Source of the DNA: Tubulanus polymorphus
Taxonomy: Eukaryota > Animalia > Nemertea
DNA length: 64,000 nt
Direction of reading: 5' to 3'
Assembly (NCBI RefSeq): GCF_964204645.1
Contig: NC_134032.1
Location: 15,054,275 to 15,118,274 of the forward strand
Of this stretch, positions 1 to 64,000 are shown piece after piece. The translations under genes were made by a program, and so were the position numbers. Numbering within the stretch: position 1 is the stretch's first letter; each line of letters starts with the position of its first letter. Below the pieces are notes generated by a model, which ran no database searches, was not told where the DNA came from, and was given only the letters and a program-made list of their open reading frames with translations.

Positions 1-3000
1 CACCGTGGAGAAGAATTGGGCCATTAAATTTGAACTTACAGGACTGTAAGGTGAAGACATGGCCGCTGGGCCACCCTCCCACAATCTTCATTAATTCGTA
101 TTTCAACTCTTTAATTTGTATTTCAAATTAATGAAAAATATTTAGTTAAAATCACACTTTATACTGATACCCAATAAACCACTGACTGATGCAAAATATC
201 GAGAGTAAAATTATAACTTGCGTGTCTTATGGGTGGAGACGGCAATGCTGATTTCATTGAACATAGTTCAGGTATGTGTCCTGTCAGCTATGCGTCAATC
301 TATGGGTTATATCTAGCTTATCAAAGGCAGGTGATGGGAAAGGTGCCATCACACACTCACCATTGATAAGTTTCCTAGAGTGTCTGGGCTTTAAAGGGTT
401 ACTTGGACTTTGATTTTTACCTTCAAGTTGTCCTGGGGATGACTTTAAATTGCCCTCATTTTAAACTGGATACTGGGCGTGAAATTTATTAGAGGTTGAA
501 TTTTCAAACATCTTTATTCGGAGGTTAAGAATTTCGAAGTCAGCAGTAAAATTCTAGAAATGATAAAATAAGTTCAAAATAATGAAAAATATGAATATCA
601 CCGTTTAAAATTTAAGGAACCTCTTTTTAAGCTACAATCGGGCTGCATTTTCCGTGTGAGAAACTGTTCTTCTTGTAGAGTGGAATTCTAGAAAATATAA
701 AATGATTTATAAAATTGATGAAATGTGACTAAGTTTTCTTACAGAAATCCATAATTTAAGGTGCCTTTGTGAAACGTATGTTTTTTCGATTACATAAATC
801 AAATCAATGTTTATGATGAGGGGTATCTGAAAACTTACTCCCTTGTGCGCCGAAATAGGCTCGTGTTTAATTGTCTTTAAAAATAGAGAATAGAAAAATA
901 CTTGAATCAAACTATAGTTCATTTAACTATAGAACCAACGGGGTCTAGAGAAATTTTACTGAAAACTTGGTCTCTCGTTGGGAACCAACTTATTTCCTTT
1001 TTCATTTAGTATCTAATTTAATTATCATCAGGATCTCGCACAATTTGATGCAGTTCTCCGGTTTATGGCGTGATGCCAAGTGTTGAAATTCAATATTTCT
1101 ATTGGTTCAACAAAATTCTTCCTAACGCGGAACCTTTTCATAATTAAGCTACAGCTTGATGTTATAGCTATATAGAAAGATAGCTAGTAGTTTCGCATGT
1201 TCAGGACTTTACTGATACTTGTACTTACAGCAGTAGTTAACGGAGATACTGACATCGACTTTGAACTCTAGAAAAGACAACAATATAATAACTTTTATTT
1301 TCCCTCGAATTACAACACGATTATACATAAACACATCAGTCAAATTCACTAAGGGTTGAATTTTCAAACTTCTTTATTCCGAGGTTAAAGGAGGAAGTTT
1401 TGAAATCAGCAGTAGAATTGTAGAGAAGATAAAATGAGTTAAAAATGATAAAAAATATAAATTTACAGAAGACAATTTTAAGCTACTGAGGCCGAGTAGC
1501 TGGATTTGAGATCCGTCCAGTTGCTTCCCTGCTCATGTCGGTTATCAACTGCACCGGCTCAGATGGCCAAATGATGGACATTTTGAGAATAGACCTAAAT
1601 TATTACGAACAAATATATTTCTTGTCGCTAGTCGGCTTATGTCGAACCGATAGAGCAGCAACTGGCGGCCTCTCGTAGGCCACTAGTTGCCACTAATCGG
1701 CGATAAACCCTGTTGCGTCAGTAGGCGTCAGTCGCTTGTCGAATCTATTATCAGTTAGATAATTCACTGAAACTGGCTTAGACCCACTGTACTTAAAAAC
1801 ATCAAACTAGAATTATTATAACTTACTGGTGACAACCTTTCAAAAGGCGTTGGCACGCGCGCGCGGCCAAATTCTGGGCCGGAGGATAGGTGTTCTAGAA
1901 AAAATGAAATTATTTCATATAAATGAAAAATATACAAATTTACAGAACACAATTTCATGCTACAATCAGGCCACAGAGTGAGTTATATTGAATATTCATA
2001 TCAAATCTATCTAAACTTGTCAGTGAGATGAACTGTAAGCATTCATCTACTGTAAAGGCCCCCCACAGACACTAGGGGAATTGAGACGCTGAAAATTCAT
2101 GTCTTAAGATGTGTCTGTTACTACAACTTAGTTGTTTGATTTAACGAGGGAATTCCATAAACTAACAAAAAAGGAATAATCAGCTTGAACCACGGTCTTT
2201 TTCTAGAACTCTTCTTTTTAGCTTTAGGCATCTAGAAAAATAAATGAAATTGTTAAATCATTTTAAATTACAATATTATCAGACATGAGTTATGCAGAGT
2301 TTAGTTACACCGGTCTGAGTTGTGTTACTGGTTGTAAGCTAATTTAAACAGGAAAGTCTTAAACACGTTAGCAAAATGGACTAGTTACCGATTTAAACTT
2401 ATAGGTTGGAATGACCACTCCCCGATCCTGTCCAAGTTGGCCTCTTGTTCGGCCCGCTCATTTAAATGCCGGCGTCTGGTTCGCTAGAAAAGAGTAAAAG
2501 TATTCACGCAATGACAACCAAACTGAACGACAGATTTGATAAACAATTAGTATCATCTATACATCATTTACAGAATATTGATATTTAGTGGAACGATACA
2601 CTTTGCCGATCCACAACAATTTCACCAACATTATCTTAAATTTCTTTTCTTTTTTTTTGATTTTCGTAAGCAATTCGAATGAAAAAGAAATGGTCTATTT
2701 AGACTCGGTATTTAACATGGATGGTATGAATAAATCAATATATTGATACAACTATGTACAAAATAGTGTCGGTCACCGTGGAGAAGAATTGGGCCATTAA
2801 ATTTGAACTTACAGGACTGTAAGGTGAAGACATGGCCGCTGGGCCACCCTCCCACAATCTTCATTAATTCGTATTTCAACTCTTTAATTTGTATTTCAAA
2901 TTAATGAAAAATATTTAGTTAAAATCACACTTTATACTGATACCCAATAAACCACTGACTGATGCAAAATATCGAGAGTAAAATTATATCTTGCGTGTCT

Positions 3001-6000
3001 TATGGGTGGAGACGGCAATGCTGATTTCATTGAACATAGTTCAGGTATGTGTCCTGTCAGCTATGCGTCAATCTATGGGTTATATCTAGCTTATCAAAGG
3101 CAGGTGATTGGAAAGGTTCCATCACACACTCTCCTTTGATAAGTTTCCTAGAGTGTCTGGGCTTTAAAGGGTTACTTGGACTTTGATTTTTACCTTTGAG
3201 TTGTCCTGGGGATGACTTTAAATTGCCCTCATTTTAAACTGGATACTGGGCGTGAAATTTATTAGAGGTTGAATTTTCAAACATCTTTATTCGGAGGTTA
3301 AGAATTTCGAAGTCAGCAGTAAAATTCTAGAAATGATAAAATAAGTTCAAAATAATGAAAAATATGAATATCACCGTTTAAAATTTAAGGAACCTCTTTT
3401 TAAGCTACAATCGGGCTGCATTTTCCGTGTGAGAAACTGTTCTTCTTGTAGAGTGGAATTCTAGAAAATATAAAATGATTTATAAAATTGATGAAATGTG
3501 ACTAAGTTTTCTTACAGAAATCCATAATTTAAGGTGCCTTTGTGAAACGTATGTTTTTTCGATTACATAAATTAAATCAATGTTTATGATGAGGGGTATC
3601 TGAAAACTTACTCCCTTGTGCGCCGAAATAGGCTCGTGTTTAATTGTCTTTAAAAATAGAGAATAGAAAAATACTTGAATCAAACTATAGTTCATTTAAC
3701 TATAGAACCAACGGGGTCTAGAGAGATTTTACTGAAAACTTGGTCTCGCGTTGGGAACCATCTTATTTCCTTTTTTATTTAGTATCTAATTTAATTATCA
3801 TCAGGATCTCGCACAATTTGATGCAGTTCTCCGGTTAATGGCGTGATGCCAAGTGTTGAAATTCAATATTTCTATTGGTTCAACAAAATTCTTCCTAACG
3901 GGAACCTTTTCATAATTAAGCTACAGCTTGATGTTATAGCTATATAGAAAGATAGCTAGTAGTTTCGCATGTTCAGGACTTTACTGATACTTGTACTTAC
4001 AGCAGTAGTTAACGGAGATACTGACATCGACTTTGAACTCTAGAAAAGACAACAATATAATAACTTTTATTTTCCCTCGAATTACAACACGATTATACAT
4101 AAACACATCAGTCAAATTCACTAAGGGTTGAATTTTCAAACTTCTTTATTCCGAGGTTAAAGGAGGAAGTTTTGAAATCAGCAGTAGAATTGTAGAGAAG
4201 ATAAAATGAGTTAAAAATGATAAAAAAATATAAATTTACAGAACACAATTTTAAGCTACTGAGGCCGAGTAGCTGGATTTGAGATCCGTCCAGTTGCCTC
4301 CCTGCTCATGTCGGTTATCAACTGCACCGGCTCAGATGGCCAAATGATGGACATTTTGAGAATAGACCTAAATTATTACGAACAAATATATTTCTTGTCG
4401 CTAGTCGGCTTATGTCGAACCGATAGAGCAGCAACTGGCGGCCTCTCGTAGGCCACTAGTTGCCACTAATCGGCGATAAACCCTGTTGCGTCAGTAGGCG
4501 TCAGTCGCTTGTCGAATCTATTATCAGTTAGATAATTCACTGAAACTGGCTTAGACCCACTGTACTTAAAAACATCAAACTAGAATTATTATAACTTACT
4601 GGTGACAACCTTTCAAAGGGCGTTGGCACGCGCGCGCGGCCAAATTCTGGGCCGGAGGATAGGTGTTCTAGAAAAAATGAAATTATTTCATATAAATGAA
4701 AAATATACAAATTTACAGAACACAATTTCATGCTACAATCAGGCCACAGAGTGAGTTATATTGAATATTCATATCAAATCTATCTAAACTTGTCAGTGAG
4801 ATGAACTGTAAGCATTCATCTACTGTAAAGGCCCCCCACAGACACTAGGGGAATTGAGACGCTGAAAATTCATGTCTTAAGATGTGTCTGTTACTACAAC
4901 TTAGTTGTTTGATTTAACGAGGGAATTCCATAAACTAACAAAAAAGGAATAATCAGCTTGAACCGCGGTCTTTTTCTAGAACTCTTCTTTTTAGCTTTAG
5001 GCATCTAGAAAAATAAATGAAATTGTTAAATCATTTTAAATTACAATATTATCAGACATGAGTTATGCAGAGTTTAGTTACACCGGTCTGAGTTGTGTTA
5101 CTGGTTGTAAGCTAATTTGAACAGGAAAGTCTTAAACACATTATTAGCAAAATGGACTAGTTACCGATTTCAACTTACTGGTTGAAACGACTGCTCTCCT
5201 ATCCGGTCCAAGTTGGCCTCTTGTTCGGCCCGCTCATTTAAATGCCGGCGTCTGGTTCGCTAGAAAAGTGAAAGTATTCACGCAATGACAACCAAACTGA
5301 ACGACAGATTTGATAAACAATTAGTATCATCTATACATCATTTTACAGAATATTGATATTTAGTGGAACGATACACTTTGCCGATCCACAACAATTTCAC
5401 CAACATTATCTTAAATTTCTTTTCTTTTTTTTTTGATTTTCGTAAGCAATTCGAATGAAAAAGAAATGGTCTATTTAGACTCGGTATTTAACATGGATGG
5501 TATGAATAAATCAATATATTGATACAACTATGTACAAAATAGTGTCGGTCACCGTGGAGAAGAATTGGGCCATTAAATTTGAACTTACAGGACTGTAAGG
5601 TGAAGACATGGCCGCTGGGCCACCCTCCCACAATCTTCATTAATTCGTATTTCAACTCTTTAATTTGTATTTCAAATTAATGAAAAATATTTAGTTAAAA
5701 TCACACTTTATACTGATACTCAATAAACCACTGACTGATGCAAAATATCGAGAGTAAAATTATAACTTGCGTGTCTTATGGGTGGAGACGGCAATGCTGA
5801 TTTCATTGAACATAGTTCAGGTATGTGTCCTGTCAGCTATGCGTCAATCTATGGGTTATATCTAGCTTATCAAAGGCAGGTGATGGGAAAGGTGCCATCA
5901 CACACTCACCTTTGATAAGTTTCCTAGAGTGTCTGGGCTTTAGAGGGTTACTTGGACTTTGATTTTTACCTTTGAGTTGTCCTGGGGATGACTTTAAATT

Positions 6001-9000
6001 GCCCTCATTTTAAACTGGATACTGGGCGTGAAATTTATTAGAGGTTGAATTTTCAAACATCTTTATTCGGAGGTTAAGAATTTCGAAGTCAGCAGTAAAA
6101 TTCTAGAAATGATAAAATAAGTTCAAAATAATGAAAAATATGAATATCACCGTTTAAAATTTAAGGAACCTCTTTTTAAGCTACAATCGGGCTGCATTTT
6201 CCGTGTGAGAAACTGTTCTTCTTGTAGAGTGGAATTCTAGAAAATATAAAATGATTTATAAAATTGATGAAATGTGACTAAGTTTTCTTACAGAAATCCA
6301 TAATTTAAGGTGCCTTTGTGAAACGTATGTTTTTTCGATTACATAAATCAAATCAATGTTTATGATGAGGGGTATCTGAAAACTTACTTGTGCGCCGAAA
6401 TAGGCTCGTGTTTAATTGTCTTTAAAAATAGAGAATAGAAAAATACTTGAATCAAACTATAGTTCATTTAACTATAGAACCAACGGGGTCTAGAGAAATT
6501 TTACTGAAAACTTGGTCTCTCGTTGGGAACCAACTTATTTCCTTTTTCATTTAGTATCTAATTTAATTATCATCAGGATCTCGCACAATTTGATGCAGTT
6601 CTCCGGTTTATGGCGTGATGCCAAGTGTTGAAATTCAATATTTCTATTGGTTCAACAAAATTCTTCCTAACGCGGAACCTTTTCATAATTAAGCTACAGC
6701 TTGATGTTATAGCTATATAGAAAGATAGCTAGTAGTTTCGCATGTTCAGGACTTTACTGATACTTGTACTTACAGCAGTAGTTAACGGAGATACTGACAT
6801 CGACTTTGAACTCTAGAAAAGACAACAATATAATAACTTTTATTTTCCCTCGAATTACAACACGATTATACATAAACACATCAGTCAAATTCACTAAGGG
6901 TTGAATTTTCAAACTTCTTTATTCCGAGGTTAAAGGAGGAAGTTTTGAAATCAGCAGTAGAATTGTAGAGAAGATAAAATGAGTTAAAAATGATAAAAAA
7001 TATAAATTTACTGAACACAATTTTAAGCTACTGAGGCCGAGTAGCTGGATTTGAGATCCGTCCAGTTGCTTCCCTGCTCATGTCGGTTATCAACTGCACC
7101 GGCTCAGATGGCCAAATGATGGACATTTTGAGAATAGACCTAAATTATTACGAACAAATATATTTCTTGTCGCTAGTCGGCTTATGTCGAACCGATAGAG
7201 CAGCAACTGGCGGCCTCTCGTAGGCCACTAGTTGCCACTAATCGGCGATAAACCCTGTTGCGTCAGTAGGCGTCAGTCGCTTGTCGAATCTATTATCAGT
7301 TAGATAATTCACTGAAACTGGCTTAGACCCACTGTACTTAAAAACATCAAACTAGAATTATTATAACTTACTGGTGACAACCTTTCAAAAGGCGTTGGCA
7401 CGCGCGCGCGGCCAAATTCTGGGCCGGAGGATAGGTGTTCTAGAAAAAATGAAATTATTTCATATAAATGAAAAATATACAAATTTACAGAACACAATTT
7501 CATGCTACAATCAGGCCACAGAGTGAGTTATATTGAATATTCATATCAAATCTATCTAAACTTGTCAGTGAGATGAACTGTAAGCATTCATCTACTGTAA
7601 AGGCCCCCCACAGACACTAGGGGAATTGAGACGCTGAAAATTCATGTCTTAAGATGTGTCTGTTACTACAACTTAGTTGTTTGATTTAACGAGGGAATTC
7701 CATAAACTAACAAAAAAGGAATAATCAGCTTGAACCGCGGTCTTTTTCTAGAACTCTTCTTTTTAGCTTTAGGCATCTAGAAAAATAAATGAAATTGTTA
7801 AATCATTTTAAATTACAATATTATCAGACATGAGTTATGCAGAGTTTAGTTACACCGGTCTGAGTTGTGTTACTGGTTGTAAGCTAATTTAAACAGGAAA
7901 GTCTTAAACAGGTTAGCAAAATGGACTAGTTACCGATTTAAACTTATAGGTTGGAATGACCACTCCCCGATCCTGTCCAAGTTGGCCTCTTGTTCGGCCC
8001 GCTCATTTAAATGCCGGCGTCTGGTTCGCTAGAAAAGAGAAAGTATTCACGCAATGACAACCAAACTGAACGACAGATTTGATAAACAATTAGTATCATC
8101 TATACATCATTTTACAGAATATTGATATTTAGTGGAACGATACACTTTGCCGATCCACAACAATTTCACCAACATTATCTTAAATTTCTTTTCTTTTTTT
8201 TTGATTTTCGTAAGCAATTCGAATGAAAAAGAAATGATCTATTTAGGCTCGGTATTTAACATGGATGGTATGAATAAATCAATATATTGATACAACTATG
8301 TACAAAATAGTGTTGGTCACCGTGGAGAAGAATTGGGCCTTTAAATTTGAGCTTACAGGACTGTAAGGTGAAGACATGGCCGCTGGGCCACCCTCCCACA
8401 ATCTTCGTGTTTTTGGCATTTTTGCTGAGCTTCTTTCAATAAAAGCTTGGTCTGTTTCATTAAGACGTTTAAGTTTTAAAAGTTGATTTTTATTTGTGGG
8501 CTCTTGATCTGATAAATCAAATCAATGTTTATGATGAGGGGTATCTGAAAACTTACTCCCTTGTGCGCCGAAATAGGCTCGTGTTTAATTGTCTTTAAAA
8601 ATAGAGAATGGAAAAATACTTGAATCAAACTATAGTTCATTTAACTATAGAACCAACGGGGTCTAGAGAGATTTTACTGAAAACTTGGTCTCTCGTTGGG
8701 AACCAACTTATTTCCTTTTTCATTTAGTATCTAATTTAATTATCATCAGGATCTCGCACAATTTGATGCAGTTCTCCGGATTATGGTGTGATGGAAAATT
8801 CATAGAAAGTTATACATAGTTCGTCTTAAATCAAATTAATAGGAAGTTAATAAACATTTTGTCTTTTGTAAAGCACAGCAATTATCTTATATAGTTCTGC
8901 ACTACATATGCAAATGAATTATTATATTATCATCTTGTGCTCATTGTGGCTCCATCTGTGCCCTAGCTGATACATGGGGCGCGGGCGAGGATCCATCAAA

Positions 9001-12000
9001 CACGCCCATCAGCTGTCTTTCTTCGGGCTGTTCCCTATGTCCGGGTTCACTAGTCGTGGAACACCCCCATGCCGGGCCACCTCGCCGATATCACATTGTC
9101 TTAGGCATTTTTTTACAAAACTTAAAAGAAAACTATTAAATCATATGATAATACAATATTATATCGGACATGATGGTCCTCCACTAAAGTCCTCCACTAA
9201 AGTCCACCATTCTGGCTTGCCAGTTTTCCTTTTCCTTCTTTACAAAATTATCTGATTCTGTTTATTTTTTCAGAATGAATTACGATGAAAGCAGTAAATT
9301 TGAACTTACCTATTCATACGGTCTTTTTCTAGAACTCTTCTTTTTAGCTTTAGGCATCTAGAAAAATAAATGAAATTGTTAAATCATTTTAAATTACAAT
9401 ATTATCAGACATGAGTTATGCAGAGTTTAGTTACACCGGTCTGAGTTGTGTTACTGGTTGTAAGCTAATTTGAACAGGAAAGTCTTAAACACATTAGCAA
9501 AATGGACTAGTTACCGATTTAAACTTATAGGTTGGAACGACCACTCCCCGATCCGGTCCAAGTTGGCCTCTTGTTCGGCCCGCTCATTTAAATGCCGGCG
9601 TCTGGTTCGCTAGAAAAGGGTAAAAGTATTCATGCAATGACAACCAAACTGAACGACAGATTTGATAAACAATTAGTATCATCTATACATCATTTTACAG
9701 AATATTGATATTTAGTGGAACGATACACTTTGCCGATCCACAACAATTTCACCAACATTATCTTAAATTTCTTTTCTTTTTTTTTTTGATTTTCGTAAGC
9801 AATTCGAATGAAAAAGAAATGGTCTATTTAGACTCGGTATTTAACATGGATGGTATGAATAAATCAATATATTGATACAACTATGTACAAAATAGTGTCG
9901 GTCACCGTGGAGAAGAATTGGGCCTTTAAATTTGAACTTACAGGACTGTAAGGTGAAGACATGGCCGCTGGGCCACCCTCCCACAATCTTCATTAATTCG
10001 TATTTCAACTCTTTAATTTGTATTTCAAATTAATGAAAAATATTTAGTTAAAATCACACTTTATACTGATACCCAATAAACCACTGACTGATGCAAAATA
10101 TCGAGAGTAAAATTATAACTTGCGTGTCTTATGGGTGGAGACGGCAATGCTGATTTCATTGAACATAGTTCAGGTATGTGTCCTGTCAGCTATGCGTCAA
10201 TCTATGGGTTATATCTAGCTTATCAAAGGCAGGTGATTGGAAAGGTTCCATCACACACTCTCCTTTGATAAGTTTCCTAGAGTGTCTGGGCTTTAAAGGG
10301 TTACTTGGACTTTGATTTTTACCTCGAGTTGTCCTGGGGATGACTTTAAATTGCCCTCATTTTTAACTGGATACTAACGACATCGACTTTGAACTCTAGA
10401 AAAGACAACAATATAATAACTTTTATTTTCCCTCGAATTACAACACGATTAAACATAAACACATCAGTCAAATTCACTAAGGGTTGAATTTTCAAACTTC
10501 TTTATTCCGAGGTTAAAGGAGGAAGTTTTGAAATCAGCAGTAGAATTGTAGAGAAGATAAAATGAGTTAAAAATGATAAAAAATATAAATTTACAGAACA
10601 CAATTTTAAGCTACTGAGGCCGAGTAGCTGGATTTGAGATCCGTCCAGTTGCTTCCCTGCTCATGTCGATTATCAACTGCACCGGCTCAGATGGCCAAAT
10701 GATGGACATTTTGAGAATAGACCTAAATTATTACGAACAAATATATTTCTTGTCGCAAGTCGGCTTATGTCGAACCGATAGAGCAGCAACTGGCGGCCTC
10801 TCGTAGGCCACTAGTTGCCACTAATCGGCGATAAACCCTGTTGCGTCAGTAGGCGTCAGTCGCTTGTCGAATCTATTATCAGTTAGATAATTCACTGAAA
10901 CTGGCTTAGACCCACTGTACTTAAAAACATCAAACTAGAATTATTATAACTTACTGGTGACAACCTTTCAAAGGGCGTTGGCACGCGCGCGCGGCCAAAT
11001 TCTGGGCCGGAGGATAGGTGTTCTAGAAAAAATGAAATTATTTCATATAAATGAAAAATATACAAATTTACAGAACACAATTTGATGCTACAATCAGGCC
11101 ACAGAGTGAGTTATATTGAATATTCATATCAAATCTATCTAAACTTGTCAGTGAGATGAACTGTAAGCATTCATCTACTGTAAAGGCCCCCCACAGACAC
11201 TAGGGGAATTGAGACGCTGAAAATTCATGTCTTAAGATTTGTCTGTTACTACAACTTAGTTGTTTGATTTTACGAGGGAATTCCATAAACTAACAAAAAA
11301 GGAATAATCAGCTTGAACCGCGGTCTTTTTCTAGAACTCTTCTTTTTAGCTTTAGGCATCTAGAAAAATAAATGAAATTGTTAAATCATTTTAAATTACA
11401 ATATTATCAGACATGAGTTATGCAGAGTTTAGTTACACCGGTCTGAGTTGTGTTACTGGTTGTAAGCTAATTTAAACAGGAAAGTCTTAAACACATTAGC
11501 AAAATGGACTAGTTACCGATTTAAACTTACTGGTTGGAACGACCGCTCTCCTATCCGGTCCAAGTTGGCCTCTTGTTCGGCCCGCTCATTTAAATGCCGG
11601 CGTCTGGTTCGCTAGAAAAGAGTAAAAGTATTCATGCAATGACAACCAAACTGAACGACAGATTTGATAAACAATTAGTATCATCTATACATCATTTTAC
11701 AGAATATTGATATTTAGTGGAACGATACACTTTGCCGATCCACAACAATTTCACCAACATTATCTTAAATTTCTTTTCTTTTTTTTTTGATTTTCGTAAG
11801 CAATTCGAATGAAAAAGAAATGGTCTATTTAGACTCGGTATTTAACATGGATGGTATGAATAAATCAATATATTGATACAACTATGTACAAAATAGTGTC
11901 GGTCACCGTGGAGAAGAATTGGGCCATTAAATTTGAACTTACAGGACTGTAAGGTGAAGACATGGCCGCTGGGCCACCCTCCCACAATCTTCATTAATTC

Positions 12001-15000
12001 GTATTTCAACTCTTTAATTTGTATTTCAAATTAATGAAAAATATTTAGTTAAAATCACACTTTATACTGATACCCAATAAACCACTGACTGATGCAAAAT
12101 ATCGAGAGTAAAATTATAACTTGCGTGTCTTATGGGTGGAGACGGCAATGCTGATTTCATTGAACATAGTTCAGGTATGTGTCCTGTCAGCTATGCGTCA
12201 ATCTATGGGTTATATCTAGCTTATCAAAGGCAGGTGATTGGAAAGCTTCCATTACACACTCTCCTTTGATAAGTTTCCTACAGTGTCTGGGCTTTAGAGG
12301 GTTACTTGGACTTTGATTTTTACCTTTGAGTTGTCCTGGGGATGACTTTAAATTGCCCTCATTTTAAACTGTATACTGGGCGTGAAATTTATTAGAGGTT
12401 GAATTTTCAAACATCTTTATTCGGAGGTTAAGAATTTCGAAGTCAGCAGTAAAATTCTAGAAATGATAAAATAAGTTCAAAATAATGAAAAATATGAATA
12501 TCACCGTTTAAAATTTAAGGAACCTCTTTTTAAGCTACAATCGGGCTGCATTTTCCGTGTGAGAAACTGTTCTTCTTGTAGAGTGGAATTCTAGAAAATA
12601 TAAAATGATTTATAAAATTGATGAAATGTGACTAAGTTTTCTTACAGAAATCCATAATTTAAGGTGCCTTTGTGAAACGTATGTTTTTTCGATTACATAA
12701 ATCAAATCAATGTTTATGATGAGGGGTATCTGAAAACTTACTTGTGCGCCGAAATAGGCTCGTGTTTAATTGTCTTTAAAAATAGAGAATAGAAAAATAC
12801 TTGAATCAAACTATAGTTCATTTAACTATAGAACCAACGGGGTCTAGAGAGATTTTACTGAAAACTTGGTCTCTCGTTGGGAACCATCTTATTTCCTTTT
12901 TTATTTAGTATCTAATTTAATTATCATCAGGATCTCGCACAATTTGATGCAGTTCTCCGGTTTATGGCGTGATGCCAAGTGTTGAAATTTAATATTTCTA
13001 TTGGTTCAACAAAATTCTTCCTAACGCGGAACCTTTTCATAATTAAGCTACAGCTTGATGTTATAGCTATATAGAGAGATAGCTAGTAGTTTCGCATGTT
13101 CAGGACTTTACTGATACTTGTACTTACAGCAGTAGTTAACGGAGATACTGACATCGACTTTGAACTCTAGAAAAGACAACAATATAATAACTTTTATTTT
13201 CCCTCGAATTACAACACGATTATACATAAACACATCAGTCAAATTCACTAAGGGTTGAATTTTCAAACTTCTTTATTCCGAGGTTAAAGGAGGAAGTTTT
13301 GCAATCAGCAGTAGAATTGTAGAGAAGATAAAATGAGTTAAAAATGATAAAAAATATAAATTTACAGAACACAATTTTAAGCTACTGAGGCCGAGTAGCT
13401 GGATTTGAGATCCGTCCAGTTGCTTCCCTGCTCATGTCGGTTATCAACTGCACCGGCTCAGATGGCCAAATGATGGACATTTTGAGAATAGACCTAAATT
13501 ATTACAAACAAATATATTTCTTGTCGCTAGTCGGCTTATGTCGAACCGATAGAGCAGCAACTGGCGGCCTCTCGTAGGCCACTAGTTGCCACTAATCGGC
13601 GATAAACCCTGTTGCGTCAGTAGGTGTCAGTCGCTTGTCGAATCTATTATCAGTTAGATAATTCACTGAAACTGGCTTAGACCCACTGTACTTAAAAACA
13701 TCAAACTAGAATTATTATAACTTACTGGTGACAACCTTTCAAAAGGCGTTGGCACGCGCGCGCGGCCAAATTCTGGGCCGGAGGATAGGTGTTCTAGAAA
13801 AAATGAAATTATTTCATATAAATGAAAAATATACAAATTTACAGAACACAATTTCATGCTACAATCAGGCCACAGAGTGAGTTATATTGAATATTCATAT
13901 CAAATCTATCTAAACTTGTCAGTGAGATGAACTGTAAGCATTCATCTACTGTAAAGGCCCCCCACAGACACAAGGGGAATTGAGACGCTGAAAATTCATG
14001 TCTTAAGATGTGTCTGTTACTACAACTTAGTTGTTTGATTTAACGAGGGAATTCCATAAACTAACAAAAAAGGAATAATCAGCTTGAACCGCGGTCTTTT
14101 CCTAGAACTCTTCTTTTTAGAGTTTCGCATGTTCAGGACTTTACTGATACTTGTACTTACAGCAGTAGTTAACGGAGATACTGACATCGACTTTGAACTC
14201 TAGAAAAGACAACAATATAATAACTTTTATTTTCCCTGGAATTACAACACGATTATACATAAACACATCAGTCAAATTCACTAAGGGTTGAATTTTCAAA
14301 CTTCTTTATTCCGAGGTTAAAGGAGGAAGTTTTGAAATCAGCAGTAGAATTGTAGAGAAGATAAAATGAGTTAAAAATGATAAAAAATATAAATTTACAG
14401 AACACAATTTTAAGCTACTGAGGCCGAGTAGCTGGATTTGAGATCCGTCCAGTTGCTTCCCTGCTCATGTCGGTTATCAACTGCACCGGCTCAGATGGCC
14501 AAATGATGGACATTTTTAGAATAGACCTAAATTATTACGAACAAATATATTTCTTGTCGCTAGTCGGCTTATGTCGAACCGATAGAGCAGCAACTGGCGG
14601 CCTCTCGTAGGCCACTAGTTGCCACTAATCGGCGATAAACCCTGTTGCGTCAGTAGGCGTCAGTCGCTTGTCGAATCTATTATCAGTTAGATAATTCACT
14701 AAAACTGGCTTAGACCCATTGTACTTAAAAACATCAAACTAGAATTATTATAACTTACTGGTGAATACGCCCTCATTGGATATGGGGTCGGGGCCCGAGT
14801 CGGGGCAGGAGCATTGGTGTTCTAGAAAAAATGAAATTATTTCATATAAATGAAAAATATACAAATTTACAGAACACAATTTCATGCTACAATCAGGCCA
14901 CAGAGTGAGTTATATTGAATATTCATATCAAATCTATCTAAACTTGTCAGTGAGATGAACTGTAAGCATTCATCTACTGTAAAGGCCCCCCACGGACACT

Positions 15001-15118
15001 AGGGGAATTGAGACGCTGAAAATTCATGTCTTAAGATTTGTCTGTTACCACAACTTAGTTGTTTGATTTTACGAGGGAATTCCATAAACTAAAAAAAAAG
15101 GAATAATCAGCTTGAACC
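1..15118. repeat. ~2.77-kb tandem macrosatellite / segmental amplification, ~5.5 units with rearranged copies
   Basis: Marker caccgtggagaagaattggg at 1, 2774, 5550, 8318, 9903, 11904; periods 2773/2776/2768; near-identical copies; variant unit 8318-9317, internal deletion at ~10375, back-jump at ~14120. Confidence 0.97.
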
Positions 15119-16151
15119 TGATTAATCCACAATTTTTGTATGATTTATTGTAACGACAGACCTTGGCTCAAAGAGTTAATATGAAAAATAGTACTTTATT
15201 ACATTTATTGCAAATCTATTTCACTTTTCAAATGATTCAAAGCTCGTATTCATTGTGTATCGGTCTCGATATGCGACCAATGGCTTAGACCCAACAAACA
15301 CAGAAAAACATCAAACTAGAATTATAACTTACCGGTGTGTCCGACTCTTCATTGTCAGATGAATTCTGGTAAAAATAAAATGATTTGATATTTCACACTT
15401 TGAAATTCAAGGAACTACAATTTTGATATGAGATTTTCAGTATGAGAAACTGAAACCGATATTGATCGGTTTAACATCTATTATCAGTTAGATAATTCAC
15501 CCCAACACAAACTGTACTGAAAAACATTAAACTAGAATTATTATAACTTACCGATGAAACAGCCCACTTTGGAAAAGGTGTCGGGGCCCGGGCTACATTT
15601 GTGTTGGGTCTTAGCTGTTGTCTGGGAAACAGAAACGGGAAGGAAACAGGCCCAATTTCCGGCCACCTTCATACTGGACGTTGACTCAAAAACGTCCTTT
15701 TTGGGTGCATCTTACTAAAAGAAAATTTAAAATGAGGGCAGTTTAGGCGCCCCTAAAGCGAACTCGACTTAACCCTTCAAAGGAGAGTGTGTGATGGCAC
15801 CTTTCCCATCACTTGCCTTTGATAAGCTCCCAGAGCCAGCACCTTTAGGAGCCAACGCCCAGTATGCTGGGCGGGAAACAGAAACGGGAAGGAAACAGGC
15901 CCAATTCCCGGCCACCTTCATAAAAAGGTCGAGAGAGCCGCCCTTATTAGCCACTACCTTGACCTTTACTGCCTTCAACGTCGCGAAAAAAAATTCCATG
16001 TTGATGTTGAGTTGAGGATTTACGTTTTTTTTTTTTTAGATAAAAACTAGTGTAAAAACTTACTTAATTTACAGAAAAGGTCGAGGGAGCGGCCCTTGTT
16101 CGTCACTACCTCGACCTTTACCGCCTTCAATGTAGCATAAAAAAAGTCCAT
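839..16151 (-). pseudogene. Micro-exon gene of unknown product, partly amplified and partly frameshifted, underlying the 2.77-kb array
   Basis: Small segments bounded by polypyrimidine-ag and gtaag: 16151-16064 MDFFYATLKAVKVEVVTNKGRSLDLFCKL; 15614-15552 LRPNTNVARAPTPFPKWAVSS; 15365-15333 NSSDNEESDTP; 14821-14759 NTNAPAPTRAPTPYPMRAYSP; 14199-14161 (also 1267-1229) SSKSMSVSPLTTA; 874-839 TIKHEPISAHKG; 8508-8357 ..LKLKRLNETDQAFIERSSAKMPKTRRLWEGGPAAMSSPYSP; 11611-11531 and 5259-5179 RTRRRHLNERAEQEANLDRIGE..FQP; 9357-9310 MPKAKKKSSRKRPYE*. Most are multiples of 3 and open in phase 0. Confidence 0.55.
15674..15862. mobile_element. Small MITE (TIR CTGGRCGTTG, TA flanks)
   Basis: ta|ctggacgttg ... 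caacgcccag|ta; an inverted related fragment occurs at ~315-482 of each macrosatellite unit. Confidence 0.6.
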
Positions 16152-16685
16152 GTTGATTGCTGATGTTTTGCTGCTGGTTACTGCTGCAATATAAAAGAAA
16201 AAATGATAAAAATAAGAATAAAATCAATCAAGAAATCACTTCTTCGAGCGAATGTTCTAGAAAAATAATCAGCAAGTTTGAAGACCATTCGTGATAATCA
16301 AAATGATTTCAATCGAAATTTATCATCAGATCCACTACTGTCTAATTCTTACATATGCAAAGTAGCTACGCTAACCTCGATATAAAATCAGTTCTGTATT
16401 GAATATTTGAGATGAATTGAATTAAGGTTTGATATTTCAAGGCTTACTGATTGAGATAAAAACTTACTTAATTTACAAAAAATGTCGATGGAGCGGCCCT
16501 TGTTCGTCACTACCTCGACCTTTACCGCCTTCAATGTAGCATAAAAAAGTCCATGTTGATTGCTGATGTTTTGCTGCTGGTTACTGCTGCAACATAAAAG
16601 AAAAAATGATAAAAATAAGAATAAAATCAATCAAGAAATCATTTCTTCGAGCGAATGTTCTAGAAAAATAATCAGCAAGTTTGAA
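15920..16685. repeat. Three local copies of the putative first-exon segment
   Basis: ~16055-16282 nearly identical to ~16458-16685; diverged third copy at ~15920-16005. Confidence 0.85.
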
Positions 16686-16778
16686 AACCTTAACCTGTTG
16701 GTAACTATAAATAGAAATAAAGAAAATTACATTAAAACATGAAATTAATAAATTACTTAACTTTCCTCTTCTTTATAT

Positions 16779-19100
16779 AGTGAGGTTAATGACTTCCCTC
16801 TCTCTAAACAGTGAGGTTAATGACTTCCCTCCCTCTAAACAGTGAGGTTAATGACTTCCCTCCCTCTAAACAGTGAGGTTAATGACTTCCCTTCCTCTAA
16901 ACAGTGAGGTTAATGACTTCCCTCCCTCTAAACAGTGAGGTTAATGACTTCCCTCCCTCTAAACAGTGAGGTTAATGACTTCCCTCCCTCTAAACAGTGA
17001 GGTTAATGACTTCCCTCCCTGTAAACAGTGAGGTTAATGACTTCCCTCCCTCTAAACAGTGAGGTTAATAACTTCCCTCCCTCTAAACAGTGAGGTTAAT
17101 GACTTCCCTTCCTCTAAACAGTGAGGTTAATGACTTCCCTCCCTCTAAACAGTGAGGTTAATGACTTCCCTCCCTCTAAACAGTGAGGTTAATGACTTCC
17201 CTCCCTCTAAACAGTGAGGTTAATGACTTCCCTCCCTGTAAACAGTGAGGTTAATGACTTCCCTCCCTCTAAACAGTGAGGTTAATAACTTCCCTCCCTC
17301 TAAACAGTGAGGTTAATGACTTCCCTTCCTCTAAACAGTGAGGTTAATGACTTCCCTCCCTCTAAACAGTGAGGTTAATGACTTCCCTCCCTCTAAACAG
17401 TGAGGTTAATGACTTCCCTCCCTCTAAACAGTGAGGTTAATGACTTCCCTTCCTCTAAACAGTGAGGTTAATGACTTCCCTCCCTCTAAACAGTGAGGTT
17501 AATGACTTCCCTCCCTCTAAACAGTGAGGTTAATGACTTCCCTCCCTCTAAACAGTGAGGTTAATGACTTCCCTTCCTCTAAACAGTGAGGTTAATGACT
17601 TCCCTCCCTCTAAACAGTGAGGTTAATGACTTCCCTCCCTCTAAACAGTGAGGTTAATGACTTCCCTTCCTCTAAACAGTGAGGTTAATGACTTCCCTCC
17701 CTCTAAACAGTGAGGTTAATGACTTCCCTCCCTCTAAACAGTGAGGTTAATGACTTCCCTCCCTCTAAACAGTGAGGTTAATGACTTCCCTCCCTCTAAA
17801 CAGTGAGGTTAATGACTTCCCTTCCTCTAAACAGTGAGGTTAATGACTTCCCTCCCTCTAAACAGTGAGGTTAATGACTTCCCTCCCTCTAAACAGTGAG
17901 GTTAATGACTTCCCTCCCTCTAAACAGTGAGGTTAATGACTTCCCTCCCTCTAAACAGTGAGGTTAATGACTTCCCTCCCTCTAAACAGTGAGGTTAATG
18001 ACTTCCCTCCCTCTAAACAGTGAGGTTAATGACTTCCCTCCCTCTAAACAGTGAGGTTAACAGTGAGGTTAATAACTTCCCTCCCTCTAAACAGTGAGGT
18101 TAATGACTTCCCTCCCTCTAAACAGTGAGGTTAATGACTTCCCTCCCTCTAAACAGTGAGGTGAATGACTTCCCTCCCTCTAAACAGTGAGGTTAATGAC
18201 TTCCCTCCCTCTAAACAGTGAGGTTAATGACTTCCCTCCCTCTAAACAGTGAGGTTAATGACTTCCCTCCCTCTAAACAGTGAGGTTAATAACTTCCCTC
18301 CCTCTAAACAGTGAGGTTAATAACTTCCCTCCCTCTAAACAGTGAGGTTAATGACTTCCCTCCCTCTAAACAGTGAGGTTAATGACTTCCCTCCCTCTAA
18401 ACAGTGAGGTTAATGACTTCCCTCCCTCTAAACAGTGAGGTTAATGACTTCCCTCCCTCTAAACAGTGAGGTTAATGACTTCCCTCCCTCTAAACAGTGA
18501 GGTTAATGACTTCCCTTCCTCTAAACAGTGAGGTTAATGACTTCCCTCCCTCTAAACAGTGAGGTTAATGACTTCCCTCCCTCTAAACAGTGAGGTTAAT
18601 GACTTCCCTTCCTCTAAACAGTGAGGTTAATGACTTCCCTCCCTCAAAACAGTGAGGTTAATAACTTCCCTCCCTCTAAACAGTGAGGTTAATGACTTCC
18701 CTCCCTGTAAACAGTGAGGTTAATGACTTCCCTCCCTCTAAACAGTGAGGTTAATTACTTCCCTTCCTCTAAACAGTGAGGTTAATGACTTCCCTCCCTG
18801 TAAACAGTGAGGTTAATGACTTCCCTCCCTCTAAACAGTGAGGTTAATGACTTCCCTCCCTCTAAACAGTGAGGTTAATAACTTCCCTCCCTCTAAACAG
18901 TGAGGTTAATGACTTCCCTCCCTCTAAACAGTGAGGTTAATGACTTCCCTTCCTCTAAACAGTGAGGTTAATGACTTCCCTCCCTCTAAACAGTGAGGTT
19001 AATAACTTCCCTCCCTCTAAACAGTGAGGTTAATGACTTCCCTCCCTCTAAACAGTGAGGTTAATGACTTCCCTCCCTCTAAACAGTGAGGTTAATGACT
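16779..19100. repeat. 31-bp minisatellite, ~75 copies
   Basis: (cagtgaggttaatgacttccctccctctaaa)n with rare single-base variants; no spacers, so not CRISPR. Confidence 0.98.
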
Positions 19101-19879
19101 TTATTTTAAGAGGATCACAGGATATGGTATGAAAATAGTTACTACCAACTTACGCTGAGGCAGAAATATATCGAGAAACTCCTTGTCATCAATTTCGCGC
19201 GCTAGTAAGGTGTTGATTGTTCTAGAGAAGATATAATTCTCTATCACATACATCATTTCCAAAACTAGTTTTGAACTAGAGCTGACCCAAATGAGGATTT
19301 GTGAGTTTCTGAAACTACAAGTCTTGAGACTAGGGCAGATCCCGAGCTCAATCTCAAAGTTTCTATTTCGGAATGAAGTACACTTCATGGTATTTCAGGT
19401 CGTTCTAATGAAATTAATTACTGCGTAACATTTTGTGGAAGTCTTTTCTCATCGTTACATCTTTGATTGGTAAAGTATTTTCCGGACGACGAAGTCAAAA
19501 ATAACCATAAAGCGCCGCATAAGAGATGAATGATAATATTTCACATCTTTTACTGACCCTGTCTGTATAAAAACAGGTCGCGACTATCAGATGAAAATAG
19601 ATTGAACCAGATTGAATTTGTAAACTGAACTTACTTCGAGCACGAGTTTCGGCCGATTGTCGGTGCAGCGGTACCCCCTGGGTCTGGAAGTTCTGTAAAT
19701 AACAATGAAATATGAATGAATGGAACATAAAATTAGTATTGCAATCATGACATGGATTCAACTTGGGATAGTCTTGTTCGTGGTCATTCCGCTTGTCAAA
19801 CACAGTAAAATAGAAATAGAAACAGACATTTTAAAAATTAAATCAGATAATTAAACTGGCCTCATTCTCAACAGTGAGG

Positions 19880-22445
19880 ACGGGTAGGGGCTGCAGCCGA
19901 TGGTGGGATGCCTTGTGGAACCAAAGTTCGCATGAAGTCATGAATTTTATTGCGGTGAGCACACTCCAAGATCTCCTACAAACAACCACCCCATCAATCT
20001 AGTTGAATGACGTTTTGCACCCGGGGAGCGGCTGTCTGAGGAACCGCTGCTGAGGCGAATTACCCTGCACTGGATGGGGAGGCACAGTAGCCGGTGAGCA
20101 CACTCCAAGATCTACAGACAGCCGCCCTCGGACTCTTTCTGACCAACGCGTGGCATCTGGGTGCGGCTGTCTGATAGGCCGCTGTTGAGGCGAATTATTT
20201 CCCTGAGGTTGTGGGGGAGGGGCAGCAGCGGGTGACAAAGGATTCACCGGTGGTGGGATCCTATCTGGAACCAAGTTTCGTTTCAATTCCTCTATTAGAT
20301 CGCGGTGTGGCGCCTCGTTGAATATGTCAATGACGTTGTGGAGGAGGGGCAGCAGCGGGCGACAAAGGATTCGCCGGTGGTGGGATCCTATCTGGAACCA
20401 AGTTTCGTTTTAGTTCCTCGATCAGGTCCCTATGCGGCGCCTCGTTGAATATGTCAATGACGTTGTGGAGGAGGGGCAGCAGCGGGCGACAAAGGATTCA
20501 CCGGTGGTGGGATCCTATCTGGAACCAAGTTTCGTTTTAGTTCCTCGATCAGGTCCCTATGCGGCGCCTCGTTGAATATGTCAATGACGTTGTGGAGGAG
20601 GGGCAGCAGCGGGCGACAAAGGATTCACCGGTGGTGGGATCCTATCTGGAACCAAGTTTCGTTTCAGTTCCTCGATCAGGTCCCTATGCGGCGCCTCGTT
20701 TATGATCTCTATCACTGTAAAATAGAAATAGAGAAATACATAAAACACAAAAATATACAAAGGCTTTGACGCTGCCGCTATGAATATTATCCCAACAGGG
20801 GGCGCTTGACGCTATCTAAGTTTAATTATAATGTATTTGTGTTGGTTGGTGACTTACAATACTCACTGCTGCAGTTGAATTTCCACTTTGCTTCATTGAC
20901 ATTTGAATCATCCCAAATATCTATAGTTGAGATATTCATAAAATTCCAGGTATGGTTTTCTGTATCTGCGATACAGGATGGGATGTTGAATTGCGATTTG
21001 ATTTGTGTTCGGTTTACTTGATTGCCATGTTACTGCTCAAACATGCTATCTGGCGATCACTTTGCATTGGTTCTATGTTGGAATTGTTACAGGTGTTGGT
21101 TCTATGTTGGAATCGTTGCAGGTGTTGGTTCTATGTTGGAATCGTTGCAGGTGTTGGTTCTATGTTGGAATCATTGCAGGTGTTGGTTCTATGTTGGAAT
21201 CAGTATGGTGATGATTCTGTGTAGATGAATCTAGTTGAATGACATTTTGCACCCGGAAGCGACTGTCTGAGGAACCGCTGCTGAGGCAAATTACCCTGCA
21301 CTGGATGGGGAGGCGCAGTAGCCGGTGGTGGGATGCCTTGTGGAACCAAAGTTCGCATGAAGTCATGAATTTTATTGCGGTGAGCACACTCCAAGATCTC
21401 CTACAAACAACCACCCCATCAATCTAGTAGAATGACGTTTTGCACCCGGGGGCGGCTGTCTAAGGAACCGCTGCTGAGGCGAATTACCCTGCACTGGATG
21501 GGGAGGCACAGTAACCGGTGAGCACACTCCGAGATCTACAAACAGCCACCCCATCAGACAGCCGCCCTCGGACTCTTTCTGACCAACGCGTGGCATCTGG
21601 GATGCGGCTGTCTGATTGGCCGCTGTTGAGGCGAATTATTTCCCTGAGGTTGTGGGGGAGGGGCAGCAGCGGGCGACAAAGGATTCACCAGTGGTGGGAT
21701 CCTATCTGGAACCAAGTTTCGTTTCAATTCCTCAATTAAATCTCGATGCGGTGCCTCGTTGAATATGTCAATGACGTTGTGGAGGAGGGGCAGCAGCGGG
21801 CGACAAAGGATTCACCGGTGGTGGGATCCTATCTGGAACCAAGTTTCGTTTCAATTCCTCGATTAAATCGCGGTGTGGCGCCTCGTTTATGATTTCAATA
21901 ACTGTAAAATAGAAATAGAGAAATACATTAAACACAAAAATATACAAAAGCTTTGACGCTGCCGCTATGAATATTATCCCAACAGGGGGCGCTTGACGCT
22001 ATCTAAGTTTAATTATAATGTAACTGTGTTGGCTGGTGACTTACAATACTCACTGCTGCAGTTGAATTTCCACTTTGCTTCATTGACATTTGAATCATCC
22101 CAAATATCTATAGTTGAGATATTCATAAAATTCCAGGTATGGTTTTCTGTATCTGCGATACAGGATGGGATGGTAAATTGCAATTTGATTTGTGTTCGGT
22201 TTACTTGATTGCCATGTTACTGCTCAAACATGCTATCTGGCGATAACTTTGCATTGGTTCTATCTTGGAATTGTTATAGGTGTTGGTTCTATGTTGGAAT
22301 CGTTGCAGGTGTTGGTTCTATGTTGGAATCGTTGCAGGTGTTGGTTCTATGTTGGAATCGTTGCAGGTGTTGGTTCTGTTGGAATCGTTGCAGGTGTTGG
22401 TTCTATCTTTGAATCAGTAATTTGTGTGATCGATTCTGTGTAGAT
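19880..22445 (-). pseudogene. Duplicated degenerate Pro-rich coding block with 127-bp and 29-bp internal repeats
   Basis: Offset ~1187 bp between 20806 and 21993; 127-bp repeats at 20317/20444/20571; acceptor tattttacag| at ~20715 gives IEIINEAPHRDLIEELKRNLVPDRIPPPVNPLSPAAAPPP; paralogous ECAHRNKIHDFMRTLVPQGIPPP; upstream exon-like ..IWDDSNVNEAKWKFNCSSEY|gtaagt; frames broken at repeat junctions. Confidence 0.45.
21067..21201. repeat. 29-bp minisatellite (tgttggttctatgttggaatcgttgcagg), second block at ~22254-22410
   Basis: 4-5 copies per block; explains overlapping spurious ORFs in all three + frames. Confidence 0.9.
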
Positions 22446-23022
22446 GTGGTGTATCTCTACAGTTATTACGTTGTCCTCATTAATGACTTTGCGTCTAAAG
22501 TGACTTGAATTATGTCAAATTTCTATCGCTGATGAGATATATATAATTCCAGTGATGGTTCTGTGTATTTATGGTATAGTTTCTCTAGTGCGACGGTCTG
22601 TTTTAAACATTCTGCATATATTCAAACACCACGATAAGTTTGCATTTCAATTTTCTCTGCAGTTTTCTGGTTTTCTTTCATGTTTCGCATAATTCCAAAA
22701 TTACATGATTCTCGTGCATTGATAGCCCTTACATTTATTCTAAAGGATATCTGGTGTCTTCTTTCCTTAATTTGACGCACTGAATTGTCAGTCCTGAAAA
22801 AATTGACTGCTTCCTCATTAAGATACAGCTGCACGTTAATTAAGGGTGATATTGAATATCGGTGTCTTGTTACCTTACCTTCTTGAAATGTCAATTAGAA
22901 ATGCTGAATTTTCAGTGATTTAAAGAGTGATAGTGAGTTTTGGTGCCGTCTTTTTTTCTCCCCCTTCGAAATGTCGCATGTTTTTATTGATATAAAAGAT
23001 TATGAGAGTTTGTATTTATCAG

Positions 23023-23142
23023 AGAGTCGCCAGCGAGACCCAGGAGTCGCCAGCGAGACCCAGGAGTCAACAGAGAGACCCAGGAGTCAACAGAGAGACC
23101 CAGGAGTCAACAGAGAGACCCAGGAGTCACCAGAGTCACCAG
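23023..23142. repeat. 20-bp tandem repeat (cagagagacccaggagtcaa)
   Basis: ~5-6 copies. Confidence 0.9.
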
Positions 23143-24073
23143 TGAGAACACTACTGAGTAATGTCCCTCCTTCTCAAGAATGGAGTTCCACGGCGAGGAT
23201 GAATCGAAGTGTGGACTGACATTAAATCAGGTAAAACTGAAATACTTGTAATATGAATTTCTTTAAAAAATTGAGAGTAAAATTCATCAGATCAAGATGG
23301 TTACCGGTAGTTTGATTTCATGTTTTCATCATGATTTTGTTATTAGACACGCAATACCAGAGGGAATTAGGAAGAAAAATTTCTGAGGTTCTGAGCAAAG
23401 TTCCAGAAGATTGATGAGTATCGAGTCTGACCATAAATCAGGTATATATTGAAATCATATTCATATTATTTTCAAGTTGATAAAATGCTGAATTTTTCTT
23501 ATTTTGTGTTTTCATGTTGTAGCAAGTGTTGAGAGTCGGCTGTGAGATCTGAGGATCACCAGTGAGATCAGAGAGTCCCGATTGAGATCAGAGTCATCAG
23601 TGAGATCGCAGAGTCACCAGTGAGATGACTGCTTATGAGTGCTTATGCTGAATGTATGCACATTCTCTAGTAGGCTATGATGATGATGATGATGTAGATG
23701 GCGTCTTATGTTTCGTTATAGTTTCTCCATTCTTAAAACGTCAAGTCAAGTACAAATCTTCCAGTAGTTAAAATAAGTAATGACAATAGCTATGAATATA
23801 TACTTTCCTTAACCTTGAATTGCCGAGTAAAAATGTGACATACACTGAGTTTGTCTGTAAAATGCTGCATGTTGATTAATATGCTCAGGTGATTTTGAGT
23901 TTTGAGGTCTTTTCCAAATTGCCTTCTTTGAATTTCCACTATGCAATTAACCTTGTTTGTAGTTGTAAATACGTTATGAATGTGTTGCTTTTGTGTTGCT
24001 TTACTCATAGATTTGAATAAATATATAAATATATAATAAATATATTCCATTTTGGTTGATAATTGGTTATCTT

Positions 24074-27000
24074 AGAGTGGTCTTGATGCTGAATAGACGA
24101 TGTACAAGGGGTGTACACAGTTACTGACACTGAATCCAGTAATTACTGATACTGATTCAGAGTGGTCCTGATGCTGAATAGATGATGTACAGGGGGTGTA
24201 CACAGTTACTGACACTAAATCCAGTAATTACTGATACTGATTCAGAGTGGTCCTGATGCTGAATGGAGAGTGTACAGGTGGTGTACACAGTTACTGACAC
24301 TAAATCCAGTTATTACTGACACTAATTCAGAGTGGTCCTGATGCCGAATAGATGATGTACAGGGGTTGTACACAATTACTGACACTAAATCCAGTAATTA
24401 CTGATACTGATTCAGAGTGGTCCTGATGCTGAATGGAGAGTGTACAGGGGGTGTACACAGTTACTGACACTGAATCCAGTAATTACTGACACTGATTCAG
24501 AGTGGGTCCTGATGCTGAATAGAGGATGTACAGGGGTGTCCCGGGTTCGAATCTAGTAATTACTGACACCGGTCCAGAGTGGGATCACTATGAGGATAGA
24601 GGATCCAGTTAATGCGAATCCGTGTACAATCCGGCCGTACGGTGCTGCCACTATGCTCATCGTTAGCGGGATTTTCATACACTAATGTTTGTCAACCCTG
24701 GCAATCGAAGTGCTATCCAGTTATACTCCGTGATCCTAGCATGCCAGAGTAGACTTACGTTAGTTTATGAAAATCTCGCTTACAATAACCATAGCGGCAG
24801 CACCATACGCACCCAGTAATTACTGACAATGATGCTGAATAGACGATGTACAGGGGCTAATATCAGAAAAAAATAAAACCGAAAGTGATTTTGAGTTTTG
24901 AGGTCTTTTCCAAATTGCCTTCTTTGAATTTCCACTATGCAATTAACCTTGTTTGTATTTGTAAATACGTTATGAATGTTTTGTGTTGCTTTACTCATAG
25001 ATTTACTTAAGATTCTGTTTGCTCTTGACTTGTTTTGTTTTTTTGTTATTGATCAATAAATATATTCCATTTTGGTTGATAATTGGTTATCTTATATATA
25101 TATAATCTATAATCTGATCTTGGAGTTGAGAAGACTGAAAATCCTGCATTGTCTAGTCTGACTTACATACCAACCCCCTCAGAATTGACACTGGTTAAAG
25201 TAACTGCGTGACTGATATGGCATCTCTTCTGAGAACAGTCTACATCTTGCAATAGACGATGTACAGGGGGTGTCCCAAGTTCGAACCCAGTTATTACTGT
25301 TACCGATTCAGAGTGGGTCCTGATACTGAATAGAGGATGTACAGGGGTGTCCCGGGTTGGAACCGAGTTATTACTGTTCAGTGGTCCTGATGCTGATTAG
25401 AGGATGTACAGGGTGTCTCTGGTTCGAACCCAGTTATTGCTGATACCGATTCAAAGTGGTCCTGATGCTGAATAGAGGATGTACAGGGGGTGTACACAGT
25501 TACTGACACTGAATCCAGTTATTACTGACACTAATTCAGAGTGGGTCCTGATGCTGAATAGATGATGTACAAGGGGTGTACACAGTTACTGGCACTAAAT
25601 CCAGTAATTACTGATACTGATTCAGAGTGGTCCTGATGCTGAATGGACGATGTACAGGGGGTGTACACTGTTACTGACACTGAATCCAGTAATTACTGAC
25701 ACTGATTCAGAGTGGGTCCTGATGCTGAATAGAGGATGTACAGGGGTGTCCCGGGTTCGAATCTAGTAATTACTGACACCGGTCCAGAGTGGGATCACTA
25801 TGAGGATAGAGGATCCAGTTAATGCGAATCCGTGTACAATCCGGCCGTACGGTGCTGCCACTATGCTCATCGTTAGCGGGATTTTCATACACTAATGTTT
25901 GTCAACCCTGGCAATCGAAGTGCTGTCCAGTTATACCCCGTGACCCTAGCATGCCAGAGTAGACTTACGTTAGTTTATGAAAATCTCGCTTACAATAACC
26001 ATAGCGGCAGCACCATACGCACCCAGTAATTACTGACAATGATGCTGAATACACGATGTACAGAAGCTAATATCAGAAAAAAATAAAACCGAAAGTGATT
26101 TTGAGTTTTGAGGTCTTTTCCAAATTGCCTTCTTTGAATTTCCACTATGCAATTAAACTTGTTTGTATTTGTAAATACGTTATGAATGTTTTGTGTTGCT
26201 TTACTCATAGATTTACTTAAGATTCTGTTTGCTCTTGACTTGTTGTGTTTTTTTTGTTATTGATCAATAAATATATTCCATTTTGGTTGATAATTGGTTA
26301 TCTTATATATATATAATCTATAATCTTATCTTGGAGTTGAGAAGACTGAAAATCCTGCATTGTCTAGTCTGACTTAACATACCAACCCCTTCAGAATTGA
26401 CACTGGTTAAAGTAACTGCGTGACTGATATGGCATCTCTTCTGAGAACAGATCTTGCAATAGACGATGTACCGGGGGTGTCCCAAGTTCGAACCCAGTTA
26501 TTCCTGATACCGATTCAGAGTGGGTCCTGATACTGAATAGAGGATGAACAGGTCTGTCCCGGGTTGGAACCCAGTTATTACTGTTCAGTGGTCCTGATGC
26601 TGATTAGAGGATGTACAGGGTGTCTCTGGTTCGAACCCAGTTATTGCTGATACCGATTCAGAGTGGTCCTGATGCTGAATACATGATGTAAAGGGGGTGT
26701 ACACAGTTACTGACACTAAATCCAGTAATTACTGATACTGATTCAGAGTGGTCCTGATGCCGAATAGACGATGTAAAGGGGGTGTACACAGTTACTGACA
26801 CTAAATCCAGTAATTACTGATACTGATTCAGAGTGGTCCTGATGCCGAATAGACGATGTACAAGGGGTGTACACAGTTACTGACACTGAATCCAGTAATT
26901 ACTGATACTGATTCAGAGTGGTCCTGATGCTGAATACATGATGTAAAGGGGGTGTACACAGTTACTGACACTAAATCCAGTAATTACTGATACTGATTCA

Positions 27001-30000
27001 GAGTGGTCCTGATGCCGAATAGACGATGTACAGGGGGTGTACACTGTTACTGGCACTAAATCCAGTTATTACTGACACTAAATCCAGTAATTACTGACAC
27101 TGATTCAGAGTGGTCCTGATGCTGAATGGAGAGTGTACGGGGGTGTACACAGTTACTGACACTGAATCCAGTAATTACTGACACTGATTCAGAGTGGGTC
27201 CTGATGCTGAATAGAGGATGAACAGGGGTGTCCCGGGTTCGAATCTAGTAATTACTGACACCGATCCAGAGTGGGATCACTATGAGGATAGAGGATCCAG
27301 TTAATGCGAATCCGTGTACAATCCGGCCGTACGATGCTGCCACTATGCTCATCGTTAGCGGGATTTTCATACACTAATGTTTGTCAACCCTGGCAATCGA
27401 AGTGCTGTCCAGTTATACTCCGTGATCCTAGCATGCCAGAGTAGACTTACGTTAGTTTATGAAAATCTCGCTTACAATAACCATAGCGGCAGCACCATAC
27501 GCACCCAGTAATTACTGACAATGATGCTGAATACACGATGTACAGAAATCAGAAAAAAATAAAACCGAAAGTGATTTTGAGTTTTGAGGTCTTTTCCAAA
27601 TTGCCTTCTTTGAATTTCCACAATGCAATTAACCTTGTTTGTATTTGTAAATACGTTATGAATGTTTTGTGTTGCTTTACTCATAGATTTACTTAAGATT
27701 CTGTTTGCTCTTGACTTGTTTTGTTTTTTTTGTTATTGATCAATAAATATATTCCATTTTGGTTGATAATTGGTTATCTTATATATATATAATCTATAAT
27801 CTTATCTTGGAGTTGAGAAGACTGAAAATCCTGCATTGACTAGTCTGACTTAACATACCAACCCCCCCCCCCCAGAATTGACACTGGTTAAAGTAACTGC
27901 GTGACTGATATGGCATCTTTTCAGTCTACATCTTGCAATAGACGATGTACCGGGGGTGTCCCAAGTACGAACCCAGTTATTACTGACACTGATTCAGAGT
28001 GGGTCCTGATACTGAATAGAGGATGTACAGGGGGTGTACACAGTTACTGACACTGAATCCAGTAATTACTGACACTGATTCAGAGTGGTCCTGATGCTGA
28101 ATAGATGATGTACAGGGGGTGTACACAGTTTCTGAGACTAAATCCAGTAATTACTGATACTGATTCAGAGTGGTCCTGATGCTGAATGGAGAGTGTACAG
28201 GGGGTGTACACAGTTACTGACACTGAATCCAGTAATTACTGACACTGATTCAGAGTGGTCCTGATGCTGAATAGAGGATGTACAGGGGTGTCCCGGGTTC
28301 GAATCTAGTAATTACTGACACCGGTCCAGAGTGGGATCACTATGAGGATAGAGGATCCAGTTGATGCGAATCCGTGTACAATCCGGCCGTACGGTGCTGC
28401 CACTATGCTCATCGTTAGCGGGATTTTCATACACTAATGTTTGTCAACCCTGGCAATCGAAGTGCTATCCAGTTATACTCCGTGATCCTAGCATGCCAGA
28501 GTAGACTTACGTTAGTTTATGAAAATCTCGCTTACAATAACCTTAGCGGCAGCACCATACGCACCCAGTAATTACTGACAATGATGCTCAATACACGATG
28601 TACAGGGGCTAATATCAGAAAAAAATAAAACCGAAAGTGATTTTGAGTTTTGAGGTCTTTTCCAAATTGCCTTCTTTGAATTTCCACTATGCAATTAACC
28701 TTGTTTGTATTTGTAAATACGTTATGAATGTTTTGTGTTGCTTTACTCATAGATTTACTTAAGATTCTGTTTGCTCTTGACTTGTTTTGTTTTTTTGTTG
28801 TTATTGATCAATAAATATATTCCATTTTGGTTGATAATTGGTTATCTTATATATATATAATCTATAATCTGATCTTGGAGTTGAGAAGACTGAAAATCCT
28901 GCATTGTCTAGTCTGACTTACATACCAACCCCCTCAGAATTGACACTGGTTAAAGTAACTGCGTGACTGATATGGCATCTCTTCTGAGAACAGTCTACAT
29001 CTTGCAATAGACGATGTACAGGGGGTGTCCAAAGTTCGAACCCAGTTATTACTGTTACCGATTCAGAGTGGGTCCTGATACTGAATAGAGGATGTACAGG
29101 GGTGTCCCGGGTTGGAACCGAGTTATTACTGTTCAGTGGTCCTGATGCTGATTAGAGGATGTACAGGGTGTCTCTGGTTCGAACCCAGTTATTGCTGATA
29201 CCGATTCAAAGTGGTCCTGATGCTGAATAAAGACTGAAAATCCTGCATTGTCTAATCTGACTTAACATACCAACCCCTTCAGAATTGACACTGGTTAAAG
29301 TAACTGCGTGACTGATATGGCATCTCTTCTGAGAACAGTCTACATCTTGCAATAGACGATGTACCGGGGGTGTCCCAAGTTCGAACCCAGTTATTCCTGA
29401 TACCGATTCAGAGTGGGTCCTGATACTGAATAGAGGATGAACAGGTCTGTCCCGGGTTGGAACCCAGTTATTACTGTTCAGTGGTCCTGATGCTGATTAG
29501 AGGATGTACAGGGTGTCTCTGGTTCGAACCCAGTTATTGCTGATACCGATTCAGAGTGGTCCTGATGCTGAATACATGATGTAAAGGGGGTGTACACAGT
29601 TACTGACACTAAATCCAGTAATTACTGATACTGATTCAGAGTGGTCCTGATGCCGAATAGACGATGTAAAGGGGGTGTACACAGTTACTGACACTAAATC
29701 CAGTAATTACTGATACTGATTCAGAGTGGTCCTGATGCCGAATAGACGATGTACAAGGGGTGTACACAGTTACTGACACTGAATCCAGTAATTACTGATA
29801 CTGATTCAGAGTGGTCCTGATGCTGAATACATGATGTAAAGGGGGTGTACACAGTTACTGACACTAAATCCAGTAATTACTGATACTGATTCAGAGTGGT
29901 CCTGATGCCGAATAGACGATGTACAGGGGGTGTACACTGTTACTGGCACTAAATCCAGTTATTACTGACACTAAATCCAGTAATTACTGACACTGATTCA

Positions 30001-33000
30001 GAGTGGTCCTGATGCTGAATGGAGAGTGTACGGGGGTGTACACAGTTACTGACACTGAATCCAGTAATTACTGACACTGATTCAGAGTGGGTCCTGATGC
30101 TGAATAGAGGATGAACAGGGGTGTCCCGGGTTCGAATCTAGTAATTACTGACACCGATCCAGAGTGGGATCACTATGAGGATAGAGGATCCAGTTAATGC
30201 GAATCCGTGTACAATCCGGCCGTACGATGCTGCCACTATGCTCATCGTTAGCGGGATTTTCATACACTAATGTTTGTCAACCCTGGCAATCGAAGTGCTG
30301 TCCAGTTATACTCCGTGATCCTAGCATGCCAGAGTAGACTTACGTTAGTTTATGAAAATCTCGCTTACAATAACCATAGCGGCAGCACCATACGCACCCA
30401 GTAATTACTGACAATGATGCTGAATACACGATGTACAGAAATCAGAAAAAAATAAAACCGAAAGTGATTTTGAGTTTTGAGGTCTTTTCCAAATTGCCTT
30501 CTTTGAATTTCCACAATGCAATTAACCTTGTTTGTATTTGTAAATACGTTATGAATGTTTTGTGTTGCTTTACTCATAGATTTACTTAAGATTCTGTTTG
30601 CTCTTGACTTGTTTTGTTTTTTTTGTTATTGATCAATAAATATATTCCATTTTGGTTGATAATTGGTTATCTTATATATATATAATCTATAATCTTATCT
30701 TGGAGTTGAGAAGACTGAAAATCCTGCATTGACTAGTCTGACTTAACATACCAACCCCCCCAGAATTGACACTGGTTAAAGTAACTGCGTGACTGATATG
30801 GCATCTCTTCTGAGAACAGTCTACATCTTGCAATAGATGATGTACAGGGGGTGTCCCAAGTTCGAACCCAGTTATTACTGATACCGATTCAGAGTGGGTC
30901 CTGATACTGAATAGAGGATGTACAGGGGTGTCCCGGGTTGGAACCCAGTTATTATTGTTCAGTGGTCCTGATGCTGATTAGAGGATGTACAGGGTGTCTC
31001 TGGTTCGAACCCAGTTATTGCTGATACCGATTTAGAGTGGTCCTGATGCTGAATAGATGATGTACAAGGGGTGTACACAGTTACTGACACTAAATCCAGT
31101 TATTACTGATACTGATTCAGAGTGGTCCTGATGCCGAATAGATGATGTACAGGGGGTGTACACAGTTACTGACACTAAATCCAGTAATTACTGATACTGA
31201 TTCAGAGTGGTCCTGATGCTGAATGGAGAGTGTACAGGGGGTGTACACAGTTACTGGCACTAAATCCAGTTATTACTGACACTAATTCAGAGTGGTCCTG
31301 ATGCCGAATAGATGATGTACAGGGGGTGTACACAATTACTGACACTAAATCCAGTAATTACTGATACTGATTCAGAGTGGTCCTGATGCCGAATAGATGA
31401 TGTACAGGGGGTGTACACAGTTACTGACACTAAATCCAGTAATTACTGATACTGATTCAGAGTGGTCCTGATGCTGAATGGAGAGTGTACAGGGGGTGTA
31501 CACAGTTACTGACACTGAATCCAGTAATTACTGACACTGATTCAGAGTGGGTCCTGATGCTGAATAGAGGATGTACAGGGGTGTCCCGGGTTCGAATCTA
31601 GTAATTACTGACACCGGTCCAGAGTGGGATCACTATGAGGATAGAGGATCCAGTTAATGCGAATCCGTGTACAATCCGGCCGTACGGTGCTGCCACTATG
31701 CTCATCGTTAGCGGGATTTTCATACACTAATGTTTGTCAACCCTGGCAATCGAAGTGCTATCCAGTTATACTCCGTGATCCTAGCATGCCAGAGTAGACT
31801 TACGTTAGTTTATGAAAATCTCGCTTACAATAACCATAGCGGCAGCACCATACGCACCCAGTAATTACTGACAATGATGCTGAATAGACGATGTACAGGG
31901 GCTAATATCAGAAAAAAATAAAACCGAAAGTGATTTTGAGTTTTGAGGTCTTTTCCAAATTGCCTTCTTTGAATTTCCACTATGCAATTAACCTTGTTTG
32001 TATTTGTAAATACGTTATGAATGTTTTGTGTTGCTTTACTCATAGATTTACTTAAGATTCTGTTTGCTCTTGACTTGTTTTGTTTTTTTGTTGTTATTGA
32101 TCAATAAATATATTCCATTTTGGTTGATAATTGGTTATCTTATATATATATAATCTATAATCTGATCTTGGAGTTGAGAAGACTGAAAATCCTGCATTGT
32201 CTAGTCTGACTTACATACCAACCCCCTCAGAATTGACACTGGTTAAAGTAACTGCGTGACTGATATGGCATCTTTTCAGTCTACATCTTGCAATAGACGA
32301 TGTACCGGGGGTGTCCCAAGTACGAACCCAGTTATTACTGACACTGATTCAGAGTGGGTCCTGATACTGAATAGATGATGTACAGGGGGTGTACACAGTT
32401 ACTGACACTGAATCCAGTAATTACTGATACTGATTCAGAGTGGTCTTGATGCCGAATAGAGGATGTACACGGTTATTACTGACACTGAATCCAGTAATTA
32501 CTGATACTGATTCAGAGTGGTCCTGATGCTGAATAGAGGATGTACACGGTTATTACTGACACTGAATCTAGTAATTACTGATACTGATTCAGAGTGGTCT
32601 TGATGCCGAATAGAGGATGTACACGGTTATTACTGACACTGAATCCAGTAATTACTGATACTGATTCAGAGTGGTCCTGATGCTGAATAGACGATGTACA
32701 CGGTTATTACTGACACTGAATCCAGTAATTACTGATACTGATTCAGAGTGGTCCTGATGCTGAATAGATGATGTACAAGGGGTGTACACAGTTACTGACA
32801 CTGAATCCAGTAATTACTGATACTGATTCAGAGTGGTCCTGATGCTGAATAGACGATGTACACGGTTATTACTGACACTGAATCCAGTAATTACTGATAC
32901 TGATTCAGAGTGGTCCTGATGCTGAATGGAGAGTGTACAGGGGGTGTACACAGTTACTGACACTGAATCCAGTAATTACTGACACTGATTCAGAGTGGGT

Positions 33001-36000
33001 CCTGATGCTGAATAGAGGATGTACAGGGGTGTCCCGGTTCGAATCTAGTAATTACTGACACCGGTCCAGAGTGGGATCACTATGAGGATAGAGGATCCAG
33101 TTAATGCGAATCCGTGTACAATCCGACCGTACGGTGCTGCCACTATGCTCATCGTTAGCGGGATTTTCATACACTAATGTTTGTCAACCCTGGCAATCGA
33201 AGTGCTGTCCAGTTATACTCCGTGATCCTAGCATGCCAGAGTAGACTTACGTTAGTTTATGAAAATCTCGCTTACAATAACCATAGCGGCAGCACCATAC
33301 GCACCCAGTAATTACTGACAATGATGCTCAATACACGATGTACAGGGGCTAATATCAGAAAAAAATAAAACCGAAAGTGATTTTGAGTTTTGAGGTCTTT
33401 TCCAAATTGCCTTCTTTGAATTTCCACTATGCAATTAACCTTGTTTGTATTTGTAAATACGTTATGAATGTTTTGTGTTGCTTTACTCATAGATTTACTT
33501 AAGATTCTGTTTGCTCTTGACTTGTTTTGTTTTTTTTTGTTATTGATCAATAAATATATTCCATTTTGGTTGATAATTGGTTATCTTATATATATATATA
33601 ATCTATAATCTTATCTCGGAGTTGAGAAGACTGAAAATCCTGCATTGACTAGTCTGACTTAACATACCAACCCCCTCAGAATTGACACTGGTTAAAGTAA
33701 CTGCGTGACTGATATGGCATCTCTTCTGAGAACAGTCTACATCTTGCAATAGACGATGTACAGGGGGTGTCCCAAGTTCGAACCCAGTTATTACTATACC
33801 GATTCAGAGTGGGTCCTGATACTGGATAGAGGATGTACAGGGGTGTCCCGGGTTGGAACCCAGTTATTACTGTTCAGTGGTCCTGATGCTGATTAGAGGA
33901 TGTACAGGGTGTCTCTGGTTCGAACCCAGTTATTGCTGATACCGATTCAGAGTGGGTCCTGATACTGAATAGATGATGTACAGGGGTGACCCGGGTTGGA
34001 ACCCAGTTATTACTGTTCAGTGGTCCTGATGCTGATTAGAGGATGTACAGGGTGTCTCTGGTTCGAACCCAGTTATTGCTGATACCGATTCAGAGTGGGT
34101 CCTGATACTGAATAGATGATGTACAAGGGGTGTACACAGTTACTGACACTAAATCCAGTAATTACTGATACTGATTCAGAGTGGTCCTGATGCCGAATAG
34201 ACAATGTACAAGGGGTGTTCACAGTTACTGACACTAAATCCAGTAATTACTGATACTGATTCAGAGTGGTCCTGATACTGAATAGATGATGTACAAGGGG
34301 TGTACACAGTTACTGACACTAAATCCAGTAATTACTGATACTGATTCAGAGTGGTCCTGATGCCGAATAGACAATGTACAAGGGGTGTTCACAGTTACTG
34401 ACACTAAATCCAGTAATTACTGATACTGATTCAGAGTGGTCCTGATGCCGAATAGACGATGTACAGGGGGTGTACACAGTTACTGACACTAAACCCAGTA
34501 ATTACTGATACTGATTCAGAGTGGGTCCTGATGCTGAATAGATGATGTACAGGGGGTGTACACAGTTACTGACACTAAATCCAGTAATTACTGATACTGA
34601 TTCAGAGTGGTCCTGATGCTGAATAGATGATGTACAGGGGGTGTACACAGTTACTGACACTAAACCCAGTAATTACTGATACTGATTCAGAGTGGTCCTG
34701 ATGCTGAATAGATGATGTACAGGGGGTGTACACAGTTACTGACACTGAATCCAGTAATTACTGACACTGATTCAGAGTGGGTCCTGATGCTGAATAGATG
34801 ATGTACAGGGGGTGTACACAGTTACTGACACTAAATCCAGTAATTACTGATACTGATTCAGAGTGGTCCTGATGCTGAATGGAGAGTGTACAGGTGGTGT
34901 ACACAGTTACTGACACTGAATCCAGTAATTACTGATACTGATTCAGAGTGGTCCTGATGCTGAATGGAGAGTGTACAGTTCGAATCTAGTAATTACTGAC
35001 ACCGATCCAGAGTGGGATCACTATGAGGATAGAGGATCCAGTTAATGCGAATCCGTGTACAATCCGGCCGTACGGTGCTGCCACTATGCTCATCGTTAGC
35101 GGGATTTTCATACACTAATGTTTGTCAACCCTGGCAATCGAAGCGCTGTCCAGTTATACTCCGTGATCCTAGCATGCCAGAGTAGACTTACGTTAGTTTA
35201 TGAAAATCTCGCTTACAATAACCATAGCGGCAGCACCATACGCACCCAGTAATTACTGACAATGATGCTGAATAGACGATGTACAGGGGCTAATATCAGA
35301 AAAAAATAAAACCGAAAGTGATTTTGAGTTTTGAGGTCTTTTCCAAATTGCCTTCTTTGAATTTCCACTATGCAATTAACCTTGTTTGTATTTGTAAATA
35401 CGTTATGAATGTTTTGTGTTGCTTTACTCATAGATTTACTTAAGATTCTGTTTGCTCTTGACTTGTTTTGTTTTTTTGTTGTTATTGATCAATAAATATA
35501 TTCCATTTTGGTTGATAATTGGTTATCTTATATATATATAATCTATAATCTGATCTTGGAGTTGAGAAGACTGAAAATCCTGCATTGTCTAGTCTGACTT
35601 ACATACCAACCCCCTCAGAATTGACACTGGTTAAAGTAACTGCGTGACTGATATGGCATCTTTTCAGTCTACATCTTGCAATAGACGATGTACCGGGGGT
35701 GTCCCAAGTACGAACCCAGTTATTACTGACACTGATTCAGAGTGGGTCCTGATACTGAATAGATGATGTACAGGGGGTGTACACAGTTACTGACACTGAA
35801 TCCAGTAATTACTGATACTGATTCAGAGTGGTCTTGATGCCGAATAGAGGATGTACACGGTTATTACTGACACTGAATCCAGTAATTACTGATACTGATT
35901 CAGAGTGGTCCTGATGCTGAATAGAGGATGTACACGGTTATTACTGACACTGAATCTAGTAATTACTGATACTGATTCAGAGTGGTCTTGATGCCGAATA

Positions 36001-39000
36001 GAGGATGTACACGGTTATTACTGACACTGAATCCAGTAATTACTGATACTGATTCAGAGTGGTCCTGATGCTGAATAGACGATGTACACGGTTATTACTG
36101 ACACTGAATCCAGTAATTACTGATACTGATTCAGAGTGGTCCTGATGCTGAATAGATGATGTACAAGGGGTGTACACAGTTACTGACACTGAATCCAGTA
36201 ATTACTGATACTGATTCAGAGTGGTCCTGATGCTGAATAGACGATGTACACGGTTATTACTGACACTGAATCCAGTAATTACTGATACTGATTCAGAGTG
36301 GTCCTGATGCTGAATGGAGAGTGTACAGGGGGTGTACACAGTTACTGACACTGAATCCAGTAATTACTGACACTGATTCAGAGTGGGTCCTGATGCTGAA
36401 TAGAGGATGTACAGGGGTGTCCCGGTTCGAATCTAGTAATTACTGACACCGGTCCAGAGTGGGATCACTATGAGGATAGAGGATCCAGTTAATGCGAATC
36501 CGTGTACAATCCGACCGTACGGTGCTGCCACTATGCCCATCGTTAGCGGGATTTTCATACACTAATGTTTGTCAACCCTGGCAATCGAAGTGCTGTCCAG
36601 TTATACTCCGTGATCCTAGCATGCCAGAGTAGACTTACGTTAGTTTATGAAAATCTCGCTTACAATAACCATAGCGGCAGCACCATACGCACCCAGTAAT
36701 TACTGACAATGATGCTCAATACACGATGTACAGGGGCTAATATCAGAAAAAAATAAAACCGATAGTGATTTTGAGTTTTGAGGTCTTTTCCAAATTGCCT
36801 TCTTTGAATTTCCACTATGCAATTAACCTTGTTTGTATTTGTAAATACGTTATGAATGTTTTGTGTTGCTTTACTCATAGATTTACTTAAGATTCTGTTT
36901 GCTCTTGACTTGTTTTGTTTTTTTTTGTTATTGATCAATAAATATATTCCATTTTGGTTGATAATTGGTTATCTTATATATATATATAATCTATAATCTT
37001 ATCTCGGAGTTGAGAAGACTGAAAATCCTGCATTGACTAGTCTGACTTAACATACCAACCCCCTCAGAATTGACACTGGTTAAAGTAACTGCGTGACTGA
37101 TATGGCATCTCTTCTGAGAACAGTCTACATCTTGCAATAGACGATGTACAGGGGGTGTCCCAAGTTCGAACCCAGTTATTACTATACCGATTCAGAGTGG
37201 GTCCTGATACTGGATAGAGGATGTACAGGGGTGTCCCGGGTTGGAACCCAGTTATTACTGTTCAGTGGTCCTGATGCTGATTAGAGGATGTACAGGGTGT
37301 CTCTGGTTCGAACCCAGTTATTGCTGATACCGATTCAGAGTGGGTCCTGATACTGAATAGATGATGTACAGGGGTGACCCGGGTTGGAACCCAGTTATTA
37401 CTGTTCAGTGGTCCTGATGCTGATTAGAGGATGTACAGGGTGTCTCTGGTTCGAACCCAGTTATTGCTGATACCGATTCAGAGTGGGTCCTGATACTGAA
37501 TAGATGATGTACAAGGGGTGTACACAGTTACTGACACTAAATCCAGTAATTACTGATACTGATTCAGAGTGGTCCTGATGCCGAATAGACAATGTACAAG
37601 GGGTGTTCACAGTTACTGACACTAAATCCAGTAATTACTGATACTGATTCAGAGTGGTCCTGATACTGAATAGATGATGTACAAGGGGTGTACACAGTTA
37701 CTGACACTAAATCCAGTAATTACTGATACTGATTCAGAGTGGTCCTGATGCCGAATAGACAATGTACAAGGGGTGTTCACAGTTACTGACACTAAATCCA
37801 GTAATTACTGATACTGATTCAGAGTGGTCCTGATGCCGAATAGACGATGTACAGGGGGTGTACACAGTTACTGACACTAAATCCAGTAATTACTGATACT
37901 GATTCAGAGTGGTCCTGATACTGAATAGATGATGTACAAGGGGTGTACACAGTTACTGACACTAAATCCAGTAATTACTGATACTGATTCAGAGTGGTCC
38001 TGATGCCGAATAGACAATGTACAAGGGGTGTTCACAGTTACTGACACTAAATCCAGTAATTACTGATACTGATTCAGAGTGGTCCTGATGCTGAATAGAT
38101 GATGTACAGGGGGTGTACACAGTTACTGACACTAAACCCAGTAATTACTGATACTGATTCAGAGTGGTCCTGATGCTGAATAGATGATGTACAAGGGGTG
38201 TACACAGTTACTGACACTGAATCCAGTAATTACTGATACTGATTCAGAGTGGTCCTGATGCTGAATAGACGATGTACACGGTTATTACTGACACTGAATC
38301 CAGTAATTACTGATACTGATTCAGAGTGGTCCTGATGCTGAATGGAGAGTGTACAGGGGGTGTACACAGTTACTGACACTGAATCCAGTAATTACTGACA
38401 CTGATTCAGAGTGGGTCCTGATGCTGAATAGAGGATGTACAGGGGTGTCCCGGTTCGAATCTAGTAATTACTGACACCGGTCCAGAGTGGGATCACTATG
38501 AGGAGAGAGGATCCAGTTAATGCGAATCCGTGTACAATCCGACCGTACGGTGCTGCCACTATGCACATCGTTAGCGGGATTTTCATACACTAATGTTTGT
38601 CAACCCTGGCAATCGAAGTGCTGTCCAGTTATACTCCGTGATCCTAGCATGCCAGAGTAGACTTACGTTAGTTTATGAAAATCTCGCTTACAATAACCAT
38701 AGCGGCAGCACCATACGCACCCAGTAATTACTGACAATGATGCTGAATAGACGATGTACACGGTTATTACTGACACTGAACCCAGTAATTACTTACAATG
38801 ATGCTGAATACACGATGTACAGAAGCTAATATCAGAAAAAAATAAAACCGAAAGTGATTTTGAGTTTTGAGGTCTTTTCCAAATTGCCTTCTTTGAATTT
38901 CCACAATGCAATTAACCTTGTTTGTATTTGTAAATACGTTATGAATGTTTTGTGTTGCTTTACTCATAGATTTACTTAAGATTCTGTTTGCTCTTGACTT

Positions 39001-40954
39001 GTTGTGTTTTTTTTTGTTATTGATCAATAAATATATTCCATTTTGGTTGATAATTGGTTATCTTATATATATATAATCTATAATCTTATCTTGGAGTTGA
39101 GAAGACTGAAAATCCTGCATTGACTAGTCTGACTTAACATACCAACCCCCTCAGAATTGACACTGGTTAAAGTAACTGCGTGACTGATATGGCATCTCTT
39201 CTGAGAACAGTCTACATCTTGCAATAGACGATGTACAGGGGTGTCCCAAGTTCGAACCCAGTTATTCCTGATACCGATTCAGAGTGGGTCCTGATACTGA
39301 ATAGAAGATGAACAGGGGTGTCCTGGGTTGGAACCCAGTTATTACTGTTCAGTGGTCCTGATGCTGATTAGAGGTTGTACAGGGTGTCTCTGGTTCGAAC
39401 CCAGTTATTGCTGATACCGATTCAGAGTGGGTCCTGATACTGAATAGAAGATGAACAGGGGTGTCCTGGGTTGGAACCCAGTTATTACTGTTCAGTGGTC
39501 CTGATGCTGATTAGAGGTTGTACAGGGTGTCTCTGGTTCGAACCCAGTTATTGCTGATACCGATTCAGAGTGGTCCTGATGCTGAATTGATGATGTACAG
39601 GGGGTGTACACAGTTACTGGCACTAAATCCAGTAATTACTGATACTGATTCAGAGTGGTCCTGATGCCGAATAGACGATGTACAGGGGGTTTACACTGTT
39701 ACTGGCACTAAATCCAGTTATTACTGACACTGAATCCAGTAATTACTGATACTGATTCAGAGTGGTCCTGATGCCGAATAGATGATGTACAGGGGGTGTA
39801 CACAGTTACTGACACTAAATCCAGTAATTACTGATACTGATTCAGAGTGGTCCTGATGCTGAATGGAGAGTGTACAGGGGGTGTACACAGTTACTGAAAC
39901 TGAATCCAGTAATTACTGACACTGATTCAGAGTGGGTCCTGATGCTGAATAGAGGATGTACAGGGGTGTCCCGGGTTCGAATCTAGTAATTACTGACACC
40001 GATCCAGAGTGGGATCACTATGAGGATAGAGGATCCAGTTAATGCGAATCCGTGTACAATCCGGCCGTACGGTGCTGCCACTATGCTCATCGTTAGCGGG
40101 ATTTTCATACACTAATGTTTGTCAACCCTGGCAATCGAAGTGCTGTCCAGTTATACTCCGTGATCCTAGCATGCCAGAGTAGACTTACGTTAGTTTATGA
40201 AAATCTCGCTTACAATAACCATAGCGGCAGCACCATACGCACCCAGTAATTACTGACAATGATGCTGAATAGACGATGTACACGGTTATTACTGACACTG
40301 AACCCAGTAATTACTGACACTGATTCAGAGTGGTCCTGATGCTGAATAGACGATGTACACGGTTATTACTGACACTGAACCCAGTAATTACTGACAATGA
40401 TGCTGAATAGACGATGTACAGGGGCTAATATCAGAAAAAAATAAAACCGAAAGTGATTTTGAGTTTTGAGGTCTTTTCCAAATTGCCTTCTTTGAATTTC
40501 CACTATGCAATTAACCTTGTTTGTATTTGTAAATACGTTATGAATGTTTTGTGTTGCTTTACTCATAGATTTACTTAAGATTCTGTTTGCTCTTGACTTG
40601 TTGTGTTTTTTTTTGTTATTGATCAATAAATATATTCCATTTTGGTTGATTATTGGTTATCTAATATATATATAATCTATAATCTTATCTTGGAGTTGAG
40701 AAGACTGAAAATCCTTCATTGTCTAGACTTAACATACTAACCCCCTCAGAATTGACACTGGTTAAAGTAACTGCGTGACTGATATGGCATCTCTTCAGTC
40801 TACATCTTGCAATAGACGATGTACAGGGGGTGTCTCAAATTCGAACCCAGTTATTACTGATACCAATTCAGAGTGGGTCCTGATACTGAATAGAGGATGT
40901 ACAGGGGTGTCCCGGGTTGGAACCCAGTTATTACTGTTCAGTGGTCCTGATGCT
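24074..40954. repeat. Composite satellite: 11 units of 1.06-2.03 kb, each = variable run of ~85-bp monomers + 174-bp hairpin element + constant AT-rich segment
   Basis: Marker gggatcactatgagga at 24581, 25791, 27273, 28333, 30166, 31626, 33073, 35014, 36461, 38489, 40011; monomer tactgacactgaatccagtaattactgatactgattcagagtggtcctgatgctgaatagatgatgtacagggggtgtacacagt. Confidence 0.97.
24636..24809. mobile_element. 174-bp fold-back (MITE-like) element; one per composite-satellite unit
   Basis: 68-bp arms cgtacggtgctgccactatg...ctggca / tgccag...catagcggcagcaccatacg, about 13 mismatches by eye. Confidence 0.8.
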
Positions 40955-42916
40955 TGATTGCACAATCGTCCATCAAATAAGAGTACTCGATTTTTGAATG
41001 TTGCAGGAATGAGGACTCTACGTTCGACTCTGGGAATCGATGATTCCACTCGTGGCAAGCGAGGATCCACCAGGTTCGCTAGTGTGCATTCAGATATTCG
41101 TAAAATTCACCCTATATATGAGCCTAAAGATCATCTGAGTTAATGTTTTTAATGAAAAGTTCGCATTGGAGTTACGAACAGGATTGAGATCATTGTGAGT
41201 AGTAAAAAAAACCGCGCATTCTGAAAGAAAAAAACCAGAAATGATTTCCTTCATTTTTAATGATTCATTTTCAACGTCTCCACTACAATCGCATTCATCT
41301 TCAGGAATCACAAAATCCAAAACTAAAGGAATCTTTTCTTTTTTCTGTCTGAATTTGGTATTTTCTACGGCTAAACGCGGACTCAAATAGTGAACGGACG
41401 TTTTTTCTAGTTGTCCTATTGCGCAGTTGAATGATTTGAAATTGAAAAATTCGCTTGATTCGAACGATTTGAAGTATTTTGTTTTGAGTCATCACCGATC
41501 GCCAACAATAAGCGGGTAAGTTAATAGTAAAGGGGGTAAGTTTACAGAAAGGGGTAATTTCACAGTAAAAGGGTTGAGTTTACAGTGAAAGGGTTGAGTT
41601 TACAACAAGAGAAATGAGTTCAAAATATGGGGATTAAGTTATATGACGCTTTGTCGTGGTTTGGGTTTCATCGAAACATTTTTATGTGATCTATTGAGCA
41701 CCGCACACAATCAACCGTTATAAAAATGGTCACCAGGCAGCCACATTGAGTTCACTCTCATAATATCTCAGGACCAAGTGAGCATAAGGTTTAATTCGGT
41801 GCCCAAAATTGCTAGAAAACGGTTTATTTGAATCAAAATGGCCACCATCATCCCCATCTCTCTCCTTCCCCCACTCGCGTCCTCTCTCCCCATGCCCCCC
41901 CTCTCTCTCTCTCTAGGACGAGAGTTTTGTTTTTGTGTAGTCGAGTGCATGTAGGTCTACTTTTAAAATATATATATATCTATCTATACTAAATAATTCA
42001 AATATATGTATTTGATTTCAATGTAACACGAAACGTATGCGTTCATAGGTCATTAGCCGCCCCTGCCGGAGAGGGGGAGAGGGGGGAGGGGGTCTTTGTG
42101 CCACGATCTACTGATGATATCCATTAGTTTAGAAATCTTTTGATCAGGATGACACAAAAGCGCCCGCATTTTAATTAAGTAAGAATATTTGAAATTAAAC
42201 GAATAGACCTATTCAACTGCGTTTCTGGGTCACAACTGCCAAATTGGACCCAGAAATGTAATAATGTGCCCAAAACTACAGTCCTTGGTCCAAAACTGCT
42301 GTATCTGGTGCAGAATTGAAAAATTCGGTCCAAAAACAACGAAATTGGGCCTAGATCCCGATCTCGAACCGGACCGCGCCCGGAAATAAAAACACGTGAG
42401 AAGAAAGCCAGACCGTGAAAAACAGGAAACAGAGATTTAATATTTCATCATTGATCGCTGTTTATAATTGGACGATCGATCACACACCGTATTAACAGCA
42501 GCCGGTGACAGTCACAGGCAGGCGTCGCGGGGGGTCGCGGCTTATTGTCAAAAAGGCCACAGCATTAGACATGATTACCGGGTGAGCGATTGTAGTGTTA
42601 CTCCTGTATAGAGCGGTACAGTTATATTCATTGTTTCAGTTAAACCATCTTGCGTTAGTCTCAGCATCTAGACAACCTCTCAACCTCTCAACCTCCCTCA
42701 CTACCCTCCTCGCCTTTACATCGTCTATTCAGCATCAGCAAACTCTAAATTAGTATCAGTAATTACTGGGTTCGAGCCCGGGACACCCCTGTACATCCTC
42801 CATACATCATCAGGACCTGATGCTGAATAGGACATGTACAGGGGTTCGAACCCGGTCTATTGACACTGTTTCTGAGCGGTTATGATGCTGATTAAAGGAT
42901 GTACACGGGTGTCTCG

Positions 42917-43095
42917 ACCGTACGGTGCTGTCGCTAAGCTCATCGTTAGCGGGTTTTTCATACACTAACGTAACGTCAACTCTGGCAATCGAAGTACTCT
43001 CCAGTAATACTCCGTAACCCTTGCTTGCCAGAGTTGACTAACGTTAGTGTATGAAAATCACGCTAACAATGAGCATAGCGGCAGCACCGTACGGT
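42917..43095. mobile_element. Solo, better-paired copy of the fold-back element
   Basis: accgtacggtgctg...cagcaccgtacggt; flanked by diverged 85-bp monomers (42715-42900, 43117-43195); a terminal fragment also at ~56966. Confidence 0.8.
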
Positions 43096-43314
43096 GAAAT
43101 GTTGATATCTTAATAAAGTTATTACTGACACTGATGTGGTCCTGATGCTGAATAGAGGATGTACAGGGGTGTCCCGGGTACGAACCCAGTAATTGAATTA
43201 GAATAGACCTGATTTGTCCATAAAAACCTAGGAATTTCGAATTTATTCCTAAGATACCAAATTCCTCGTCTAAACTAAACTCGCCCCTAGTGGTTTATAA
43301 AGACGACTGACACC

Positions 43315-43317
43315 TCT

Positions 43318-43353
<36 letters not shown>

Positions 43354-43357
43354 TTTT
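43315..43357. repeat. (CTTT)n microsatellite
   Basis: Direct reading. Confidence 0.9.
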
Positions 43358-43738
43358 TCTGTTTTGAAACTCATCTATATAAAACTGTTTCAAATAACAG
43401 ATAACTCTTTCGTCTTCGGTATTCGGTATTTCTAATTCATATCATTTTAAAGTGTAAATCATCATTTGGATAAAGTCGTCACATGACTGAAGTCATTTCT
43501 ATTTTTGAGTCCCAATTTATATTTTTAATACTAAATGTAAATCGTCATTTGTAAAAACAGATTCCTACGACTTTCACTCAAAGAAACGTTTTACTCTTTA
43601 CATTTGAATAAGTCTATTTTGCTGCAGTCGTCAAGAACCGTCAAAGATCTCACGTGTTTTACTGTGATAAATATTCCATTTTTCAGTTTTATAAATTTCA
43701 AACATTCACGAATAATCGATGAACTAATGAGCTACGTC

Positions 43739-44471
43739 ATGTACCGGAAGTTGTCATTGTTGACGTTGCTCGTCTGTTGCGCGACCGTTGTTGCCGGTGA
43801 CTACGAGAATCCGATTGCCGACGAAGATGTAGGTGACAAGAAAACCATTGTTGAACTTGTTTATTCGAACTCTGCCATGGTAACCGAAAATCCATAAACC
43901 ACAGGGGCTCGTGTCTGGGTACAGCCTGGATTTAACAGATTATCATGCTTGCAGTAACAGCACCTCTGATACGAGCCCTTGTGATATCAAACCACATTTT
44001 CTAATGAGTAGAATTGGTTAATTAGTAGGTTCCGAATTTTCTAATTAGTAAAAACGGTGAACTCGACGTTTTTGGATCATATCGCCCTCTACAGGTGGCA
44101 AATCGAATCAATCTAATTAAATCTAATTAATTATTTTAATACGAACTAATTATTTGTAAATACTTAATTTTCCTCTATTGTTGGAATAATAAGAGCCGAC
44201 CACGACAGCTGTCAGAACTATCGCTAGTGAGATTGCGATCCGATAGATGGCGAACTAGTCGATGAGTGATCTGTGTATCCGTTCTTGTTTCAGTCTCAGT
44301 TGAGTGAATGTGATTTGAAGAACTACGTGTGCCGTACATTGATGAGAATATCGAGAGATGAAACAGATTCAGAAACGAGCGAAGATCAAGAGAATTTTAA
44401 ATGTGAAATGTGTTCCTCGATTTGGGATGAATCCGACGGCTATTCCTTAACGTGGACCTCCTACGAAAGAC
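43739..44471 (+). CDS. Partial gene (2 exons seen) for a secreted Cys-rich protein, resembling Argos/giant-lens and U-scoloptoxin(11)-like proteins
   Basis: Exon 43739-43828 MYRKLSLLTLLVCCATVVAGDYENPIADED|gtaggt (signal peptide; alternative in-frame ATG at 43727); exon 44294-44471 tttcag|SQLSECDLKNYVCRTLMRIS...FKCEMCSSIWDESDGYSLTWTSYER|gtaagt; phases match. The family call rests on recalled motif C..WD..DG.S.TW. No clear third exon, so it may be a pseudogene. Confidence 0.6.
43900..43983. mobile_element. Tiny TIR element in intron of the secreted-protein gene
   Basis: cacaggggctcgtgtc ... gatacgagcccttgtg inverted ends. Confidence 0.5.
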
Positions 44472-44613
44472 GTAAGTAGAAGTCTTAAGATTTCAGAGAT
44501 AACTCACTTACCAGGGCTTGGGATGGGGATTGTCATTGATTGACTTGACCAGTATCCAGTAAGAAGGGATTAAGAAAAAATCCTTAGCCAGTGCCCAGTA
44601 CATCAAACACCAG

Positions 44614-44812
44614 AGGCCAGTTCCAAACGTACCCTTAAATCTTAAAACTGGTCTTAAGTTGTTAGATTGGCTATAGAACTAAGTTGGTCTTAGACTGGTC
44701 ATATAAGTCTAAGACAAAGACCAAAAGTTAGTTCTATAGAAAATCAAACAACTTAAGATCGGTCTTAAAGATTTAAAACTACGGACTTAAGTCACGACTG
44801 TGAAACTGGCCC
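44614..44812. mobile_element. Palindromic MITE, PIF/Harbinger-like
   Basis: Ends aggccagtt / aactggccc, flanked on both sides by cag (3-bp CWG TSD); long internal inverted symmetry. Confidence 0.7.
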
Positions 44813-45374
44813 CAGTGACCAATTGCCCAAACATTGATTAAACAATGGATTCTGGAGTCCATGGTCAAAGTTTAGCGGTGGACAGTTCATTAAGTGACAA
44901 TTGAAATTGAATTGTTACTATTATTGTCGACCCGTTAATTCTAAAACAATGTTTGAACAACTGGCTCCAAAACGACAAAAATATATATCGAACAAAACGA
45001 CTGTTATTGTTATATTCAAATTCTGTAGTCAAGTAAATATGATTCTTTTCATTTGTTAGTCTTTGCTTATACAATATAACAATATACAAATACTTGAAAA
45101 TACTGTGAAAATAATCTATACACACTATATGGTGCTCTGGCAGTCGAGGAATTTCAAAATTCAAACTATATTTTCGTTTATATCAGAGTTCTTGAAATTC
45201 ATTACACTTCATAAAGTTACATTTATACAACACAACAGCCACTGTAGATTCCTGACCTCTACTACAATGTAGTTATCTTCTGAAGAGTTTCTGATATCTG
45301 TGACAAAGTCGTCATCTTATAGAGAGTTTCTGTAACAGTGTAGTCATCTTCTTGTAGCATTCCTGAATCTGAGC

Positions 45375-48300
45375 TTAGTCCATTGTTCCATTATCATCTA
45401 TATATCATAAAGAAAAGATAAAAAATAAATTCGAGCGTTGAGTTCATAATATAAGCGCGTAAATCCAGGAAAGGTTGCTTATGACAACCTAGGTTAGTAT
45501 CCGCCCCTGAAACCCAACCTTACTTTTCCCTATACTGAAAACTTTTGAAAGGTTGAGTCCGACCCACACCATCAACCTGTCTCACTGAACCCATGGCTTA
45601 CATACATGTAACCGGCAATGTTTATGGGGGACCTCACTTTCTCTTTTGGTACTACATTATTTTTGTGTCGTGCCCTACGCATCTACTAACCTAATTGTGG
45701 TCTTATGCCATCTGCAACAACGTAGGTATCTTCTGGAGGGTTTCTGATATCTGGGACAACGTAGGTATCTTCTGGGGGGTTTCTGACACCTGCGACAACG
45801 ACGTAATCATCTTCTGAAGAGTTTCTTGCATCTGGAACAATGTAGGTATCTTCAGGAGTGTTCCTGACACCTGCGACAACGACGTAGTCATCTTCTGGAG
45901 GATTCCTGACACCTGCGACAACGACGTAGTCATCTTCTGTTGAGTTTCTTGCATCTGGAACAATGTAGGTATCTTCAGGGGGATTCCTGACACCTGCGAC
46001 AACGTAGGTATCTTCTGTAGAGTACCTAACATCTGGGCCAACGTAGTCATCTTCTGGAGAGATCCTGTCGTCAGCTGAAGTAGTTGTTGGCTGAAAATAA
46101 ATCGGTAAACAATTAGGCCTAATAATATATTCGCAAATAAAAAAAATTGAAAACAATAGAAATGTATTATTTATATTGACAAACCTTAAGTGCAACAATG
46201 TAGGTATCTTCTGGAGGGTTCCTGACACCTGTGAAAATGTAGGTATCTTCTGGAGGGTTCATGTCATCTGGGCCAACGTAGTCATCTTCAGGGGGATTCC
46301 TGACACCTGCGACGATGTAGGTATCTTCTGTAGGGTTAGAGACACCTGCAACAACATAGGTATCTTCTGGAGTGTTCCTGATATTTGGGACAACGACGTA
46401 GTCATCTTCTGCAGAGTTTCTGACACCTGCGACAACGTATGTATCTTCTGAAGAGTTTCTTGCATCTGGAACAATGTAGGTATCTTCAGGAGTGTTCCTG
46501 ACACCCGCGACAACGACATAATCATCTTCTGGAGGATTCCTGACACCTGCGACAATGTAGGTATCTTCTGGAGGGTTCATGACATCTGGGCCAACGTAGT
46601 CATCTTCTAGAGGGTTCCGGACACCTGCGACAATGTAGGTATCTTCTGGAGGGTTCCTGACACCCGCGACAAGGTTGTCATCTACGTCATCATCTGAGTT
46701 CCATACATCTACATCATCATCTGTAGAGTTCCATGCATCTACGTCATCATCTGTAGCGTTCCTTACATCTACGTCATCATCTGTAACGTTCCTGACACCT
46801 GCGACAACGACATCTACAATATCTACATCATCGTAGATTTCACCGTCATCTATGTCTTCGTAGATACCGTCCTGTGTTGTGTAGATCCTACCACCAACTC
46901 CAGAAGACGAAGGCTGAAAATAAATCGGTTAAAAAATTTACAAAATATTCACAAATAAAATAAAATTTAAAAAACAATGTGAATGTATTTATATTAACGA
47001 ACCTGATAGCACATTGCCCCTGGATCGGTCGTGTTGTTACCTAAACAATAATAGAATGTTAGATGAAATATTACATGTATTTATTCTTATTCAAAGAACT
47101 TCCTGTTCCCAAAATCAAGTCAGATTATATTCTGGAGCACTCAGTTTCATTGTTATCATTTCTAATTTGACGTAAATCCCCCAAACACGCTTTCACTCAA
47201 CCCCGTTTAATAGTAAAATGATAAATAACAAACCAGTATTTCTGTTTCTCACGTTCCTCCGCTGTCTGATCAACACGGCGATGGCTATAGCAGCCACTAT
47301 TACTAGAATCAGGAAACCGATCCCGAAAACAACTGTCAAATAACTGATTCTATCTGTATCCGTATCTGTATCTGTATCTGTATCTGAAATACAGATTATG
47401 AAACTCATCTATATCAAACAGGTTCAAATTACAGACTTAAGTTTACATATTTAAATTCTACTATTTTCACCTTTAACCCGCCATAGAAGTTTAAACCCAG
47501 CATTACTTCTAGAGTTGTCTGATGTAAACTGTATTGTAATATTTCCAGTGTGGGATCGATTACCTGGAGCAGCCGACCCGCAATACAGATTATAGCCTGG
47601 TGAAGAAATAAATAATGATAAAACTTTATGAATCATAAAAATCATTCACGTTGTGAAGAGTGTTAAGATTTTTACCGGTTTCACTTTTTATCGTCAACGC
47701 GTCCCAGCAACGACCTTTACTTGTCTGTATATGAAAATTTGACTCAAACGATATTTCAACCATCTGCAAAAATATAAATGTAATTCAAAAGTGATCAATT
47801 GTATTGTCAGCAGAATGTAGGACCCGTTTCAGTAGTTCAGTTTCAACTTTAACCCGGAGTTATCAGTTGAACTAAACCCCGGAATAAAGTTAAAACTGAT
47901 TCTAATCCCAATGAACCTCGTGCAGAAAATCTGACGACTTCATTTTTTCCTAAGACCAACATTTCACAATTATTATTCATATATTTACCGTGTTTTCAGG
48001 TGCTTGGATTAACCAGCTACAGTCGATATTGTCATTATAGCTGTTCGGGTAGTTAGGGCTGGATATGACGCCTGATCTACCATTCTGTATTATAGGTGTT
48101 TTACTACATGAATCAACTACAAATAAATATTGAATTGAATTGTTTTATATGTGATTTACTGATTCCATGATCAACTTCTCATTATGCTCAGCTACCTTTC
48201 ACAAATTTCCAACAGAGTTCAAACCCTTTATGGTAGGTACTAGACCTGTCTGATGTAAACCGGATGTCTACCTCACTGGTATAGTTACGTGTAGGTGGCG

Positions 48301-51300
48301 CTGTATTGCCGCAATATACATCACGATCTGCATTAAAGATAAACACACAAATTAATGATACATTTTTAGCTGGATTTGAAAACACAAATCTATCAGTAGC
48401 AGCCACACCGCAATATTCAACACTCCCTGATGATGAAATAAATCTGATAAAATTTTATGAATCATAAAAATCATTTACGTTGTGAATAGTGTTTAGATTT
48501 TTACCGGTTTCACTTTTTATCGTCAACGCGTCAAAGCAATTATCACCAGTTTTGGCCCCAATACCGAAATTCGAGTCAAATGATATTTCAACAATCTGTA
48601 AAAATATAAGAATTAAGATTAATAATTGTTGATTATAATTCAAAGTGAACCGTCGTATTGTTTGCAGAGTGCAGGACCCGTTTGTATGGATCAGTTTTAA
48701 CTTTAATCCAGAGTTATCAGTTCAAAACTAAACCTCGGGTTAAAGTTAAAACTGAATTCAGCCGCCATTGAGCTCGAACTAGTGCAGTAAACCCGACATC
48801 ATTTTTCTCATAGACCAAATATTTACCGTGTTTCCAGGTACTGCAATTAACCATCTACAGTCCAGCCTGCGGTAGTACTTGTTCGGGTAGTTAGGGCTGG
48901 ATAGGACGCCTGATCTACCATTCTGTATTATAGGTGTTTTACTACATGAATCAACTACAAATAAATATTGAATTGAATTGTTTTATATGTGATTTACTGA
49001 TTCCATGATAAACTTCTCATTATGCTCAGCTACCTTTCACAAATTTCCAATGGAGTTCAAACCCTTTATGGTAGGTACTAGACCTGTCTGATGTAAACTG
49101 GATGGCTACCTCACCGGAATAGTAGCGTGTAGGTGGCGCTGTATTGCCACAATATACATCACCATTTTCTGCTGTAAAAATAAACACACAAATCAATGAT
49201 AGATTTTCTAGCTGGATTTGAAAATATACATCAGGAGCCACCAAATAAATCTGATAAAATTTTATAAATCATAAAATTCATTCACGTTGTGAATAGTGTT
49301 TAGATTTTTACCGGTTTTACTTTTTATCGTCAACGCGTCCCGGCAACTATCACCAGTTTTGGCCCCAATACTGAAGTTCGAGTCAAATGATATTTCAACA
49401 ATCTGTAAAAATATAAGAATTAAGATTAATAATTGTTGATTATAATTCAAAGTGAACCGTCGTATTGTTTGCAGAGTGCAGGACCCGTTTGTATAGATCA
49501 GTTTTAACTTTAATCCAGAGTTATCAGTTCAAAACTAAACCTCGGGTTAAAGTTAAAACTGAATTCAGCCGCCATTGAGCTCGAACTAGTGCAGTAAACC
49601 CGACATCATTTTCTCATAGACCAAATATTTACCGTGTTTCCAGGTACTGCAATTAACCATCTACAGTCCAGCCTGCGGTAGTACTTGTTCGGGTAGTTAG
49701 GGCTGGATAGGACGCCTGATCTACCATTCTGTATTATAGGTGTTTTACTACATGAATCAACTACAAATAAATATTGAATTGAATTGTTTTATATGTAATT
49801 TACTGATTCTATGATCAACTTCTCACTAATGACCTACCTTTCACAAACCACCACAGCAGTTTAAACCCACTGTAGCTACCATAGCTGCCTGATGTAAACC
49901 GGATGATTACACGACCGGTATAGTTACGTGTAGGTGGCGCTGTATTGCCACAATATACATTCACTGTAAGAATAAACACACAAATCAATGATATTTTTTA
50001 GCTGGATTGGAAAACACAAATCTATCAGTAGCAGCCACACCGCAATATTCAATACTCCCTGATGATGAAATAAATCTGATAAAACTTTATGAATCATAAA
50101 AATCATTAACGTTGTGAATTTTTACCGGTTTCACTTTGTATCGTCAACACGTCCCAGCACCGACCGTAACTTTTGGGCTCTATGCTAAAATTCGAGTCGA
50201 ATGATAATTCAACCACCTTAAAAACAATATAAGAATTTAGAATTTAAATATCATTCAAAAAGTGAGCAATCGTAAAATATAGGACCCGTTCATATAGATC
50301 AGTTTAAACTTAAACCCGGAGTTACGTATCAGTTCAGAACTTAACCCCGGATTAAAGTTAAAACTGTTTTGACCAAATATTTACCGTATTTTCAGGAGCT
50401 ACAATCGCCCAGCTACAGTTCAGTCCGTGGTAGTAGTTGCCCGGGTAGTTAGGGCTGGATAGGACGCCTGATCTACCATTCTGTATTATAGGTGTTTTAC
50501 TACATGAATCAACTACAAATAAATATTGAATTGAATTGTTTTATATGTAATTTACTGATTCTATGATCAACTACTCATTATGAGCTACCTTTCAAAAACC
50601 GCCAGAACAGTTTAAACCCTTTGTAGCTATTAGAGCTGTCTGATTTAAACTTGATGATTACATCTCCGGAATAGTAACGTGTAGGTGGCGCTGTACTGCC
50701 ACAATATACATCACCATTTCCTGCTGTAAAAATAAACACACAAATCAATGATATATTTTTAGCTGGATCTGAAATCAATTAACTGAATAAATCAAATATA
50801 TTCCTTAATTTATTCATTTGACATCGAGTCTGAAATAGAATGATTCGATTCTTACTGGAATAGTCTGTGTATATTATGTATAATTTGTCACGGCAATTAT
50901 GAGTATCACTGGTCGTATTGGAATCCACTTCGAAGATAGGATCAAACGATATTTCTACTTTCTGGGAATAGAAATAATCATGATTCATTATTATTCAAAT
51001 GCGTTCAAACCCTCTATTACTTGTAACACGGTTATTTAAGGGCTACAGGTAGAATTTAGGAACAAACATGATTCAACTTTTTGAAATAAAAATAATTGAA
51101 TTTATCAATGATCAAATATTTTCACACCATTCTGACTGTCATTAGGGGTTACCCGTTATGGGGTCATCCTTATTAACGAGATGATGTATTTTACCGAGAT
51201 GAACCGAGATCAACCGAGATGAAATTAAATATAACATATTTATTTATTCCTTATCGATTTTAACACTTGAAATCATGTTATATCAGTAATAAATACCTTC

Positions 51301-54300
51301 TAGAGTCATATTTTACATATATTCTACATATTTTACATATTTTTTTATTTAAAAAAATTTTGACTCAAAAAACGTAAACTCGGTTAGCAATAAAATTTCA
51401 TTGAATTTGATTGATCGACGATCTCATCTCGGTAAAGTTAAAAGTTATTTTTCCAAAAATATCCGACAAAATATGTAAAATATGAACCCAGCAGGCATTT
51501 ATTACTGATATTATAATATGATTTCAATGGTTAAAATCGATATGGAATAAATAAATATGTTATATTTAATTTCATCTCGGTTCATCTCGGTAAAATACAT
51601 CATCTCGGTAATAAGGATGACCGCCCGTTATGTGATGTTATAGTTAAACAGTTAAGCAGCCGATTTGGTGCTGGATCCAAGCTACGTCCTACACTAGTCC
51701 AAATTGTACTGACAAAAACATTTTTGATAATATTTCTAGTTTTCCTAACCGCGTATAAATATATTTTACCATTTCCTGTGTTTTATATTTACCATGTTTT
51801 GCGGTGTTCGAATCAACCATCTACAGTGCAGATTGTCGCCATAGTTACCCGGGTAGTTAGGACTGGTTATTACGCCTGTTCTACCGATCTGTACTCTAGA
51901 CTGCCTGCTACATGTCGAGTCAACTACAAATATTAAATTTATTATTATATATGTTATTTACTGATTTCATGATAAACTTCTCATTATGTACTATGGTACC
52001 TTTCAGTATCGTCCAGTGGAGTTTAAACCCGGTATAAGTTCGACTGCTGCCTGTGTTAAACATGATTTTTACAGAACCAGAATAGTAACGTGTAGGTGGC
52101 GCTGTGCTGCCACGATAGCTAGCAATATCTATTTTCAAAATAAAATACACAAATCAAAATTTTTCTAGGTGGATCTGAAAATAATAAACTAAATGAATCG
52201 TAGATATTTTTCGCATATTTTTAAAAATAGAATTATTCCATTCTTACATATCCCGTTAACGAATATGTTTAAAGGGCTACCACTATCCACTCTGAATCTA
52301 GGATCAAACGATATTTCAACTCCCTGAAATTAAGCAATTATAATTGATTATTTTTCAAATCCTAGTACACTTCTCCAAATTATACAGACAAAACATGTTT
52401 CATAAGCGGCAAATATTTTTCACTCCTAAAAGCAACAATTTCCTGCGTTTTCCTATAATTACCGTGTTTTTAGGTGTTTTTATCAACCATACACAGTTCA
52501 GATGGTGATTATAGTTGCCCGGAAAGTTAGGACTGGATATGACGCCTGATGCACCATTCTGTACTCTAGGTGTCTCACTACAAGTCGAATCAACTACAAA
52601 TAAATATTGGTTTTATTGTTTTATATGTGATGAATGAATTTATTTTCTCAAATGTTTGAACATGGGTATAATAATAATTTTGTTTGATTACTGCTGCATA
52701 TGAATTGAAATTTTACTTGTTTGAGGAGGACATCCCCGAGCCGTAAGAGCTGTACCTGAAGGGGATGCCCTCTAAGATTTACTGATTCCATGATCAACTT
52801 CTCATTATGAGCTACCTTTCAAAAACCGCCAAACGAGTTTAAACCCTTTGTAGCTGACAGAGTCGTCTGATGTAAACCGGATGATTACACGACCGGAATA
52901 GACACGTGTAAGTGGCGCTATACTGCCGCAATATACATCACCATTTTCTGCTGTAAATATAAACACACAAATTAATATTTTCTAGCAGGATTTTTAAAAA
53001 CACACATTTCCCTGATGAAAAAATAAATCTGATAAAATTTTATGAATCACAAAAATCATTGTGAAGAGTGTTTAGATTTTTACCAGTTTTACTTTTTATC
53101 GTCAACGCGTCAGGGCAACCACTGTACGTTCTAAATTCTACATGAAATTTCGAGTCGAATGATATTTCAACCATCTGCAAAAAATATATGAATATTCAGC
53201 ATTTAATTATAGTTTAACAGTGAACATGTATGTATTGTTTACAGGATGTAGGACCCGATATATACAGAGTGTCTTAGAAAATGTGATACACAATTCATTA
53301 ACTATTACACGTAATTTTAGCTATTTTCTTGGGGAGGGGGTAAGGTTGGTAGACCTGGATGTTTGCAAGAGGATCGATTGGCCCTAGAGTCAAACCTAAA
53401 ACTACAGATTGTTCCATTGTGTACGTTTATTGTTAAATGACCAGCTGCTGCCTGTTGAGATATTGATCACTAAATCACTGGATTTCACTTGTTGGGTATT
53501 CTACTGTGTAAAAACTGAGGTATTCAAAACATATCTAGCAGGAATCGAAAACTTTAGTCTTCGGAAAGTAACAGATTTTGAGAAATACTGAATCTGATGA
53601 GTCAAAATTCTACGATAAAACGTCGACCTCAAGTGTGAAAACAGTTACCATATTGAACAAATCTGGAGCAGCTTAATTTGTAAGGAGGACCAACAATTTT
53701 ATTCAGGAGAAATTTGTCTTAGTTAATTTATGTCATGTCTCAAATCATCATGTCATATGGCAGCAGATCATTTATCAATACACGCACACAATGCATGCAT
53801 TAATCCTTATTTCTTATATTGGTTCAACTCCAACCATTTTTTAAGCTACGGTAACACATTTTTGAGACGCCCTGTATATCAGTTTTAACTTTACCCTAGA
53901 GTTATCAATTGAACTAAACCTCGGGTTAAAGTTAAAACTGAATTCAGCCGCCATTGAGCTCGAACTAGTGCAGTAAACCCGACATCATTTTTCTCATAGA
54001 CCAAATATTTACCGTGTTTCCAGGTACTGCAATTAACCATCTACAGTCCAGCCTGCGGTAGTAGCTGTTCGGATGGTTAGGGCTGGTTATGACGCCTGAT
54101 CTACCATTCTGTATTATAGGTGTTTTACTACATGAATCAACTACAAATAAATATTGAATTGAATTGTTTTATATGTGATTTACTGAATCCATGATAAACT
54201 TCTCATTATGCTCAGCTACCTTTCACAAATTTCCAATGGAGTCTAAACCCTTTGTAGCTACTAGACCTGTCTGATGTAAACTGGATGACTACACGACCGG

Positions 54301-55907
54301 AATAGTAGCGTGTAGGTGGCGCTGTTTTGCCACAATATACATCTGCCGTAAAAATAAACACACAAATCAATGATAGATTTTTAGCTGGATTTGAAATCTG
54401 TAAACTGAAGAAATCGCAGATATTTCTTCATTTATTCATTTCACATCGAGTTTAAGATTAAATTGTTCGATTCTTACAGTTTGGGTCATTATATATGGAT
54501 ACTTTGTCACGGCAATGACCACTTGCCGTATTGAGTTCCAATTCGAAAATAGGATCAAACGATATTCTTGACACCTAAAAATAGAATCAGTCACGTGGTT
54601 ATCTAAGGGTTTCCCGTAGAATTTAGGATCAAATCAGATTCAACTTTGAACTATGCAACTCTGAAATAAAATTAATTTGATTGTTTCATTATTTCTTAAA
54701 TATTTTCACTACATTCTAACTGGTAGTAATGATTAAGGGTTACCCCTATTGATAATGCATAACGTGATGTAATAGTTAATCAGTTCAGCGCCCGATTTGG
54801 TGCTGGATCCAAGTTCCGTTCTACACTTGTCCAAATATTACTGACAAAAACATTTTTTATTATATTTCTAGTTTTTCTAACCGCGAATATATTTCACAAT
54901 TTCCTGTGTTTTATATTTACCATGTTTTGAGGTATATCAATCTCCCAAAAACATTCCAGATTGTCGCCATAATTGCCAGGGTAGTTAGGACTGGTTATGA
55001 CGCCAGAAGTTCCGTTCTGTTTTCTATACCGCCAGCTACAACTCGAGTCGATGTTATCTGCCCAAACTGTATAGAAAAATACCCGTATCTATAAACTTAT
55101 AAAGCGGTAGTTAGTAGGACTAACTCAACTGATAATGAATTTAGTTAGCCTTCGGGTCGAGGTTAATACCAGTCTATAAAAAAGAGAACTGGTCATCAGT
55201 TACCACACCACACTGATCACCAGGTCACCACAGCTGACTAGTCACCAGTCACTGGACTTGTCACCAGGTCACCACAGCTGACTAGTCATCAGTCGGCACC
55301 ACAGCTAAATGGTCAGACACTGACCGGACAAACTACATCAAACTTTATGGTCTAGTGGTTAGCGTGATCGCCTGGCACAGTGGAGGTCCCGGGTTCGAGG
55401 CTGAGGATAAACTCCTCCCGCTAGGTGCTGATGATAAGTTCCCGCGATAGAAATATCATTTGATTTTGATTAATTAAATATGTTATTAATCTTTTAAATT
55501 CTATATATTGTGGTTTTAAAACCTACTGTCTAATTTGACCGGTGCTATACTACCAATAGGTAGTTGCTGTTTTGAGAAAATTTATTCCTTTTTTTTTAAA
55601 ATAAACAACTGTCCTTGAAACGAGTTCCGGAACAACGCGTCATACTGGCCGTTTAGTGAGGTAATAAAGTGACCTTTTGAGACCATTAGTTTAGAGAGTT
55701 CCTCAGATTGGCACCCGCACCGCGGCATTGATCAAACAGTTCTAACCTATGTGACGGCACTAATCTCAATAATTTAACTCTAAAATTCTTAATCAACAAA
55801 TTTAATCAGTATTAAGTGATATAAATATTATTTGTTCGCTTACCTTGAGAATTCTCGACGAATAAAATTACAGCGACCACAAACAAACTCTTCATCATCA
55901 ACTCCAT
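45375..55907 (-). CDS. 30-exon gene for a type I transmembrane receptor: signal peptide + 8 CUB domains + TM + Tyr-repeat cytoplasmic tail (~1408 aa)
   Basis: Hand-assembled exons, all GT-AG and phase-compatible, no internal stop: 55907-55844 (MELMMKSLFVVAVILFVENSQ); 55066-54921; 54574-54478; 54342-54220; 54140-54013; 53174-53084; 52950-52816; 52593-52463; 52323-52248; 52128-52000; 51923-51793; 50961-50856; 50723-50589; 50512-50385; 50216-50126; 49963-49838; 49760-49633; 49402-49312; 49171-49034; 48954-48827; 48595-48505; 48327-48196; 48116-47989; 47763-47676; 47596-47471; 47383-47234 (TM); 47040-47003; 46913-46185; 46090-45691; 45397-45375 (DDNGTMD*). Sum 4227 nt. CUB signature [16 protein letters not shown].W.I / V.ISF..F / C.D.L.I / YCG...P / V.I.FTSD.S....GF.L.W recurs eight times. 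The last exon is least certain; read-through would end PQLG* at 45686. Confidence 0.92.
45691..46913 (-). CDS. Two cytoplasmic exons with 13/14-aa tyrosine repeats (39/42-nt coding minisatellite)
   Basis: 46913-46185 (243 codons; IYEDI, IYDDV, DDDVD repeats, 12 ED[T/D]Y) and 46090-45691 (9 ED[T/D]Y); consensus NPPED[T/D]Y[I/V]V(V)AGVR; frame open throughout. Confidence 0.9.
47234..47383 (-). CDS. Transmembrane exon with (DT)n stalk and basic stop-transfer
   Basis: DTDTDTDTDTDRISY-LTVVFGIGFLILVIVAAIAIAVLI-RQRRNVRNRNT; 150 nt, phase 1-1, atttcag| and |gtttgt. Confidence 0.92.
47471..48116 (-). CDS. CUB domain 8 (membrane-proximal)
   Basis: [43 protein letters not shown] / MVEISFESNFHIQTSKGRCWDALTIKSET / GYNLYCGSAAPGNRSHTGNITIQFTSDNSRSNAGFKLLWRVK. 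Confidence 0.9.
48196..48954 (-). CDS. CUB domain 7 (recent duplicate of CUB6)
   Basis: A exon identical to CUB6; B IVEISFDSNFGIGAKTGDNCFDALTIKSET; C DRDVYCGNTAPPTRNYTSEVDIRFTSDRSSTYHKGFELCWKFVK. Confidence 0.9.
48690..48756. repeat. ~65-bp intronic hairpin carried in A-B introns of CUB2,5,6,7,8
   Basis: tcagttttaactttaa...ttaaagttaaaactga; copies near 47837, 48690, 49498, 50298, 53878. Confidence 0.75.
49034..49760 (-). CDS. CUB domain 6 (exons A/B/C)
   Basis: [43 protein letters not shown] / IVEISFDSNFSIGAKTGDSCRDALTIKSKT / AENGDVYCGNTAPPTRYYSGEVAIQFTSDRSSTYHKGFELHWKFVK. Confidence 0.9.
49838..50512 (-). CDS. CUB domain 5 (exons A/B/C)
   Basis: [43 protein letters not shown] / VVELSFDSNFSIEPKSYGRCWDVLTIQSET / VNVYCGNTAPPTRNYTGRVIIRFTSGSYGSYSGFKLLWWFVK. 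Confidence 0.9.
50589..51923 (-). CDS. CUB domain 4 (exons A/B/C)
   Basis: [44 protein letters not shown] / KVEISFDPIFEVDSNTTSDTHNCRDKLYIIYTDYS / TGNGDVYCGSTAPPTRYYSGDVIIKFKSDSSNSYKGFKLFWRFLK. Confidence 0.9.
51161..51623. mobile_element. Non-autonomous Mutator-like element (463 bp) in CUB4 intron
   Basis: ~130-bp TIRs starting gggtcatccttatta; exact 9-bp TSD cccgttatg at 51152-51160 and 51624-51632; absent from the paralogous CUB1 intron. Confidence 0.88.
52000..52593 (-). CDS. CUB domain 3 (divergent, lacks second disulfide)
   Basis: [44 protein letters not shown] / GVEISFDPRFRVDSGSPLNIFVNGI / YIASYRGSTAPPTRYYSGSVKIMFNTGSSRTYTGFKLHWTILK. Confidence 0.85.
52816..54140 (-). CDS. CUB domain 2 (exons A/B/C)
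   Basis: [43 protein letters not shown] / MVEISFDSKFHVEFRTYSGCPDALTIKSKT / AENGDVYCGSIAPLTRVYSGRVIIRFTSDDSVSYKGFKLVWRFLK. Confidence 0.9.
53265..53874. mobile_element. Tc1/mariner-type MITE (610 bp) in CUB2 intron
   Basis: ta|cagagtgtcttagaaaatgtg ... cacatttttgagacgccctg|ta; paralogous introns lack it. Confidence 0.8.
54220..55066 (-). CDS. CUB domain 1 (exons A/B/C)
   Basis: [41 protein letters not shown] / VSRISFDPIFELELNTASGHCRDKVSIYNDPN / YVYCGKTAPPTRYYSGRVVIQFTSDRSSSYKGFRLHWKFVK. Confidence 0.9.
55348..55400 (+). other. tRNA-derived fragment (SINE head or pseudo-tRNA)
   Basis: A box tggtctagtgg and B box ggttcgag at tRNA spacing; acceptor stem missing. Confidence 0.6.
55844..55907 (-). 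CDS. Exon 1 of CUB receptor: signal peptide
   Basis: ATG at 55907; MELMMKSLFVVAVILFVENSQ then G|gtaagc (phase 1), joining exon 2 to give ...NSQVWA-DNIDSSC, a plausible cleavage site. Confidence 0.85.
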
Positions 55908-56672
55908 ATTCAAACAGATACCCTCGATAAATACTAAACAACTGAACTGTGAACTGTGAACTACTACCAAAAAACTGCGCCTTTTCACACAGACCGATAC
56001 GAACAGCTTTATGAATCAGAAAACTGAGTTGGTCTTTAAATAGTAATTCTATTTCCTTGTTACAATCTTGAAAACGATTAGGAGAATATTGTCACTCCGC
56101 CAGCATCATCATCAGTTATCACCATTATATGTTCATGTAAATACTGGCTTTATTTAGAGAATTATTAAGGATTAAATTGTCTCTCCATCATCACACTCAG
56201 TGTAACACAAATAGATAAAGCCAAAAAACCACATAAACAGGATCTTCCTTATGTACATTTGATAAAATAAATGGACGATGAATAGAATCAAAACTTCGAA
56301 GTAAAGAAAACTGCATTTTAGATAATAGTTTAATTTCCTTAATTACCTCTCTGATTTATGGTATAATAGGGGTAATTATCTGCCCATCAGGAAACACAGA
56401 CACTGGTGCTGCGGGATATTGATATAAACTGATAAATCAAACTATGCATAAAACTTTTAAATAAAACCAATATTTCGACGACTTCGCGATCATGCGTCCC
56501 GTGTCAAACCCTAAATAAAACAAGGAAACAAAAGTCGAAATTACTCCGAACATTCAGTTTTACATTAAGGGTTTGACATAATATGTTGGTTTTATTTCTA
56601 TGATACGTAAAGACATTAATTCAGTTTTCCACTATAAATACGATTCAGTCAGTTGTTATAAACACGGTAATA

Positions 56673-57246
56673 ACCGTTTGAAGTTTTTAGTGCGTTTTTG
56701 ATATTTGTCAATTTTTCATTGTGTGTTTAACATTGTTTTATTCCTATGATAGAACGTTAAGACAAAAATAGTTAACTGATATTCTGGATAGTAGGAGTTT
56801 TCACGTACATTCGTTTCCACCTGGCCCGAAATCGGTCATTTTTACTATTTTTAGAAAACAAATAAGCCATTTCTACCTAATTAAATTAATATTGAGGGCC
56901 ACCGTAAAGTAGTTGTTTTACACAGCCCGCGGTATTACATTAGTTTACAGAAATTCCGCTAGGTGACCGTATGGTGCTGCCACCTAGTTTGCTGCGGTTG
57001 AATTAAAATGGGTGAATGATCGATTCGAATCCCACTATTTGGTTCTCTTTTTAATGCCACACGCGGATTTAGGTTCGAAACGTTTACCGTTTGAAGTTTT
57101 TAGTGCGTTTTTTATATTTGTCAATTTTTCATCGTGTCTTTAACATTGTTTTATTCCTATGATAGAACGTTAAGACAAATATAGTTAACTGATTTATTCT
57201 GGATAGTAGGAGTTTTCACGTACATTCGTTTCCACCTGGCCCGAAA
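56673..57246. repeat. ~160-bp direct repeat pair
   Basis: 56673-56830 vs 57086-57246 (accgtttgaagtttttagtgcg...cctggcccgaaa). Confidence 0.9.
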
Positions 57247-58237
57247 CCGTGAAGCATCTTCATTCACCGGTCAAGGGATTCGAACTCACTTATCAGCGCC
57301 GGCGTCCCCCATGACACCGCGAGTCGTTACCGACCTGAATCTGGTCGCACCAATTACAGGACTTGTAACAAATGACACGTGGTGTCCGACCAATCAGTCC
57401 TCGCTTAAGGGTTTGCGGAAGCGAGTTCAGAACCCCTGGAAAGCGAGGATGACCCGTGAAGTGGAAACGGAATCTTTTGTCTACGTAGTCCGAACCCGCA
57501 GTTCGCCACCAATATTCCGGAACCAGTCCATCTGACATTGGATAGTTTGGACACGGGACCGCAACAAACAACAGCATTAACCGAGGGTTAGGACATACAG
57601 AAAACGCGTGCAAACCCTTCCCATCGTGTTATAAAACCTGTCCAAAGCTAAAACTTGAAACGGGTTTTGTTTGCGATGGAAGAGTTTGAACGGGTTTGAA
57701 ATCAGAGTCTGCGGCTGGGAGTCGCAGTGATTGAAACTCACCACGGATCCCGCGATAAACAAACAACACGATAATACATATATTTATTGATGTACATCAA
57801 ATTAATACAAGAATTTCATCATCTGGTGGAATTATTCCAACAGGTTTTAACAGCATCACAGATTACTACAAATAATACATATATAACATTTATACAAATA
57901 CATACAAACTCAGATACAACGATTCATCGGTTACAACAAATATATAGAATTTTGTCCCAAGTAAAACAATTTGATTAATTTCACACTTCATACGTAACGT
58001 ACTATCGGTTATAGCTAAGAGATTTTCACGGTCCCGTGAAGTTTGGTTTATTAAGCCTATGGTCCAAAATAACTATCTATAACAACCACCTTTTAACTGT
58101 AAAGGTTTAGTTAGGTTAAAGGATAATTAGTACTTATTTATGTTAGGTTTAGAAGAAATCAAAAGGTGGCTGTAATCGATAGGATTGAAGACACGCGGCG
58201 GATGATTAAAGACAAGAGGACATGAGAAGTTTTGGTT

Positions 58238-58333
58238 GAGGGGATGAGTTGAGGTGGGGAGGGGGATCAGTTGAGGTGGGGAGGGGGATCAGTTGAGGTG
58301 GGGAGGGGGATCAGTTGAGGTGGGGAGAGGGGA
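58238..58333. repeat. ~22-bp G-rich repeat
   Basis: (gggggatcagttgaggtgggga)x~4. Confidence 0.9.
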
Positions 58334-58422
58334 TAAATGCAAGATGATTGAGTCATCACATATACAAATTGACACAATGACAGTTTAATAGAATATTCTC
58401 ATTTCAATGTCATTTGCAGTCC

Positions 58423-58765
58423 GTTGAGTTCACCAGACAGTATCACTGGGGGTAGATTCTTGGATGTTGAGTTCACCAGACAGTGTCTCACTGGGGGTAG
58501 ATTCTGCAGCACTTGGATGTTGAGTTCACCAGACAGTATCACTGGGGGTAGATTCTTGGATGTTGAGTTCACCAGACAGTGTCTCACTGGGGGTAGATTA
58601 TGCAGCACTTGGATGTTGAGTTCACCAGACAGTGTCTCACTGGGGGTAGATTCTTGGATGTTGAGTTCACCAGACAGTGTCTCACTGGAGGTAGATTCTG
58701 CAGCACTTGGATGTTGAGTTCACCAGACAGTGTCTCACTGGGGGTAGATTCTGCAGCACTTGGAT
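58423..58765. repeat. 42-53-bp minisatellite
   Basis: ggatgttgagttcaccagacagtgtctcactgggggtagattc(tgcagcac)tt, ~7 copies. Confidence 0.92.
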
Positions 58766-60697
58766 AGTTTAACCCTGGGCTGAAGGCTGTAAAAGTAAAA
58801 TTCCACGATTGAAATATCTAGTAAATCTCATGATTTTATCCAATTTTCCCGCATACATACTCACCAGATGTGGAGTCGGCTTATAGGTCTTGGCTGTGGA
58901 TTAGCGCTTAGTTCAGGCAATATCAATAACTGAAATGTGAAAACAGACATTGCAAATATTTCTCAAGATTTAAAGATGATTTCTATCCTGCACTCAGCAC
59001 TCATGCTGAATTAGAAAACACTTTTTGGCTAATGTAAAAATGTTTTCTGACGCAGTTTGATTTGTGTCAGATTGTAACTGTTGAAGTTTCACTTATTGTT
59101 TCAGTCTAATAGAGATATAACTGATGTACATGTAACATTGACTGTGTAACACTGCACTGGTTTGTTCACTTATTCCTCCCCAGTTGGAAGAATGTTTGTT
59201 CTCTCATCTTCATTAGCGAAAAGAACCATTCTCATCCGTGTAACTACAACATCGTAACATTTCTACTTATTCAATCATAGAGGGAATGAGGAGTATGGCG
59301 TTTGGGTATGGAATGGGGCAGGGCATGGTGTGGTAGACATGTTAGGGGAGGATAGGACATTGTGGTAAGGTAAGGTCAGGTTGGATGATGCAGGGTTATT
59401 TGATGTGGCTGGATTCGATGATCAGTTTGATATAGAACTGTTTGGGGTGGGTGTATGTGGTAGTGTACGATGTATAGTTAGGGAGGGTGTATGATGATAA
59501 CGGATTGAAAGGTTGCTGGTAGAGGGCGGTACCATAGTGATGCTGGTTTGGTTTATGTAGGGTAGGGGCTGGTGTACAGGGTTAAGGATAGGGTTATGCA
59601 TGGTCAGAGTGGTGGGAGAGGAAAAGTGTGGATCATGTGGGGAAGGGTATTTTGGTCTTGTTGGGGTGAGGGTGATTTTGGTAGAATTGTTCAGATATCT
59701 GCACAGATGTTGGGGTAGGGCTAGGACAGTTGAGGTACGATGAGTGATAGTAGTGCTTCCCTTTAGACATCTCAATGTCTCTAATTCTTTCAAAAGAATC
59801 CCTTATTCCTTACAGCTATTCACATTTTGAAATAAGATAATAATTACTGGCTTTCGATTGAAATTAGCCAGATTTTCACGATTTTCCCGAGGATGAAAAT
59901 ATATCGACATCTACTTTGACACATTCCATCATAAACAGCATCATTGAACAGGATTGGATTGTACATTCACGAGTAGTGGAAGGAGCTATGGATGTGACGT
60001 CTAAGGCCTATAATGAACTACTAGTTGAAAAATAGTCGAGGATGTAAATACCACTAGAATCAGATGATCTGGAATAAGCTATGAATGTGATTCATTTGAG
60101 ATAAAACAAAACGAATCATACACTAAAATCAATCAGATGAACTAAACTAAACCTAAACAAACGAGTGAGATATTTTAGTCCTATCTCTCCATGCCCCCAT
60201 TCACTCAAACTACTCCTCCATTCCATGAAATACTAGGAGACGATACCTGGAAGATATTGAACATTAAGACACCATCAAAACAATGATAAATCAGTAACAA
60301 TATTTTAAATGTGTGTCACATTTTAACAAGTGAACGATTCACGAAGCAAATGACAACAAATCTTCAGGGATGGGTTTCATAGTTGTGGAACAGTTAAATA
60401 GTCCCTGGGAAAATTTTGAAATTTAACAATGTTTTTAACTTTGATTCTCAGTCAATAAAACTGGGCCCAAAGTTCAGATAGAATAGTTTTTACCCTACTA
60501 CCAGCTTGGAAACAGCAAACCGTCGAGAAATAGACTCCGAACCCACAATAAATTCAGTTTTTAAATTCAAGGTTTACCGTAAAATATTTCTTATATTTAC
60601 CACTAAACACCCAGTGGTACTTGAAACTCACCGCCTCCTCTCTCTCACACTATCTTTCGCCCACACTAGCCATTTTTTGTGAACATTTTTAAGCACG

Positions 60698-61200
60698 TGA
60701 GGTAGGTATAGACCACTGCCCGCTCTCTAGGCCAGCAGGGGACTTTCCTTTGGACCCAGCTTTTGTGCTTGGTGGCTTTAAGCTCACCTTTTCTTGAGTC
60801 GAGGTAGGAATAGACCACTGCCTACCCGCTAGGCGGACAGTGGACTAAACCTTCGAATTGCTCCTTGACCCCACTCTTTATATATTTTTTCTTCTCTTTT
60901 TGAGTCGAGGTAGGAATAGACCACTGCCTACCCGCCAGGGGGACAGTGGACTAAACCTTCGAATTGCTCCTTGACCCCACTCTTTATATATTTTTTCTTT
61001 TCTTTTTGAGTCGAGGTAGGAATAGACCATTGCCTACCCGCCAGGGGGACAGTGGACTAAACCTTCGAATTGCTCCTTGACCCCACTCTTTATATATTTT
61101 TTTCTTTTCTTTTTGAGTTGAGGTAGGAATAGACCACTGCCTACCCGCTAGGGGGACAGTGGAATAAACCCCTCACTCTTCATGTTCTTTCTTTTTCTTA
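60698..61200. repeat. ~107-bp tandem repeat, 4 copies plus one diverged copy
   Basis: tgagtcgaggtaggaatagaccactgcctacccgcyagggggacagtggactaaacc...T-rich tail. Confidence 0.9.
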
Positions 61201-61616
61201 TGGCTGTCTCTCCTGGCTATGTATCAGTAGAACCCGGCAGTAAGTGTATATATAGGAAATATAGTAATTGAATTAGGTTTGAATCCATCTCAATCAGTGC
61301 TTTTAAAACCAGTAGTAGGGCAACAGTTCACTGTAATCAGTCAGGATCATTGTTTGATGATATTGTTTATTTGCAGCACCATTTGTTCCATGAAACAAGT
61401 TTCAATTCCAAAATGAATCGATGAATTCAATCTTCAATAGCATCATTCTCGATGTATCTCATATAGAGATTTTGGAATAGCTAGCGCGGGAAGGAGGTCG
61501 AGAAGGTAAGGCTAGGTACGATACTGAAACCTGGCAGTTACCTAAATAATGTTTTTATTTACCCTGGTGTCCTAACCAAGGATATGTAAGGATTAAGAGG
61601 TGACATTGAAATAACG

Positions 61617-61685
61617 CGCACTCACCGGGGATCAAACCCAGGTCTCGTTCATAGAAAGCAAATGTGCTAACTAGTAGATCAATAG
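61617..61685 (-). other. Degenerate tRNA-like / SINE head
   Basis: Reverse strand tgatctactagttagcacatttgctttctatgaacgagacctgggtttgatccccgg resembles decayed A and B boxes. Confidence 0.45.
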
Positions 61686-63333
61686 TCCACTTGACCAGCG
61701 TTTTTTTATCTAACTTGTATTGTACACAACACAGGTACTTTGAAGCGCAACAGAACTGCTGAATATGCATATATTTTCTAATAAGACCTGTGCAGTCAAC
61801 AGGACAGGCTGTCTATACGGGCTTAGAAACATTTAAATATCGAAATTTGAAATATGTGTGTGCTTAAGAAAATACAAATACAAGTGAGTATTTTCAGTAT
61901 ACATGTATTTTGAGTGGAACCAATTTCAAAAATACCAATCACTCAAAATGATGGGCTATTCCACACGTGCTTGTATTGAATAAAATACTAGTGTCACTCC
62001 AAATCCAAATCCAACTCCAGCTCCAACTACTCATGAACTTTAAATAGAAGAATCTTTACAACTATTTATATCCGAAATGTGTCCGTAATTTGTCTCAATT
62101 TTCTCATCTTTTCCACTAAAGTTCATCTATTCAAAAGTCAGAATCTATTCAAAAGCCAAAAATCGCTTGCTCCAACTTGTGAAATCCCAAATATCTCACT
62201 TAGTTTATCAAAAAGGTAACAATACGTGAAAATGTTACGTGTGATATTTTAAATAATGCATCAAACGACCTGTGATACAACAGCACCAGGCTATAGACTC
62301 AACAGCACCAGGCTATATTTTTCCAAAAAAGTTGTAGTAAAAAATACTAAAGTGATGAGAAACTATCGTGTTGATAATCAACATAATAAATCTATTCAAG
62401 TGGGCTGAAAACCAAAATACCCTTTCCCACATTAAGCACACTTTCCTCTCCCATTTCTCCGACCATGCCCTACCCTATCCTTAACCCTGTACACAGGCCC
62501 TACCCTACATAAACCAAACCAGCATCACTACTGTACCGCCCTCTACCAGCAACCTTTCAATCCATTATAATACACCCTACTGAACATACACACCGTACAC
62601 TACCACATACACCCACCTCGACCAGTTCTACATCAAACTCATCATCGAATCCAACCACATCAAATAACCCTGCATCATCCAACTGACCTTACTGTATCAC
62701 ATTACCCTATCCTACCCTAACTGTACACTACACCATACCCTGCCCCATTCCATACCCAAACCTCATACTCCTCATTCCCTCTATGAGTGAATAAGTAAAA
62801 ATGTTATGATGTTGTAGTTACACGGATGGCAATGATTCTTATCGCTAATGAAGATGAGAGAACAAACATTCTTCAAACTGAGGAGGAATTAGTGAATAAA
62901 TGACAGCAGTGTTACACAGTCAATGTTACATGTACATCAGTTATATCTCTATTAGACTGAAACAATGAGTGAAACTTCTACAGTTACAATCTGACACAAA
63001 TCAGACTGTGTCAGAAAACATTTTTACAATAGAAAACATTCTACAGCTTTTTCTATTTTCTATATTTCAAATGCTACTTATCTTGTTTCTTCTGCTTCAC
63101 TTGTGATGCTTTCACAGCTCCTGTACTACTCCTATGATGCTGCTCTTGCTACTCCTATGATGCTGCTCCTAAAAATGCTCCACCGTTGCCCGAATGGTAT
63201 TTCAAGCCGCGACGATAGTACGTGACATGACACCTGAAACAGAGAATATAATTTGATTTCACATCTGTTGATTGTAGACTATTCACAAATCACATACATC
63301 AGTTATAGACAATTGAATGAATCAGAAGAACCT

Positions 63334-63429
63334 TGGTTCATTCAGTGGTTCATTCAGTGGTTCATTCAGTGGTCCATTCAGTGGTCCATTCAGTGGTCCA
63401 TTCAGTGGTTCATTCAGTGGTTCATTCAG
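63334..63429. repeat. 12-bp tandem repeat (ggttcattcagt) x8
   Basis: Direct reading; explains the WFIQ ORF. Confidence 0.95.
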
Positions 63430-64000
63430 GTTATCATCAATTCAAAAGAAAGAGAATTAGCTAGAATTGTGATACAGGGAACACTCGGATATCAGACATG
63501 TTCAACGTGGCATATGGAAACATTTATGATAACCGCACGTTTCCTGTAACGTTCTCGTGACAGTCCTTCTGCTATACCTAAAATTAATAGTGTTTGATTG
63601 CTGCTCATTGGAACACTCCGGTATCAGACGTGTTTTAATCACAATTCAGGAGGTGAAATTGAAACCACAGACACAGATGGTGGGCGCTGAGCGTTAACCT
63701 GTCAGCCCAAGAAATCATGTGCGATGCAATTTACTCCAATGAAGGGTTTGTCGACTAGCTACGAAAGTTGGCCCAGGCCGCAAACCCCACATTGGTCTAT
63801 ATCATTGCCCACAATTTCCGTTCAGCTAGTTCAGTTACTAGTCTATTTATCTAGCCAATCAGAAATCATAGGTGATGCAATAGACCAATGAAGGGTTTGT
63901 GTTGGCGTGAGCTTCAGCGGGAGGCAATTCACAGGAGCTCGTAAACTGGCTTGGATTCTATTTTCGGGTTTTTGATAATCTGGCGAGAATCGCGCTAAAT

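Follow-up and report, generated by a model that had tools for sequence, protein, structure and literature searches.

The gene lying between positions 55907 and 45375 on the minus strand of the window (the whole stretch of 64,000 nucleotides of Tubulanus polymorphus DNA that was analysed) encodes a signal peptide, eight CUB domains, one transmembrane (TM) segment and a long tail that is rich in tyrosine. The gene belongs to a family whose CUB units are mosaic and carry positive selection on surface positions, whereas the core of the tail is constant. With a probability of about 0.5, we read the 8-CUB protein as a non-catalytic type I recognition receptor that belongs to a family restricted to Tubulanus and whose tail would act as a phosphotyrosine scaffold.

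The gene was rebuilt by hand from six-frame translations and splice-site lists. It consists of 30 exons with GT-AG borders at every intron, and the joined reading frame of 4,227 nt encodes 1,408 amino acids without a single internal stop. Each CUB is spread over three exons, and intron phases 1/0/1 recur in every CUB. The sequence-only reading had proposed an intact 30-exon frame for a signal peptide, eight CUBs, a TM and a tail with more than 20 tyrosines, and the rebuilt gene (26 tail tyrosines) bears this out. It had also held that the exons, at 76-150 nt, are hidden from the ORF track. This is true of the CUB and TM exons, but the two main tail exons are 729 and 400 nt long and are visible as ORFs. 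The features of the gene are as follows.

55844..55907, minus strand: exon 1, signal peptide (21 aa), DNA-identical in four paralogs
54220..55066, minus strand: CUB1, the distal domain (exons 55066-54921, 54574-54478, 54342-54220), strongly diverged among paralogs
52816..54140, minus strand: CUB2 (exons 54140-54013, 53174-53084, 52950-52816)
52000..52593, minus strand: CUB3 (exons 52593-52463, 52323-52248, 52128-52000), without the second disulfide and without acidic calcium-type residues
50589..51923, minus strand: CUB4 (exons 51923-51793, 50961-50856, 50723-50589), exon 4C matching PF00431
49838..50512, minus strand: CUB5 (exons 50512-50385, 50216-50126, 49963-49838)
49034..49760, minus strand: CUB6 (exons 49760-49633, 49402-49312, 49171-49034)
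48196..48954, minus strand: CUB7 (exons 48954-48827, 48595-48505, 48327-48196), 90% amino acid identity to CUB6
47471..48116, minus strand: CUB8, membrane-proximal type (exons 48116-47989, 47763-47676, 47596-47471)
47234..47383, minus strand: TM exon with a short (DT)n linker, a helix of ~25 residues (~47342-47268) and a basic stop-transfer stretch
47003..47040, minus strand: 38-nt micro-exon, start of the tail module, homologous to the FN3-class genes together with ~46 nt of its upstream intron
46185..46913, minus strand: tail exon T1 with the YEDI-x5-YDDV core (46862-46824), an acidic DDDVDV spacer and 39/42-nt tyrosine repeats
45691..46090, minus strand: tail exon T2 with more ED[T/D]Y[V/I] repeats
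45375..45397, minus strand: last coding exon (23 nt) with the stop, identical in four paralogs and present in RefSeq models

The same model is already public. RefSeq protein XP_074656410.1 of T. polymorphus, named 'cubilin-like', is identical to the hand-built 1,408-aa model letter by letter, and its locus matches the window with zero mismatches across 28,626 nt, which places base 1 of the window at OZ123233.1:15,054,275. The gene had been called unrecognised, a description that has to be withdrawn, as RefSeq holds the exact model; the name alone is uninformative. The entry is automatically named and is silent on the TM, the tyrosine tail, the family and selection. The gene is thus real, intact and already modelled in RefSeq; no paper describing a CUB tyrosine-tail family was found in the literature searched, in which it is undescribed as a family.

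No splice joints were found in the three read runs that hold the locus; these runs cover introns and behave as DNA. A fourth run, presumed to be RNA, gave no contig there. In the RefSeq models of the paralogs the exons are arranged in the same way, with the 38-nt micro-exon in place, and four of five have the 23-nt last exon. RefSeq models are commonly built using transcript alignments, and the shared plan may be taken as support for splicing of the 8-CUB gene, indirect at best. The 23-nt exon had been doubted since one read contig skips it; it was retained because it is identical in four paralogs and present in the RefSeq models.

Several other elements were seen in the window. Positions 1-15118 consist of tandem units of ~2.77 kb with 98-99% identity and rearranged partial copies, with almost no ORFs. 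They are followed by a 31-bp satellite of ~74 copies (16779-19101) and by arrays of 77-85-bp repeats in duplicated blocks of ~3.4 kb with a recurring short minus-strand ORF (24000-40700). On the plus strand, a signal-peptide-like exon with a splice donor (43730-43882) lies in a duplicated segment. It has no Pfam match, is frameshifted in three paralogous copies and is probably a relic. Within the 8-CUB gene, the intron after exon 4A contains a MITE-like element of ~460 bp with long, near-perfect inverted arms (51162-51622), and intron 1 contains tRNA-like A and B boxes recognised by eye on the plus strand (55345-55440), possibly the head of a SINE. ARAGORN reported no tRNA there, and neither a tRNA (ARAGORN) nor an Rfam match was found in the window.

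Searches were run exon by exon. The joined frame was used only for the frame check, motif counts and unit alignment, and additional searches and the fold prediction used paralog proteins from the database. In the exon-wise Pfam scan, seven of the eight CUB exons scanned first matched PF00431 singly, as did exon 4C; the short B exons gave no PF00431 match on their own, and the Pfam CDCP1 CUB models stayed below threshold. The first CUB of a paralog was predicted to adopt the CUB beta-sandwich fold (mean pLDDT 83), and Foldseek matched this model to neuropilin, C1r/C1s and MASP with a TM-score of ~0.7; TSG-6 and cubilin (3kq4) were also among the fold matches. The CUB assignment was thus confirmed by profile for single exons and by the predicted fold of the paralog domain. 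Within the 8-CUB gene, the units are 46-90% identical to each other, and CUB3 lacks the second cysteine pair in the unit alignment. Judged by alignment position only, the acidic triad of loops 5 and 9 (calcium type) is complete in CUB1, CUB2 and CUB4 and in 11 of 31 units across the family. CUB7 carries a fifth cysteine (exon 48196-48327, minus strand) that is probably unpaired and sits at an outward position of the last strand; it is a possible dimerisation site.

Every exon of the ectodomain encodes CUB sequence. EGF, LCCL and FV/FVIII domains were looked for in the ectodomain and are absent, as are Ig features in the protein; FV/FVIII plus MAM or LDLa, the extra domains of neuropilin, NETO and LEV-10, were found neither in the 8-CUB gene nor in the CUB-class paralogs. 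No ZP module precedes the TM, and only ~12 residues lie between CUB8 and the TM. Only one segment of the protein is hydrophobic (19-residue windows starting at 973-987), and RQRRNVRNRN comes after it. According to the positive-inside rule, these residues place the tail in the cytoplasm.

The tail of 406 residues is acidic and of low complexity. It contains the YEDI-x5-YDDV core, an acidic spacer and 21 repeat units, 13-14 residues long, with ED[T/D]Y[V/I] at the centre; 21 of the 26 tyrosines lie in these repeats. Seven tyrosines are in a YxxP and seven in a Yxx[VIL] context, most repeats reading YxxA/G/P. A motif scan of the tail found no canonical ITAM (YxxI/L-x6-9-YxxL/I), ITIM, ITSM or NPxY; the nearest approach is YEDI-x5-YDDV. 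Acidic residues ahead of tyrosine would suit Src- and Syk-type kinases, and YEDI resembles an Src SH2 ligand, YDDV a Nck ligand and YxxP a Crk ligand. Across the proteins examined, 113 of 115 repeat units keep the tyrosine, YEDI is present in nine out of nine, and the tails carry 14-39 tyrosines. Tail-length variants with a readable size in the read contigs are in frame (-126, -66, +81). Directly past the stop codon (45250-45370, minus strand), decayed copies of the tail repeat with frame breaks were observed, which are a sign of earlier tail expansion and loss.

To place the tail, T1 was searched exhaustively against 1.84 billion cluster representatives. Five strong matches with 56-83% identity were obtained, all of them RefSeq proteins of T. 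polymorphus, and region searches with paralogs added three further proteins of this species, including XP_074656410.1. No tail relative outside T. polymorphus was found among the 1.84 billion representatives. A word-indexed search returned nothing, its length window excluding the full-length relatives. Pfam LCAT and CSD2 matches on the tail, as well as resilin-like and other low-identity matches, look compositional, and look-alikes from a feature atlas (vaccinia A36, SCIMP and the MUC1 tail) scored <0.8 and serve as leads only.

The tail also occurs on a second kind of ectodomain. Three tandem copies are located on OZ123227.1 (~4.36-4.39 Mb; locus positions 5213-5951, 14554-15292 and 25232-25968), in genes whose ectodomain combines EGF-like, F5/8-type (fucolectin-like) and FN3 repeats with a membrane-proximal FN3 of the RPTP type. 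RefSeq calls these FN3-class genes 'Lar-like', 'PTP delta-like' or 'uncharacterized', and no phosphatase motifs were found downstream of their TMs within the fetched loci. Tails of the two classes are 42% identical across 202 amino acids. At the DNA level, the homology starts ~46 nt 5′ of the micro-exon and extends across the intron that follows it as far as T1, with 69% identity; the TM exons of the two classes show no DNA match. This boundary is the footprint of exon shuffling at a phase-1 intron, and either of the two classes compared may have been the donor.

A search for paralogues, as had been suggested, revealed a lineage-restricted multigene family. Chromosome OZ123233.1 carries at least six CUB-class genes, that is, the 8-CUB gene and at least five paralogs, with two CUBs at 11.92 Mb, three at 14.87 Mb, eight at 15.10 Mb, five at 15.56 Mb, six at 15.86 Mb and seven at 16.28 Mb. 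Five of them lie between 14.87 and 16.29 Mb of the 16.68-Mb chromosome. The 2-CUB paralog is located antisense inside a metabotropic-glutamate-receptor-like gene (fetched locus 10001-13683), and the 5-CUB paralog lies inside the span of an annotated EF-hand gene (fetched locus 10001-18322). The 6- and 7-CUB genes are contained in segmental duplicates that are collinear with the window over at least 20 kb. The 6-CUB locus, collinear over 28 kb, was first taken for an allele of the 8-CUB gene; this was rejected in favour of a segmental-duplicate paralog because the window turned out to match another part of this chromosome exactly. By sequence comparison, the paralogs with two to eight CUBs evidently arose by duplication of the three-exon unit and of segments of at least 20 kb. 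When allelic polymorphism was looked for, the read contigs proved to mix paralogs. TM and tail variants in them, among these two TM-exon variants at 47244, have no counterpart among the fetched loci, so there must be additional paralogs or divergent alleles. The 8-CUB family is clustered and lineage-restricted, and its ectodomain is diversifying.

This diversification is strong in the distal domain. Among the three closest paralogs, the CUB1 exons differ by 11-16%, the surrounding introns by 2.5-3.7% and the exons for signal peptide, TM and tail core by 1-2% (Fisher p 4e-7 to 3e-19); against the more distant, older 5-CUB paralog, the excess of CUB1 exons over introns is weak (p 0.004-0.27). 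The CUB units are mosaic. The further apart two sites lie, the more often they are incompatible (0.18 rising to 0.42; permutation p = 5e-4), and the closest relative switches from exon to exon. The three closest genes differ at 68 CUB1 sites. At 52 of these, the minority state is private, i.e. not present in other sampled units, and copying from known donors does not explain them. All 12 of the indels listed for the read contigs, out of 25, are non-coding, although exons make up half of the stretch.

Selection was assessed with our own implementations of the tests, applied to recombining paralogs from one assembly. Pooled over whole CUBs, pN/pS is ~0.7 and thus below 1, and synonymous divergence in the CUB1 exons is also raised (0.07-0.17). 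In a codon site model with a separate tree for each exon, comparison of M2a with M1a gave 2dL = 63, with ~31% of sites at omega ~2.4. Since recombination inflates this test, 12 neutral-plus-purifying simulations with a new tree every ~9 codons were run. The grid version of the statistic reached 87 for the real data and 0.9-29 in the simulations. Sites under selection occupy loops L3, L5 and L9 as well as every other, outward-facing position of strands b4, b9 and b10. Selection of the antibody-CDR type on the loops alone is not supported, as L3, L5 and L9 taken as a block have a pN/pS of 0.67-0.86. Strands b4, b9 and b6 form one sheet in the standard CUB topology, and outward residues of this sheet in CUB1 show a pN/pS of 3.2 (95% 1.9-5.1), compared to 0.16 for core positions; because this face was picked after the variation had been seen, it is a lead and no independent test. 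The sequence-only reading had inferred a diversifying ectodomain. This is supported by the positive selection on the ectodomain beside a constant signal peptide, TM and tail core; strong purifying selection throughout the ectodomain, which would have spoken against it, was not found.

Comparison with known receptors puts these features into context. DCBLD1 and DCBLD2 (ESDN) are type I non-catalytic receptors with eight and seven intracellular YxxP motifs that are phosphorylated by Src-family kinases and Abl and bind CRK/CRKL (PMC6029619). They contradict the earlier statement that no known CUB receptor has a multi-tyrosine tail. The 8-CUB protein may be likened to them as a CUB-containing receptor with multiple YxxP motifs, here seven among 26 tyrosines. 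Unlike it, DCBLD1/2 combine one CUB with LCCL and FV/FVIII domains, are conserved vertebrate genes and do not carry their motifs in a tandem minisatellite; the exhaustive T1 search of the 1.84 billion representatives found no tail homology to them. CDCP1 likewise has a CUB-only ectodomain, a TM and a tail phosphorylated by Src, and it appeared as a feature look-alike below the 0.9 threshold. However, it is a single conserved gene with three divergent CUBs and five tyrosines. Cubilin shares the long tandem CUB array, but it has EGF repeats, 27 CUBs and no TM and needs amnionless, whereas in the 8-CUB protein the eight CUBs directly follow the signal peptide, EGF is absent, and TM and tail are its own.

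In terms of evolution, the closest parallels are found elsewhere. Hydractinia Alr (10.1101/2022.03.04.482883) and Botryllus FcoR (PMC12582321) are clustered, lineage-restricted and diversifying single-pass receptors with tyrosine motifs, as is the 8-CUB family. Alr ectodomains are Ig/FN3-like, and CUB is unmentioned in the Alr paper (10.1101/2022.03.04.482883). Canonical ITAM, hemITAM or ITIM motifs occur in both families, whose allelic polymorphism has been demonstrated, whereas the 8-CUB tail has no canonical ITAM or ITIM; FcoR also has non-canonical tyrosine motifs of unknown function (PMC12582321). The Alr-like design logic that had been proposed for the gene therefore holds for the evolutionary pattern (clustered, lineage-restricted, diversifying) but not for the signalling motifs, as canonical ITAM, ITIM and ITSM are lacking. 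Biomphalaria resistance loci encode TM1 receptors (PTC1/GRC, PTC2 and LG5R, the last being fucolectin-EGF proteins with or without PTP domains; PMC13712769), which also form spiralian clusters of variable single-pass receptors and for which no CUB arrays or tandem tyrosine tails are described. By description, the FN3-class genes with the shared tail are similar to LG5R subgroup 1B, a fucolectin-EGF type without phosphatase (PMC13712769). By analogy, the best reading is that the 8-CUB receptor would work like DCBLD1/2 and evolve like Alr, FcoR or the Biomphalaria resistance clusters, being a member of none of these.

A constant tail combined with diversifying CUBs is the pattern expected of a receptor for variable foreign or self molecules, and we infer ligand, cell type, phosphorylation and partners of the 8-CUB receptor as well as an immune or allorecognition role. 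The CUB array would use paralog-specific surfaces to bind a variable ligand outside the cell, which most likely comes from microbes or parasites, and the number of CUBs would set avidity. Clustering might then lead Src/Abl/Syk-type kinases to phosphorylate the tail tyrosines in their acidic context. The YEDI/YDDV core and the 21 ED[T/D]Y[V/I] repeats, with seven tyrosines as YxxP, would recruit SH2 adaptors multivalently, similar to DCBLD1/2 and p130Cas, and the number of repeats would set the strength of recruitment. As the same tail is present on the fucolectin-EGF-FN3 ectodomain, signals from two types of sensor would converge on one output. Tubulanus is solitary, which makes tissue-fusion allorecognition unlikely.

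Positive selection alone cannot distinguish an immune function from gamete recognition. A doubtful alternative is a receptor for conspecifics, placed on the gamete surface or serving self/non-self recognition: its CUBs would bind a rapidly evolving ligand on sperm, on the egg coat or of the allo type, and its tail would signal compatibility. In its tandem repeats, concerted evolution and fast distal unit, the gene is reminiscent of abalone VERL and sea-urchin EBR1, and the omega ~2.4 class and the b4/b9/b6 face would fit as well. EBR1 of sea urchin contains CUB repeats, and NeZPL2 of the nemertean Kulikovia is an oocyte-expressed protein with a signal peptide, eight CUBs, a TM, a furin site and a ZP module (PMC11673550). 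Compared by description, NeZPL2 and the 8-CUB protein share signal peptide, eight CUBs and TM, but the latter has no ZP module and leaves only the short CUB8-TM spacer for one. Moreover, a 26-tyrosine tail in common with a fucolectin-type receptor suits somatic signalling better, and the divergence lies between several paralogs present side by side and not at a single locus.

It seems unlikely, too, that the protein is a self-contained, cubilin-like endocytic or scavenger receptor that captures diverse proteins with its CUBs and whose tail tyrosines serve above all as YxxPhi sorting signals. Cubilin, to which the 3kq4 fold match points, captures its ligands with CUB arrays, and the seven Yxx[VIL] motifs and the acidic calcium-type triad in 11 of 31 units are consistent with such a role. 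On the other hand, most repeats are YxxA/G/P and not YxxPhi, NPxY is absent, and 26 tyrosines are far more than sorting calls for; a changing ligand would still have to be assumed to account for positive selection and rapid turnover. Least probable is a mostly neutral origin at an unstable chromosome end full of repeats, where an ordinary CUB membrane protein has acquired conversion-made mosaicism and a coding minisatellite without signalling use as its tail: the many tandem and segmental repeats of the window, the demonstrated gene conversion, the raised synonymous divergence in CUB1 exons and the decayed units past the stop agree with it, but the selection statistic lies above all 12 recombination nulls, most CUB1 differences are private, the listed indels avoid exons, and the repeat tyrosine and the core motif are kept, the latter across two unrelated gene classes.

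Our data thus favour a family of recognition receptors. The 8-CUB family is a diversifying, non-catalytic tyrosine-tail receptor family built from CUB arrays, with a tail module common to unrelated ectodomains. More tentatively, and at rather less than even odds, Tubulanus may possess an undescribed modular recognition system, in which one exon-shuffled phosphotyrosine-array tail of variable length serves two sensor classes that are unrelated to each other. One would be the CUB arrays, diversified through positive selection and the shuffling of units, and the other the RPTP-type fucolectin-EGF-FN3 proteins that carry the tail in place of the phosphatase. Such a system would provide a germline immune repertoire with signalling independent of ITAM and ITIM. 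A coding minisatellite would then act as a portable signalling module for unrelated ectodomains, including RPTP-like ones without phosphatase, and the names 'cubilin-like', 'neuropilin-1-like' and 'Lar-like' conceal one common tail. No paper on variable recognition receptors in nemerteans was found in the literature searched. Such receptors have been invented repeatedly across invertebrate lineages, and the T. polymorphus family offers a testable case of this that uses CUB domains in place of Ig, lectin or LRR domains and in which the selected surface sites are mapped.

What the first reader, a model, noticed from the sequence alone, without database searches (positions are those of the whole stretch)
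45691..46913. Coding minisatellite builds a tunable phosphotyrosine scaffold (21x ED[T/D]Y plus IYEDI, IYDDV)
Seen: 39/42-nt repeats, every unit keeps an acidic-preceded Tyr, with +3 residue alternating among A, V and P (YIVP, YVVP, YVGP, YVVV). Known: acidic-Tyr contexts are Src/Syk-family substrates; YxxP binds Crk/Nck/Abl SH2 (p130Cas substrate domain), YDDV/YDxV binds Nck or SLP-76 (ADAP, nephrin), YEDI resembles the Src-SH2 YEEI. Strict ITIM/ITAM consensus is not met. Inference: a multivalent adaptor-clustering tail, possibly for actin remodelling or phagocytosis, whose valency could vary as a VNTR.
Basis: partly seen in the sequence, partly recalled or inferred. Interest (0 to 1): 0.8.

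Follow-up and report, generated by a model that had tools for sequence, protein, structure and literature searches.

The report
Tandem tyrosine-motif tail of CUB receptor
A ribbon-worm membrane receptor carries 21 near-identical acidic tyrosine motifs in a disordered tail inside the cell, most likely a multi-site docking platform for signalling proteins, but nothing about its chemistry has been tested.

Summary
On the minus strand, two exons (46913-46185, 46090-45691) encode 21 tandem 13/14-residue units, all with E-D-[T/D]-Y. Before them lie RIY, IYEDI and IYDDV and four tyrosine-free acidic 10-residue units. The gene is Tubulanus polymorphus (Nemertea) RefSeq "cubilin-like": signal peptide, 8 CUB domains, one membrane helix, then a 407-residue tail, so the tail is cytoplasmic. 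The tail is predicted disordered.

Nine genes in this genome carry such tails, three of them on an unrelated FN3-type ectodomain. Unit number runs from 9 to 31. Near-identical paralogues differ by whole units. No relative was found outside the species.

The conserved core is E-D-x-Y-[V/I], not YxxP. Crk- or Nck-type assignments fit only some units and are lost in divergent paralogues. ITAM, ITIM, NPxY and PPxY are absent.

They closely resemble RANK's PTEDEY. A TRAF6-like gene is present.

Best reading: a phosphotyrosine docking array (about 0.5). The rival is direct TRAF6 docking (about 0.2). Phosphorylation, expression and variation between individuals were not tested. The scan had already noted two paralogues with the same reading.

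The parts
46185..46913 (-). Tail exon A (243 codons, phase 0/0). It holds the membrane-proximal Tyr module, 4 Tyr-free acidic units, then 12 E-D-x-Y units.
   Evidence: Translation. Exact match to P0036 residues 1026-1268.
46800..46913 (-). Membrane-proximal module with RIY, IYEDI and IYDDV. It is not repeated and is conserved in all family members.
   Evidence: Alignment of 9 paralogues. dN/dS is about 0.2 at dS about 1.1 against the divergent paralogues.
46679..46792 (-). Four 30-nt (10-residue) Tyr-free acidic units, R-N-x-T-D-D-D-V-D.
   Evidence: TRF period 30, 3.9 copies. Translation.
45691..46090 (-). Tail exon B (400 nt, phase 0 to 1) with 9 E-D-x-Y units.
   Evidence: Translation. P0036 residues 1269-1401.
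45375..45397 (-). Terminal mini-exon (last 7 residues plus TAA stop), reached from the donor at 45691.
   Evidence: P0036 C-terminus maps here. The same frame and stop position are kept in the 75%-identical paralogue L031.
47003..47040 (-). Mini-exon between the membrane exon and the tail (N-N-T-T-D-P-G-A-M-C-Y-Q).
   Evidence: Sequence reading. P0036 residues 1014-1025.
47234..47383 (-). Exon with a (D-T)n stalk, the membrane helix (P0036 978-1001) and the R-Q-R-R-N-V-R-N-R stop-transfer segment.
   Evidence: AlphaFold helix with pLDDT about 80.
47472..55067 (-). 24 exons encoding 8 CUB domains, three exons per domain.
   Evidence: Pfam CUB, 8 stretches, E 1.5e-124 on P0036. Exon map.
55845..55907 (-). 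First coding exon, the signal peptide.
   Evidence: ORF list. P0036 residues 1-21.
45240..45374 (-). Three decayed repeat units just after the stop codon, in different frames and with stops. They are relics of a formerly longer tail.
   Evidence: Three-frame translation shows E-D-D-Y-T-V, D-D-D-F-V and S-S-E-D-N-Y-I-V-V fragments. Paralogues differ here by frameshifting indels.

Best explanation
The two exons encode most of the disordered cytoplasmic tail of a type I membrane receptor with 8 CUB domains, in the ribbon worm Tubulanus polymorphus. The tail has a conserved membrane-proximal segment with three tyrosines (RIY, IYEDI, IYDDV). Then come four tyrosine-free acidic units and 21 tandem copies of a short linear motif whose conserved core is [P/S/T/A]-[P/T]-E-D-[T/D]-Y-[V/I]. 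Inferred mechanism: ligand-driven clustering of the CUB ectodomain lets a cytoplasmic tyrosine kinase dock on the phosphorylated YEDI/YDDV segment. The kinase would be of the Src or Syk class, and the arrangement resembles those of CDCP1 and p130Cas. It then phosphorylates the repeat tyrosines, making a high-valency platform for SH2 proteins that accept pY-[V/I]-V-x. About 60% of the units also fit the TRAF6 motif, so TRAF6 may be recruited as well. Unit number is set by unequal exchange between the 39/42-nt repeats, so valency differs from gene to gene. Shown here: the repeat, the gene model, the topology, predicted disorder, the conservation pattern, the family and its copy-number lability. 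Inferred: phosphorylation, the kinase and the partners.
For: The repeat and its frame are established. The public model P0036 maps exactly onto 30 exons of the window. Topology follows from 8 CUB domains by Pfam, a hydrophobic helix at 978-1001 followed by a basic segment, and a confident helix in AlphaFold. Disorder is indicated by tail pLDDT below 50 and by a position on the unfolded side of the charge-hydropathy plot. Conservation is strong. Of about 150 units in 9 genes, Tyr is kept in all but 2 (one F, one D), E(-3) in all, D(-2) in all but 4, and +1 is V or I in 99%. Tyr-to-Tyr spacing shows that no units were hidden from this count. The same core survives in subfamilies whose neighbouring unique segment has dS about 1.1 and dN/dS about 0.2. 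R(-7) is kept through three synonymous codons. The same tail sits on an unrelated F5/8C-FN3 ectodomain (P0004, P0005), as expected of a portable signalling module. The genome holds at least 36 SH2-domain exon matches. There is precedent in the literature. DCBLD1/2 are CUB receptors with 7-8 intracellular YxxP sites that Fyn and Abl phosphorylate and that bind CRKL (PMC6029619). CDCP1 is phosphorylated and bound by Src-family kinases (PMC3534080, PMC4395315).
Against: Residues +2 and +3, which set SH2 specificity, are not conserved between subfamilies, so no single SH2 partner can be named. Core codons (GAA GAT .. TAC) hardly vary even at silent sites. Part of the 'conservation' therefore reflects recent homogenisation of the array and not selection on each tyrosine. 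The invariant E at -3, which is never D, is stricter than typical kinase preferences and fits a TRAF-type pocket better. No relatives in other species are available to test long-term constraint.
Confidence: 0.5

Rival explanations
1. The array is a phosphorylation-independent platform for TRAF6, or another TRAF MATH domain. Each P-x-E-D-x-Y unit would be a TRAF6-interaction motif (PxExx[FYWHDE]). Many weak sites in a row would capture TRAF6 trimers by avidity and start NF-kB/JNK-type innate immune signalling.
For: 12 of 21 units here, and 5-20 units in every paralogue, match PxExxY. Composition shuffles give a mean of 0.14 and a maximum of 2. It is the only named motif kept by all subfamilies. 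Units such as P-T-E-D-D-Y and P-P-E-D-E-Y differ by one residue from the RANK site in the peptide RKIPTEDEY (Kd 78 uM; PMC9597381). Single sites are weak and binding to trimers is avidity-driven (PMC9597381), which gives tandem repetition a rationale. The invariant positions E(-3) and Y(0) are the motif's key positions. A TRAF6-like MATH domain exists at G000:C11:4076033, and its best solved relatives are all TRAF6 (E 2.4e-28). The equivalents of human R392 and F410, which form the pocket for the aromatic residue (PMC9597381), are kept. F471 and Y473 are also kept; their role as contact residues is from my memory.
Against: Pro at motif position 0 is described as strictly required (PMC9597381), yet 9 of 21 units have S or T there. 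The strict use of Tyr, with no W, F, E or D, is not explained, and neither are the near-invariant V/I at +1 and D at -2. The repeat makes the 12 matches one evolutionary event, not 12. Known TRAF6 receptors carry 1-3 sites. The published case of phospho-dependent TRAF6 binding to a PxExxY site (DCBLD2) has been retracted (PMC12077906).
Confidence: 0.2
2. The repeat is a largely neutral coding minisatellite. On this view it is an acidic, disordered spacer that expanded by slippage or unequal exchange, with no site-specific function for each tyrosine.
For: Silent sites of the core codons are almost invariant, and four paralogues share 96-99% identical non-coding flanks. Much of the uniformity is therefore young. 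Decayed units lie after the stop codon. No homologue was found outside the species.
Against: All 9 genes keep open frames through 9-31 units, and every indel is a whole unit. Subfamilies separated by dS about 1.1 still share E-D-x-Y-[V/I], while +2 to +6 have turned over. The module has been retained on two unrelated ectodomains. R(-7) shows synonymous turnover with the amino acid kept.
Confidence: 0.12
3. The tyrosines are YxxPhi endocytic sorting signals read by AP-2. This would make the protein a high-capacity scavenger receptor, as its 'cubilin-like' name suggests.
For: A CUB-array ectodomain is typical of ligand-capturing endocytic receptors. 7 of 26 tail tyrosines fit Yxx[LIMFV].
Against: A bulky hydrophobic residue at +3 is present in only 5 of 21 units here. 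It is nearly absent in the divergent paralogues, where the units read YVFA, YVNT and YVVA. What is conserved lies upstream of Tyr (E, D), which AP-2 does not read (established knowledge of the mu2 pocket).
Confidence: 0.06

Closest known systems
DCBLD1/DCBLD2 (ESDN) scaffolding receptors
   Same: Both are type I membrane proteins with a CUB-containing ectodomain and a cytoplasmic tail whose main conserved feature is many tyrosine motifs. DCBLD1/2 have 7-8 YxxP sites that Fyn and Abl phosphorylate and that bind the CRKL SH2 domain (PMC6029619).
   Different: There is no sequence similarity in the tail. Here the motifs are exact tandem repeats (21, up to 31) and not dispersed sites. The conserved core is E-D-x-Y-[V/I] and YxxP is not conserved. 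The ectodomain is 8 CUB domains without LCCL or discoidin domains.
CDCP1 (CUB domain-containing protein 1)
   Same: Both are CUB-type ectodomain receptors with a single membrane helix. In CDCP1, tail tyrosines are phosphorylated and bound by Src-family kinases, a docking-then-spreading logic (PMC3534080, PMC4395315). Pfam CDCP1-type CUB models hit the ectodomain here (81 bits, under the generic CUB hit).
   Different: CDCP1 has five tail tyrosines and no repeats. The tail here shows no detectable homology. The CDCP1-model hits overlap the general CUB hits, so they do not show orthology.
p130Cas (BCAR1) substrate domain
   Same: It has a kinase-docking site next to a disordered array of many (15) similar tyrosine motifs that become SH2 docking sites. 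This is established knowledge, recalled and not checked in a paper here.
   Different: p130Cas is a cytosolic adaptor, not a receptor. Its motifs are YxxP, are not tandem DNA repeats, and have no acidic E-D at -3 and -2 as an invariant feature.
TRAF6-interaction motifs of RANK and CD40
   Same: The core P-x-E-x-x-aromatic motif lies in a disordered cytoplasmic tail. RANK's P-T-E-D-E-Y is nearly identical to many units here (PMC9597381).
   Different: RANK and CD40 have one to three sites, not tandem arrays. About 40% of the units here lack the Pro. Binding has not been tested.

Membership tests
CUB-domain membrane receptor | Pfam CUB (PF00431) domains in the ectodomain | tested here: met
   8 CUB stretches, E 1.5e-124, on P0036. 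Partial hits on single exons.
CUB-domain membrane receptor | Signal peptide plus a single membrane helix that places the tail in the cytoplasm | tested here: met
   Hydrophobic N-terminus. Helix at 978-1001 followed by a basic segment. AlphaFold helix with pLDDT about 80.
Cubilin (the RefSeq name is 'cubilin-like') | N-terminal EGF repeats, 27 CUB domains, no membrane helix and no cytoplasmic tail (established knowledge) | tested here: not met
   Pfam finds no EGF domain and 8 CUB domains. A membrane helix and a 407-residue tail are present.
ITAM | Two Yxx[L/I] spaced by 6-12 residues | tested here: not met
   0 matches in all 8 tails. The nearest is YEDI-x5-YDDV.
ITIM / ITSM | [S/I/V/L]xYxx[I/L/V] or TxYxx[V/I] | tested here: not met
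   0 ITIM matches in any tail; one ITSM match, in one paralogue only. Position -2 is always D.
YxxP scaffold (p130Cas / DCBLD type) | Multiple YxxP motifs conserved among relatives | tested here: not met
   7 YxxP here and 5-9 in close paralogues, but 1 in each divergent paralogue.
TRAF6-interaction motif | Pro at motif position 0 | tested here: inconclusive
   P in 12 of 21 units here and 59% of 143 units overall. The rest are S, T or A.
TRAF6-interaction motif | Glu at +2 and an aromatic or acidic residue at +5 | tested here: met
   E in all units. Y in all but two, and those two are F and D.
TRAF6-interaction motif | Located in an accessible cytosolic region, with a TRAF6 MATH domain present in the organism | tested here: met
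   Disordered cytoplasmic tail. TRAF6-like MATH domain with conserved pocket residues.
TRAF6-interaction motif | Physical binding to the MATH domain | not testable with these tools
   Needs peptide binding assays.
Phosphotyrosine scaffold | Tyrosines are phosphorylated in vivo | not testable with these tools
   No proteomic data could be reached.
Coding minisatellite / VNTR | Head-to-tail units of 10-100 nt that stay in frame | tested here: met
   Periods 30, 39 and 42 nt; open frames in all 9 genes.
Coding minisatellite / VNTR | Copy number varies between individuals | not tested
Between paralogues with 96-99% identical flanks, exon A has 174-245 codons and exon B 133-199.

The most novel reading that the evidence does not exclude
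The tandem units are TRAF6-interaction motifs. If so, this species-restricted family would be the first known receptors to recruit TRAF6 through 5-20 tandem low-affinity sites. That would be an avidity switch whose gain is set by repeat number, placed on CUB or FN3 recognition ectodomains as an innate immune sensor family, possibly gated by tyrosine phosphorylation at the motif's aromatic position.
Probability: 0.2. Interest if true: 0.75.

Novelty: new variant of a known kind. Interest (0 to 1): 0.55.

Why it matters
Receptors that signal through many tyrosine sites are known, but their sites are dispersed and fixed in number. Here the sites are a DNA tandem repeat, so the number of docking sites changes by whole units. 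It is 9, 11, 18-21 and 31 in sister genes. If the sites are functional, this is a natural series for asking how valency sets signalling strength. It also adds a lineage-specific receptor family in a phylum (Nemertea) whose signalling and immunity are almost unstudied. The overlap with the TRAF6 motif gives a concrete, cheap binding test.

Tried and rejected

Searches for relatives.
- The word-based protein search with exon A found nothing, but it is length-limited.
- The exhaustive HMMER search of 1.84 billion representatives returned only T. polymorphus proteins as true relatives. The remaining hits (E 1e-12 and weaker) are unrelated low-complexity repeats such as cuticle-like S-Q-E-Y-G-A-P arrays.
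- The ESM Atlas feature search gave scores of 0.77 or less, which is noise.
- Pfam hits on the tail exons (LCAT, CSD2 and others) are weak partial matches to a biased sequence. I discarded them.

Structure. AlphaFold gave no fold for the tail, so a beta-solenoid reading was dropped.

Motifs. ITAM, ITIM, NPxY, PPxY and YxxM are absent. TRAF2-type [PSAT]x[QE]E is absent from the six CUB-type tails scanned and matches twice in each of the two FN3-type paralogue tails scanned; the units carry D where that motif needs E. The observation that -5 is always P, S, T or A is weak evidence, because those are the four first-base variants of an NCT codon.

Precedent. The DCBLD2 case of phospho-dependent TRAF6 binding at PxExxY is retracted (PMC12077906), so I did not use it as support.

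Exon joining. Whole-protein analyses used the public model P0036 returned by the search tool, which matches the window exon by exon.
Full report
**1. The observation**

Tandem Repeats Finder finds a period-39 array (24.3 copies, 45709-46672), period-42 and higher-order 120/123-nt periodicities, and a separate period-30 array at 46679-46792. The coding strand is the minus strand.

- Exon A runs 46913-46185. It has a ttttcag|CCT acceptor and an AAG|gtttgt donor, and is phase 0/0.
- Exon B runs 46090-45691. It has a ttttcag|CCA acceptor and a TTAG|gttagt donor.

Together the two exons hold 21 units of 13 or 14 residues, each with E-D-[T/D]-Y. The residue at +3 is A 8, P 7, V 5, T 1. Ahead of the units lie RIY, IYEDI and IYDDV, and four Tyr-free 10-residue units of the R-N-x-T-D-D-D-V-D type. 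The one qualification is that the 30-nt units carry no tyrosine.

**2. The gene**

Upstream on the same strand are several further exons:
- a 38-nt mini-exon at 47040-47003;
- an exon with a (D-T)n stalk, a 24-residue hydrophobic helix and a basic R-Q-R-R-N-V-R-N-R segment at 47383-47234;
- 24 exons of CUB domains;
- a signal-peptide exon.

The exhaustive HMMER search with exon A and a region search with a paralogue returned public models. Their source names identify the organism as Tubulanus polymorphus, a palaeonemertean ribbon worm. One model, P0036 (1408 residues, RefSeq 'cubilin-like'), matches the window exactly over 30 exons from 55907 to 45375. This includes both repeat exons and a 7-residue terminal mini-exon at 45397-45375.

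All whole-protein work used this public model.

Pfam finds 8 CUB domains and nothing in the tail. AlphaFold, run on an alignment of eight family tails, gives a confident membrane helix and pLDDT below 50 for the whole tail. The tail has 23% D+E, 16% V and 6.4% Y, and lies on the disordered side of the charge-hydropathy boundary. It is therefore a 407-residue, disordered, cytoplasmic tail of a type I receptor. The name 'cubilin-like' is misleading, because cubilin has EGF repeats, 27 CUB domains and no membrane anchor.

**3. The family**

A six-frame search of the worm's own genome (268 Mb) finds nine loci with such tails.
- Six are on contig 8, at 11.92, 14.87, 15.10 (this gene), 15.57, 15.87 and 16.28 Mb.
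- Three are tandem copies on contig 2, at 4.37-4.39 Mb.

The contig-2 genes (P0004, P0005) have a quite different ectodomain of F5/8C-like and FN3 domains but the same type of tail. RefSeq calls one of them 'receptor-type tyrosine-protein phosphatase delta-like', although Pfam finds no phosphatase domain. Two more genes (contig 8, 3.117 and 4.142 Mb) share only the mini-exon and the membrane-proximal module, with zero or one unit. This suggests the arrays grew from a single unit.

E-D-x-Y counts per gene are 21, 18, 20, 19, 31, 11, 9, 9 and 9. Four paralogues have non-coding flanks 96-99% identical to this gene. Even so, their exon A has 243, 184, 245 and 174 codons and their exon B has 133, 199, 147 and 188. 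All differences are whole units. One paralogue has three tail exons. Valency is therefore labile on a short evolutionary scale, which supports the 'tunable' idea at the level of paralogues. Variation between individuals could not be examined.

Outside this species no true relative appeared among 1.84 billion representatives. Other nemerteans may simply be missing from that library.

**4. What is conserved**

I pooled 143 units from the nine genes (by subfamily).

| Position | Residues found |
|---|---|
| -7 | mostly R, through three synonymous codons (AGG, AGA, CGG) |
| -6 | N in 81% |
| -5 | P 59%, otherwise S, T or A |
| -3 | E always |
| -2 | D in all but 4 units |
| -1 | T, D or E |
| 0 | Y in all but 2 units (one F, one D) |
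| +1 | V or I in 99% |
| +2 to +6 | variable |

Because the units were collected with a motif pattern, I checked for hidden units through the spacing of successive tyrosines. Spacing is 13 or 14 everywhere except at exon joins and at the two known Tyr losses. No units with a mutated core were missed.

The consensus units of the three subfamilies keep only E-D-x-Y-[V/I]. These are R-N-P-P-E-D-T-Y-I-V-A-G-V, [R/K]-N-P-P-E-D-E-Y-V-F-A-D-A, and the alternating M-N-P-T-E-D-D-Y-V-N-T-N-I / R-K-A-T-E-D-T-Y-V-V-A-D-V.

The adjoining non-repeated module (RIY, [V/I]YEDI, [V/I]YD[D/N]V) has dS about 1.1 and dN/dS about 0.2 between subfamilies (only 38 codons). That part of the tail is under purifying selection, and the subfamilies are old.

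One caveat applies. The core codons GAA-GAT-..-TAC barely vary even at silent sites, across all subfamilies. Homogenisation, or some constraint at the DNA level, therefore contributes to the uniformity. The tyrosines cannot be counted as 150 independent observations.

**5. Motif readings**

- Strict ITAM, ITIM, NPxY, PPxY and YxxM are absent from all tails.
- YxxP, the basis of the Crk/Nck/Abl idea, occurs 7 times here but once in each divergent paralogue.
- YxN (Grb2 type) occurs five times, but only in the contig-2 genes.
- Yxx[LIMFV] fits 7 of 26 tyrosines and is not conserved.
- YEDI-x5-YDDV is ITAM-like but fails on spacing and on the final residue.
- PxExx[FYWHDE], the TRAF6 MATH-domain motif, is kept in the units of every paralogue. 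There are 12 matches here and 5-20 elsewhere, against 0.14 expected from composition shuffles.

On the TRAF6 motif, PMC9597381 describes Pro and Glu as strictly needed and notes an aromatic or acidic residue at +5. The RANK peptide RKIPTEDEY binds with Kd 78 uM, and trimer binding is avidity-driven. Units here such as P-T-E-D-D-Y or P-P-E-D-E-Y differ from RANK's P-T-E-D-E-Y by one residue.

The genome has a TRAF6-like MATH domain at contig 11, 4.076 Mb. Its best solved relatives are all TRAF6 (E 2.4e-28), and the equivalents of human R392, F410, F471 and Y473 are kept. The pocket role of R392 and F410 comes from PMC9597381; the role of the other two residues is from my memory. There are also TRAF2-like and TRAF3-like genes.

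Several points count against a pure TRAF6 reading:
- 9 of 21 units lack the Pro;
- Tyr is never replaced by W or E;
- the conserved D(-2) and V/I(+1) are not part of that motif;
- the 12 matches stem from one repeat, so they are one event.

The published precedent for phospho-dependent TRAF6 binding to a PxExxY site (DCBLD2) has been retracted (PMC12077906). I give it no weight.

**6. Most likely mechanism**

I judge the tail to be a phosphotyrosine docking array (about 0.5). A conserved membrane-proximal YEDI/YDDV segment would serve as the kinase docking site, as in CDCP1 (PMC3534080) or p130Cas. It is followed by a substrate array whose units become SH2 docking sites. The genome has the usual SH2 complement.

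The identity of the partners is open. The pY-[V/I]-V-x pattern recalls the hydrophobic-preferring SH2 class (PLC-gamma, SHP2). That is a recollection, not a test.

The alternatives, with my estimates, are:
- direct TRAF6 docking, about 0.2;
- a largely neutral acidic minisatellite, about 0.12;
- AP-2 sorting signals, about 0.06.

The first two readings (phosphotyrosine docking and TRAF6 docking) can coexist.

**7. Comparison with known systems, and novelty**

The closest systems by logic are DCBLD1/2, which are CUB receptors with 7-8 YxxP sites read by CRKL after Fyn/Abl phosphorylation (PMC6029619), and CDCP1. The tail here is not homologous to either.

Three things are new. The docking sites are an exact tandem DNA repeat with 9-31 copies. 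The same repeat tail has been placed on two unrelated ectodomains. The unit also fits a TRAF6 motif. I class this as a new variant of a known kind.

The scan had already noted two paralogues (s1-510433, s1-510405), and a follow-up on one reached the same phosphotyrosine reading. That agreement is not independent evidence.

Noticed in passing
window 45240-45374 (minus strand): Three decayed repeat units lie just after the stop codon, in different frames and with stops. Paralogues differ here by frameshifting indels. The tail was once longer, or a former tail exon has died.
   Followed up: partly
window 46679-46792 (minus strand): There are four Tyr-free 10-residue units, R-N-[A/V/S]-T-D-D-D-V-D; paralogues have 4-8. 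Each holds a T-D-D-D casein-kinase-2-type site and a D-D-V-D that resembles a caspase-3/7 cleavage site. They sit between the docking module and the Tyr array.
   Followed up: no
window 45691-46672 and loci L031-L038: The core codons GAA-GAT-(ACC/GAC)-TAC are almost invariant at silent sites in all subfamilies. The neighbouring unique segment has dS about 1.1. This is unexplained; homogenisation, codon preference or a DNA-level constraint are possible.
   Followed up: partly
G000:C2:4364500-4394499 (L036-L038; P0004, P0005): Three tandem genes carry an F5/8C-like plus FN3 ectodomain with the same type of tail. Their units alternate Y-V-N-T (Grb2-type YxN) and Y-V-V-A. RefSeq names one 'receptor-type tyrosine-protein phosphatase delta-like', but Pfam finds no phosphatase domain.
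   Followed up: partly
G000:C8:3116400-3118600 (L048) and G000:C8:4141100-4143300 (L049): Two further genes share the mini-exon and the membrane-proximal module (P-I-Y-Q-T-Q .. V-Y-E-D-I .. Y-D-D-V) but have zero or one repeat unit. They may represent the unexpanded state. Their ectodomains were not examined.
   Followed up: partly
L031 (G000:C8:14871500-14881499): This paralogue has three tail exons. The second and third each begin with a copy of part of the membrane-proximal module (R-I-Y-T-T-Q-D-E-I-Y-D-D-V). This is whole-exon duplication on top of unit duplication, and gives 31 units and 39 Tyr.
   Followed up: partly
window 47351-47386 (minus strand): A 6-nt repeat (GATACA x6) encodes a (D-T)n stalk just outside the membrane. 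Its length differs between paralogues (D-T x5, D-K-D-T-D, D-T-D-T-S-S).
   Followed up: no
protein P0010: Among the weak HMMER hits is a 476-residue unnamed protein from a 2.08-Mb contig, probably bacterial. It has four tandem copies of a unit full of eukaryote-like tyrosine motifs (E-D-D-Y-T-D-M, E-Y-V-D-M, T-Y-Q-N-V, I-Y-E-D-P). It resembles tandem-phosphotyrosine bacterial effectors. It is not related by descent to the worm tail.
   Followed up: no
G000:C11:4076033-4076383, C7:21150655-21151017, C2:22533982-22534648: TRAF6-like, TRAF2-like and TRAF3-like MATH domains are present in the worm genome. The TRAF6-like one keeps the peptide-pocket residues.
   Followed up: partly
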